Below, piece by piece: positions 1-64,000 of a DNA stretch of 64,000 bases. Below the pieces are notes generated by a model. It worked only from the letters and a program-made list of their open reading frames with translations. It was not told the origin of the DNA and made no database searches. How positions within the stretch are numbered: the first letter of the stretch is position 1; every line of letters begins with the position of its first letter. The position numbers were made by a program, and so were the translations under genes. The stretch comes from Chiloscyllium plagiosum. Taxonomy: Eukaryota. Location: contig NC_057737.1 of NCBI RefSeq assembly GCF_004010195.1, positions 13,442,748-13,506,747 of the forward strand, read 5' to 3'.

Positions 1-430
1 GGCTGAATAGGCTGGGGCGGTTTTCCCTGGAGCGTTGGAAGCTGAGGGGTGACCTTATAGAAGTTTTAAAAATCATGAGGGGAATGGATAGGGTAAATAG
101 TCTTTTCCCTGGGGTCAGGGAGTCCAAAACTAGAGGGCATAGGTTTAGAGTGAGAGGGGAAAGATATAAAAGGGACCTAAGGGGCAACTTTTTCACACAG
201 AGGGTGGTACGTGTATGGAATGAGCTGCCAGAGGAAGTGGTGGAGGCTGGTACAATTGCAACATTTAAGAGACATTTGGATGGGTATATGAATAGGAAGA
301 GTTTGGGGGGATATGGACCGGGTGCTGGCAGGTGGGACTAGATTGGGTTGGGATATCTGGTCAGCATGGACGGGTTGGACCGAAGGGTCTGTTTCCATGC
401 TGTACATCACTATGACTCTATGACTCTATG
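1..430 (+). mobile_element. CR1-clade LINE 3' end (young family)
   Basis: ORF2 C-terminus RGHRF...FFTQRVVRVWNELP; tail (ATGACTCT)n. Confidence 0.9.
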
Positions 431-431
431 A

Positions 432-1380
432 TTAGTGCTGGGACCTCTTGCTTGTGATACATAAAATTATTTGGATGAAAATGTAAGTGGTCTGTTTTAT
501 ACGTTTGCAGATGACACTAAAATTGGTGGAGTTACAGATAGTGAGGAAGGTTATCAAAGGATGCAGCCAGACATAGCTCAGTAGAATTTGGATAGAGAAA
601 TGGCAGATAGAGTTTAATCTGAACAGCTGAGGGGTGTTGCATTTGGGCAGACAAATGCAAGTGGAAAGTATACAGTAAAGAGTAAAGTATACAGCAAGAC
701 CCTTAGAAGCTTTGATATACCGAGGGATCGTGGGGTGCAAGTCCATAATTCCCTAAAAGTGTTAACACAAGTGGATAAGCTGATAAAGAAGACATGGAGC
801 ATGCTTATCTTCATCAGTCAGAGCACTGAGTATAAAAATTGACAAGTCATGTTGCAGATATATAAAACTTTAGTTAGGCCACGTTTGGACTGTGCAGTTC
901 TACTTGCCACATGAGAGGAGGGATGTGGATGTTTTGCACAGAGCACAAAAGAGGTTTACCAGGATGTTGCCTGGATTGGATTAGCTATAAGGAAAGGTTA
1001 GTTAAACTTGGCTTATTTCTGCTAGAGCATTAGAGGCTGAGGGGCGATCTGATAGAGGAATGGACAGAGTGGATAGTTGAAGTCCTTTACTCAGGATGGA
1101 AATGTTAAATACTAGGGAGCATAGATTTAAGGTGAGAGGGGGAACTTTTAAAGAAGATGTGCGAGACAAGTTTTTTTACACAGGGGGTGATAGGTGCCAG
1201 GAATGTGCTGCTAGGGAGGCAGATATATGATAATAATCTTTAAGAGGCATTTAGACAGCCACGTGAACAGTCTGAGAATAGAGGTATATGGACTATGTGC
1301 AGGAAGATGTGGCTTGTTTGGAATGGCTTCATGGTCAGCATAGACATGCTGGGCCGAAGGCTGTTCCATGGTCTATGTTC
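432..1380 (+). mobile_element. Older degenerate CR1 LINE (RT to 3' end)
   Basis: FADDTKIGG-coding sequence near 503-530; broken reading frame; 3' end similar to other copies. Confidence 0.8.
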
Positions 1381-1857
1381 TGAAAACAGTTCAGATTTAT
1401 CTTTATAATTGAAGTTCCACACCCCTGGAGCCATTCCCATGAATCTTCCCTGCACTCTCTCCAATGCCTTCTCATCCTTAGTTGTTCATGAACCGATCAT
1501 AAGACACTGATTCAGAAGGCCATTCAGCCCATTCAGTCTGCTCTGCCATTCAGTACGATCATGGCTGATCTAATAATCCTCAACTCCACTTTCCTGTCTT
1601 TATTCCCTCACTGAATAAAAATCTATCAAGTTTCCTTACACTCATTGACTTTCCCAGATTCTAGACCCATATCCTTTCAATCTGCTGATGCTGTAGCCAT
1701 GTTGCTCATACACCTCTTTCTGAGGCTTGTTCTCTCCCCACCTGCACTCACCCTCAGATCCCATTTGCAGCCACCATTGACAGTGCTCTCCTATTGTCAG
1801 CCCAAGTTGGGGGGAGGTGGCGTGGTCCTCATGCTGTCTCTCATCATTCTTCACCAG

Positions 1858-1978
1858 GATCTGCAGCAAACTCAAGGAGAATGGCAAGAGCAACATCTCC
1901 CGTTCTTCATCAAGCACAAGTAGCTTTAGCAGCACGGCTGGTGACAATGAAGCTCTGGAGGACTATGAGTCCAGTGCA
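1858..1978 (+). CDS. RAP1GAP2: RAP1GAP2-like, internal coding exon (ICSKLKENGKSNISRSSSSTSSFSSTAGDNEALEDYESSA)
   Basis: Acceptor ttcttcaccAG, donor GTGAGT at 1979, phase 2 to 0. Peptide resembles the recalled RAP1GAP2 C-terminal segment KLKENG..ISRSSSSTSS.SSTAGE.EA. Confidence 0.88.
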
Positions 1979-2571
1979 GTGAGTATATACAGGATATACG
2001 GCGGGGAAAGCTGTACCAAGTAAGATGGGTGAGGTTAATCCTTTGTGTGCATTTGTCAATATAGCAGTGCTTGTTGAGGGTAATTATTCTTGATCCTTAG
2101 GTCAGGCATTAATTGTGTGTAACATCAAACATTCTTCTGAGGAAGTGAGGCGTCCTGTTAATGTTTCAGTGACTGTTCAGCAATAATTACCACTTATATA
2201 ATTAAAGACTTGTCTACTATTAAATGTATTGACCCTAATTTTTTTTTTAGTTCATTTAGTCTAAATTCAGTTGGCAAGAATCTCAAGTTCATGTTAGAGC
2301 AGTACTTTCTGTACAAGATCTATAGACAAGAACTAGAAACAGTACACCTGCAGAAGAACAGAGAATCTCTCATAGGAACCTCTGGACTTCCGTGTTGAAC
2401 TGTGTATGTGAGGATACTAGAATTGCAATTTGCTTCACATAACTGTAGGTGCTGATAGCCTCATCATTCTTTATACTGCTATTGTGTAAATGTATGGTCA
2501 TGTAGAGTACAATTTATTGGTCATTATTATATCATGTGTCTGACTGGTAAATGCTCTCTCTATTCTCACAG

Positions 2572-2677
2572 GGGAATCAGCCATCCATAGCATCTCCTTT
2601 CCGACAAGAAGTCTTTGTCTACAGCAATGAAAACCAAAGCAGCCCAAACCAAATGAGCTTGTGCAAGAGCCCCACAG
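2572..2677 (+). CDS. RAP1GAP2: RAP1GAP2-like, coding exon (GNQPSIASPFRQEVFVYSNENQSSPNQMSLCKSPT)
   Basis: Acceptor tattctcacAG, donor GT at 2678; 106 nt, phase 0 to 1. SPF(K/R)QEVFVYS...SPT motif. Confidence 0.88.
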
Positions 2678-4370
2678 GTCTGCATCTCTAGAGTTTGACA
2701 TTCTCACCTATCCTTCCGAGAACCTAGCCAATTGCCCCATCAACTGTACAGGACAATTGAGGGGTTAAGCCAGAGTGCTATTTCCCATTCAAAGTTGCCA
2801 GCATTATACCTGCATACAGACCTTAGTCTGTCTGTCTGGAATGCCCCTCCAAGCCACACACTATGCTGAAATCTGGAATTCTCTTGCTAACAGCCCTGTG
2901 GAAGTCCCTACATCTCAATGAGATTCCAAAGGGCAATTCACCACCATCTTCTTGATGGCAATTAGGAATGGTCAATCAGTGCTGGCCTAGCCAGCAATGC
3001 CCACATCCCATGAATGAATACAATAGTAAATATTTGTTGCAAAGACAGAGAGGACTGAATTTGAGAACTTTCACCAGTTTGAACGTGTGGGTTATGTTAA
3101 TGCACTGGAAATCCAAAGGCTTAAAGAAGGTGGGTTTCAATCTCAGCATGGCAACTTGAATGCAGTTTAAAATTTCTGGAAGCAGAGGCTAGTTTGGTCA
3201 ATATGGGACTCTAGTCCTATACCAATGTGATTGCTTTCTGAATAAAGATAAATTATTTCCACTGGTTGGAGATTTGAGAATTAGGGAGTGTTGTCTGAAA
3301 ATTAGGACCAGGCTGTTCAACAGAGAGTTTAGGAAGCTCTTATGCACACAAAAGGTGATAACGTTTTGAAACGCTCTTCCACAAATGGCTAGATCATTGT
3401 TAGTTTTAAATCTGAGATTGATAATTGTTTTATTAAGAAAAGGGCCAATGGCAGGTATATAGAGTTAGGCCACAGATCTCATTAAATGGTGGAACAGGCT
3501 TGAGGGGCTGAATGGCCTACTCTTGGTTTTATGTTTCTGAAATAGTCGAGCAGGTCACTAAGCTGTATCATACCTGGAGGAACCCTACATTATCTTTTCA
3601 GAGGAACTAGGAGTTGGTGATGAATATTACACCTACCACCAAGCTCTCATACCCCGATAATAAATAAAATATGCATTTTCCCAAGGTACAAATGTCACCG
3701 AACCTCAGAGTATCTGACTGTCAGATTGCTGTGGTTTCAGGTTATTTAACGAAACCATGGGCTATATGAGTGAAACCCAACAGCAGGAAATATCAATGTT
3801 AATCAGTCAAAGGTAGAGCATTTGTTTAAATATTTCACAAGGCAGCAACACAGAGTTCTGGAATAACGTGTGGAACCTTGAACACATTTTGTTACCCTGC
3901 TGGGTTTACCTGTTCAGAAGTTGTGGTTTGAAGAGGTTGTGAGTAAATAATTGACCAAATCTCTCATATCTCCCCTACTCACATACCCAGTGCCTGTAAC
4001 TTAAATTTGGAACAACTGCTAAATTCAGAGGGAGCAATCCTGAGGTGTAGTTGAAGTGAGGATGGGAAAAGAGTGCAACTTGGCCTTCTAATTCTTGTCT
4101 GAAAAATAAAACCCATTATAACTCAGAGAGGTAATTCTGCGTGTGCAATGTCTGGAGATGGTGTGATATGGTTCAGGCTGACAGAATGTACAGTGAACTA
4201 ATCATCGCATCTTGACCTATCTCCTGTCCTGCTTTGGCCCATATGTCATCTAATTGAAAATAAAGAAATCTGAAATAAAGTTCTTCAACTCCTTCCATGA
4301 AAGCCTCCCCCCATCATTGCACACTGTGTTGTCAATCTATATGTTTTGAAAGTTTTATTTTTCTCCACAG

Positions 4371-4447
4371 ATACAGCCAAGAGTAAAACCTCTCCAAGAA
4401 CTACTTTAAAATTCAGATTTGATAAACTCCATCACAGCTCAAACCAG
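4371..4447 (+). CDS. RAP1GAP2: RAP1GAP2-like, coding exon (DTAKSKTSPRTTLKFRFDKLHHSSNQ)
   Basis: Acceptor tttttctccacAG, donor GTAAGT; 77 nt, phase 1 to 0. SPR..LKFRFDKL motif. Confidence 0.9.
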
Positions 4448-5514
4448 GTAAGTGCAGGGCTGCAGAGTCCATCTCTTCTTTATTGTAACATTGAATAACT
4501 CCTCAGTTAAAGCACTTTCTCACGATAACCTTTGTCATGATCGCAATTGTTCAGCAGCATCTTGGCTCAGTGATTTAATCTTCACGTTGTTTTGAGAGGG
4601 TCCAATGGAGAAGCTGGACAGTGGTCAGAGACAGCAACCATTGAACCTTTGAAGGGTTGTGGAGAGATAAACAGAGAAACAGAGAAAGATGGAGAAAACA
4701 GCAACAGTGGGATTAAGTTTGAATTATTCTGGCAAAGAGCTTGTAACTAATGGCCTTTCCTCGGTGGTCTATCCCCATTTTCAGCAAATGTTCAGCTTCC
4801 TACATAGGCTGAGTTCTAAAGCTAGGCGAAAGTGAGGACTACAGATGCTAGAAAACAGAGCCTAGATTAGAGTGGTGCTGGAAAAGCACATCAGGTCAGG
4901 CAGCATCCGAAGAGCAGGAAAATCGACATTTCGGGCAAAAGCCCTTCATCAGGACCTGATTTCTAAGCTGTCTGCATCAGTGCAATGTTCAAATAATCCC
5001 ATGTTACATCTGCCTTATAGGCTATCTATATGGGCCTCCAGTATAGTGTTCTAGCCTCCTTTAGTAACAGCACAAAAACCTGCAGATGCTGAAAATCTAA
5101 AATAAAAACAGAAAGTGCTGGAAATACTCAGCAGGTCTTTGAGCACCTGTGAGGACAGAAGCAGGGTTTACCTTTCATCGAGCTGACAGAACGTTACAGA
5201 TTTACCATTTAGAGTCAGGGAAAAGGGTAGATGAAAAGAAGGAAGAAAAGGAAAGGTCAACAACAAGATGGAGGGCAGGAGTGATCTAAATGACAACTTC
5301 AATCCAAGGGAAAAGCAGGTTGATGGAACATGTGAGAAAGGAGAGGTTTGTTCTAGTCAAGGTCACAAGAGATGTTTTACAGCACTGTGAAATGAGGAGC
5401 AGTGGTTGTGATCTAACTTTGTTGAGTTCAAAGCTGCTTCATGATTCTATTGTTAGTAATCCTTTAAAAGCTAACCAGCAGTTGAGCTGATTTTACTCCA
5501 ATTGTTTTCAGCAG

Positions 5515-5523
5515 GGTCACTAA
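5515..5523 (+). CDS. RAP1GAP2: RAP1GAP2-like, last coding exon (GH*); exon probably continues untranslated to 5562
   Basis: ttttCAGCAG|GGT CAC TAA; RAP1GAP2 proteins end in GH*. Donor-like AG|GTCAGT at 5563. Confidence 0.75.
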   Translation, partial: GH

Positions 5524-5705
5524 CAAGAATCAGTGCCCCACCTGGCATTATGCACTTGTAAGGTCAGTCCTTCTCCATTCCTTATATGTGCGCGTTTTAT
5601 CAATATATTCCTAGCAATATACACAAGAACATGTGAATTAGGAACAGGAGTCACATACCCTCCATTCAAATCTTCTCCATTATTCAGTAAGACCACGGCT
5701 GATTT

Positions 5706-5970
5706 GTGGGGAGCGTTGCTACCTCAAAGCGCCAGAGACCAGGGTTCAATTCCCGCCTCAGGCGACTGACTATGTGGAGTTTGCACATTCTCCCCGTATC
5801 TGTGTGGGTTTCCTCCAGGTGCTCCAGTTTCCTCCCACAGTCCAAAAATGTGCAGGTTAGGTGAAGGGGTAAATGTAGGAGAATGGGGTCTGGGTGGGTT
5901 GCGCTTCGGCGAGTCGGTGTGGACTTGTTGTGCCGAAGGGCCTGTTTCCACACTGTAACTAATCTAATCT
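5706..5970 (+). mobile_element. HE1-type (V-SINE) tRNA-derived SINE
   Basis: GGGTTCAATTCCC B-box, gtgtggagtttgcacattctcccc body, (AATCT)n tail. Confidence 0.85.
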
Positions 5971-6411
5971 GATTGTAACCTCAATGCCATTTTCCTGTCT
6001 ACCCCTACCTTTCACCCCTTGCTAAAATAGAATCTATCTCCCTCTGACTTAAAAAAATTCAAATGCTCTTCTTTTCTCCTCATTGTGAGGAAGAGAGTTC
6101 CAAAGGCTCATTATGCCAAGGCATTGCTAGGCTATAGCTCAAGTGATGGGAAATGGGATTATTTTTGACTGATACACATGCTATAGATCTCTATGACTCC
6201 ATGACCCTCCGAAAAAAAACTGCTCATTTCTATCTTAAAAAGGCAACTTTTATTTTTTTAAACAGTCATCCTAGTTCTTGATTCACCCATCCTTTCCACA
6301 TCTTCCCTATCAAGACCCCTCAGGATCTGAATTACAACATTTAAAAGACATCTGGATGGGTATATGAATAGGATGAGTCCTGAGGAATATGGTCCAAATG
6401 TTGGCAAATGG

Positions 6412-7027
6412 CACTGGAGGTACAGTTAGTAAGTTTGCAGATGACACCAAAATTGGAGGTGTAGTGGACAGCAAAGAGGGTTACCTCAGATTACAACAAG
6501 ATCTGGACCAGATGGGCCAATGGGCTGAGAAGTGGCAGATGGAGTTTAATTCAGATAAATGCGAGATGCTGCATTTTGGGAAAGCAAATCTTAGCAGGAC
6601 TTATACACTTAATGGTAAGGTCCTAGGGAGTGTTGCTGAACAAAGAGAACTTGGAGTGCAGGTTCATAGCTCCTTGAAAGTGAAGTCGCAGATAGATAGG
6701 ATAGTGAAGAAGGCGTTTGGTATGCTTCTCTTTATTGGTTAGAGTATTGAGTACAGGAGTTAGGAGATCATGTTGTAGTTGTACAGGATATTGGTTAGGC
6801 CACTGTTGGAATATTGCATGCAATTCTGGTCTCCTTCCTATCAAAAAGATGTTGTGAAACTTGAAAGAGTTCAGAAAAGATTTACAAGGATGTTGCCAGG
6901 GTTGGAGGATTTGAGCTATAGGGAGAGGCTTAACAAGCTGGGGCTGTTTTCACTGGAGCGTCGGAAGATGAGGGGTGACCTTATAGTGGTTTACAAAATT
7001 ATGAGGGGCATGGATAGGGTAAATAGA
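6412..7027 (+). mobile_element. CR1 LINE RT fragment
   Basis: SKFADDTKIGGVVDS...WQMEFN...LVRPLLEYC; near-identical to other copies in the window. Confidence 0.9.
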
Positions 7028-7759
7028 GTCTCTGTGCCTGTTGGCCAGCCATTTTAACACACAATCACATTGAGACACCTTTGAGTCTGAAGTTGCAAGA
7101 TGTGGAAATTCACACAAATAATTCCTTATAAATTGTAGGTCAGGGAATATTTAACGGAATCCCATCTTGTCAACATCTGAAAAGCAGGAGTTGCTATTTA
7201 TATTAACTCATTAACCTAATGAACTTACAAGGAGAGAGGCAGCTCCATGTCAATGAACAGAAAAAAGCATTTTAGAAAACTTCAGTTTGAGAAATATGCT
7301 ACTAGTCACATTGTTTGACTTCAGCTATAAAGAAGTCAAAACAGTACAATTTATGGCAGTGAGTAGACCCCTACATACAACAATGTCTGAATGAACAAGA
7401 GGATTATGCCTGGGTCACCAATGATGCGCTCAACACAAATCAATCCATTAGGGACCTCCTTCAGCAGACATGCTACTTTGTAGTTTAGATCACAGTGCAA
7501 ATCAGGAATGGAGGGGTTAGTATTCACAAATAGAAGGACTGATTTTAACTTCACCTGTGCAGGACATCCTGACTCACCTAGGAGAAATTGAGGACTCTCT
7601 CAGCCTCCTTGGGCCACCCCCCCCCCCATTCCTGATGAGGAGCTTATGCTCAAAACGCTGACTCTGCTGCTCCTTGGATGCTGCCTGACCGGCTGTGCTT
7701 TTCTAGCGCCACACTTTTTGACTCTAATCTCCAGCATCTGTGTCCTCACATTGTCCCAA

Positions 7760-8018
7760 TTGTTGTGGTTCTGTTCGCCGAGCTGGAAGTTTTTGTTGCA
7801 AACGTTTCGTCCCCTGGCTAGGCGACATCATCAGTGCTTGGGAGCCTCCTGCGAAGCGCTTCTTTGATGTTTCCTCCGGTGTTTATAGTCTATAAGTACC
7901 GGAGGAAACATCAAAGAAGCGCTTCGCAGGAGGCTCCCAAGCACTGATGATGTCGCCTAGCCAGGGGACGAAACGTTTGCAACAAAAACTTCCAGCTCGG
8001 TGAACAGAACCACAACAA
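7760..8018. repeat. 121-bp inverted repeat (arms 7760-7880 and 7898-8018), Penelope-type
   Basis: Arms are reverse-complementary with one mismatch seen; 17-nt spacer. Confidence 0.9.
7941..7980 (+). ncRNA. Minimal hammerhead motif, intact core; identical copy at 7798-7837 on -
   Basis: GCA CUGAUGA u GUC..GAC GAAAC GUU UGC; stem I GCA/UGC. Confidence 0.6.
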
Positions 8019-8702
8019 CGAGCACCCGAGCTACAAATCTTCGCACAAACTTTGAATTCTCCCAATTTACTAGCAGAAACCTTGCTCCAGCTTTGTAGGA
8101 GTTTGGTGATTCTGTGTGATCCCACAGTACTTGTAAGAGACATCTGGAATGCCTTACACAATTTTTTGTCAAAGGAAAAATCGAGTTGCCTCAGACAGAG
8201 TGCAATGAAGGTTCGCTGGATTGATTACTCGTAACAAAATGTCGCACATCGAAAATGAAAACAGAAAGTGCAGAGTAGAACACAAGAGACAGGAGCTGGA
8301 GTATCTCAACATTTCCACCTTATCACCACATTCCTTGATTCACTCACCGTACAAAAATACATTGACTCAGTCTTGAATACAGCCATTGACTCCACTGGTC
8401 TCTGGGTTAGAGAAACCAAAAGCTTCACAACATTAAGTGTAAGAAGTTCATCATCTCAATCTTCAATAGCCATCTGCTTATCAATGGGACCAATGATGCT
8501 AAACTTCCCAGCTAGGGGCTGCAGCATCTGCCCAATCAAGGTCTCTAAGGACTTTATACATTTCAATAATATGTTCTGTCATTCTTCTAAATTCCAAAGA
8601 CTGGTCCATTTTACTAAATCCCTTCTCATAAGATGACCCTCTCACCTTAGGATAAATTGAGTGATACAACCAAAAGATGCTGGAGAGACTCAATAGATCT
8701 TT

Positions 8703-8918
8703 GTGGGCGGCACGGTGGCACAGTGGTTAGCACTGCTGCCTCACAGCGCTAGAGACCCGGGTTCAATTCCCGCCTCAGGNNNNNNNNNNNNNNNNNNNNN
8801 NNNNNNNNNNNNNNNNNNNNNNNNNNNNNNNNNNNNNNNNNNNNNNNNNNNNNNNNNNNNNNNNNNNNNNNNNNNNNNGGCCGAAGGGCCTGTTTCCACA
8901 CTGTAAGTAATCTAATCT
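8703..8918 (+). mobile_element. HE1-type SINE (gap inside)
   Basis: GGCGGCACGGTGGCACAGTGGTTAGC head and AATCT tail. Confidence 0.85.
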
Positions 8919-8989
8919 GACAGCATCTGTGGAGATAAAATCAGAGTTAACGTTTCGAGTCTGATCTGATGCTTTTTTGGATCTTTTTG

Positions 8990-10340
8990 GGATAAATCCC
9001 CAGGACCTGATCAGGTGTTCCCGAGAACTCTGTAGGAAGCTAGAGAAGTGATTGTTGAGCCTCTTGCTGAGATATTTGTATCATCGATAGTCACAGGTGA
9101 GGTGCCAGAAGACTGGAGGTTGGCTAACGTGGTGCCATTGTTTAAGAAGGGCGGTAAAGACAAGCCAGGGAACTACAGACCAGTGCACCTGACCTTGGCA
9201 GTGGACAAGTTGTTGGAGGGAATCCTGAGGGGCAAGATGTATTTGGAAAGGCAAGGACTGATTAGGGATAGTCAACATGGTTTTGTGCATGGAAAATCAT
9301 GTCGCACAAAGTTGATTGAGTTTTTTGAAGAAGTAACAAAGAGGATTGATGAGGCAGAGCAGTATATGTGATCTATATGGACTTCAGTAAGGCATTCGAC
9401 AAGGTTCCCCATGGGAGACTGATTAGCAAAATTAGATCGCATGGAATACAGGGAGAACTAGCCATTTGGATACAGAACTGGCTGAAAGGTAGAAGACAGA
9501 GGGTGGTGGTGGAGGGTTGTTTTTCAGATTGGAGGCCTGTGAACAGTGGAATGCCACACGGATCGGTGCTGGGTCCTCTACTTTTTGTCATTTACATAAA
9601 TGATTTGGAAGCGAGCATAAGAGGTACAGTTAGTAAGTTTGCAGATGACACCAGAATTGGAGGTGTAGTGGACAGCGAAGAGAGTTACCTAGATTACAAC
9701 AAGATCTGGACCAGATGGGCCAATGGGCTGAGAAGTGGCAGATGGAGTTTAATTCAGATAATGCGAGGTGCTGCATTTTGGGAAAGCAAATCTTAGCAGG
9801 ACTTATACACTTAATGGTAAGGTCCTAGGGAGTGTTGCTGAACAAAGAGANNNNNNNNNNNNNNNNNNNNNNNNNNNNNNNNNNNNNNNNNNNNNNNNNN
9901 NNNNNNNNNNNNNNNNNNNNNNNNNNNNNNNNNNNNNNNNNNNNNNNNNNNNNNNNNNNNNNNNNNNNNNNNNNNNNNNNNNNNNNNNNNNNNNNNNNNN
10001 NNNNNNNNNNNNNNNNNNNNNNNNNNNNNNNNNNNNNNNNNNNNNNNNNNNNNNNNNNNNNNNNNNNNNNNNNNNNNNNNNNNNNNNNNNNNNNNNNNNN
10101 NNNNNNNNNNNNNNNNNNNNNNNNNNNNNNNNNNNNNNNNNAGCTGCCAGAGGAAGTGGTGGAGGCTGGTACAATTGCAACATTTAAGAGACATTTGGAT
10201 GGGTATATGAATAGGAAGGGTTTGGAGGGATATGGGCCGGGTACTGGCAGGTGGGACTAGATTGGGTTGGGATATCTGATCGGCATGGACGGGTTGGAGC
10301 GAAGGGTCTGTTTCCATGCTGTACATCTCTATGACTCTAA
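8990..10340 (+). mobile_element. CR1 LINE RT to 3' end, spanning an N gap
   Basis: VPEDWRLANVVPLFKKG, YMDFSKAFDKVPH, GSVLGPLLF, FADD; ATGACTCT tail. Confidence 0.9.
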
Positions 10341-10792
10341 GTGTTCCAAAGAAGACTCATGTTGGACTTGAAATATAAACCCTTTTTTCTCACTCCAAGA
10401 TGCTGCCAAATCTGTCGAGATCACTAACACTAACCTAATTTCTTTCCACAGCTTTCTCTTAAGCTTCTTGCCCTGGCCTCAGTGAGACTGTCTGGTTCTT
10501 TGAAGCCCTTTAGCTCCAACAGAATTAATTTCACCTCTGGACAGGAGCTAGACAATTAGATACCCTCATAGCTTATGTTTTAAATCCATCACCATTTGTG
10601 CAGTGGATGAATGTGGGAAGATGGTGATATAGTAATGTTGCTGGGTATGTACTTGAGAGTTTCAAGTTGGGGAGGTGGGTTCAGACTCTCACCCTTGCTG
10701 CTAAATTAACAAATCTAGGATATAAATTTAATTGGTGATGGTGACCAGACAGCTATCATAAATCATCAAAGAAAACTCACCTGGTTCACTAA

Positions 10793-11103
10793 TTGATTAG
10801 ATTAGATTCCCTGAAGGGCGTGGAAACAGGTCCTTCAGCCCAACCAGTCCACACCGATCCTCCGAAGAGTAACCCATCCAGACCCATTTCCCTCTCACTA
10901 ATGCACCTAACTCTATGGGGCAATTTAGCATGGCCAATTCACCTAACCTGCACATCCTTGGACTGTGGGGGAAACCAGAGCACCCGGAGGAAACCCACGC
11001 AGACACAGGAAAGAATGTGCAAAGTCCACACAGAGAGTCGCCCGAAACCGGATCCCTGGCACTGTGAGGCAGCAGTGCTAACCACTGAGCCACCGTGCCA
11101 CCG
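10793..11103 (-). mobile_element. HE1-type SINE nested in an older tRNA-derived SINE (about 10620-11275, +)
   Basis: Full head and tail on the minus strand; the host continues ...ctggttcactaa[insert]aggaaggaaatct. Confidence 0.85.
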
Positions 11104-11923
11104 TCAAGGAAGGAAATCTATCTTCCTTACCTGGTCTGGCCTACAATGAATACAGACTCACAGTGATGTGGTTGACTCTGAAATGATCTAGCAAGCCACT
11201 CAGTTTGAGGGCAATTAGAGATAAGCAACAAATATTGGTGTTGCCAGTGACATCCACATCCCATGGCAGAGTAAAGGAAAAATAGCCCAGCAAGGTTTCA
11301 TATCAATCCCTGAATTGAATTGCTGGTCTCTGAAAAAATTGCCTTAGGGACTGCAGTCTTCATGATCAGTTAGCCCCTTGACACCCCTGACTTTAATCAG
11401 ATGCAGCTAAAACTGCATGGAGAGGATATCTATGCATAACGTCTGGAGAGAAAACTGAGGGAGTGTTGAATATTTGAAGAATAAAATCACAATTCTCTCA
11501 CTAATCCATGTCTGACTGACTGGTATTTATATATGAATCCAGATGAGCACCAGCTACAAAGTTTACTTCTTCGCATTTCCACCTATTGGATCCCGTAATT
11601 TTATGAGGAAAATCATTTTAATCAACACTATGGTTGCAAAAACAGAAAACTATGCACAGTAAATATGAACTTTCTTATAAAAGTGGCATAGGCTGATGAT
11701 TAGTTACTCTTGTTATAACAGAGGCTTTAAACAATTTAAAATTGTCAAGGTCACAGAGCCAAAATAATGCACAAAGCAACTTCACATAAAGCCATTAAGG
11801 ATTGCTGTATGACACAGACAAAAGTCTAGTTTTAAAACCGCTTTTAAAGTTTATTTTGAAAATACTTAGTTTTATTAATTTTGAGCGTTCTGCTGTCTAT
11901 ACTCTCTGTAAATTGTTTTTCAG

Positions 11924-14900
11924 TGAACACCATTTCAGGGATAATCCGGCTGACAGTAAAGGCGCCCTTCATTCCCTCCAACAGCTAGTGGAAACTTCCA
12001 TTCACTGCAAATGTAGCTACAGCCGGTTCACCTTGAGCTGCACCCGTCCTTTCTGCATCTGAAACACACCTTCCTGTGTCCTGGGAGGCTGGAAATCACC
12101 AGGAAATTCTGTCCTACATCTGCTGTTACAGGGGTTCAGGTAGTCCACTCCAGCTTCATGGCAGGCCTATTCAGGGCCCACTCGGAGATGTGTTACTGTC
12201 AGGGTTTAGGTAATTCAGCAGTCTAATGCATGTACACTGTAGAAGGTATGGATAATCTTCAATGTCCCCTGTTTCCTTCCCTTGCCTGGTGCTGCAGCCT
12301 CTTGAAAAGAAGCGTTCTATGGGCACCTCGCTGGTGAGGTACTGTTTCAAAAGCATTAAGCTTGCTTCTTTGCAGCTTATGATGGGATGTACCTGGGACA
12401 GATATATTGAAAGAGATTCTGCATATCCTAAAAACAGACCTCCTAGAGGTCTCCAAGCCCACTGGGAAAACATTTGAGGTGATCTCACTGCCTCCTGTCC
12501 AAGGACAGAGGGCAACAAAACCAGGAGACCTCAGGGATATCAATCTTCAAACACATCCTCCCTTGTCTAGTCATTCTGAGGCAGTGAGGTGGTCGTACCT
12601 GAATCCCTGCCAATGTTGCTTCGCACAGTAATTGTACCAGAGCCTAAACTTTGTGTTGTAACCTGTTATCCACTATGTTTACACTGCCAATTAACAAAAA
12701 TGTTTGTTGTGTCCAGCTAGGTTTGTCATCTGTATATCTGATGTTACATTTAAACGCGATAGATGTTCAAAGTTAAAAAAAAAAAATCTGCCTTTCTCGG
12801 TCCTGGGTCTTTGAAGGATTACAGTAAAACGTGCTCAACAAGATTATAATTCATTTTAGTTTGTTCCCTGAACCATGTGATTGATATATCTTGTGAAAGC
12901 TTCAAGCACTTTCCTATCCAGTTTTATTTTATCTCTTTTTATTTGTCTATGTCATCCTTGGTTTTGAAAGTCAGATGGCAGGCACCAGATCTTGCCCCTT
13001 ATAACTGGACACTGGATGGTAAGAAATGGTTACTCACCTCTTGCGCAATTTTGGAACTAAAGTGAATCTGGCCTGAGCAGCCTTCCACCCCATTCCTGTG
13101 GCAGTAAGTCCATGTGTTGCAGAACACCAACAATTATTAGTGTCACCCCCAAGGTTGCCATGAACAAGTGCCCCCAACCCATGGTGCCACCCTCACCCAA
13201 GAACCACTTACTAAATGTGAGAGATCCAAACTTCACCATGTCCACCCTATTCACTAACTTCTAACAGCTTGATCTACGTTCTGTTTCCCTTCCTGACAAA
13301 AGGATAACCAGTGTACAGAAATAACTCTTGATTCCTAATTCAAAGACTGTTCTGGTTTGGTGTCGGCATTCTCCTCCAGCCCTGGAAGAGCTGCCAACTA
13401 TTCCCTGGTTCTCTCTTGTCCCGAACCTACTTTATTCAGTATTAAAATTGGCAAGAGAAACAGAAATCCTTTATTTTGTGAGAGCCCCCAAAGTTTAGCC
13501 TTACTTTGATACTATCCCATGGAACAGTGTTTGATAAACTTCCCAATTTGATGTGGACTGACATCTTTCCATTTTCAGAAAAGTTAAACCACTCAGAAAA
13601 TGATTGGTCAGTGTGTATTGTATCATCATGTTGAGCTTTTAATCAATTGGAGGTTACAGTGGAATTGTCAAAAGCCATTTTGTCGAGAGAGAGCGCTCTT
13701 TTGAAAAAGGCCATGTCTGCTGCCCCAATCAGCTCAGGGACGACTGTGAGAAGCTTTCTGCCATTGCAATTTTGACCAGAATTGCTATGTTTGCATTGGT
13801 CACAGTCAAGGGCCCAGGCCTGTCTGTAAAGGTGTAGAATTCTCACTTAGCTGATTTGGAGTGTTTTCATCGTGAGGATTACTCTGTGTAGTCTGATTAG
13901 CATCAGCTAATTCAAACAAAATTCAACAAAAACTACATGTTAGAATTTGCATTAAGGTTAAAAGAAATGCAAACACAAGGTTGAAAAGTTATAGAAGATT
14001 GTCTTGGTGCCCTGCTATGATGCGGAGTCAAATCCTTTGGGGGTTGGATCACAACAGGTATTTTATCTCACAGATTTGAATGTGAAGTAATCTGGACCAA
14101 GGAAATAACACCCCACTCACTTTCCTCTAACTCATTTTAATATTTTCTGTTTTCATTATCCCCTCTTTCTCCTTTTCTCGCTGTGCCTCACTCACTAATT
14201 CCATAAGACCAGAAGACATAGGAGTGGAAGTAAGGCCATTTGGCCAATCGAATCCACTCTGCCATTTAATCATGGCTGATGGGCATTTCAACTCCACTTA
14301 CCCGGACTCTCCCTGTATCTCTTAATTCCTTGAGAGATTAAGAATTTATCAAACTCTGCCTTGAAGACGTAATGTCTCAGCCTCCACTGCGCTCCGTGGC
14401 AATGAATTCCACAGGCCCACCACTCTCTGGCTGAAGAAACGTCTCCTCATTCCCATTCTAAATTGACCCCCTCTAAATCTAAGGCTGTGCCCACGGATCC
14501 TAGTCTCCCCACCTAATGGAAACAACTTCCCAGTGTTCACCCTTTCTAAGCCATGCATTATCTTGTAAGTTTCTATTAGATCTCCCCTCAACCTTCTAAA
14601 CTCTAATGAATACAATTCCAGGATCCTCAGCTGATCATCATATGTTAGGCCTACCATTCCAGGGATCATCCGTGTGAATCTCCAGTATGTCCTTCCTGAG
14701 GTGAGGGGCCCAAAATTGGACACAGTATTCTAAATTGGGGCCTAACTAGAGCTTTATAAAGTCTCAGAAGCACATCGCTGCTCTTACATTCCAACTGTCT
14801 TGAGATAAATGACAACATTACATTTGCTTTCTTAACCACCTTCTCAACCTGCAAGTCAACCTTGAGAGAATCCTGGCCTAGCGCTCCCAGATCTCTTTGT

Positions 14901-17900
14901 ACTTTTTTCCAAAGTGCAAGACCTCGCATTTGCTCACATTGAATTTCATCAACCATTTACTGGAGCACTGTCCTAAACTGTCTAAATCTTTCTGCAGTCT
15001 CCCCATCTTCTCAGTACTACCTGCCTGTCTGCCTCACTTTGTATCATTGGCAAACTTCACCACAATGCCCCCAGTTCCTTCATCCAGATCATTAATATAT
15101 AAAGTGAACAGCTGCGGCCCCAAAACTGAACCCGGCAGGACACCACTTGTCACCAGCTGCCATTCTGAAAAAGAGCCTTTTATCCTAACTCTCTGCCTTC
15201 TTTCAGACAGCCAATCCTCAATCCATGCCAGTAGCTCACCTCGAACACCATGGGCCCTCACCTTACTTAGCAGCCTCCTGTGAGGCACCCTATCAAAGGC
15301 CTTTTGGTAGTCGAGATTGATAACATAAACTGGGTTTCCCTGGTCTAACCTACTTGTTACCTCTTCAAAGGATTCTAATAGGTTTGCCAGGCACAACCTC
15401 CCCTTACTAACTCTATGCTGACTTGTTCAATTCTGACCCTGCAGTTCCAAGAATTTAGAAATCTCATCCTTAACAATGGATTCTAGAATTTTACTTACAA
15501 CTGAGATTAGGCTAATCGGTCTATAATTTTCCATCTTTTTTCTTGATCCTTTCTTGAATAAGGGGGTTATAACAGCAATTTTCCAATCATCTGGGACTTT
15601 CCCTGACTCCAGTGATTTTTGAAAGATCACAGCCAATGCCTCCGCTATTTCCTCAGCCACCTCCCTCAGAACTCTAGGATGTAACCATTGGGGCCAGGAG
15701 ATTTATCAATTTTTAGACCTTTTAGCTTTTTTAGCACTTTCTTTTTGTAATGACTACCATCCTCAACTCTGCCCCCGACTCTCCTTAATTGTTGGGATAT
15801 TTACTCATGTCTTCCATTGTGAAGACTGACACAAAGTATTTATTAAGTTCTTCAGCTATTTCTTTATCTCCCATCACTAGCCTTACAGCATCAATTTGGA
15901 GCGGCCCAATGTCTACTTTTGCATCTCATTGGTTTCTGATGTATTGAAAGAAAATTTACTATCATTTCTAATATTACTGGCTAGCTTACCTTCATATTTG
16001 ATCCTCTCCTTCCTTATTTCTCTCTTTGTTGTTCTCTGTTTGTTTTTGTAGCCTTCCCAATCTTCTGATTTCCCATTGCTTGCTCTTGGCCACTTTATAG
16101 GCGGTCTCTTTTTCTTTGATACATTTCCTGGCTTCCTTCATCAGCCATGGCTCTCTAATTCCACCCCCTCCTTTGAGATGAACCTCTGTACTGTGTCCTC
16201 AATTTCAATTACACCCAGAGGCTCCTGTAATTGTTGCTCTCCGGTCTTCCCCACTAGGTTCTGCTTCCAGTCAATTTTCGTCAGTTCCTCTCTCATGCCC
16301 CTGCAATTACCTTTAGCTAACTGTAACATCATTACATCCGATTTTGCCTTCTCTCTTGACCATCTGAACTCTACCATATTATGTTCACTACCTCCTAAGT
16401 GTTCCCTTACTTTAAGATCTTTTATAAAATCTGGCTCATAACATAGCACTCTTCCTCGTCACTCTTCCTATTTTCTGTCGAATCTCTCTCTGCTTCCTCT
16501 TGGAGTTCCAAAATATTGTCTCCCACCTAAATCTCTTGTTGTATTTTCTCCTTTCATTCTCATTAATTTATTTTGATTTTCTCTCTCCTACTTCTCTGTC
16601 TCTCTCATTCGAGTGGACTTCCATTCTATCTGTTTCTTTCATTGCTCCCCACTCTCTCATTGTCCTCTCTTCTACTCATTTTAACTCCGTACTTGTCCTT
16701 TCTCTCCCTTCCACTCACCAGCCTGTCACAATTGAAATGTGCTTGGCCAGTTATTTTCCATCTGTCACAGAAGTTTGCACCATTTAAAAACCCTTCACTC
16801 TCGGAGAAAAGGCAGGGCCAAAATCTGGCAAGATCTCCTTCTTTGAAATTCTAAAATGTTTTCCAAGCATTTCAACACATGTTTTGCATTCTTGCCCTTA
16901 TTTCAGAACTGAAATGATTATTTTAACACTGCATCCACAAGACACAGCTAGATGGTTCTGTCCTATGTTGGCCCTCTGTAAGGTGCCTATGATAGAATTG
17001 ACTGTAAATCACCTATGATCTTAGAGGTGATTTAGGAGCCTTCCTGATGCCCAGAGAATGTCTAATCACTGGTTTAATGGAAGTCATCTTGTATGGTTGT
17101 TGCACAAATTCAAAATCAAATCTTCTGTATTCTTCTGTGTGGTTACCAAAATCTGAACTGAATTTGCAAGACTCTCCTTGTAATCAACCATAGTTGGTGT
17201 TGGAATTTAAGATTGTACTCCCCACTTCTTGCATCTTGGAAAACGTCTTGTCCTGGTTTGTGCAATCTGGAAGTGACAGATAGAGGTTAGATTCTGGTTC
17301 CCCACACTTCCCTGCACAGTCACTCATCCCTGCATGGACATTCAAGAGAGATTCACCTCAGACTGAATTTAAATAAATGCATTTCCCTTTAGACATTACA
17401 AACATTATAAATATCACGCTGTTGACAAAGGAATGATAAACAGAGAAATAGAAAACACAAAAAAACCTATTTAAAAAAGCAGCACTTAACCACTTTATTG
17501 CCTCAGGTATTATCACAGCCTATAACCAGATATCAGTTCTGTCATCTTGATTTTCCAAGTTTGACCTTCACCATTGACAAATTGAACAAAATGGCTGACA
17601 GATGTATGGAAAGTATTTATTTGAGGTTGCAAATATTACAGCTCTGGATAAATCTGAAGATGTCTTTTAAATAAATCATAAAATTCAACTTAATTTGTAA
17701 TTCTGTTTGTTTAAGGATGGAGAGATAAATCACTTAGTGGGCTTCTAACTTGGTGGATACTTTCCCTATGGTCATGAGTTTGAGACTGCACACACAGTTA
17801 GTCTGATGACGATATTCATTCTGTATTGGGGGACATGTTCATATTGGTACTGCGGAGTGGTGAAAATCACACCGGCTTTCTATCAGTCAGTGAGGTTAGC

Positions 17901-18770
17901 TCAAGGAGAGAGCTGGTCAGCTAAGCCTTGTCCTTTTCCGTCTAGGCTGAGCTAAGTTGTAAATCAAAGGAAGATGGACTGAACAGACTCTGTAAGGGAG
18001 ATCTGACTGCAGAGACTTGGTGAATTGGCATGTCTGATATTGTCAAACTCCAGTGGGCTGTACATCCTTCCCATCCTTTCATCACAGTGCCAAAGATATC
18101 AGCAATCTCACTGTCTGAAACATTCTTCCTTGCCCCTTTGAATCTGCTATTAAAAGACTTCTTGGAGCCACTTCTCCAAGTATTTTCACTAACGTTTAGT
18201 ATTTTTTTGCCTTTATGAAGAACCTCAGGATGTTTACTGCATTGAATGGTGAAGTGCCATTAACAGAATGATTCTCAGGAGATTGAAGTTGATGGCATCA
18301 CTTAAAGCCAGTAGGCTCCAGCCTAATGCCAATGTGTCTATAATGTGATTTTTCTTCTGTTTCACTGTCACACATATACATAAACACACCCCAGTAGGTG
18401 TCATCTTTGAAATGCAAGAGGTTCCTGGAGCTACACTCCTGCTAACTCCTGTGTATTGATCAAACACAGAATGCAAAACACTTGAAATTCAAAACAGTGG
18501 GACCAGGACCTACAGTTGAGGGGTTGTTGACATGAACTAAGGTGAATGGTTAGGATTATGTGTGTGGAACTGTTAATGAGATGTGGCAGAGACTTATGAA
18601 GCTGCCTGACCATCCACGGATGTAAATATTGTACAATTAATTTATTGCTACTTTGGCAAAATTCCTTTCGTTGTGATGTAAAAACTGGAGGATGTCAAAC
18701 ATCCTTGTTTGTATATTTTGCCCATGTTTCTGTGTGACGCTACACAATAATAAATGTATTTTGTGTCAAA
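11924..18770 (+). other. Candidate terminal non-coding exon (long 3' UTR) of the RAP1GAP2-like gene
   Basis: Acceptor aattgtttttcAG ending at 11923; mostly repeat-poor sequence; AATAAA at 18749-18754 after UGUA-rich sequence and before a GT-rich stretch. Boundaries are inferred. Confidence 0.4.
14202..16447 (-). mobile_element. Second CR1 family, about 2.2 kb degenerate copy
   Basis: Frameshifted ORFs with LDYQKAFDRVPH, GSVLGPQLF, VPDDWKIAVITPLFKKG and HLGGSEHNMVEF. Confidence 0.9.
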
Positions 18771-19966
18771 ATGATTTCGAGTCTTAATCTAGGTACTTCT
18801 TATGATATATTCATAGCACGTTTATAAGCTCCATACGTAGAAGTCGGAGGGACTATGGTTTGACCTGGAGCTTGAGGAAGTGTACTTACTCAGGAAAGAG
18901 AAGGTACAAATTTGAATTAATTAGTCAAATAAGCAAAAACAACATTAGGAAAAACTTATGCACTTTTTCAATGAATGCCTGGAGTCAGGAATGTTACTGC
19001 CTGAGAGTGTGGTGGAGGCAGGTTCACTCAACTCATTCACCAGTGAATTACCTGTCTTTTTAAAAGGAGCAGTATCCTGGATTTTGAGAAGAACACAAGA
19101 GAATGTGATATGCTGACTTGGAGAGCTTTTTCTCATTTCAAAAATGTACTTTATTCATAAAAATATCTGCAGAAACATTTAGAGTCCATAACACAGTTCA
19201 GTTCTGTACAATAAAATATGAAGAAACAAACATTGGAGTTTGACTCTACCCAACAAACAAACCAAAGACATTTCTTACTTGTATAAGACTATTGTTACAT
19301 ATACTTGAGGCACCCTTAACTGAATGGATTCCCATTTAACTTAGGCTGAAAAATAATAGATGGTGGTCTTTCCCCATTGCATCTTGGCAGCAGCTTCCCC
19401 AAGCTTTAGTGTGTCTCTGATTTGGAGAGCAGGTACAGACACAGTGGGCTGAATGGCCTCTTTCCATGCCGCAAAAGTTCCGTGATAGATCAGAGGACTT
19501 TGTTCAAACACGCCTGTACGAAAATAGCAACACAGTTCTGGCATGACAGTTTTGCTTCCAAGAGACTGCCATTTACTCTTAGAAAATGATACCATGATGT
19601 AGATAATGAGGTTGTAATAAACCAGCACATCCACACAGTAAAAAAAACATTATACCAGGTGTCAAAAGAGCTGCTGACTCACAATCATATATTTTTCACC
19701 CAGTGATGAATTCAAAGTGTTGCACATTCAGGAACAGGAATAGTGTATTCATCATGAAAGTTTTAACCATTATATAGTGCCTGTCAACATCCCTGGGCAT
19801 GCCAACACATTTCACAGCCAACTTCATAGTTTTCAGGTGTAGTCAGTACCAGAATGTTGGAAATACAGCAACCAGGTAACACACAGCAAGATCCCACAAA
19901 CAGTATTGTCATAATGACCCGTTCATATGATCTAACAATGTTGTTTTGGTGAGGGAGGTGATGACG

Positions 19967-20181
19967 CACATGTTGTTCTGCTATAACGTGAGAGTTATGT
20001 TCTTCTGTGACTTTGCACTGTGAGAATCTGTTATTGAAAATTGCACAGTAGAAGATTGCTATAGAAAATCTCTATACCCATTCAGTAGAAAGTTTGCGCA
20101 CTCCAAACTGTGTCCACAATTTGTCAATTGCCCTGTAGCCAATTTGTGTTGACAAAACACACGTTATACCAGAATAATGTG
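19967..20181. mobile_element. Degenerate MITE
   Basis: Imperfect TIRs cacatgttgttctgctataacgtg and cacgttataccagaataatgtg. Confidence 0.55.
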
Positions 20182-20615
20182 TAATGGTACTATCACTGGA
20201 GCAGGCCAAGTCTTTAGTGACATGGGTTCAAATCCCACCTGGGCAAGTAACACAATTTGAATTCAATTAATCAAAAAGAAATCTGGAATTAAAAGCTATT
20301 CTCAGTAACAGTGACCATGAAACTATTGTTCATTGTTGTAAAGACACACCTGGTTCACTGGTGCCCCTTTAGGAAAAAAAAAGTCTGCCATTCTTGTCCA
20401 AATGGATTGCAACAGTTCAAGAGGGCTACCACCTTCTCTGGGGAAAGTAGGGAAGGGCAATAAATGCAGAACTAGCCAGTGATGTCTAATTGACTGAACA
20501 GCAATGTGGTTGATTCCTAGCTAACCTATGAACTGGCCTAATCAACCATTCAATTCAAGAGCAATTTGAAATAGGCAATAAATTCTGGCCTCACCAAACC
20601 AAGCCCATGTCCCAT
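20181..20615 (+). mobile_element. Old tRNA-derived SINE
   Basis: GGGTTCAAATCCCACC B-box; body shared with 10620-11275 and 59020-59330 (-). Confidence 0.6.
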
Positions 20616-21669
20616 TAAAACAAATATTAATCAGGGAGAGGTCCCCTGGTTGGTTTGAACATGGCCTCCATGTGAAAGATATCAGATTAATGTAAATTAA
20701 CAATCTGCCTTCAGATTCTGGGGGTCACTCACAACCCACTGGGGAGCGACAGACTCCAGGTTAAAAACGGACAGTAGAATTCATAAATTCTGAATGACTT
20801 TTTATAAAATCAAACAGGATACAGAGCCAGAGATGGTCAGACTGTGAAGAGTAAATTAAGATCAGGGCAGTTCTTCTGCACTGAGCAGCACCCCATGGGG
20901 AGACAGTGACTGCTGTTGGAACTACATTCAGCTGAGGCTCCAGAGACCGGAGGGACCCAGGCTCAGGGATGACATTGCAATGAGGAGGGGGAGCCACAGG
21001 ATGGGGTTTGCAAATGTTGGGGTAGTGGTGGTGGTGGGGCAACAGGAAGTGTGACTCAGCACTTTTGCAGAAGAGACCATCCTCTCCCCTCCCCAGCTCC
21101 AAACGGGCAGGACGTCTTTTCCAACAGGAGCAATAGCCAGGTTGCACAGTGATGTAGTGATTTACTGAAGTGCCTGAAATGGTAGGGGGCAAATAGGGCC
21201 AGTTTGGTTACCCGTGGCATCTCTACCACATGCTCTGTCAGAGAGTGCGGGTTTGGTGAAATAAATAACTTTTCTCATTCCTTGCAGTTTCAGATTCCTG
21301 CTACTGGTCCATAAAGTTTATGCAAATATGTTAGCAAAATAAATCAGTCATCAAAGTAATTCTACCATTTCATACCACGCAGGTAATTGAAAACACCCAC
21401 AAGAAAAAAAAGATTATTGGTACAGGAGGGGTAACTTTTTTTTTCTCTTTTCCCACCTGGTGACAACAATGGGTTCTTCAATTTTCGAATATGATACTAG
21501 ATTGACAATTCATTACGTACTAGGCTGTACCTATGTAGTTTGCAAGAATTAAGCCAAACATGTGCTCTCAAGTTAACTCATTAGAAATCAGTTTTATTGA
21601 TACAGTTCAGTTTGGTAAATAAAATACTAAAAATATTTTTAAAATGTACAAACATGTCCCATGCTCAAT

Positions 21670-21930
21670 GCAGGTTTAAGGTGAGAGGGGAAAGATCTCA
21701 CAGGAAACTGAGGGGCAACTTTTTCACGCAGAGGGTGGTGCGTGTATGAAATGAGCTGCCAGAGGAAGTGGTAGAGACGGATACAGTTACATTTAAAAGG
21801 CATCTGGACAGGTGCATGAATGCAAAAAGGTTTCGAGGGTTATGGGCCAAATGCAGACAATTGTTCAGTTTAAAATATCTGGTCACATGGGTAAGTTGGA
21901 CCAAAAGGTTTGTTTCTGTGCAGTATGATT
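21670..21930 (+). mobile_element. CR1 3' fragment
   Basis: Similar to 140-420. Confidence 0.75.
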
Positions 21931-23910
21931 CTAGCACACGCAAACACACACTCAAACCCCAAACATGCAGAAAAATACAACTTTGCAGAGTTAACCTAAG
22001 TTAACAATGCAGATTTTAAAATAGGGAAACACATAATGTTTCATGATTATATCCCTTATGTTTTAGCTCTATCTGAAGCAGTTTTGCGGTATTGGCTGCT
22101 TCCTGATGAAGGGCTTTTGCCCGAAATGTTGATGTTCCTGCTCCTCGGATGCTACCTGACCTGTTGTGCTTTTCCAGCACCACTCTAATCTAGAATCTAG
22201 TTTCCAGCATCTGCAGTCCTTGTTTTTACCTGCTAGATCCCTTACCCCTGCCATCACTGTTGCTGGGTTGAAACCTTCCTTTAAAGGTCTCTGTATGCAG
22301 CAAAGGGGTTTACCGACTGTTTATCAAACCACAAGGTGCATAGTTATCTTGGACGGTTTGAGAGAGAGTAAGAGAGATGTGGGTATAGGGTGGTAAAGCA
22401 GTGACCCTTGCTCCCCTGCGTCAATCTCGCCCCTCTGCACATTTGAATCCAGCAGTCACAGGTACTAAGGGCTGGATTATATGGATCTCTCTACATGGCA
22501 GTAATTTATTGCAAAAAATACAGAATATCTCACATGGTTTCTCCTTATCCATTGCATGATAGCTGAGGAATTTGATTCATAATATCCCAGCTATTTTTTG
22601 TAATGCAAACATATACTTTATTCTTTAAAAAACTTTATGTACATACATAGTTACTAAAGCAGATCAGTTCTGAACCGTCTTTGTGTATGGAGAACAAATA
22701 AATGTTGGGGTTTGACTTTTTCTCAATAGTTACAACAAACCCAAAGGCATTTCTTAATTATGCAAGGTACAATTTACATGTATCTGAGGCATTGGGAGGA
22801 TCCAATAACTGAACAGACCTCAGCTATTACTCAAGAATGGTCCCAACTCTTGAAGAGTTTAGAAAGATCTGTTCACATCCCTGGAGTGTCAACATCAAGG
22901 TTTCTATCTCATTCAATGTGATCATAGGAGATAAAGGATCAACTCTGAACGGCAGAGCAGACTTGAAGGGGCTGAATGGCCTGTTCCTGCTCTCTATGTA
23001 TCTATCGGATTCGCTACTGACACTCCATGGAGTGGAGTGTGGCTTTATGGTGCATATTAACAGCTGGTTCCAGCCAGTTCCTTTGTTCAGCAAAATAATC
23101 TTATGCAATCCCATGTCCCGCCAGCCAATGAAATTATTATTTAATATTTAATTTAGCACACTTCATGATGTTGATGGTGACATCTCAAGGAAATATTGGA
23201 CAGGGGGTGCCTGTATCCGTCAGTGTTTGGAAGAATGAGAGGTGATTTTATTGAAACAAAGGAGATCCAGAGGGGGTTTTGACAGGGTCAATGCTGAGAG
23301 GATGCTTATCCTTGTGGGAAAGACTTGTAGTTCGGGACACAGTATAAAAATTAGGGGTCTCCCATTTAGTTTAGGAAGGGGGAACATTCTTCTCTCAGAA
23401 GTTTGGGCTGTGGAATTCTCTGCACCAATGGGTGAAATAACTTCACAGAGTTCGGTATCCCGGCACCAAGTCAACCTTTATTTACAAGTGGAGAGTCCTT
23501 GACTCTGGCACAACCTCTTCAGAGTCAGCATCTCTGACATGCCTCTATCTGTCAGCTAGGGCTCCCTGATTGGGGCTGTTAATCTGGTCCAATCAGGGAA
23601 CTCACATTCTATGAAGTATAGCTGGGTAGTGGAGTTCAGGGTCATTGAATATTTTTAAGTTCATTGTTAGTTTGATTTTGTTCAAACCTAATCAACCTAT
23701 TTAGACACACCTCTGCAGCAGGTGGGACTTGCACCAGGCCTCTCGGTTCAGGAGTAGGGACACTAGCACTGTGCCACAAGAGGCCCCACCCCCGGGCTGC
23801 TTTTATTTTTTTCTCTCCTTTTTTTTGTAATCACCCTGTTCACAGATGTTATTACAGTCAAATTATAAGTTCTTCATCAGGAATGAGTTGACATTTCAGG
23901 CAATGGCCTC

Positions 23911-23945
23911 ATTCTGATGAAGGGCTTATGCCCGAAACGTTGACT
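23911..23945 (+). ncRNA. Minimal hammerhead motif in a pLTR fragment (23873-24045)
   Basis: CUGAUGA a GGGC-uuau-GCCC GAAAC GUU; weak stem I. Confidence 0.5.
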
Positions 23946-24907
23946 CACCTGCTCCTCAGATGCTGTCTGACCGGCTATCCTTTTCCAGCACCACATTCTT
24001 CAACTCTAATCTCCAGCATCTGCAGTCCTCACTTTCTCCACAGATGTTATTGTTACACACCGCTGGAGCAGCTGGAACTTCAACCCAGGTCTCTCAGTGC
24101 AGGGGTAAGGACATGACCACTGCGCTACAAGATGTTGATTTTAACTGACAACAGGATTCAAAGGTAGCCTGGAGTAGGCAAGCAACATGGAGTTAAGGTC
24201 ATGATCAGCCACAATCCTATTGATTAGCAGAGCAGGCTCTCATAGCCCAATAGTCTACTCCGAATTCAGTAGTGCCAATAAATCTCTTTACGCAGCAGCT
24301 CATTATAAATTGAAAAGCATTGCCTGAAAGGGTGGGAAGGCTGATTGAACCATACCTTGCTACAAGGAATTGACTAAATACCCAAGCATGTAAAATCTGC
24401 AGGTCTGTGGGGAATTAATAGTGGGAACGTGAAAGCTGGACGGGTTAGATAGTTGTTGTTAACCAGCATTGACAGAACTGGCATAATAGTTTCATCGTGT
24501 GACCCTTAGTCAGAGTTGGTCTGAAGAAGCATTCATTAAAAATGCTGATCTGTCTTTCTTTAGCAGGATGGGGAGCTATGCCGTTCTACTCTTTTCTGTT
24601 ACTCTAGATTGCTTTTTTTAAAAAAACTCAATGAATTATTCACCTTACTACACGGGAGGCCAGGCAGGCTGGTACAATTTCTATTCTAATCAGATTTCAA
24701 CATACAGTCCCCACATCCTTTGCCCTCAATTATGACGTTACCACATGACCTAGTCATGCAATAAAATAGAGGCAAAGGCTAGAACAAACACCCAAATCTA
24801 TTTATTAGGTGTGAATTTGTAAACATATGTTGTAAGTTTTGAGGATGTTTCACACAACACTCCCTGTTACACATACAAAGCTGTCTGAAGACTACAGGAG
24901 CGCCGGA

Positions 24908-25285
24908 GACTTGAGGGGTGACCTTATAGAGGTTTATAAAATCATGAGGGGCATGGATAGGGTAAATAGACAAGATCTTTTCCCCATGGTGGAGGAGGCC
25001 AAAACTAGAGGCCATTGGTTTAAAAGATATAAAAGGGACCTAAGGGGCAACTTTTTCACACAGAAGGTGGTGCATGTATGGAATGAGCCTGTCAGAGGAA
25101 GTGATGGAGGCTGGTAAAATTGCAACACTTAAAAAACATTTGGATGAGTATATGAATAGGAAGGGTTTAGACGGATATGGGCCAATTGCTGCAAATGGGA
25201 CTCAGTTAGGTTAGGATATCTGGTTGGTGTGGACAAGTTGGACTGAAGGATCCATTTCTGTGCTGTATATGACTCTACGACTCTC
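24908..25285 (+). mobile_element. CR1 3' fragment
   Basis: LRGDLIEVYKIMRG; ATGACTCT tail. Confidence 0.85.
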
Positions 25286-25579
25286 TCAGATTACAGCTAC
25301 TGTTGAAAACCATATTATATCATCTGGCAGTCCATTACAGGTAACCCTGGATGGACAATATCCTGGAGATAATGCAATCATACAAATAAAATACATAATG
25401 ATATTGCTATGAGCTACAAAATCATATCAGGGTTCATGTTACAATCAAATGATTAAAGACCTATCCCACTAGTTTCAGATTTGATTTCATTTCGCATTTT
25501 CAACATGGTTTATTTTCTCTGCCTCATCCAATAGCTACAATATGCATTTCTAAGCTTGTTACATGACCTCTGTACATCT

Positions 25580-26325
25580 TATAGAGCCATACAGCACAGA
25601 AACAGATCCTTCGGTCCAACCAAAGGGTGGCACAGTGGTTAGCACTGCTGCCTCACAGCGCCAGAGACTCAGGTTCAATTCCCGCCTCAGGCGACTGACT
25701 GTGTGGAGTTTGCACATTCTCCCAGTGTCTGCGTGGGTTTTCTCCCACAGTCCAAACATGTGCGGGTTAGGTGAATTGGCCGTGCTAAATTGCCCGTAGT
25801 GTTAGGTGAATGGGTAAATGTAGGGGAATGGATCTGGGTGGGTTGTGCTTCGGCAGGTCGGTGTGGACTTGTTCGGCCGAAGGGTCTGTTTCCACATTGT
25901 AAGTAATCTAATCTAAACCAGTCAATGCCAAACATATGCGTAAACTCAATTATTCCCACCTGCCTGCTCCTGGCCTATATCCCTCCAAACCTTTCCTATT
26001 CATGTTCTTATCCAAGTGTCTTTTAAATGTTGTAACTGTGTCTGCATCCACCACTTCCTCAGAAAGTTAATTCCACACGCGAACCGGCCTGTGTGCAAAA
26101 CATTTATCCCTCGTGTCTTTTTAAAATCTCGCTTCTGTCACTTTAAAACTATGCTCTCTAGACCGCCCCTTCCTCAGGAAAAGGCACCTACCATTAACCC
26201 TATCCATACTCATGATTTTATAAACTTCTATCAGGTCACTTTTCAACCTCGTATGCTCCAGTGGAAGAAGTGCCAGCTACCCAGCCTCTCTTTATAACTC
26301 TAACCTTCTATTCCTGGCAACATAC
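25580..26325 (-). mobile_element. CR1 3' fragment interrupted by an HE1 SINE
   Basis: Reverse complement of the CR1 3' end on both sides of the SINE at 25625-25916. Confidence 0.75.
25625..25916 (+). mobile_element. HE1-type SINE
   Basis: Head, body and AATCT tail; short AACCA duplication at the flanks. Confidence 0.85.
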
Positions 26326-26804
26326 GTGTTATAGCCTATGAAGTACTTTTGCAATTCTAGCCATGGTTGAAAGATGGTGGCAAAATGCAGCACCGCACTG
26401 AAGTGACAACAGCCACGTTTTGTTTGTGTTCTAGAATGGGACTTGAACCTGAACCTTTGAGGCACCAGTGCTAGACCAACTGAGCCACAGTTGACCTGAA
26501 CAACATACATGTTGAAAATCGGTGTGGACATTATTGATTCCATCAGTCATCTTATTTTTTTTAAAAGAGTCAAACTACCGAGAATCAGCATTAACTACAA
26601 CAGACTCAAAGGGTTGAATGGCATACCTGTGCCTCCATGTCTTATGGATTGTCATCAGATCCCATAGATCAATGGGTGATACTTCCTCTATTTGACACCC
26701 AAGGTATAACTCAGTTTCTACTTTAGAAGCTCGCCTCCTAGTGCACTAGCTTGGAAATTTTCCTCTTCCCACAGGAGCCCATCCCGTGAACCCTCCGAAA
26801 GAAC

Positions 26805-27360
26805 ACAGAACTTGCATTTATATAGTGCCTTTTACAAGTTCAGAATACCTCAAAACATTTTCCAATTATTCACTTGCTTTTGAAGCATGGTTGCCATTAT
26901 GATTTAGGCAAAAGCAGCAGCCAATTTGCACAAAATAACATCCCATAAACATTACTGAGATGAGAGTAAAAAACTTTTTTAAAAAATTCTTGTGAATGTT
27001 TGAATTATGCCAAGTGAGGGCTAAATATTGACTAGCACATTCATACAAATAAAATGCCTAACGATATTGTTATTGGTTACAAGATCATATCAGGGTCTGT
27101 ATTATAATTAGATGATTAAAAACCTGTCCCACTAGTTTCACCGAATATGAAAAACTAGTTTCTGATTTTCAATATGATTTACTTTCTCTGCCCAACCCAG
27201 GTATTTGTTGCCCAAAAGTTTCAGTAGGAAAGCAGAATGCCTTTGTCCATCTTCAATATTGTCATGGGATCTTTTACATCCACCTGAGATAGTAGCTGGG
27301 TCTTAATTCAACAGATGGCATCTCCAGCGGTGTAGCATTCCCTCAGTACCACATTGGAGC
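26805..27360 (-). mobile_element. Deu-domain SINE (SacSINE1/AmnSINE1-like), interrupted
   Basis: catgggatcttttacatccacctgaga...gcatctcc...cattccctcagtac matches the recalled Deu core; ttgcatttatatagtgcctt matches the tail. Confidence 0.55.
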
Positions 27361-27459
27361 AACACTGAATAAGACTGGCAATAAGAACCTTTTTTTAAAA
27401 ATGATATTGATTTACTTATTAAGAACTAAAAGACTGGAGACTTGATCATTCTAACTGTT

Positions 27460-29110
27460 ATTTGCATTTATTTTTGTACCAATGTTAAATCTGACAGATC
27501 ACAGAATTAGTGCATTTATTCCAGTGAAATAAGTACAGAATAAAAAGGGTGTACATTACCTACGACTAAGACAAACTCAGTAAAATCAAGTTTTCATTCA
27601 ATTCATTACATTAGGAAATGTGTACAGCTCTCACTTATTACATAGATGCTCCATTTGCAAAGAACTGTGTGCCATAATGAGCAATATACACAGGTAAACA
27701 AACTGCTTTCATTGACAATGTAAACTTTTTACACCAGAAATAGGACAATTAAAAAGAGCAGAAAATGTTGCCACAACTGTTTTACAAAAATAAGAGAAAG
27801 CAACAAGTGCTTGTAAAGCTCACCCCCTGGTGATGTTCGACTGTATTTTAGCTGGATTCCCTATCTCCAGATCTGAGGCACATTTCAACGTAGGACTGTG
27901 AAACAGCTTAAGTGGGTGACCTGGGTTCAGGATCTTGGTGCAAAGTGGTCAGATCTGCAGAGGATATCAAACCGAACCGGGCAGACAATGGAGTTTTACC
28001 AGGCCAGTTCGGAAATGGCACTATGGGGTGGGCAAAATGTGCAAATAGCCAGAGCAGTTGGCCATGAGGAGTAATGCAGACTAGCACACACAGCAAGGAA
28101 AAAGGAGCAACATACCCAGGACCATGGAAGACCCTAAAATAGCTTAAGAAGAAAATGAATGAGAGCTAGGAGCCCTGGTCGATTCAAGACTCCCGCAACC
28201 AGCCAATAAAACCAATAGATTGCTGGAACTCAGTTGTCAAAACAAAGGAGGTGGCAATCAAATGTTGGGAGATAGAGGTGGTGGTTGTAAGTTTTCCCGG
28301 TATTTATTTCAGTTCTCAGGATGCGGTGACACTGGCAAGGCTGTATTTACTGCCTGTTGCTGATTGCCCTGAGTTGGTGATGGTATGCCTCTCTCCCTGA
28401 ATCAGTGAAATCCTCCGGTGGTGACAATACTCTCACAGTGCTCTTTAGACTGGGAATCAGCTATGGAGCCAATGGTGGAGAGGGAGAAGATAAATTCACT
28501 GGGAATTGCTTTTTGCCAGCTCCGCTTGGGCATAGTGATGGAGAGGACTGGCATCAAGTCTTTGCACATGTTATTTGCAGAGTAATGCATTACAAGCACC
28601 CATCCCCTAACCCAACAACAGTAGTTTCAGGCTTTCGCTATTTATAGGAGCTCCCGAATGCCTATTTAATATCCACCACCTCCACACACAATATATCTGC
28701 CCTCCTCATCTCTCCTTCTTTGGAAAAAGAATGTGAACATAAAGAGATGAAAGGTTTTATTTTAAAAAAACAGGCTATAAAAAAATTGGGTTAATGCTAA
28801 CATTCAAGACAATGTGGACAGACTGAGCAAAAGAAATGTCTTAACCATATCAGCAGGTAGGGACATATTATCTGAAAGGTTTTACCATCTCGATAAAGTC
28901 ACCTTTCCATAATGCTCAACTTTCAGTTTCAAACTGTGAATACTCTCGCTGGTGACTATCGTCATAACCAGTCCTTGAAGACAAATAGCATCCTTCAGGG
29001 TCATGTTGTGGCTTGATGGACCAAGTTGGAATATCGCAGCTTCTGGGGGGAGTTCAATAAAACAATAAGTTGTTCCTATAGCCCACTTTCATCAGATAAT
29101 GTAATTTCTC
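27460..29110 (-). other. Candidate terminal 3' UTR exon of the tapasin-family gene
   Basis: Strong minus-strand acceptor tcccctttctcctgtcAG at 29111-29112; minus-strand AATAAA at 27467-27472 and 27515-27520. Confidence 0.45.
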
Positions 29111-29519
29111 CTGACAGGAGAAAGGGGACAATTACACACACAGGTTTCTATTCACATTCAGTCAATAATATCTCTCAATGATAAGTCACTTGAATTCATG
29201 TGTCTCATTCTGTACAGCCTTGACTGCATTCTTTTGGAGTGAGTTTCCATCCTGGGTCAGGAGTGATGTGTGGGAGCCTGCAAACCTGACTTGTCAGGAA
29301 GTGGCCAGGATGGCCTGCTTATGGATTGCACGGAGTGGCCAGGTGTTAAAAGAATTCAGTCCTGCTGCCTCCAAAGGCAATGCAATGGAAGCCACAGGGG
29401 ATGTCAGACATGGAGAAGAAACACTACCAATGATTAAAAATCTATTCACTCCATTTAAATTCCTTCAACAAGTTAATCTTTTATATAAAAAATGAGCATT
29501 TACATTCATAAACATGCAT

Positions 29520-29593
29520 AAGCATTTGTAGTTGTGAATTAAAATATGAACTTCACAAGCATTTGTAGTTGTGAATTAAAATTTGAACTGACA
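29520..29593. repeat. Tandem duplication, 2 copies of about 37 bp
   Basis: aagcatttgtagttgtgaattaaaat.tgaact repeated twice. Confidence 0.9.
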
Positions 29594-30681
29594 GGCACTC
29601 TGCTGTGATAATTATAGCTTGTGGGAGGCAGTTATCCTTCTATAATGGTAGCCCTCAGCTTACATCAACAGAGTAAAACAGCAAGCACTGACTTCTTAAA
29701 AACTATAGACATATTTTAAATTTATAAGCCAAAGTTTTAAATGCCCCAGCACTTCCCACTACATCAAGATAGATCTAACAAGCTATGAATCCTAATTTTT
29801 ACATGCATTCATGTCAACTTTTAATAATCTAAAAAGGCACTTGGTCTTTTCCAAGGGATACCCAGCAACCCTGACCCTTGACCATCCAAAAAGGGTGCAA
29901 CCTTCTCAAAATAATTTTGAATTGTTTTTGGCCTTTTCCTAATAGTGTAAAATGCACACGTCATGTTGTGGACAACGCTCTAGTGAAGACTGAATCTGCT
30001 TGTGCACAACTCACATGCAGCAGCCTCTGTGAAGCCCAGTGGTGTAATCCACAACCTGCCCGCATACACCCTCATAATGAAAGTGGTGGATGCTAAGTTT
30101 GGGAGTGAGGCTTTGGCACCATTCTTTAATGCAGGTGACCCTCTTCATCGTTACAAAAAAAAAATCAGCATCTAGTCAGTGACCTGATAATGAATTATGG
30201 ATGAGTCAGGGTTGTCTGGAAGCACTTGTCCTCATTTTCTGCAATGAGGTATGTTTGGTGTAGTACCGAAGAAATGGTAAGGGATGATATTTTCAGATAA
30301 AATGTTAAAACAATACTTCTCCAAAACATACAAACTGCGGGACTGGCTGCACAACTCTGGAACAAATCTGAAGAAAACTGAATGAAGGATTGTCAATTGA
30401 ATGTGGTACATGACTTGTTTAATGAATGTCATTAATGGGAAATACTCTTCATGGAACAACAGCAGCAGGAAACTGAGTATAATTGAGGATTTGAATACAG
30501 GAGTAGGCAAGTCTTGCTGCAGAAAGTGAGGACTGCAGATGCTGCACAGAGTGGTGAAAAGTGTTGTGCTGGAAAAGCACAGCAGGTCAGGTTTCTGAAG
30601 GGCTTTTGCCCAAAACGTTGACTCTCCTGCTCCTTGGATGCTGCCTGAAGTCCTGTGCTTTTCCAGCGCCACATTTTGCGA

Positions 30682-31500
30682 CTGCAGTTATACAAAGCGT
30701 CGGTGAGGCCACACCTTGAGCACTGTGTGCAGTTTTGGTCTCCGAGAATGGGGAAGGACATTCTTGCTATTGAGAGGGTCCAACAATTCCTGGGATGGCA
30801 GGTCTGACTGAATCAACTGGGCTTGTACTCACTGAAATTTAGAAGAATGAGGGGGATTCTCATAGAAACATTTAAAATCCTGTTGGGTAATCTAGATGTG
30901 GAAAACATATTCCCGATTTTGAGGAAGTCTAGAACTATTACGAGGGGGCATAGCTTTAAATTAAGAGGTGGTAGGTATAGGACAGATGTTAGGGGTAGAT
31001 TCTTTACTCAGCGAGTCGTGAGTTCATGGAATGCCCTGCCAGTAGCAGTGGTGGACTCTCCCACTTTATGGGCATTTAAACGGGCATTGGATAGGCATAT
31101 GGAGGATAGTGGGCTAGTGTAGGTTAGGTGGGCTTTGATCGGCGCAACATCGAGGGCCAAAGGGCCTGTACTGCGCTGTATTTTTCTATGTTCTATGTTC
31201 TAACTGGGGCCACTGTCTAAGAATAAGGGGTAAGCCAATCAGGACTGAGATAAGGAAGAATTTCTTCACTCAGAGAGTTGTGAACCCATGGAAGCCTGTA
31301 CCACAGAAAGCTGTTGGGGCCAGTCATTAGATACATTCAAGAGGGAGTTGGATGTGGTGCTTGCAGCTAAAAGGATTAAGGGGTCTGGGGAGAAACCGGG
31401 AGTGGGATACTGAGATTGCATGATCAGCCCTGATCATATTGAATGGTGGTGTAGGCTCGAAGGGCCGAATGGCCTCTTCCTGCTCCTATTTTCTATGTTT
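30682..31500 (+). mobile_element. Old CR1 3' fragment with a nested younger CR1 3' end (about 30937-31201, (TTCTATG)n tail)
   Basis: Host reads ...tctagAACT[insert]AACTggggccac; the insert encodes RGHSFKL...FFTQRVVSSWNALP. Confidence 0.8.
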
Positions 31501-31835
31501 GTATAAAATATACAAACAAAAATATACAAGTGGGATGGATACAAAACCAATCACCAACTATCTATCCAGTAGTTTGGAGTTATACTGCTGGCTCTCTGTT
31601 ATATTTCTCATCAAGAGAAAGAGAGGTCTGGGATGGGGCTGGCAAATAAATTGACCTTAGAAGGAGTGAACGTTCTGCTGTCTCTCCATAATTTAAAACA
31701 AACACAATGGAAGATGAAGAGAACAATTTGGAATGGTCTGCTCAACAAACAACTGACCTAAACTTAGTTTAAACTTTAAACATAAACATGCTCAGATTAA
31801 TAGAGAAAATACAGGTGCCTGGGTCAGGAATAGGT

Positions 31836-32378
31836 GAGTCTTCTGCCGGACTTGCGGAGCGTTTCAGAGAACACCTCTGGGACACCCGGACCAACCAACC
31901 CAACCACCCTGTGGCTCAACACTTCAACTCCCCCTCCCACTCCACCAAGGATATGCAGGTCTTTGGACTCCTCCATCGCCAGACCACAACAACACGACGG
32001 CTGGAGGAAGAGCGCCTCATCTTCCACCTAGGAACCCTCCAACCACAAGGGATGAACTCAGATTTCACCAGTTTCCTCATTTCCCCTCCCCCCACCTTGT
32101 CTCAGCCAAATCCATCGAATTCAGCACCGCCTTCCTAACCTGCAACCTTCTTCCTGACCTCTCCGCCCCCACCCCACTCTGACCTATCACCCTCACCTTG
32201 ACCTATTTCCACCTATCGCATTTCCGACGCCCCTCCCCCAAGTCCCTCCTCCCTACCTTTTATCTTAGCCTGCTGGACAAACTTTCCCCATTCCTGAAGA
32301 AGGGCTTATGCCCGAAACGTCGATTCTCCTGTTCCCTGGATGCTGCCTGACCTGCTGCGCTTTTCCAGCAACACATTT
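31836..32378 (+). mobile_element. Penelope-like element 3' end: GIY-YIG endonuclease C-terminus plus pLTR
   Basis: LAERFREHL...PVAQHFNSPSHS....LEEERLIFHLGTLQPQGMN, then a C-rich tract and a hammerhead motif. Confidence 0.85.
32290..32325 (+). ncRNA. Minimal hammerhead ribozyme motif, intact core
   Basis: attc CUGAAGA a GGGC-uuau-GCCC GAAAC GUC gauu. Confidence 0.65.
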
Positions 32379-33074
32379 NNNNNNNNNNNNNNNNNNNNNN
32401 NNNNNNNNNNNNNNNNNNNNNNNNNNNNNNNNNNNNNNNNNNNNNNNNNNNNNNNNNNNNNNNNNNNNNNNNNNNNNNNNNNNNNNNNNNNNNNNNNNNN
32501 NNNNNNNNNNNNNNNNNNNNNNNNNNNNNNNNNNNNNNNNNNNNNNNNNNNNNNNNNNNNNNNNNNNNNNNNNNNNNNNNNNNNNNNNNNNNNNNNNNNN
32601 NNNNNNNNNNNNNNNNNNNNNNNNNNNNNNNNNNNNNNNNNNNNNNNNNNNNNNNNNNNNNNNNNNNNNNNNNNNNNNNNNNNNNNNNNNNNNNNNNNNN
32701 NNNNNNNNNNNNNNNNNNNNNNNNNNNNNNNNNNNNNNNNNNNNNNNNNNNNNNNNNNNNNNNNNNNNNNNNNNNNNNNNNNNNNNNNNNNNNNNNNNNN
32801 NNNNNNNNNNNNNNNNNNNNNNNNNNNNNNNNNNNNNNNNNNNNNNNNNNNNNNNNNNNNNNNNNNNNNNNNNNNNNNNNNNNNNNNNNNNNNNNNNNNN
32901 NNNNNNNNNNNNNNNNNNNNNNNNNNNNNNNNNNNNNNNNNNNNNNNNNNNNNNNNNNNNNNNNNNNNNNNNNNNNNNNNNNNNNNNNNNNNNNNNNNNN
33001 NNNNNNNNNNNNNNNNNNNNNNNNNNNNNNNNNNNNNNNNNNNNNNNNNNNNNNNNNNNNNNNNNNNNNNNNNN
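32379..33074. other. Assembly gap (others at 8780-8878 and 9851-10141)
   Basis: Runs of N, all adjacent to or inside young repeats. Confidence 1.
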
Positions 33075-33445
33075 GTTTACAAAATTATGAGGGGCATGGA
33101 TAGGATAAATAGACAAAGTCTTTTCCCTGGGGTGCGGGAGTCCAGAACTAGAGGGCATAGGTTTAGGGTGAGAAGGGAAAGATATAAAAGAGACCTAAGG
33201 GGCAACCTTTTCACACAGAGGGTGGTCCCTGTATGGAATGAGCTGCCAGAGGAAGTGGTGGAGGCTGGTACAACTGCAACATTTAAGAGGCATTTGGACG
33301 GGTATATGAATAGGAAGGGTTTGGAGGGATATGAGCCGGGTGCTGGCAGGTGGGACTAGATTGGGTTGGGATATCTGGTCGGTATGGACAGCTCAGACCG
33401 AACAATCTGTTTCTATGCTGTACAACTCTATGACTCTATGGCTCT
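33075..33445 (+). mobile_element. CR1 3' end
   Basis: Same family as 1-430. Confidence 0.9.
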
Positions 33446-33767
33446 GTCCTCCATTTCCACTGGTTCAAGCAGATGTAAAGCATCTACTTGAACGAGTGCA
33501 GTGAATTAATACTGTGTCTTGATCCACATTCCTCCCTCTGAGAACAGCATCAAAACGGATGAATCAGCCAATTGCCTTGCTTGCTCTGTGTCACGCACAG
33601 GTTCTCTGCAGCATTTGCTTGCACACTCAGCCCTTCAAAGTACCCGATAATTCATTGCTGCTGAGGTGTTTGCAAATGCTCCAAGGGACACGCTAAAAGT
33701 CCATATAAATAACAGCTTGTACTTTCCTTCCTTATCAGGACTTACATTGAATCCTCATTTACAGTGC

Positions 33768-33782
33768 TCAGTATGGCTTCTT
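33768..33782 (-). CDS. TAPBPL: Tapasin-family gene exon 8, coding part KKPY* (KKxx ER-retrieval motif)
   Basis: cttttatctcttcaacAG|AAG AAG CCA TAC TGA; donor GTAAGT 22 nt after the stop (exon end 33746). Confidence 0.8.
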   Translation of the reverse strand, partial: KKPY

Positions 33783-34389
33783 CTGTTGAAGAGATAAAAG
33801 GAAGAACATTAGACAACGCACTTCCATTTGGTGATAACACATTAACTTTGAGAGCTATTCTGAAAAGCTGAAAGGTAAGGGAATTTAAAAAAACATTGAA
33901 CCACATTTACTTTGACTAACAAGTTTAAATTGTTAATTAAACCTGAGCTGAACTTCAAACTCCACAAACTATGTCTATTAGTAACATCTCTGTTATCTAC
34001 TCCCACCTCAGCACAGTGAAAAAGTTGACCATTCCAAATTCAAAGGGTGTGATTATTCCCTCTATGGAGGTGGCAAGACATACAGGTTGGCCCTGGAGAA
34101 ATATTTGCCCCCTTTCTTGCAATTTCAACAGTTAAAGTTCGTGACTCAATACTCATTAAGGCCCTTATGGTCCATGAATATCGAGCTAAGGGCCTCAGTT
34201 CATCTCCAGCCTGAGTGCCTGCCTTCCTAGCAGGTGAGAAACGCAGCTGAGGGCTGAGGGCTTGAGAGGGGAAGCCTACATATGCCACACTTTTGGACCA
34301 TATAGGGGCAGGGATTAGAGATAAGGGAGAATGTGCCAAGGGACAAGAGGGGTACAATTATTCACAATTTCACAATGTTCAACACTATT

Positions 34390-34930
34390 AACAACTCCTT
34401 GAGCTACTGAGGCAGTCCATGTACAAATGCAGCAAGACCTGGACAACACTCACACATGGGCTGGTAAGTGGCAAGAAATATTCATGCCACACAAATTTCA
34501 GGCAATCTCCATCTCCAACAAGAGAGAGTGTAATCATCTCCCCTTGACATTTAATGGCATCATAAATACAGAATCCTCCACTCTCAACAAACTGAACTGT
34601 ACTTGCCATATAAATAATACAAGAGCAGGTCACAGGCTGGAAATTTTGGGACAATTCCTGACTGGCCAAAGCCTGCCCACTGTCTACAAGGTACAAGTCA
34701 GTAATGGAACACTCTCCACTTGCCAAGATGGCTGCAGTTCCATCAACCCTCAAGAAACTTGATATCATCCAGGACAATGAGTCTGTTTGGTTGACACTCC
34801 ATCTTCAATTTTTACTTCTTCCACCATGGCCAATCAGTGGCACCAGTGAATACCACCTAAAGACTCACTGCAGCAACTCACCAAGGCTCCTTTGATAGCA
34901 TCTTGCCACTTGTGACCTCTATCACCTAAC
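34390..34930 (+). mobile_element. Ancient CR1/L2-group LINE fragment
   Basis: MQQDLDN...WAGKWQ..F.P.K.QA; related pieces at 36800-37110, 38280-38640 and 49195-50115 (-). Confidence 0.7.
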
Positions 34931-35328
34931 CCAGTCTTGATACATTTGCTGACTATTCCCTATAGGGTAGTGAATTCCAAATGCAAAAGACCCTCAGAGA
35001 GAAGAAATGCCCTCACCTCCACTTTAAATCAGACAGCCCATATTTTGAAACTGGGCCTCATAATTCTAGATTCTCTCAGAAGGAGAAACATCCTCTCAGC
35101 ATCAGCCCTTTGGGCCATCTCTCTGTTTTAAAAATCCCATCGGTTTAGGCCCAACCTGTTTAACCTCTTTCTTATAGTCAGGGGGAATAAAAAAAAACAA
35201 TACAACTGCATTGTGAATATATCAAGTAATCTCTGCACATTAAATCTTACTAAAATTTTCCTCTCCTTGCACATTTTCATTGCAAAACTTTGTGGCTTTT
35301 ATTAAATTTTGAATTATATTGCTCTTAC

Positions 35329-35345
35329 CTTGTTTTTTTCTGCAA
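35329..35345 (-). CDS. TAPBPL: Tapasin-family gene exon 7, 17-nt cytoplasmic micro-exon (VAEKNK)
   Basis: ccttttatttacAG|TTGCAGAAAAAAACAAG|GTAAGA; phase 1 to 0 exactly bridges exons 6 and 8. Confidence 0.78.
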
Positions 35346-36065
35346 CTGTAAATAAAAGGATAGAAAACAATTAAAAATTCACAACCACATCATGTCATGA
35401 ACAGATAGAAAGTTAGTGCTGACACTACTTAAGAGATTGTGAAGGTTTTTAAGGGTAATTCAAGGGGGAAATCAACATTTGTCCTGCATGACAGGAGAAG
35501 TTGGTAAGTGCACTCTTATGGCTAATGGTGTTGCTGTATACTCAAATTTGCATACATTAATGCACATAGCCCTAATCTTTGCAGATAGAAATAGCTGTAT
35601 ATACGGACTATACCGATTTCAAATCAACATAACACATGACAACCATTTCCTGGTTCAACTCTGAAGGCAATGCCCTGACTAATCATAGCCAACCTGCCAA
35701 GTTTAAAATTTAAACAAAGCCTGGCTATTAAGTGTCAATTAGCATTACATACATGGATGCACACACCATGTCTTGGCAACACCTCGACCAATCAGAGTCT
35801 AGTTGCGGTCCAACTGCCAACCAATCAACACACTACTCTCATGCAGTATAAATGCTGGTTTTCTCATTTATGGATATTCTTCTGAAATGTCCTGAGGAGT
35901 ACAAGATGAAAAGCATTGACAAAAACCTGTCTTTTTTCAGCAAAGCTCAGCTCTGCAGTACCGAGTAAAGTTTAGCCCAGAGAGATGATGATTATTGTGG
36001 AAGTCGAGAGACTGTACAGCCAATGCTGACTAACAGTGCAGCATTGGTAATAGCAGAATACTAAC

Positions 36066-36158
36066 CTTTTTTCAAGTAAATCAGCAGCATGATCACAACA
36101 GCACAGATAAAGATGATCACAATTGATAGTAAGAGAAACTGAAGTGTCCGAGATTGTG
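36066..36158 (-). CDS. TAPBPL: Tapasin-family gene exon 6, transmembrane (AQSRTLQFLLLSIVIIFICAVVIMLLIYLKK)
   Basis: Acceptor ttccttcattccacAG, donor G|GTTAG; 93 nt, phase 1 to 1. About 23 hydrophobic residues followed by KK. Confidence 0.85.
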
Positions 36159-37404
36159 CTGTGGAATGAAGGAAACATTTAATCAGTGTCAGCATTTTCA
36201 GGCTTCTACGACAGGTCACTGTGTATGTTGTGAAGAGTTGTTACCCTGAAAGGAGAATTAGAAGAATGGGGTATCCTGGCCAACACTTATCCTTCAAACT
36301 AATACCACAAAACAGAACGCTCATTGTTAATGTTTCATTCAATATGTTTATTGGTAGAATTTAACTTATTTATTCAACTGCAAAGCTGTTCTAAATACAT
36401 CTTCACAGAGTTAACTTATTGGCCTTTCTACTCAATTTCAAAATTGTTTGATCATTAACAAATTAATGTTTATTTCCAAGGTCGTTTATGTTGATGCAAA
36501 ACAAGAGTCCAAGGAAAGGACCCTAAAATTTTCAACACAGTGTCCCCCTCTGTGCAACCCCTCTGACTTTGCGAACATTATACTGACTTTGTACTCTTTA
36601 ATTCAAATTATTTATTCAACCCCATGTCCAGTTCCCAGGTTTTATCCTAACTTTTGATGGTTTTGGTTTTGCTATATATCTTTCTTGTTGTAAATTTCCA
36701 ACAACTGTTTAAAAGTCCAGTTAATCGTTGTTGCAAGGAATTCCGTTGGTGTAATGCCCTCAGAGTAGTTCCTGACCTCATTATAGACTTGGCTCAAACA
36801 AGGACCAAAGAGCTGAACCCAAGAGTGAGAGTGACTCTACTGCTGTTGGCATCAAGACAGCAATAGAGCTGAGAATGGAATCTAGGAGCTCAGCAAAACT
36901 GAAGTAAATGGGAATCAGGGGCAAAGCTCTCTGCTGGTTAGAGTCGTATCTAGTACAAAGGAAGATGGTTGTAGTCGTTAGAAGTCAATCATCTCAGCCC
37001 CAGGACATTATTGTTGGAGTTCTTCACCGTAGTATTCTTGGCCCAACCATCTTCAGCTGCTTTATCAATTACCTTCCCTCCATCATAAGGCCAGAGTGGG
37101 AATATTGATGGTTTGAATGATCTACCCTTCCCTGTCAAAGGATCTCATGGTGATATTGACAATAGCCACGTTAAAATGTAGAACCCATAATGCCAAAACT
37201 AAGTAGCTAAAAGAGTCATTGCTGATGCAAATGGGGAATGAACTATGGAATAATGATATGCTTAATGTACAACAAATAGTAACAAAGTAATTGCAAGAAT
37301 ACTGATGATTACACAATGCTCTGCACAATTTACAACTCCTCAAAAAACTTAATTCTTGTCAATGATGTCCAGACCTTGTTACATAATCAGGCTTAGCTGC
37401 TAAG

Positions 37405-38273
37405 TAGAGTCATAGAGATGTACAGCATGGAAACAGACCCTTCAGTCCAACCCGTACATGTCGACCAGATAACCCAACCCAATCTAATCCCACCTGCCAG
37501 CACCTGGCCCATATCCCTCCAAACCCTTCCTATTCATATACCCATCCAAATGTCTCTTAAATGTTGCAATTGTACCTGCCTCCACCACTTCCTCTGGCAG
37601 CTCACTCCATACATGTACACTCTCTGCATGAAAATGTTGCCCCTTAGGTCTCTTTTATATCTTTCCCCTCTCGCCCTAAACCTATGCCCTCTAGTTCTGG
37701 ACTCCCCCACCCCAGGGAAAAGACTTTGCCTATTTATTCTATCCATGCCCCTCATAATTTTGTAAACCTCTATAAGGTCACCCCTCAGCCTCCAACGCTC
37801 CAGGGAAAACAGCCCCAGCCTGTTCAGCCTCTCCCTATAGATCAAATCCTCCAACCCTGGCAACATTCTTGTAAATCTTTTCTAAACCCTTTCAACTTTC
37901 ACAACATCTTTCTGATAGAAAGGAGACCAGAATTGCACACACTATTCCAACAGTGGCCTAACCAATGTCCTGTACAGCCGCAACATGACCTCCCAACTCC
38001 TATGCTCAATACTCTGATCAATAAAGGAAAGCATACCAAATGCCTTCTTCACTATCCTATCGACCTGCGAGTCCACTTTCAATGAGCTATGAACCTGCAC
38101 TCCAAGGTCTCTTTGTTCAGCAAACTCCCTAGGACCTTACCAATAAGTGTATAAGTCCTGCTAAGATTTGCTTTCCCAAAATGCAGCACCTCACATTTAT
38201 CTGAATTAAACTCCATCTGCCACTTCTCAGCCCATTGGCCCATCTGGTCCAGATCCGGTTGTAATCTGAGGTA
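37405..38273 (-). mobile_element. CR1 LINE 3' part in tapasin-family intron 5
   Basis: LPGLEDL.YRERLNRLGLFSLE and WQMEFNSDKC. Confidence 0.9.
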
Positions 38274-40715
38274 CAACACTATACATTTGTGCCATATAAC
38301 TGCCAGGCAATGACCATCGTTAAGAAAATAAAATCCAATTTGCTACCCCAAACTTCAAAGGCATTACATTCTCTGAATCTTCTATTATTAACAATCTAGG
38401 TGTTTTCACTGACTAGAAACTGAATTTGAATTCTGCTGAGAGTGAGTGACCACCTTATTCCTCAAAGTTTGTCAATCTACAAGGCATAATCAGGAGTGTA
38501 ATTGAGCGCTCTCCCCTTAGAGCTACAATGCTCAAAAAGCCCAACACCATTCAAGTCAAATCAGTCTGCTTACCTGGCACGCCATTAACCATCAACATTT
38601 TTTCCTTTCAACACTGATGCACAGCGGCAGCAGTGTTGTAATGAAAAGTGTATAACTTACATGCATTAACTTATGTTGAGAGTTTGTATCTCAAACTAGT
38701 GCCATATGTGTGTTTGTCCATTTTTGTGAAGGTGTTTTAAACGTTAACTTGGTCAGTCTTTCCAGAACTTTAAACTAGTATATGCCTCCCAGAGTGCGAA
38801 TGGAAATGTGGTTATATCGTGTGGGTTTGTGACCAGAGAGAGAAAACATTAAGCCACTAGCTTAGCAGAAACTAGGATAAGTGTTTTAAATTTAGTTCAA
38901 AAGCTTCTGGGGAGATGAAAGGAGATCTAACCAGAGTGAGAAACAGGTACAGCCCCTTCTAGAATGGGAGACTGTTCAAAGCAGTTAAGGAAATAAATTA
39001 CCTCAGTGAAAGGTGTAGTCTGTGAAACTTCCAGACCAAAAGTGTTTGATTATAACCCTCAGACTTTTATGATGCTGAGAAAGTCTAAGCTCTCAGTGGT
39101 ATCAATTGTCAAGTGAAAAGGTTTCACAGCTCATGGGACCAGAACTGAGAAGAAGCAGTTAAGTCAAACCTACAAATTCGATGGAGAAGGAATTTCTCTG
39201 GATCTTGTAAAGTGATGGTTTTGCGAAATAGCTAGGATTATGCTAACTGTGTGTTTTTATATTTTTCAAACTATGTTACATTTAAATAGCTTTGCTTGTC
39301 TTATTTTAATGTTATGCTTTTAGTGTAATAAATTTCTATTTTGTTGTTCATACTGAATCTGTAGCATTGTGCTTCAATGAAAGAAAGCCATATTAAAACA
39401 AAATATGATCCAATAAACCAGATTTTGTTCTTGGATCTGGGTTCTCCAATAGTAATACCAGCTCGCATCGTAACATGTGTAGCATCTGCAAGATATGCTG
39501 CCGCAACTCATTTGGATTCCTTCATTGGCACCTTGTATAAAACCTTAAGATATAGGCCATTAAGACCATTTAATCTCCTTCAACATTCAATGAGATCATG
39601 GCTAATCTGACAATTCCCAAATACACTTTCCTGCTTTTTCCCTACACACCACAATTCCCCTTCTGACTCAGCCTTGAATGTACTTAATGACACAACCTGA
39701 TGCAAAGTACTCATTCACCTCCACTACCATTTCCTGGTTCCTCATTATTATTTCACCAACATCATTCTCTGAGGAGTCTACATTCTCTTTTTCTTGCTTT
39801 TTATATATTGAAGAAAGTCCTTACTGTCCTTTTTAAATTACTTGCTAGTGTACCCACGAAGTTTATTTTCTCCCTTTTTGAGTCATATTTTGATGGTTTT
39901 TAAAACTTCCTAATACTCTGGGTTATCACTAATCTCTGTAGCATTGTACATTTGTTTCTTTCAATTTGATGCTATCCTTAACTTCCTACCACAGGGTCTC
40001 ACCAAGGATAGTTCTTAGGAGGCTGGTTTGCCTGGCAAAGGCAGAATGGTCCATTATGAGGAAAAGAGTCAAAGATTGACCTATGCTTCCCTGTCAGAGG
40101 ATCTGACAGTGACATTGGCTTTAGCCATCTTAGAATATGGAGCTCAATATGCCAAAACTAAGCAGGCTAAAGGAGCTCTTGCTGATGCAAATGGGGCATA
40201 AACTATGGAAGAATACATGCTGATCGCACAACAAAAAGTAACAAAGTATTTGCAAGAACTTTTCTTACAATTGGTTTAACATTCTCCACAATATCTGCAC
40301 AAGGTACAAAGTATTATAAAAGCTTAGTAAAAACCTGGACATTATGGAAAGTAACTACGATGGGCCATCTGCATTCCATTGGAGAGAAACGTATCAATGT
40401 GTGCAGATTTCCCAGCTTCGCTCAGCTCCTTTTTCCCAACTGAAACAGATTTTGAGAAAACAAGAGTGTATGACAGACAGAAAACTGATACAAAGGGTGG
40501 ACCTTTGGGATGTCTAAATGAATGGATCAGATTGATTTCAAAACTTATGATAGGTGAATTAATAGATATTTTCACTGAACTGGTGCAACTTCTACAGAAA
40601 TCTGAGAGACTCAATGAAAGTCATGAAAAGCCATGGCATCCAATTTTAATGCAAATTGAAAGTTTTACCATGAACAATTAAAAGCAAGTACCACAGGACT
40701 CTGTTCATTGCTTAC

Positions 40716-41042
40716 CTTCTACACTCACTTGGATGTAGCGTTTGATTGGTTTGTCTACACTGGCATGCTCAACTCGACATGTATACGTAACACCGTTGTC
40801 CTTGAGGGACGCTGTGAACCGGAAAAAACTGGTCACGTTGTAGGTGCCATCCATGTTCCGCTTGTGGGGTGAGAAGATGACATTGGTCATGTAAACGGGC
40901 AGCATGTGCCTCTCACCCTTCTGCCGCAGCCACTTCACCTCTACATCAAGTGGATAATACCGCCCTGCGTCACAGACCAGCTTTTGTTCATCCCCTTCTA
41001 TAAGGGAAACCGAATTGGGGTACACTGAGACAATGGGCGACT
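40716..41042 (-). CDS. TAPBPL: Tapasin-family gene exon 5, IgC1 domain
   Basis: 327 nt, phase 1 to 1. LVCDAGRYYPLDVEVKW...DGTYNVTS...YTCRVEHAS is a C1-set signature. Confidence 0.93.
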
Positions 41043-41799
41043 CTACAAAATAAGCAAACATACTGTATTGCAACTTCACAACAACTGAACACACATTCAA
41101 GTTTTACAGGTGATCTTTAACACTTAGGATTTTCAGCTTTCCATCCATTTAATTAGAATAACATTGAGAACACAACAAGTAACCAAGAAATATCTTTTTT
41201 TAAAATCATACAGCCTTTGACAGTAATATTTGCTGTACAATCATGTTACACTGTTAACACACTATGTCAAAAGTTGGTGAAACAGCTTGTATTTGATGGA
41301 AAATTATGATGACAGCAGCAGGGCACAGATAACAACATCCATCTGTGAAGCCTCAGCATTTGCTCAGTTTACAGTACAGGACAACAATAACCCTGCACTG
41401 CTTCCCCAAGCCTACACTGCTAAATTTGGTTCACTTGTCTCTACAGCAGAATCTCAACCCAGGCCCATATCCAAACACAGAGAATGCTGGAGAAACTCAG
41501 CAGGTGGACACACAGCATCTGAGGAGAGGGGAATTGAGTTAACACTTTGCTTTGCTGGTACAAATCTGAACAACTTACACTCGACATTTCTACCTGATCA
41601 GAAAATGCACCTGGCTATAGGTTGGAATAATTAATCCAGGTGCAATTTCTGGAGGAACAACTTCAGCTTTATTCAGGAGGCAGTAAGGTGAAAATGATCC
41701 TTCTGCTGACTCCTGCACTGTTCTGTTACCAAATTAATACATTTCCACCGTCATCTGTTCATTTCAACTCTAGCTAATTTATGTGATTGACAATCTTAC

Positions 41800-42138
41800 C
41801 CATAATCTCCACCTCGATGGTGTGAGTTCCAAAGAGTGGAGGCACATATACAGAGCAAAGATAGGATCCCTCATCTTTAATGCCAATGTTTCTTAGGAGG
41901 AGTGAAGCATTTCCCTGCTTGATCTGGTCCATGAATAATTCAACTCCTTTCTCAATGTATTCAACCCGCTGATGTCGCCCATTGTAGGCGAACAATTTCT
42001 TCTTATTCCCTTTGTGCTGATATCGCCAGTCAATGTTAAAGTCGGTGCTGTGATCAATCTTGTAGCCACAGTCCAGAACAAGGTCTTGCTTCAATTTGGT
42101 TCTGATCAATGGGGTCCTGGTGTGCACAATATAGGCCA
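41800..42138 (-). CDS. TAPBPL: Tapasin-family gene exon 4, IgV domain
   Basis: 339 nt, phase 1 to 1. V.TRTP...L...LDCG...WRYQHKG...GNASLLL....DEGSYLCSV is a tapasin-type V-set signature. Confidence 0.93.
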
Positions 42139-42425
42139 CTAACAAATTTAAAAAAAAAGTCATTACCATCCATTTTTGTAACAGTTAAATCACTACATAC
42201 AACTCAGCCAAAACTATTTGAAACTGTACTTTCCCTCAAGTTCAGCATCTTAAATATGTGGTTGGAAGTTGTTTATGTTACATCGATGTTTCATCTCTTG
42301 CGTTATTATTGAAATTGACAGAGTTTTAATAGGCTTATGAGAAACAAATATTGCCCACATCCCACACACATTCTTGCAGCACTCACTCTGAACATGCACT
42401 TACCTGGTCAACATTCAAATATTAC

Positions 42426-42716
42426 CTTGAACAAACAGAGTGTCAGTGTCAGCGATGACTAAATCTTCATCATCAGGTTTTGCTTCACTTTTCTTAACCT
42501 TCTGGCTATCGGGCTCTTCTATCTTCCTCATGAAGCTGGTTACAGTGAATCTGCTAGGTGAATGTCTTAAAGTCACTGTGAACCATACGTCCTCAATGGT
42601 CTCCTTACCCTGGTGTGGCCAGGGCTCATGGATGCCATGAGTAGAATACCGACTAATTTCACATCCCACTGTGTCCAGTTTCTCGTCCGCATATTGGAAA
42701 ATATCTAATGAAGATT
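42426..42716 (-). CDS. TAPBPL: Tapasin-family gene exon 3, N-terminal domain (ESSLDIFQY...VGCEISRYSTHGIHEPWP...WFTVTL...DTLFVQ)
   Basis: 291 nt, phase 1 to 1, canonical AG/GT. CEISRY..W....WF motif of the tapasin family. Confidence 0.88.
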
Positions 42717-42994
42717 CTGTTAAAAAAACGATTGATTCACATAATAATTAACAGCAAGTTATTAGAAATGGATGCAAATCAGAGAAAAGTCTCAATACAA
42801 ATGAAGCAGAGTTTGCTGTTCCTCCCACATTGTAAGATCCTAGAAACCTTTCTGAGTATATTGAATTTAGAAATTGAAAATATACATACTTTTCATAGAC
42901 TAAATTCAGGGAGCTGAAGAACCTGTAGACCTGAGAGTCCCAAAAGATGTCTTCCAACTAAACACTGAATATGCTGTCTAACTTTTGATTGAAA

Positions 42995-43345
42995 TAGAGT
43001 CAAGATTAGAGTGGTGCTGGAAAAGCACAGCAGGTCAGGCAGCATCCAAGGAGCAGGAAAATCAATGTTTCGGGCAGGAGCCCTTCATCAGGAATGGGGC
43101 TGAGAGCCTCCAGGGTGGAGAGATAAATGTAAGGGGGGGGGGGGAAGGGGCTGAGGAGAAGGTAGCTAAGAGTACAATAGGTGGAATGGAGGTGGGGAAA
43201 AAGGTGATAGGTCGGAGAGGAGGGTGGAGCGGATAGGTGGGAAGGAAGATTGGCAGGTAGGACAGGTCATGAGGATGGTGCTGAGCTGCAAGGTTGGAAC
43301 TGGGGTAAGGTGAGGGAGGTGAAATGAGGAAATTGTGAAGTGAAG
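42995..43345 (-). mobile_element. Penelope-like pLTR fragment
   Basis: Reverse complement of 32070-32378-like sequence. Confidence 0.75.
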
Positions 43346-44039
43346 TCCAGTGAAGTCCACTTTTTGATTGAAACAGGTCAACCTTCTTGAGTCAGCTAAC
43401 CCTGTCACGTTACCATTTCAGAAGTTGTGCAGAATTTTTTCCTCCAACAATGGACTCTTGTTAATACCTTTTCCTCCAAGAAACAGAAAGAAATGCATTT
43501 ATTTAGCACCTTTCACAAGCTCAGGATATCTCCAAGAGTTTTTAAACCAAGGAATTACATTTGACAAGTAATCATTGTAGTAATATAAGAAATGCAGAAG
43601 CCAATTTAAGCACAGCAACCTGCCCAGGTATACTCCCAAAACTTCACTTTATTGGAAGACTCAGTAAATGAATTGCTTCACTATGTTAAGCTCCATATGC
43701 ACCAAATTGAACTGGGGTGTGTGCAAGATTGTTCGTTCTTTCACACTGTGTACTCTGACATGGCAATTCACATAACCTATGGCTGACGTTAATCCGAAAT
43801 GATTGCATCAATTTTATACTCTATTGGATTACAATCAAAAGACCATGCACAAAGTCTCTCCTAAACTCCATGTTAATTGTATGTCAATTATGTTCAATCA
43901 CTTGTGGTCTTAAAACAGTACCTGTTTGAAGTTGAGCACTTTAGTGAGAGGAGGCCTTCCTCAATATTCCTCCCCTAACCAGAAGGCATCAAACCCTTGG
44001 TGGCACCAATTGTCCTCCCTTGCTTAAATGTGCGTGTGA

Positions 44040-44248
44040 TGCGTGTGTGGAATGGGCTGCCAGAGGATGTGGTGTAGTACAATTGCAACATTTAAAAGGC
44101 ATTTGGATGGGAATATGAATAGGAAGGGTTTGGAGGGATATGGGCTGGGTGCTGGCAGGTGGGACTAGATTGGGTTGGGATATTTGGTCGGCATGGACGA
44201 GTTGGACTGAAGAGTCTGTTTCCATGCTGTACATCTCTATGACTCTAT
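44040..44248 (+). mobile_element. CR1 3' end
   Basis: Same 3' UTR and tail as 200-430. Confidence 0.85.
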
Positions 44249-44294
44249 ATGCAGGTGAATGGCATTCTTTGAGGCTTCACTTGATTGCACAGAA

Positions 44295-44680
44295 GGGGAC
44301 CCTACGTTCAGTGATAACTTACCTAGACTTAGGGGCCCAGGGTCAAGTCCCACCTGTTCCAAAGGTGTGTAATAACATCTCTGAGCAGGTTGATTAGGAA
44401 AAATAGATTTAATTTTAACAAATTACAAAGTCGATCACTTGTGGTACAGTTGTACTGTCCCTGAATTTGAGGCAGGAATCCTAGGTTGAAGTCCCATCTA
44501 CTCCAGAGGTATGTGACAACATCTCTGAACAAGTTGATTCAAAAATATAATTGAGTGCACATAGGGTCACTGTGTTACAGTGACAGTGTCCCTCTTGCTT
44601 GGTAGGAACGCATAGGTTAAAGTCCCACCTGCTTCAGAGGTGTGTTATAGCATCTCTGAGCAGGTTAATCAGAAAATATC
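44295..44680 (+). repeat. Three tandem copies (about 130 bp each) of a short tRNA-like SINE
   Basis: Repeated aagtcccacctg.tccagaggtgtgt.ataacatctctga.caggttgatt; related copies at 23690-23785 and 24040-24125 on -. Confidence 0.7.
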
Positions 44681-45361
44681 TTGAGCACACTTTAAAAGAC
44701 ACTGACTGAAACTGCTGCAGGACACAGAAACATAAAACTTAGGAACAGGAGTTTGCTATCTGATTCTTCAAGCCTGTTCAACCACTCAATAAAGACCAGG
44801 ATTGAGGTGATTCTGGTCCTTTTAAAGTATTGCCTTCACTGGCCATGCGTCACCCTATGAGTTTTCTTGCTCAGCTTCAGATCCTGGATTCATTTAGTGT
44901 TGTACAATTAAAGAGATACATACTGAAATTTAGCTAGACAGTAATTTGTCTTGAGGATATTTTTGACTGAGCTTGTCTGCTGGGAAACTGTAGGATCATA
45001 TGGAACATCTGTTCAAATCTTTGGCCAATATTATTCACCAGCAACTTAAAATAAAATCAGGCTGAATATAAAACCAGTGTTGCGCTTAAGTCTATTAATT
45101 TCCCAATAGGGGTTGATGGGTGTTACAAATCACCCTTCATGTGTTTTACAGCATTTATTACTCCTTTCCTTAGATATCAGTGGATTGTTTGAATTATTAT
45201 GAGCAATGCCATTGGAGATCTGCTACCCTAACAAAATAAACAATGCAGGACTTTAATACAAGTAATTTAGGGAGCATTAAAGCATTTCCATGCTGTTTTA
45301 CTCTGTGTACAGTAGGGGGCACGCCTGAGAGTATTGATTTGAGGATATGTTTCATCTTTAC

Positions 45362-45541
45362 CTTGAACTTTAAAAATAATGGCCTCCTCATTCGTAATGA
45401 TATCACCAAATAGTAGGTTCGCCTTCCTCTTGATGGTCTTTGGCCCAAACATATCAGCCCCTTCATTTTGTTTTTGTTCCACAAACACGCAGTCCAACTT
45501 TCTGCCTGGAATCCTTTGGCCATTCTGTGCCTGCACGATTC
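45362..45541 (-). CDS. TAPBPL: Tapasin-family gene exon 2 (GIVQAQNGQRIPGRKLDCVFVEQKQNEGADMFGPKTIKRKANLLFGDIITNEEAIIFKVQ)
   Basis: tttttaAG acceptor, G|GTAAAG donor; 180 nt, phase 1 to 1. LDC.FV(E) start typical of the tapasin/TAPBPR N-domain. Confidence 0.85.
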
Positions 45542-45991
45542 CTTAAAAATCCAGAGAAACAGCTAAAAAATAAAATTTTAACACCACTACACAAAATACC
45601 CAGGCACCTCAATAAACAAATCTTGTCACACTGATTCTCATCATATAAATTAATCTCACAGTGGCCTATGCGTTCAAAGTTCAAAAACATACAGTAAACT
45701 AAAAGTTGAACATTTCGTCCATTCGTAACAAGATCAATTTGCCATTTGATCAAAAGATTGTAGAACGCGAGAATATTAGCTAGGATTTTGCCCTCCTCCT
45801 AAAGTTTTCATTAGTGGGCTTCATTCTGAAGCCTACTCGCTTTACATGGTGCAGATTCTTTGTGAGTCCTGAAATTAAAGTAGTCTTAAATCCAAGTGTA
45901 CATGCACATTGCTGTTATATTACTTAATTGACTACAGTCAAACTAGCCTCAACCCTAATACGAAGTTAAGTATAAATAGATCTCTTTATTT

Positions 45992-47290
45992 CATAGAAGC
46001 ATAGGAGCAGGAGAAGGCCATTCAGCCCTATGAGCCTGCTCACTCATTAATTACGACCATGGCTGATCGTCCAACTTAATAGCCTAATCCTGCTTTCTCC
46101 CCATAACCTTTGACCCCATTCACCCCAAGTGCCAAATCTAGCTGTGCCTCTTGAATACATTCAGTGTTTTGGCATCAACTACTTCCTGTGGTAATGAATT
46201 CCACAGGCTCACTGCTCTTTGGGTGAAGAAACGGCTCCTCATCTCCACCCTGAATCCTTAGATTGTAACCCCTGGATCTGGACACACCCACCTTTGGGAA
46301 CATTCTCCCTGCATCTACCCTGTCTAGTCTGGTTAAAATTTTACAAATCTCTATGAGATTCCCCCACCCGTCTGAATTCCAGCGAGAACAATCCTAACCC
46401 AGTCAATCTCTCCTCATACATCAGTCCTGCCATCCCTGGAATCAGCCTGGTAAACCTTTGCTGCACTCCCTCGAGTAATAGCATCCTTCCTCAAAAAACG
46501 AGACCAGAACTGCACACCATATTCTCGGTGTGGCCTCACCAAGGCCCTGTATAAGTGCAACAACACATCCCTGCTCCTGTACTCAAAACTTCTCACAAAG
46601 AAGGCTAACATACCATTTGCCTTCTTTACTACCTGCTGCACCTGCATACCTACCTTCAGCGACTGGAGCACAAGGACACCCAGGTCCCGCTGCACACTCC
46701 CCTCTAACAGTTTGTACCCATTCAGGTAGCCATCTGCCTTCTTGCTTTTACTTCCAAAGAGAATAAACTCACACTTATCCAAATTATACTGCATCTGCCA
46801 TTGATTTGCCCAGATCATCCCGAAAGACCACTGCATCCTCGTCACAGTTCACCTTCTCTCCCAACTTAGTACCATCTACAAACTTTGAGATGTTACATGT
46901 TGTTCCCTCATCCAAGTCACCAATATATATTGTGAATAGCTGGGGTCCTAGCACTGATCCCTGTGGCACCTCACTAGTTTCGATTAGCTTAGATTCCCTA
47001 CAGTGTGGAAATAGGCCCTTCGGCCCAACCAGTCCACACCGACCCTCCGAAGAGTAACCCACCCAGATCCATTTCCCTCTGACTAATGCACCTAACACTA
47101 CGGGCAATTTAGCATGGCCAATTCACCTGACTTGCACATCTTTGGACTGTGGGAGGAAACCGGAGCACCCCAAGGCTGAAATCGAACCTTGGACCCTGGT
47201 GCTGTGAGGCAGCAGTGCTAGTCACTAAGCTCCAGTTACTACCTGCTGATTTGAAAAGGACCCATTAATTCCTACTCTTGGTTTCCGCGG
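45992..47290 (-). mobile_element. Degenerate CR1 with a nested HE1 SINE
   Basis: VPQGSVLGPQLFTIYI, KFVDGTKLG, LYRALVRPH. Confidence 0.85.
46982..47230 (-). mobile_element. HE1-type SINE
   Basis: Reverse complement of the other copies. Confidence 0.85.
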
Positions 47291-47654
47291 AATTTCAAAT
47301 CCAGTTGTAGGTTTCAAAGGCTTTCAACCAGACTGCACACCACTCTGTCCACTCAATTCAGTTCACAGGCCCACAGATAACCCTTAAGTAAAACCCTCAG
47401 ATTTCTGTAAACAACTCAGGCGGTGCCTTTTTCTCTGCTTAGGTTAGTTACGCACTCTCAGGCTCCAGTCTAATCAAACTAGAGTAGATTAAGATAGAGG
47501 TATAGAGCCTAAACATGCATTAACATGACTACATGGTAAAAAGGGGAGGGGTCACAAAAGCCATTTTATTCACCCCTCATTGACATTGTGAGCCAATGGT
47601 TTTCATCTCAGACTGACACGTTCACTGAAGACTATTCTGCAGATATCACCAACA

Positions 47655-48072
47655 GCCTCCTTCACCGCTGCTCTCTCACCACCAGACGCCTGGAGGAAGA
47701 ACATCTCATCTTCCGCCTCGGAACACTTCAACCCCAGGGCATCAATGTGGACTTCAACAGTTTCCTCATTTCCCCTTCCCCCACCTCACCCTAGTTCCAA
47801 ACTTCCAGCTCAGCACTGTCCCCATGACTTCACTGCTCCTCGAATGCTGCCTGAACTGCTGAGCTCTTCCAGCATCACTAATCCAGAATCTGGTTTCCAG
47901 CATCTGCAGTCATTGTTTTTACCACGGATTTGTCCTACCTGCCTATCTCCTATTCCACTGCACCCTCTCCTCCCTGACCTATCACCTTCATCCCCTCCCC
48001 CACTCACCTATTGTACTCTATGCTACCTTCTCCCCACCCCCACCCTCCTCTAGCTTATCTCTCCAAACCACT
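47655..48072 (+). mobile_element. Penelope-like fragment in tapasin-family intron 1
   Basis: TRRLEEEHLIFRLGTLQPQGINVDF; nested pLTR piece at about 47831-47922. Confidence 0.8.
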
Positions 48073-48157
48073 GCCGATTGCGGAACACAAATGCAAATCA
48101 TGACAATATTAAAACACGCTCTGCCTCTTTTATCCTGGACGCGTCCGACCTTCTTAC

Positions 48158-48203
48158 CAGCAGCAAAGATACAAAAATGCAACAGGAACATTTCCAGATA
48201 CAT
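48158..48203 (-). CDS. TAPBPL: Tapasin-family gene exon 1, signal peptide (MYLEMFLLHFCIFAA)
   Basis: ATG at 48203, donor G|GTAAGA; 46 nt, phase 1. Joins exon 2 to give a signal peptide ending ...FAAGIVQA. CpG-rich surroundings. Confidence 0.8.
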
Positions 48204-48234
48204 TGTGCATTCTCGGTTCAGGCGCGGTTCAGAC

Positions 48235-48251
48235 ACTTTCGGTTTCGATTT
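48235..48251 (-). promoter_or_regulatory. ISRE / IRF element upstream of the tapasin-family ATG
   Basis: Minus strand reads AAATCGAAACCGAAAGT, a perfect GAAANNGAAAGT core plus a third partial repeat, about 32 bp 5' of the ATG. Confidence 0.75.
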
Positions 48252-48649
48252 ACCGAGGAAGCTTCTGATCGTTGCAGTTGGAGGGACACCAGTTTCGAAA
48301 TGAGAATAGACTGGTGCGAGGTCTAAGCGAGAGGTGGAGTGTTGTTTATTTCTCGTGTGGTATTCCACCTTTAATGTACGTTGCAAAACGAAACCAATTA
48401 CAGGGAACTGTATTTAGTATACATTCAAGATTTTCCAATACAGTTAAACAGCGACTCTTTGCGAATGAGTGTTGGGGTAAGGTTGCCATGGATGTTTGCA
48501 GGACAGCTTTTATTTGGGGGGGTAGGGGTGGAGCGGAAGAGGGGAACTTTAGAGGGAGAAAAGGGGATTTGGAAATGTTTGAGTCAGATACACACTGAGG
48601 ACAAAGACACTAGCCTTTGACCGACTGGATATTACCAGCATGTACTATG

Positions 48650-49190
48650 GGAAAATGCCAAGTTCGTTTACAAGGGAGAAAGGTGGAACAGATTATTATT
48701 TAAATGAAGAGAAACAACAGAAAGCTACAACATAAAGGGTATTGGGCATTATTGTGCACGAAACACAGAAAACTAGCACACAGGTGCAGCAAGTAGTCCG
48801 GAAGGCTAATGGAATGTTAGTTCTTATTTCAACAGGGTTGGATTATAAGAGTAGGGAAGTCTTATTACAAGCTGCACAAGGAGCAGTCAAGACCATATCT
48901 GAGCAGTTTGGTTCTTTTATTTAAGGAAAGATGCCATTTCATTTGAGGGAGTTCAAAGAAAGTTCACTCGGACGATCCCTTATATGAAGGGATTGTTGTA
49001 TGAGCAAAAGCTGAACAGTTGGGACCCTACTCACTAGAAGTGGTATCATTGAGATATATCAGATTCTTACTGGGCTAGACAGGGTCAATGCTGAGAGGAT
49101 GTTTCCCCTCATGGGCGAATCTAGGACCAGAAGGCATATGACCAGAATAAGGCGGTACCTATTTAAGACCGAGCTGAGGAATTTCTTGAG
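48650..49190 (+). mobile_element. Old CR1 fragment
   Basis: QVQQVVRKANGML...DYKSREVLLQ. Confidence 0.7.
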
Positions 49191-49194
49191 ATGT

Positions 49195-50115
49195 GGGCAT
49201 CACTGGCTGGGCCAGTATTTATTGTCTGTCCCTAGTTGGCCCTTGAGAAGGTGGTGGTGAGCTGCCTTCTTGAATTGCTGCAGTCCACCTGCTGTGGATT
49301 GACCCACAATGCCATTAAGGAGGGAATTCCAGGATTTTGACGCAGTGACAGTGAAGAAACACTGACATATTTCCAAGTCAGGATGGTGTGTGGCTTGGAG
49401 GGGAACTTGAACTTGGTGGTGTTCCCATATATCTGCTGCCCTTGACCTTCTAGGTGGAAGTGGTAGGGAGTTTGGAAGGTACTGTCGGAGGATGTTTGGT
49501 GAATTTCTGCAGTGCATCATGTAGATAGTACACAGTGCTACTACTCAGCACTGTGAAGGGAAAGGATGCTTGTGGATATAGTGCCAATCAAACTGGCTGT
49601 TTTGTGTTGGATGGTGTCAAGCTTGAGTGTTGTTGGGGCTGCATTCATCCAGGCAAGTGGGGATTATTCTATCACACTCCTGACTGTGCCTTGTAAATGG
49701 TGAACAGGCTTTTGGCATTTTGGAGGTGAGTACTCACTGCAGTATTCTTGGCCTCGGACCTGCTCTCATAGCAACAACATTCATGCGGTGAGTCCAGGTG
49801 AGTTTCTGATCAATGAGAACTCCCAGGATGTTGATAGTAGGAGACTCAGTGATAGTAACACCATTGAATGTCAAGGGGTGGTGGTAAGTTTGTCCATTAA
49901 TGGTGATGGTCACAGCCTGGCACTTGTGTGGCGTGAATGCTACTTGTCACTTGTCAGCCCAAGCCTGGATATTGTGCAGATCTTGTTGCATTTGGATAAG
50001 GATTTCTCCAATATCTGAGAAGTCATGAACGGTGCTGAGCATTGTGCAATCATCAGCAAACATCCCCACTTCAGACCTTATGATGAAGGGAAGGTAATTG
50101 AAGCAGCTGAAGGTG
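49195..50115 (-). mobile_element. Ancient CR1/L2-group LINE 3' end
   Basis: SKSWNSL...GLQQFKKAAHHHLLKG; homologous to 34390-34930. Confidence 0.7.
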
Positions 50116-51449
50116 GGTATTTGAGGTGTATTTATATGGTGTATTTAAGAATGAGATAGATAGATTCTTGATCAGTAGGTGAATAAAGGGTTATAGGGAA
50201 GGGTAGGAAGGTGGACGTGAAGAATGTCAGATCAGTCATGATCCTTTTGAATGGTAGAGCAGGTTTGAGGGACTCAAAGTAGCAGCCAACTACTTTGCAG
50301 AGAAGTTGTTAGTAGTTACACTCATTTGTAATAATTAACGTTAAAATTAAACATGGTGAAATTCTGCACTGCAATGTCACAAAAATCATGCATTATTGTA
50401 ATTGTATAAGACATTGTGCCTTTTTCATATTGACGAGTCAGTTAGCTCAGCTGGTTGAATGGCTGGTTTGCAATACCTACAGCACAGATTCATTTCATAC
50501 ACCAGCTGAGGTTACCTTGAAGGACTCTCCTTCTGAACCTCTCCTCTCCCCTGAGCTGTGGTGACACACCGGTTAAACCACCACCAGTTCTTCCTACCTT
50601 TAATGAATGAGTAGGACTGTGGTGACCTTACTTTGTGGATGTGGGATAGTCAAAGCCACTTTTAATTGTAACATCCTGAAGACTACTTTTTTTATGATAA
50701 CACAAATAATGTTTGTCTGAACTCTTAGATATTCAACTATACACAGGTTCAGGGCTGGTTTATAGCATCTGAACCTGATGAGTGTAGGATGAAAAACTTG
50801 GGGGGACTTTGTATTTCTTTTTAGCAATGGTAAGTTCTATGCTGCAAAGCAATTATAACATACCATACTAATAAACTGATAGATGTGACCTTCATATTTT
50901 CTTCTGAATTTCTCATCCATTTTAAAAAAATAGGAGGCATCTCTCAATTCTATGAGTACAAATTTGAGAAACAAAACTATTCTACATCAAGCAGACATAA
51001 TGGATTGAATTTTTGTTTGGCTAAATTTGCAATGTATTCCCCCCTCCCCACCCATGAGGTTTAGCGAGTTTTCTTGCTTAACTTTACCAAATTTACTGCA
51101 TTAAATTGCCTACTACATGCCTGTTGCATCTCTCAAGTCTGATTTCCGCCTTGTCTTACCATGCACTATTCCCAGAATAACTCGACACTCAGCAATAAGC
51201 AATAATTACTGTCAATTGGCAACACACCGCTGCCTAGCTCTAATCGTACCACATCACTTGTGAAAAGCATAAATATGGCTTGAGTTGCTAAGAGGGGCTT
51301 CATTGGACTGATCCTACCACACATCTCAGCACAGCCCAAGTTGGTCAAAACTCTAAGATTTTGCCAACATGTGACCACACAATGCTGCATGAAAGAGCTT
51401 AGGCTTCAGCATCTACTTCAACATTGTTAACACATTCAGTAGGGATCAG

Positions 51450-52650
51450 TACATGCAGATGGATTTAGATTGGTTGAGTGAGTGGGCAAAAAATCTGGCA
51501 GGAGTGTAATGTGGGAAAGCGTGGAGCTGTTCATTTGGCAGAAAGAATAAAAAAAAAAGTACGACTCAAGACGGAGAACAACTGCAGAATTGAGGGATAG
51601 AGGATTTAAGTGTTCTAATGCTCAAATTTTAAAATATTAGTACATTGGTTCAGCAAGCAATTAGAAATATTAATGAAATATTATTTATTGTGAGAGGAAA
51701 TGAACAGAGAAGGATAGACATTTTGCCTCAGTTAAATACAGCATTAATACGACAGCACCTTGAATACATGTGCAGTTTGGTTTCTTTATTTAAGCATCAA
51801 AATACATTGGAGATGGACCAGAGAAGGTTTACTAGGTTGATACCTGGAATTAATGGGTTGTTACACCACACGCTGCATCTGAAAGGCTAAGAGCATTGTG
51901 GAAGACCCCATACACCTCTCACACAAACTCTTCTCCCTCTTGCTACCTGGCAGAAGATACCAGAGCATTCAGACTCTCATGGCCAGACTGTGCAACAGTT
52001 TCTTCTCCCCCCCACCCCCCCAAGCCATCAGGCACTTTCCCATCTAAAAGTTTTAGCACAACTTTGATTTGCTGTTAGAAAAATGTGTATTATTTATCAT
52101 TCTTCTATTACACTATAACTTGTGTGTTTTGCACTTCTTATGCACTTTATGCTATGTATGAGTGTGTAGACTGTGCGGTCTATATAGCACCCTCAGTCCT
52201 GGAGCAACGCTGTCTTGTTTTTACTGTTTCTGTTGTAAATGGGAGAAGTGATAAATAAAAAGCTACTCTTGTCTTATGAGGAAAGGTAGGACAGACTTGG
52301 TACTTTTACTGAAATTTAGAAGAGAGAGGGGTTACTAGTTTGAAGCATACAAGATACTAAACAGCCTTTACAAAGAAGGGATGTTTCCTTTTGTGGGTGA
52401 GCCCAGAACTAGGGACTATAAAAATTAGGGGTCACCCTTTCAGATAGAGGTGATAATTCTTTTTCTCTGAGGGCAGTGAAGACAGGATAATTTAATACTT
52501 TTAAGGACAAGTTAGATACATTTTTATTGGACAACAACTCAAAAGGTTATCAGGGTAGATGGGAATGAGAAACTAAAAACATCACCATTGCAGCCATGAT
52601 TTTACTGAATACTGGAGCAGGCTGAATGGCCTACTTCTGCCCCTAATTTT
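51450..52650 (+). mobile_element. Old CR1 fragment interrupted by a Rex1-like insert
   Basis: QRRFTRLIPG...gggttgt[insert]ttgtcttatgaggaaagg continuity across the insert. Confidence 0.7.
51862..52268 (+). mobile_element. Rex1/Babar-like LINE 3' end
   Basis: Degenerate KAKSIVEDP.HPSH.LF.LLP.GRRYQSI...RLCNSFF..QAIR, followed by a 3' UTR with AATAAA. Confidence 0.65.
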
Positions 52651-55020
52651 TGTGTTCAGCGACACTCAAGAAGCTCAGTACCACAGATTTTTAAAAAACC
52701 TACAAGATTAGAACATATTCACTTCTTTAAATATTCATTGTAGATGGTAAATGCTACCAGATCCACAAAGGTGCACTGCAATAACTGTGTCAGTTCCGCA
52801 CGCACTTCAAATTGCTGAAACCACTCATGCATTGTAGCGACTCACAAGGGTTCTTCAGCAGCACCATTTAAACCTGCAATCTCTACCACCGAGAAGGACA
52901 AGAGCAGCAAGGAGCATTACCTTCAAGCTACAGCAATTGCTGTTCCTGCAAAGTTGCTAGGCCAATTCTTGGAACTCTCCTCTAAACACTATGGTAGGTG
53001 CACCAACCTTCCATGGACTGCGATAGTTCAGGAAGGCAGTTCACCATCACCCTCGAGTGCAATTAGCAATGCACAATAAACATTGGCCTGGAGACACCCA
53101 CAGCTCATGAACAAATATTAAGTATTATTCCTAAAAAGAGCATAAAGCACTTTGCCTCTTTACAGATCCACATGTATCATCCATGCAATGTTGAAGTTAC
53201 AGAAACATTTGTATTTCTATCACAGCATAAAATTCTGACAGGATCAATCAGAACTTTGTAAACAATTTTAGTATGCCAGCTTTAGAAAAGTTCAGGAAAT
53301 AACATACCATTCAAGTAAATGAGACACAAAGTGTTGTTTATTTATAACAAAAACATAAAGTGCGGATTATGTTTTACATTGTAACATTAAAATACTCCAA
53401 GTTAAGGAAACTTGATAGAGGAATGCATGTGAGACATTACATTAGTGACCATTTCGACAATAAAACCATAAAGAAAAATAATCTGTGTAAATGTGTGAAT
53501 GTAGTGAAAATAATACAATGGTGAAGAAACTCAGCAGGTCCAGCAGCATCTGTGGAGAGAAAAATAGAGTTGATGTTTCAAGTCCTTCAGAACTGAAGGG
53601 GGCTGGAAAATGATGGCACTTTTGCTGTTAACAAAAGGGGAGGAGAAGGAGGAAAACGTTGAACAGATGGTGAGGCTGTCCACAGCAAAAGGCAACAGGA
53701 TGGTAAAGGAGAGATACAGATGTAGAAAAGCTGTTAAATGATAGATGTTAGGAACAGAGCTGACCTATCTTCTGCTACTTAAAACTTCCATAAACACATT
53801 TTACATCTATAGATCTCCTCTACTACCACCAGCACTCCATTTGTCTTTTGCTCCCAGCAGGCTCACCATCTGTTCAACTTGCTCTTCCTGCCTCTTTGTC
53901 TGCACAGCACAAAATCCATAATTTTCCAGCCATCTTCAGTTCTGCAGAATTATTTGACTTGAAACATTAATTGTCTCTTTCTCTCCACAGATGCTACCAG
54001 ATTTCTCTAGCGCTTTGTTTTTATTTCAGAATTTCAGCTTCCATAATTCTTTACTTCTATATGTGTAGATGTAGTGCATTGAACTTTACAGCCAAGACCA
54101 GAAGTTCTACTTTACCAAAAGCTGTCCCTATAAAATTTAGACATTTCTGGAACTTAATAATTGTAATATCTAGCTTATTAATAGGTGTAGCTTAATTCTT
54201 ATAGAGACTGAAGGCTCTGATTACATTATGGAATATGCTTAGCTTTTCCTATGAAATTCCTTGATTGCCATCAAAAACAAACATTACAATCAGCTTGATA
54301 GCGAGTTTTGAATATTGGTGTAAAGGAATTTGGCATGAACACATGCTAAACATGCAGATGCTAATATCTCAAAGTACAAAGCCGTAATCTTATGTTCATG
54401 GGATCACCTTTATTTCAAAGTAACATCCCCCACACCCTAGTTTTATTGCCCTTCAAATTTGTGCAGGCTATATTACTAACTGTAAACAAAGGTGTGTATT
54501 GTTGACTTACCCCTACAATTTGATTTAAAAAAAAACTTTTGGTAGGTCTTTTGCATGATGCAGTCACATGGTATGGCACCATGTGCTGGTGCCCCACAAG
54601 TGGCAGAGCACTGCTTGAAAAGGACTGCCTCACCATAATATGGACCTTCTGAATCCATAACGATCTAGCACTGATTGAGAGATTAAATGAGATCAGTATA
54701 CTCCTGAAGCATTATATCTTCAAAGGGGGTTCCAGCACATGCTTTGAAATTTGCGTTACAGGTAGACAGGGTGGTTAAAAAGGCATTTAGCATGCTTGCC
54801 TTCATTGCTCAGACTTTTGAGTGATGCCCCTGCTCTAAAGTTATGATTCATGCATGAATCAGAGCTATTTAGATGACACAGCTGGAGGCATGGACTTCCA
54901 AGGAATCAGATCTTTCAAAAAAAGAGGAAGAGGAAGGGAAAAAAGGTAAAGAGGATGAAGGAATAAAATGAAATGAGTGCTAAACATTATTACTTTTTCT
55001 CCCAAACTCTCTCCTCACAG

Positions 55021-55252
55021 TTAAAAATCACACAACACCAGGTTAGTGTCCAACAGGTTTAATTGGAAGCACTCGCTTTTGGAGCGCTGCTCCTTCATCA
55101 GGTGATTGTGACAACCACCACCACACAACTGCCTGGTGAAGGAGCAGCGCTCCAAAAGCTAGTGCTTCCAATTAAACCTGTTGGACACTAATCTGGTGTT
55201 GTGCGATTTTTAACTTTGTATAGCCCAGTCCAACATCGGCATCTCCAAATCG
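55021..55252. mobile_element. Penelope-type fold-back insertion with 13-bp TSD
   Basis: Arms about 55021-55103 and 55132-55213; TCTCTCCTCACAG at 55008-55020 and 55253-55265. Confidence 0.85.
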
Positions 55253-55886
55253 TCTCTCCTCACAGCTTATAATTATGGTTCCCTGGGCATGATCAATAAG
55301 ACAGCTTAGGTTGAATCATATAAAACTGACAGCAAAGAGCGAGAGAGAGAAATTTGGCAAACTTTGTGATAAAGACCAGTTGCATTGTACAGCCTGTACA
55401 TCAACAAAATTATTAGCTCCACTTTACAACAATGGCTACACTTAAAAATCATCTCATTGCATGGTCCATCAGATTAGAGCATTCAAAACGGTTTTCTTCC
55501 TCCCCACCCTTTTTTACATCAACCAGTTAAGATCAGGACACTCTCATATAAAAACACGATGGGCAAGGCTTTCATGTTAAAAGACAGGAGCAGCATTTGG
55601 GCAGATATTGACAAATGCTGAAGGAGACACTAACTCCTGATAACCTTAGCCTGTTGGAAATCACATCTACCCAAAAGGCCACTCACTAAATATCAATAAT
55701 TAACAGTATCACAAGGCACTTCACATACAAAAATATATTAGATTGGAAACTGCTTTACAGAACTGTGAGGGAGCAGAAAGGCATTAATGGAAACCCCCTC
55801 TGCAGAAAGCCAAGTTAATGTTCTGGGCAGTAAAATCACAGAATAAAATCAGTATTCTCGCAGTATCAAGAAGCATTCAGATATTA

Positions 55887-56311
55887 CAGGTAGAAAATCC
55901 CTTATCCGAACATCCAAAAACTGAAAAGCTCCAAAATCCAAAGGTTTTTTGTGAAGTTTTTTTCTCATTACCAAGATTGTTTGGCGAGCAAACTTTTATC
56001 CCAGGTCGACACCCACTCGATGCATGTCACGAAGATGCTGATGTTGGGGGGGGGGGGTGGGGTCGTGACCAAGCACTGACAGGCCTGGGGTTTCTCTGTG
56101 AACACCCCCAAGTTGATACCCACTCGATGTGTGTCACTCAGAATGCAACATGGGGGGAATGGCCAAGCACGTTCTTAATAAAAAGTCTGCTCCTCCGTTA
56201 AGATTTTTCAAAATTTCACCATTAAACTCTCACTTGTTCTGAAAACTGAAAAATTCCGAATTCCAAAAAACAGCTAGTCCCGAGCATTTCGGATAAAGGA
56301 TCGTCAACCTG
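55887..56311. mobile_element. Tc1/mariner (Tigger-like) MITE, 425 bp
   Basis: TIRs CAGGTAGAAAATCCCTTATCCGAA and CAGGTTGACGATCCTTTATCCGAA (reverse complement), flanked by TA on both sides. Confidence 0.8.
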
Positions 56312-56413
56312 TACTGTGCTTACATCCTACAGTGATACCGTGACTGTGGCTTTCTTCCAGCTAGAAGGCAAATCTGTTGGTCTGCGTTTAAAACCAGACG
56401 TTGAGTGCAATCC

Positions 56414-56881
56414 TCACTTGCTTCGATTCGCCTGATTCTTTTGTGTAGCTTCTTCAGCTTTACTTTGTCTCCACTCACAAATGTCAGCAAAGTCACAAGA
56501 CCGACATTTCCATGCCTCCTCAATATCCACACCCTTGGCCTCCCTCTGGCCCCTCCAGAAGGAGTAATAATGCTTTAGCTCACTTTTAACCCACTCCTCT
56601 TCAAAGTTGACCTCTTTTGTTCCAATTAGAGAGGCATCTGCTTGGTAACAGTATTCTATTTTCATGGCGTCAATATTGGGGATCTCTGCATATCTCAGGT
56701 TTAACAATATTAAATCCAGAAGGTCACCGAATGCGCTTATGGTAAATCCCACCTTCTGAGCATGCAACAGAATCTCTGAACTAAACGGCTGCTCCGTCCT
56801 TAAGCAAAGATGGTGAGTGATAGTGTCCTTGTTCAGTTGGCCTTTTATCATAGCCTCAAAGAGAAGTTTGTATATATTAAC
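56414..56881 (-). CDS. EXO5: EXO5 last coding exon (VNIYKLLFEAM…EEAWKCRSCDFADICEW…RSK*)
   Basis: 468 nt, phase 0; Q...Y motif across the junction and C-terminal CxxCxxxxxC Fe-S ligands. Confidence 0.92.
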   Translation of the reverse strand, partial: VNIYKLLFEAMIKGQLNKDTITHHLCLRTEQPFSSEILLHAQKVGFTISAFGDLLDLILLNLRYAEIPNIDAMKIEYCYQADASLIGTKEVNFEEEWVKSELKHYYSFWRGQREAKGVDIEEAWKCRSCDFADICEWRQSKAEEATQKNQANRSK

Positions 56882-57935
56882 CTGGTAATAAAAAAGGGGA
56901 CTTAGTTTTACGAAATGATCGATACAGAGCCAATATCACTTCAATAAAATGTTAACATTTCCACATATGCTGCCAGACTGGAGTTTCTTCACAAATTTCT
57001 CTTTTTGTTTGTTTCAGATTTCTAGCATCTACAGTTCTTTATTTCACTTCAATATATCTTTGCTATTCATTTCACACACCAGAAGTCTTCACTTGTTCCC
57101 TGGTTGTGCAGTGTATTTCTTTTTTTAAACCTTTGGAATCCATGTACAAAATGACATGAGAGTAACCTATAACTTCTTCCCAATTGGAATGTTGTGACAG
57201 CATGTTTAATTGCTGGTTGGGATCACAAAACACAACAACACTAGAAAATTTAATACTGGCATTTAAACAGTGGGCTTTCTCATTGAAGAATTTCCCCTTT
57301 TAAGAATGCTAGAACTGTTCTGTGCAAAGCCACCAACAGCCACTGTGCTGCAGCAGTGGCCCACAAATATTAATGAGAAATTGGTTGAGGGAGGGATATT
57401 GATCAGTCAGACAAAATGGTACAGTATTCTGAATCAGGCAGCTATCACATTCAGTGTCTATAATTACAGGATTAAAAGCCAGCAAATGGTAGAAAAAAAC
57501 AAGGGATTTTCCAATTGATTTCTGTAGTTGGAGAGAAACCGAACTTCACTTCCAATATATGCACAGTGTAGATATGAGTTAACAGCCAATTATTGTTAAA
57601 TGACTTGATACTTAAATTCAAGTCCAACCAGTAACTAATCAATCAACATGAAACCCTGCAATTCCTGACTGATGCTTTATCAAACTGCACTGAATCACAG
57701 AGAAATACAGTGGGAGTAACAAGACTTTGTAACTAGAGATGACAAGACAAAAGTTGTATGGAAAAGTTATTTTTTTTTAAGGATTTAACAACATTTTCTA
57801 TAAATTCTATAATAAAGAATTTTATAGTTTTAGAATATGATATGTTTACAAGAGAATTAAATCAGATAAACATGAGGTTGAAGGTCTTGTGAGCCAATGA
57901 AAACAGATCCTTTTCAAATTTTTGCCCCCACTTAC

Positions 57936-58108
57936 TTGTAACTGATGACTCTTCCTTTGAGCTACACTGGGATATGTTCGCTGACCACGAGTTTTCAGTT
58001 CATGCAATTCCAGTTCACCTTTGGAATTATAGCACAGCTCATCAACAACACCAACAAGGAAAATCCCCTCCAGCTCTCCAAACACTGGCAGCTCTCGGAC
58101 ACGCTCTC
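57936..58108 (-). CDS. EXO5: EXO5 exon with nuclease motifs ([25 protein letters not shown]…ELKTR…HQLQ)
   Basis: 173 nt, phase 1 to 0; PD-(D/E)XK-type G.VDEL and ELKTR. Confidence 0.92.
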
Positions 58109-58462
58109 CTATTCAATACACAACCAAATTACTTGGTTAGAATACAGCTGAGTGGACAGCCTCAATGATATTCACTACTCCTGCAGATGGTTATAAATTT
58201 GAGTCCTATGTTGACAATTACTCAAACCCGACTCTCTTTCAGCTAGATAGTTTTCAGCTGATTACATAGATGGTGCAGCTCACCATGATGAGGCTTGTTA
58301 TATTCTGAAGAGGCAAATTTTTAAAAACCTATCCAGCATGGTTAGAAAAACTGGATGACGCTGTGGAAAATGCTACAAAACAAAAGCAAATTATTTTGTA
58401 GCATAAACGATGAAAGAAGTTTCCTACCTTTAAGGCAAATACCTGACAATGTTTTTATATAC

Positions 58463-58567
58463 CTGCTTGCAAGAACTGGATCATTGAGAGAAGATTAAGT
58501 ATCTTCACAGCCCAGCTATCTTCTCGGCTCTCTACTTTTATTGGGACAATATCTTGGACCTCCAATT
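58463..58567 (-). CDS. EXO5: EXO5 exon ([35 protein letters not shown])
   Basis: 105 nt, phase 1 to 1; ELE....V.V..REDxWA.K.LN motif. Confidence 0.9.
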
Positions 58568-59512
58568 CTAAAACAGAAGCAGAAATAACCTTACTCACAC
58601 TTGCCCTTTAACAACCACAGCAGAACTGCAGTGTGAATTCGGATGGACGGACAGACGGAGAGGGAAGTTAAGACTGCCACTAAACTTTTGAAAAATATTG
58701 ACTTTTGAAGAAAGACATTTCAATCCCAGCTGACTTTGTTCATCAATGAAGCAGCACTGGTTCTTAAATTAATGTCAGGAGTAGTGATTAAATTAAATCT
58801 CAAGATCAGCCTTGTGTCTGCCAAGGCAGTAGTTTAATAAAAACAGCAGGTAAATGGGGCTCATTCAGAAGCAGAAAATCCACTTTTGATTCCTCCTTTA
58901 TTCATGTTAGATCAAAGAAAATATGAAGAATAGACATGACACACAGTTCCAACTTCTGATCATTACTTGGTGTCCCTACTGAAAAATGTCTGCTTTATAA
59001 AATTATTTAATAGGAAATAGTAATTGCTGGCAAGGTCAGAATTTGTTGCCCATCCCCAGTTGCCCCTGTACAGAGTGGCTTGTGCGGCCATTTGTGCAAG
59101 TAGTTAAGAGTCATCACATTACTGACAGTCTGGATTCTTATGTGAGCCAGACCAGGTAAGAACAGTAGATTGCCAGATTTTTTTTTATGACAATCAATCA
59201 GTCACCATTACTGAGACAGACGTAGAAATTGGATTTAGATTCCACCAGCTGCCATGGTGGAATAATCCCCAAAGCATTAGCCTGTACCTCTGGGTTACGA
59301 GTGTAATGACATCACAACTACACTATCTCCCCCTACATATGTAGATAGGATGAGACTTGGTTGTGATGCAGCTCAGAACTAAATAACAAGCCAAAGTTTG
59401 GAAGCAAACATATTCACAAATGAGGTGACTACGGACCCTAAGCACTGACTAATGCTGGGACAAACAACTTGATGCTGGGACTAGCAATGTTCATTTCAGT
59501 CTAAAAGGTTAC

Positions 59513-59778
59513 CTCTTGCCAGGTGTAGACAGCTACCAGCTTTCACAACTGGAACTTCTTCTCGCAGTTGTTCAATGTGTGGCAGTTCTAGACCATAAAC
59601 CACTTGCTGCTCGCACCAAGCCTGTCGACTCAGGTCAGTGACATTCAGGTACCTTCGACCAAAGCGCTCCAGCGGGATCCTTTCATCCTGCTTTTTCCGT
59701 TTACTGCCACTGCCCTCAGGTCGCACGTCGCTTTTCTGTTCAGACACATTTAGCTGATTGGAGGATTGCTTGTTTCCA
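59513..59778 (-). CDS. EXO5: EXO5 exon (…PLERFGRRYLNVTDLSRQAWCEQQVVYG…VKAGSCLHLAR)
   Basis: L.VTDL..Q.WCEQQ (first Fe-S cysteine) and G..LHLARE motifs; 266 nt, phase 2 to 1. Confidence 0.9.
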
Positions 59779-60014
59779 CTAGGGTCAGGGGAGGGGAGAG
59801 AAAGATTGATTGCCCAAATTTATTTTTTAATTATGGGGCAGAAGGAAAAGTAAGTAAAGAGCACCTCAGCATCAAATTCTTCTTTTCATAGAGAAATAGG
59901 AAATACTTGTAATTAATGACCAGCTGTCAAAACCAGGGGTGATATGTAGTGTTAAAGCATGCAATTTTAATTATTGCATTGCTCGACCTGAAACAGAAGC
60001 TTCCTTCTCCAAAA

Positions 60015-60720
60015 CAGTCATAGGAACATAGGAGCAGCAGGAGGTCATTCAGCCCTTTAGGTCTGTACAGCCATTCTTGATAATGGGTCATCAACTACCT
60101 CAATCTATATGCTGACGCTGTCTAAAATCCCTCAATTTTATTGGTGACTCAAAATATATTAATTTCTGCCTTGAAATTTACTTAATGACCGAGCTTACAC
60201 AGTCTGCTGAGGGAGAGAATTCCAAAGATACAACACCCAAGTGAAGAAGTTCTTCTTCATCTCAGTCCTAAACAGTCTCAAAGTAAGAGGCTATGTCACC
60301 TAGTTCTATACACCACAGACAGAATAAACATCCTTTCTGTATATACTGTTTATGTCTTTCAGAATTGTGTAACTTCCTAGGAGACTGCTAAACTCTGAAC
60401 AGAGAATACCAGGTAAAGTCTTCACAATCTCTCTTCGTAGACAGTCCCACAATTTAATCTGGTGAATTTCCACTGTAATCCCCCTACAGCATGTATATCC
60501 TTCCTTAGGCATGGGATCAGACTTCATTCAATACTCCAGCTATGGTGTCACTAGTTTCTATACAGCTGAAGCAAAACTTCTTTGTTCCTGGACACACATT
60601 ATTTTGTGATTAAGGCAAATATACCATTTGTCTTCAGAATTGCTTGCGGCACCTGAATGCTAGCTTTCAGTGATTTCTGAACAAGGATGGCTTTGGACGT
60701 CAACACTTTCCAATCTTTAA
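60015..60720 (-). mobile_element. Old CR1 fragment in an EXO5 intron
   Basis: cataggaacataggagcag tail and similarity to the other minus-strand CR1 copies. Confidence 0.65.
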
Positions 60721-61003
60721 CCCATTTAGTACTCTGCACCTTTGTTTCTTCTTCCATTTCACCGAAAAGTATTAAAAAAGGATTTCACAAGAACTGCAAT
60801 TGCCAGTGTTGGAGCCTGTGGGAAGGCACCAAGAATGTTTTAATTAAAATTGCAAAGAGCTCAACTGATAAAGAGCATTGACACATTCAATTATTTACAC
60901 CGCAGTTGAGCAAACTAAGCGATACCTCTAAGCCAAGACTTATTACAATGTACTACAAGTATTAGCCACGATAATATAAAAATATAAAAAGCTTAAAAAT
61001 TAC

Positions 61004-61100
61004 CTACAAATATCTTCAACAGTTTCTTGTCCAGTACAGCAAGATTCAGTGGATCTGTTAGAGGTACGATCATCATCTCCCTCACAAAGTTCAGGTCTAT
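61004..61100 (-). CDS. EXO5: EXO5 candidate N-terminal exon (RPELCEGDDDRTSNRSTESCCTGQETVEDICS)
   Basis: ctcctAG acceptor, AG|GTAAT donor; 97 nt, phase 1 to 2, compatible with the next exon. Supported by splice sites only, no motif. Confidence 0.5.
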
Positions 61101-62401
61101 CTAGGAGATCAGAAATTAAACAAACAGGTCAAGATACATATTTCTGTAAACTTTACATATTTTCTTTTCAAACTGATTTACAATGTCAGTTGTGCTAAAA
61201 CTGAAGACTTATAGCTCTCACCAACTGGCTACAAAAACTACAAAGCTGTATCATATCTCAGGAAATGTATACCGACGTTACCAAGAAACATTTGACTTGT
61301 TGAACTTCAAAGTAAATTTTATACTCGTTCAAAACAAAAGTAAACTCGCTGACAGACAGAGTGATGTGTGAAGATTAATGACAATAGGTGATGCAATTTA
61401 TCAATAATTTCACAACCTTAAATGCATTCTTGTATTGTCCATTTTATTCAAAAAAAAACCTCCAACATCAATACCTGTTGCTTCCAGACTTGCTGAGCTT
61501 TTCCAGCAATGAAAACCTACTTTGTCATCACATAGGGGGCAAAAGGTTTCAGAAAATTATGCAAGATAGGGGGAAGCACATTTTAAAAAACTATGATTTG
61601 TTAATTGAAAATCTCAAGCTATTTCCATGACAGAGGCACGTGGTGAACTACAAAGACAGCTCAGGCGAAACACAGTAGTGACAAAGGATTAATCAAAAGA
61701 TGGGTAGTTAAAAAAAAAAGCATGTATTTAGCATTGTGATGTCTCACTGGGGTACTGCACTAGCAATCAAGCCCAGCTTTCCCCAGAGTCATCATCAAAG
61801 TTCACATTTTATAACAGTGCACAAAATTCCCCAATGTATTAGTCTTTCAGACCCAGGTTTGTTTGTTTACTTATTTTAGCTACAGGTAAATAACTATGAA
61901 CGAATGTATAACCCTACTAGTTGAAACTCTAACTACCTTATAAAACTCCCTACACAGAATGTAAAATACTGTGTAAAATATTGGAGTCATGACAGAGGGA
62001 AAGTCTGTGAAGGCAGTTTAATAGTCCCTGTTCAACTTGTCTAGCTTGCTGCTCCTCAACGTTCCAAGTACTTTTAATTGCTTGCAGGAGGTACAGGGTG
62101 ACTGGGTCACACCAATAAAGTATCTGATTTATTGGTTAAGAGCCATAGCTCACAGCAACTGATGAAGAAAAATAGACTTTCTTCAGGTGCAAATTATTTT
62201 TATTGCAGAGAGACTAGCTCCTTCTTTTCTGACGGTCCAATGACTCCTACCCAAACATTCACATCCACAAGCTGTTCAGTCACCTGGGTGACAATTACAC
62301 AGTTGTGGAAGGCCTTTGGTATTGGTCTGGTGGGTGGTGACCAGTTGTCCATCAGGTACCTGTTGCCCACCAAAAGCTCCATTCATACACAGCCCTTGGC
62401 T

Positions 62402-62886
62402 TAGACTTCCTCACCGCTTGAACAAACAGCAGTTTAAAATAGCACTTACAATGAGGGTCGAGCAACTTGCTTTAAAAAGAAGTGCAGTCTTTCTTTCCAA
62501 GTGCAGTTTTTAAAACTGTTCTTTTCCTATTTCAGTCCACAATTAGAGTCATAGAGATGTACAATGTGGAAACAGACCCCTTCAGCCCAACCCGTACATG
62601 CCGACCAGATATCCCAACCCAATCGAGTCCCACCTGCCAGCACCCGGCCCATATCCCTCCACCTCATAATTTTGTAAACCTCTATAAGGTCACCCCTCAA
62701 CCTCCGACGCTCCAGGGAAAAGAGCCGCAGCCTGTTCAGCCTCTCCCTGTAGGAGAGGCTGAACACATCCCTTGGCTCAGGCTCATCTGCAACTAGACTT
62801 CCCCACTGCTTGAACCATCAGCAGTTGAAAATAGCACTTACAATGAGGGTCAAGCAACTTGCTTTAAAAAGAAGTGCAGTATTTCT
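62402..62886. repeat. About 93-bp direct repeats (62402-62494 and 62794-62886)
   Basis: tagacttcc...aaaatagcacttacaatgagggtc.agcaacttgctttaaaaagaagtgcagt present twice. Confidence 0.9.
62545..62757 (-). mobile_element. CR1 3' end with an internal deletion
   Basis: YRERLNRL.LFSLERRRLRGDLIEVYKIMR joined directly to the 3' UTR. Confidence 0.85.
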
Positions 62887-64000
62887 AATTGAAATTACAG
62901 AAAAAAAAAATATATATAGTATTTACAGCCTATCCTCAGGACCTCAGAAAACAGATTCTGCATTACTTTTTAAAGTTGTTTACTTGTAAATGTGGTAACC
63001 AATTTAAACACAAAGTCTCAAAAACAGAAAATCAAAGAAATGACCAGTTGAAATAATAGAATATGCTGGAAAAACAAAAGTCAAATGTAAAACAAAAGTC
63101 AAATTCTGCCTATGATGGAAATCTGAAATAAAGAGAGAAAATGCAGGAAATAAGACACGTATGTATGGATCAATAGAGCTAACATTTGAGCTAATATTCA
63201 GCAAAGTTGAACTGGACTTGAAATGTTTTTGGTTTCTCTCTCCACAGATCTGCCAGACCTGCTGAATAGCTCCAGCATTTTCTATTCTTATTTTAGGCCA
63301 ATGTGTATTTTGGTCATGTTGATTGAGAAGAATATTGGTCAGGTTACCAAGACATTTCGTGTTCCGGAAAGAAAGATTGGCATCTATATAACACATTCCA
63401 CAACCATCGGACATTCCAGAGCACTTTACAACCAATGAAGCCATCTAAAAAGTGTAGTAGCTATAGTAATATTGGCCAATATGTACACAAGCAAGAATGT
63501 GAGAATGATTTAATTTTCTATTATGGGATGTGTCATCACCATTGTTATTCATCCCTACCTGCCCTTGGATTGTGGCTAGCAGACTACTGCAGGTCAAGAA
63601 TCACAGAGGCCAGAGTTGGTAAGAATGACCGTGAAGCAGATAAAGTTTTGCAGCCACTGATGATAGTTTCCTAACACTAGTTTACAACTCCTGATTTTTC
63701 AATGGAATTAATTAATATAATTTGACTTTAACCAAGGTGGTATTCAAACCTAAGGATTAGCCTCAACCTGATAAATCCAGTGACATTACTGTTAAATCAC
63801 AGCTTCCCCACTTCATCAGGAAGGGCTTATGCCTGAAATGTCGATTCTCCTGGTCCTCAAATGCTGCTTGACTGGCTCTGCTTTTCCAGCACCACAATCT
63901 TCGACCCTGATCTCCAGCATCTGCAGAGCTCAATTTCTCCAAATAACAGTGCTGTGCTCTGAGTAGTGCACCAGGAAGGAGGGTCAGTCTCCATTCCAAT

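What the first reader, a model, noticed from the sequence alone, without database searches (positions are those of the whole stretch)
33768..48203. Complete tapasin-family paralog outside an MHC context, mixing tapasin and TAPBPR traits
Seen: 8 phase-consistent exons (46+180+291+339+327+93+17+15 = 1308 nt, 435 aa). The ectodomain has only six Cys, consistent with three disulfides. The TM (LQFLLLSIVIIFICAVVIMLLIYL) has no charged residue and the tail ends in KKPY. Known: tapasin uses Cys95 to bind ERp57, a TM lysine to bind TAP and a KKxx motif to stay in the ER; TAPBPR has an extra Cys (C94, UGGT1 link) and no KKxx. The neighbours here are EXO5 and RAP1GAP2-like, not MHC genes or CD27/VAMP1. 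Inference: this belongs to the poorly studied third tapasin lineage of non-mammalian vertebrates (not human TAPBPL/TAPBPR), possibly an ER-retained MHC-I chaperone independent of TAP and ERp57.
Basis: partly seen in the sequence, partly recalled or inferred. Interest (0 to 1): 0.8.

Follow-up and report, generated by a model that had tools for sequence, protein, structure and literature searches.

The report
Shark third-lineage tapasin-like gene
This is an intact, transcribed shark copy of the little-studied third member of the tapasin family of MHC class I helper proteins, a gene already annotated in related sharks and described in bony vertebrates, whose function is still untested.

Summary
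A minus-strand gene of 8 exons (46+180+291+339+327+93+17+15 nt, 435 codons) lies at 33768-48203. Its exon translations tile the 435-aa 'tapasin-related protein' of Chiloscyllium punctatum end to end, with 413 of 429 whole-codon residues and 6 of 6 split codons identical. Transcript contigs from three studies join the TM exon, the 17-nt micro-exon and the KKPY exon.

Four per-exon trees and a full-length tree of 47 homologues place it in the third tapasin-family lineage (Grimholt 2018, 'TAPBP-like'). That lineage is separate from tapasin and from TAPBPR, and cartilaginous fish have all three.

A folded near-identical orthologue matches solved TAPBPR and tapasin over all three lumenal domains. 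The lineage keeps a C-terminal K(X)KPY dilysine end (23 of 24 proteins) and an uncharged TM (23 of 23). In fishes it also keeps the acidic-W-R-x-Q motif, recalled as MHC-I-contacting.

The best reading is an ER-recycled MHC class I chaperone that does not dock on TAP. This is inferred, not shown. The ERp57 argument is weak. EXO5 is confirmed as a neighbour; RAP1GAP2-like is not. The gene is a further member of a known kind, and interest is modest.

The parts
48158..48203 (-). Exon 1: start codon and signal peptide (MYLEMFLLHFCIFAA plus 1 base), donor GTAAGA
   Evidence: 14 of 15 residues are identical to P0181 residues 1-15.
45362..45541 (-). Exon 2 (180 nt): end of the signal peptide, first N-domain strand with the first Cys (KLDC), and the editing-loop region KQNEGADMFGPKTIK
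   Evidence: Sequence, translation. 56 of 59 residues are identical to P0181 17-75. A same-phase acceptor at 45505 (144 nt) was considered and rejected.
42426..42716 (-). Exon 3 (291 nt): rest of the N-terminal domain with the second Cys (GCEISRY) and an acidic low-confidence linker
   Evidence: 92 of 96 residues are identical to P0181 77-172. It has no PDB sequence hit on its own but is covered by the family profile against TAPBPR and by the fold match.
41800..42138 (-). Exon 4 (339 nt): IgV-type domain with DWRYQ and the NAS sequon
   Evidence: Pfam V-set 1.3e-11. TAPBPR 5opi_C E 2.6e-9. 110 of 112 residues are identical to P0181 (110 of 111 aligned plus one mismatched first residue). Tree.
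40716..41042 (-). Exon 5 (327 nt): IgC1 domain, with an NVT sequon
   Evidence: Pfam C1-set 6.9e-13. TAPBPR 3.6e-12. 105 of 108 residues are identical to P0181. Tree.
36066..36158 (-). Exon 6 (93 nt): connecting peptide and an uncharged transmembrane helix, ending in KK
   Evidence: Contig pieces of X2 and X8 lie on 36066-36160. 27 of 30 residues are identical to P0181.
35329..35345 (-). Exon 7: 17-nt micro-exon (V)AEKNK
   Evidence: It has the best splice sites among the 17-nt candidates. Its first 15 letters stand between the two sides of the 36066/33784 joint in X1, X2 and X8.
33768..33782 (-). Exon 8 coding part: KKPY plus stop, a C-terminal dilysine-type end; the 3' UTR continues below
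   Evidence: joint. K(X)KPY is conserved in 23 of 24 third-lineage proteins.
33444..33767 (-). Start of the 3' UTR (it runs on into a repeat and the N gap)
   Evidence: Contig pieces X8 33444-33775, X1 33543-33700 and X2 33483-33633.
48235..48246 (-). ISRE-like motif GAAACCGAAAGT, 32-43 nt upstream of the ATG (weak evidence)
   Evidence: 2 matches in the window against 0.59 expected, and 12 of 100 shuffles reach 2.
56414..59747 (-). Neighbouring gene EXO5 (at least three coding exons), upstream and in the same orientation
   Evidence: Pfam Exo5 5.3e-22, 1.1e-7 and 0.011.

Best explanation
The gene is the orthologue, in a carpet-shark-like genome, of the third tapasin-family lineage. This is the 'TAPBP-like' gene of Grimholt 2018, not human TAPBPL/TAPBPR and not tapasin.

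It encodes a type I membrane glycoprotein with these parts: a signal peptide; an N-terminal barrel domain fused to an IgV domain; an IgC1 domain; an uncharged TM helix; and a 12-residue tail ending in KKPY.

The most likely mechanism has four steps.
1. The lumenal part binds MHC class I/beta2-microglobulin the way tapasin and TAPBPR do. The IgV-face D-W-R-x-Q motif would contact the alpha2 side, the IgC1 domain would contact alpha3/beta2m, and a loop with a hydrophobic M/F tip would sit over the F-pocket end.
2. It thereby stabilises or edits peptide-receptive class I molecules.
3. The K(X)KXX end returns the protein from the cis-Golgi to the ER through COPI.
4. With no basic TM residue, it does not dock on TAP and so acts outside the peptide-loading complex.

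Shown here: gene structure, transcription and splicing of the tail exons, lineage membership, fold, and conservation of the motifs. Inferred: class I binding, ER residence, and independence from TAP. My confidence in lineage identity is about 0.97; in the mechanism about 0.5.
For: - Exons tile P0181 at 413/429 residues plus 6/6 split codons.
- Spliced contigs from 3 studies carry E6-E7-E8.
- Per-exon trees are; the full-length tree gives 100/100 for each lineage.
- The family profile hits human TAPBPR at E 5.3e-46 and human tapasin at 3.5e-17.
- The AF2 model of P0181 has pLDDT 84.2. It matches TAPBPR 5opi_C (E 1.5e-26, 391 columns) and tapasin 9rcv_B and 3f8u_D (406-427 columns). The next-best hits, B7-H6, cover only about 215 columns.
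- Motif counts: dilysine end in 23/24 third-lineage proteins against 1/16 TAPBPR; charged residue in the TM core in 0/23 against 6/7 tapasins; the acidic-W-R-x-Q motif is present in the window and in 17/24.
- A hydrophobic residue sits at the column of the TAPBPR lever (L30 function from PMC6307860, passages).
- Salmon third-lineage genes rise log2 1.5-3.0 after interferon-gamma (PMC7573153, passages).
Against: - No binding, localisation or expression-level data exist for this lineage in any species. PMC7573153 and PMC9372762 (passages) say the function is unknown.
- The invariant PY after the lysines suggests a constraint beyond a generic KKxx signal.
- All 32 tetrapod members examined have lost the Arg-centred motif, so class I binding is not guaranteed across the lineage.
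- The ISRE-like site is not statistically distinctive.
- The structure was predicted for the 96%-identical orthologue, not for the window's own spliced product.
Confidence: 0.6

Rival explanations
1. It is the shark orthologue of TAPBPR (the human TAPBPL gene), merely divergent.
For: Taken singly, the IgV and IgC1 exons hit human TAPBPR and not human tapasin among the best 60 PDB sequences. The family profile is much closer to TAPBPR (5.3e-46) than to tapasin (3.5e-17). NCBI names many orthologues 'tapasin-related protein(-like)'.
Against: - Sharks have a separate TAPBPR (P0130, P0199-P0201), which groups with bony-fish and mammalian TAPBPR at 100/100.
- The window exons never fall there.
- The HADC cysteine present in the 15 TAPBPR rows that cover that column is absent.
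- A dilysine end is present here and in only 1/16 TAPBPR.
Confidence: 0.02
2. It is a cell-surface or secreted B7-like immune regulator, not an ER chaperone.
For: The V-C1 exons resemble B7-H6 and B7-H3 as strongly as they resemble TAPBPR in single-exon PDB searches. Human TAPBPL protein has been reported as a T-cell co-inhibitor (PMC8103088, abstract only). Reading through the exon 5 donor would give a TM-less product ending GKQ, as in the whale-shark model P0184.
Against: The N-terminal domain makes the whole ectodomain match tapasin and TAPBPR over about 390-430 columns, whereas B7 proteins match about 215. The K(X)KPY end is kept in 23/24 members. The transcripts laid carry the TM and tail exons.
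Confidence: 0.12
3. It is an ER chaperone of the tapasin fold, but its client is not classical MHC class I. The client could be a non-classical class I lineage or another MHC-fold molecule.
For: - The lineage sits apart from tapasin in the genome: EXO5 is next door and no MHC gene is in the window.
- The scan's MHC-type notes for this genome all lie on other pieces (unchecked notes).
- The lineage was lost in placentals (PMC5824609, passages), and its contact motif was remodelled in all 32 tetrapod members examined. That is the pattern expected if it tracks a particular client.
Against: There is no direct evidence for any client. The contact motif in sharks is the same as in tapasin and TAPBPR.
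Confidence: 0.2

Closest known systems
Third tapasin-family lineage ('TAPBP-like/TAPBPL' of Grimholt 2018, BMC Evol Biol 18:25; NCBI 'tapasin-related protein-like')
   Same: It falls in the same clade in every tree. It shares the domain order, the uncharged TM and the K(X)KPY end. It is 96% identical to the Chiloscyllium punctatum model.
   Different: The paper listed bony vertebrates only (passages read); this is a cartilaginous-fish member. Sharks lack the extra 'WFTC' cysteine of sturgeon and teleost members, and they keep the D/E-W-R-x-Q motif that tetrapod members lack.
Tapasin (TAPBP)
   Same: It shares the three-domain fold, the N-domain cysteine pair, the IgV sequon column, the acidic-W-R-x-Q motif and a C-terminal dilysine-type end. 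The eight-exon, phase-1 layout of tapasin is recalled.
   Different: It is a separate clade at 100/100. It has no basic residue in the TM, against 6/7 tapasins. It has no Cys in the Cys95 column, and no MHC genes are seen beside it.
TAPBPR (product of the human TAPBPL gene)
   Same: It is the closest solved relative by sequence profile (E 5.3e-46) and by fold (5opi_C). It shares the uncharged TM and a loop with a hydrophobic tip at the lever column.
   Different: It is a separate clade. It lacks the HADC cysteine linked to UGT1 binding (PMC5441866, passages). It has a dilysine end, which 15/16 TAPBPR lack.

Membership tests
Tapasin family in general | Lumenal architecture: N-terminal barrel fused to an IgV-type domain, then IgC1, TM and a short tail | tested here: met
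   Pfam V-set and C1-set on exons 4 and 5. The AF2 model of the 96%-identical orthologue matches TAPBPR and tapasin over 391-427 columns, N-domain included.
Tapasin family in general | Conserved N-domain cysteine pair plus the two Ig-domain pairs | tested here: met
   There are six ectodomain Cys at the conserved columns. Disulfide formation itself was not tested.
Tapasin family in general | IgV-face acidic-W-R-x-Q motif (the MHC-I contact role is recalled from mutant studies, not read here) | tested here: met
   The window has DWRYQ. The motif is present in 7/7 tapasins, 16/16 TAPBPR and 17/24 third-lineage rows.
Third lineage (TAPBP-like) | Groups with third-lineage proteins to the exclusion of TAPBP and TAPBPR | tested here: met
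   Per-exon trees: E4 97/94, E5 96/94, E3 75/88, E2 99/98 for the opposite side. Full-length tree with the orthologue as stand-in: 100/100.
Third lineage (TAPBP-like) | Uncharged TM and a C-terminal K(X)KPY | tested here: met
   The window reads ...LLIYLKK/VAEKNK/KKPY. Across the lineage the counts are 0/23 and 23/24. The tail exons are seen in transcripts.
Third lineage (TAPBP-like) | Conserved genomic neighbourhood | not testable with these tools
The only data are EXO5 adjacency in this window and the chicken orthologue's source name 'XIAP-associated factor 1 isoform X14', which is a lead.
Tapasin (TAPBP) | Clade membership | tested here: not met
Tapasin (TAPBP) | Basic residue inside the TM helix (TAP docking) | tested here: not met
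   None in the window or in 23/23 third-lineage TMs, against 6/7 tapasins.
Tapasin (TAPBP) | Free cysteine for ERp57 (human Cys95) | tested here: not met
   There is no Cys in that column. However, only 2 of 7 tapasins in the set have one, so the feature defines tetrapod-type tapasin only (PMC5824609, passages).
TAPBPR | Clade membership | tested here: not met
TAPBPR | Unpaired cysteine in the HADC motif (human C94) | tested here: not met
   It is absent in the window and in all 24 third-lineage rows, and present in the 15 TAPBPR rows that cover the column.
ER-resident dilysine membrane proteins | Lys at -3 and at -4 or -5 from the C-terminus of a type I membrane protein | tested here: met
   The KKPY end is seen. 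COPI binding and ER residence were not tested.

The most novel reading that the evidence does not exclude
The third lineage is an ancient, TAP-independent, COPI-recycled editor that arose with tapasin and TAPBPR before the split of cartilaginous and bony vertebrates. It serves a particular set of MHC-fold clients. Its class-I-contact motif was rebuilt at the origin of tetrapods (0 of 32 tetrapod members keep it), and the gene then disappeared in placentals together with, or because of, changes in those clients. Its invariant KPY end would then be a dedicated sorting signal and not a generic KKxx.
Probability: 0.15. Interest if true: 0.7.

Novelty: new member of a known kind. Interest (0 to 1): 0.3.

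Why it matters
Two of the three tapasin-family lineages are well-studied peptide editors. The third has no known function in any species.

The shark gene shows that all three lineages predate the split of cartilaginous and bony vertebrates. It also shows that the ancestral third-lineage protein combined tapasin-like ER retrieval with a TAPBPR-like, TAP-free membrane anchor. This gives a clean, intact, expressed template for localisation, class I binding and peptide-exchange tests.

It does not change current understanding. The lineage is in print, and NCBI already annotates the gene in related species.

Tried and rejected
1. A 144-nt version of exon 2 (acceptor at 45505, same phase). I rejected it for three reasons. 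The 12 extra residues of the 180-nt version (IVQAQNGQRIPG) are present in P0181 and conserved in other shark and ray orthologues. The 45541 acceptor has the better pyrimidine tract. The contig positions cannot tell the two versions apart.

2. PDB sequence searches with exons 2 and 3 alone gave 0 hits and 3 irrelevant hits. The N-domain relationship had to come from the family profile and the fold.

3. RAP1GAP2-like neighbour. 219 repeat-poor ORFs below 33 kb were listed. I picked 8 of them by eye, and 0 of 8 had a Pfam match. This stays unverified.

5. Raw-read run X20 laid 0 reads, so it is no test. Strand, transcript ends and expression level therefore remain unknown.

6. The ISRE-like site is not distinctive by count.

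7. N-terminal extensions of the long bird and ray models (P0242, P0256, P0250, P0179) and the chicken protein named after XAF1 carry no non-Ig Pfam domain.

8. Literature searches found no paper describing the third lineage in cartilaginous fish. The 'tapbpl' of PMC10751288 is described there as tapasin-related protein on the chromosome-12 paralogon (passages). Supplementary files, which hold Grimholt's alignment and Verissimo's gene maps, were not opened and may bear on this.

Full report
WHAT IS THERE

The region holds a minus-strand gene. Open reading frames for an IgV-type and an IgC1-type domain, a tapasin-like N-domain piece and a TM segment were visible at once. Reading the minus strand gave canonical AG/GT boundaries for these exons:
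- E1 48203-48158 (46 nt)
- E3 42716-42426 (291 nt)
- E4 42138-41800 (339 nt)
- E5 41042-40716 (327 nt)
- E6 36158-36066 (93 nt)
- E8 33782-33768 (15 nt, KKPY plus stop)

Exon 2 has two same-phase acceptors.

A scan of intron 6 for exons of the required phase found 183 stop-free candidates. The one with a pyrimidine tract, CAG acceptor and GTAAGA donor is the 17-nt exon 35345-35329. Introns 1-6 are phase 1 and intron 7 is phase 0.

IS IT REAL?

Pfam finds V-set (1.3e-11) on exon 4 and C1-set (6.9e-13) on exon 5, and nothing on exons 2, 3 or 6.

An all-against-library phmmer search with exon 4 gave 762 hits at E<=0.001. Many were multi-Ig proteins, but there was also a series of single-stretch hits of 400-470 aa. 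I fetched 32 of the 150 listed. A subset of them end in K(K/R/P)KPY.

Source names identify these as 'tapasin-like' or 'tapasin-related protein-like' of a skate, lungfish, sturgeon, caecilian, frog and wombat. A word-index search with the full-length skate protein P0151 returned 63 proteins. Among them are orthologues in 14 named chondrichthyan species, plus separate shark TAPBPR-type and sawfish and chimaera tapasin-type proteins.

The window's exons tile the 435-aa Chiloscyllium punctatum protein P0181 from residue 1 to 435. Identities by exon are E1 14/15, E2 56/59, E3 92/96, E4 110/112 (110 of 111 aligned plus one mismatched first residue), E5 105/108, E6 27/30, E7 5/5 and E8 4/4. That is 413 of 429, and the six split codons give the six residues that P0181 has at those places.

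TRANSCRIPTS

Run search with 40700-42720 listed five contig sets holding 0.44 of the sampled words. That is about the exonic share of the stretch, 957 of 2021 nt. DNA-like sets of the same organism label held about 0.8.

I laid X1, X2, X8 and raw-read run X20 on 33075-39074. In each of X1, X2 and X8 (three studies), one contig joins 36066 to 33784 with 15 letters in between. Those letters are the reverse complement of the first 15 letters of the 17-nt exon 7. The last two letters (AG) coincide with the end of the intron, so the aligner placed them there.

Depth is present over E6 and E8 and is zero over 33875-34274 in all three runs. The library kind of these sets is a guess by the tool; the GT..AG-bounded skips are what mark them as spliced RNA. 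X20 laid no read, so it is no test.

Junctions E1-E5 were not covered by reads. They rest on the orthologous models.

WHICH LINEAGE?

I aligned 47 homologues: 24 third-lineage, 7 tapasin-type and 16 TAPBPR-type. Labels came from source names where given. For 11 unnamed rows they came from tail and TM features, which is partly circular. I had dropped partial models, multi-Ig hits and near-duplicates beforehand. Each exon was added as a fragment, and one tree was built per exon on its own columns.

- The window exon is always sister to P0181: 99/99, 100/99, 100/99 and 100/90.
- The branch that sets the 24 third-lineage rows plus the window apart has 97/94 in E4 and 96/94 in E5.
- In E3 that branch has 75/88, with a long-branch warning for the other two groups.
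- In E2 (77 columns only) the 23 tapasin and TAPBPR rows split off at 99/98, but the rest is unresolved.

A full-length tree of the 47 homologues (443 columns, the window itself not included) gives each lineage 100/100 and the 11 chondrichthyan third-lineage rows 100/99. Within the lineage the order follows the species tree. The trees are unrooted, so they do not say which two lineages are sisters. Cartilaginous fish have all three lineages, so the split predates crown jawed vertebrates.

FOLD AND MOTIFS

A profile of 24 third-lineage proteins hits human TAPBPR at E 5.3e-46 over profile positions 77-391 and human tapasin at 3.5e-17 over 170-433.

AlphaFold2 on P0181 with that alignment gave mean pLDDT 84.2 and pTM 0.72. 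Foldseek ranks TAPBPR (5opi_C, E 1.5e-26, 391 columns) and tapasin (9rcv_B, 3f8u_D; 406-427 columns) first. B7-H6 follows with about 215 columns.

Counts on the 47-row alignment:

| Feature | Third lineage | Tapasin | TAPBPR |
|---|---|---|---|
| Lys at -3 and at -4 or -5 from the C-terminus | 23/24 | 5/7 | 1/16 |
| Charged residue in the TM core | 0/23 | 6/7 | 1/15 |
| Acidic-W-R-x-Q motif | 17/24 | 7/7 | 16/16 |
| N-x-S/T at the GNAS column | 17/24 | 6/7 | 11/16 |

- The window has KKPY, an uncharged TM, DWRYQ and NAS.
- The HADC cysteine stands in the 15 TAPBPR rows that cover the column and in no third-lineage row.
- A Cys in the human-Cys95 column stands in only 2 of 7 tapasins.
- Between the first two strands the window has KQNEGADMFGPKTIK, with M/F at the column where TAPBPR and fish tapasins have F or L. 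The role of that leucine in human TAPBPR is from PMC6307860 (passages).

WHAT IS KNOWN

- Grimholt 2018 (PMC5824609, passages read) named this lineage TAPBPL in salmon, zebrafish, medaka, gar, frog, turtle, chicken, kiwi and opossum. The paper noted the missing TM lysine and an ER signal in some members, and called the function unclear.
- Grimholt 2020 (PMC7573153, passages) shows interferon-gamma induction of the three salmon genes (log2 1.5-3.0).
- Kaufman's reviews (PMC9586880 and PMC9372762, passages) list three family members in many non-mammalian vertebrates and say nothing is known of their interactions.
- Three searches found no paper on this lineage in cartilaginous fish.
- The 'tapbpl' of PMC10751288 is the tapasin-related protein gene of the chromosome-12 paralogon (passages).
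- Supplements were not seen.

NEIGHBOURHOOD

EXO5 lies about 8 kb upstream on the same strand. No MHC gene was seen in the window's ORFs. The scan's MHC-type notes for this genome are all on other pieces (unchecked notes). RAP1GAP2-like was not verified.

VERDICT

The function, an ER-recycled and TAP-independent class I chaperone, is a reasonable inference that remains untested. The ERp57 part of the argument is weak. This is a further member of a known, annotated, functionally uncharacterised kind.

Noticed in passing
related proteins; window 41800-42138 for the shark state: All 32 tetrapod third-lineage proteins examined (turtles, birds, frogs, a caecilian, a wombat) lack the acidic-W-R-x-Q motif, and the central Arg is replaced in every one. 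Sharks, coelacanth, lungfish, sturgeon and most teleosts keep it. 20 of the 32 still end in K-x-K-P-Y.
   Followed up: partly
window 40705-40716 (minus strand, just past the exon 5 donor): Reading through the exon 5 donor gives G-K-Q-stop, a TM-less product. The whale-shark model P0184 (397 aa) ends exactly so. No read evidence was available for this place.
   Followed up: no
protein P0257: The chicken orthologue is named 'XIAP-associated factor 1 isoform X14' by its source. This suggests that the gene shares a locus with XAF1 in chicken. No XAF1-type domain is in the protein.
   Followed up: partly
window 48235-48246 (minus strand): An ISRE-like GAAACCGAAAGT lies 32-43 nt upstream of the start codon. 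There are only 2 matches in the window, but 12 of 100 shuffles do as well. If the 2830-nt contig of X2 is full length, the site lies inside the 5' UTR.
   Followed up: partly
window 37275-38274 and 33075-33474: This is a high-copy interspersed repeat, with summed contig depth of 10^4-10^5 in all three contig runs and many chimeric joints. It overlaps the stretch that another first-stage note (s1-883912) reads as alternative terminal exons. No contig among those listed joined it to the gene's exons.
   Followed up: partly
window 36123, 36126, 36127: The X8 contig differs from the window at three places in the TM exon, whereas X1 and X2 agree with the window. This is allelic or between-species variation in the TM segment, as also seen between the window and P0181.
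   Followed up: no
window 56414-59747 (minus strand): EXO5 is split into at least three coding exons here. The C-terminal exon carries the Cys cluster (CRSCDFADIC).
   Followed up: partly
alignment A1: Sturgeon and teleost third-lineage proteins carry an extra cysteine in 'WFTC', the 'unique cysteine' of Grimholt 2018. Sharks, rays, chimaera, coelacanth, lungfish and tetrapods do not, so it is an actinopterygian trait and not a lineage trait.
   Followed up: yes
window 6389-7057, 9048-9796, 14349-15702, 46414-47107 and others: Reverse-transcriptase-like ORFs of LINE-type repeats lie on both strands, some inside introns 1 and 2 of the gene.
   Followed up: no
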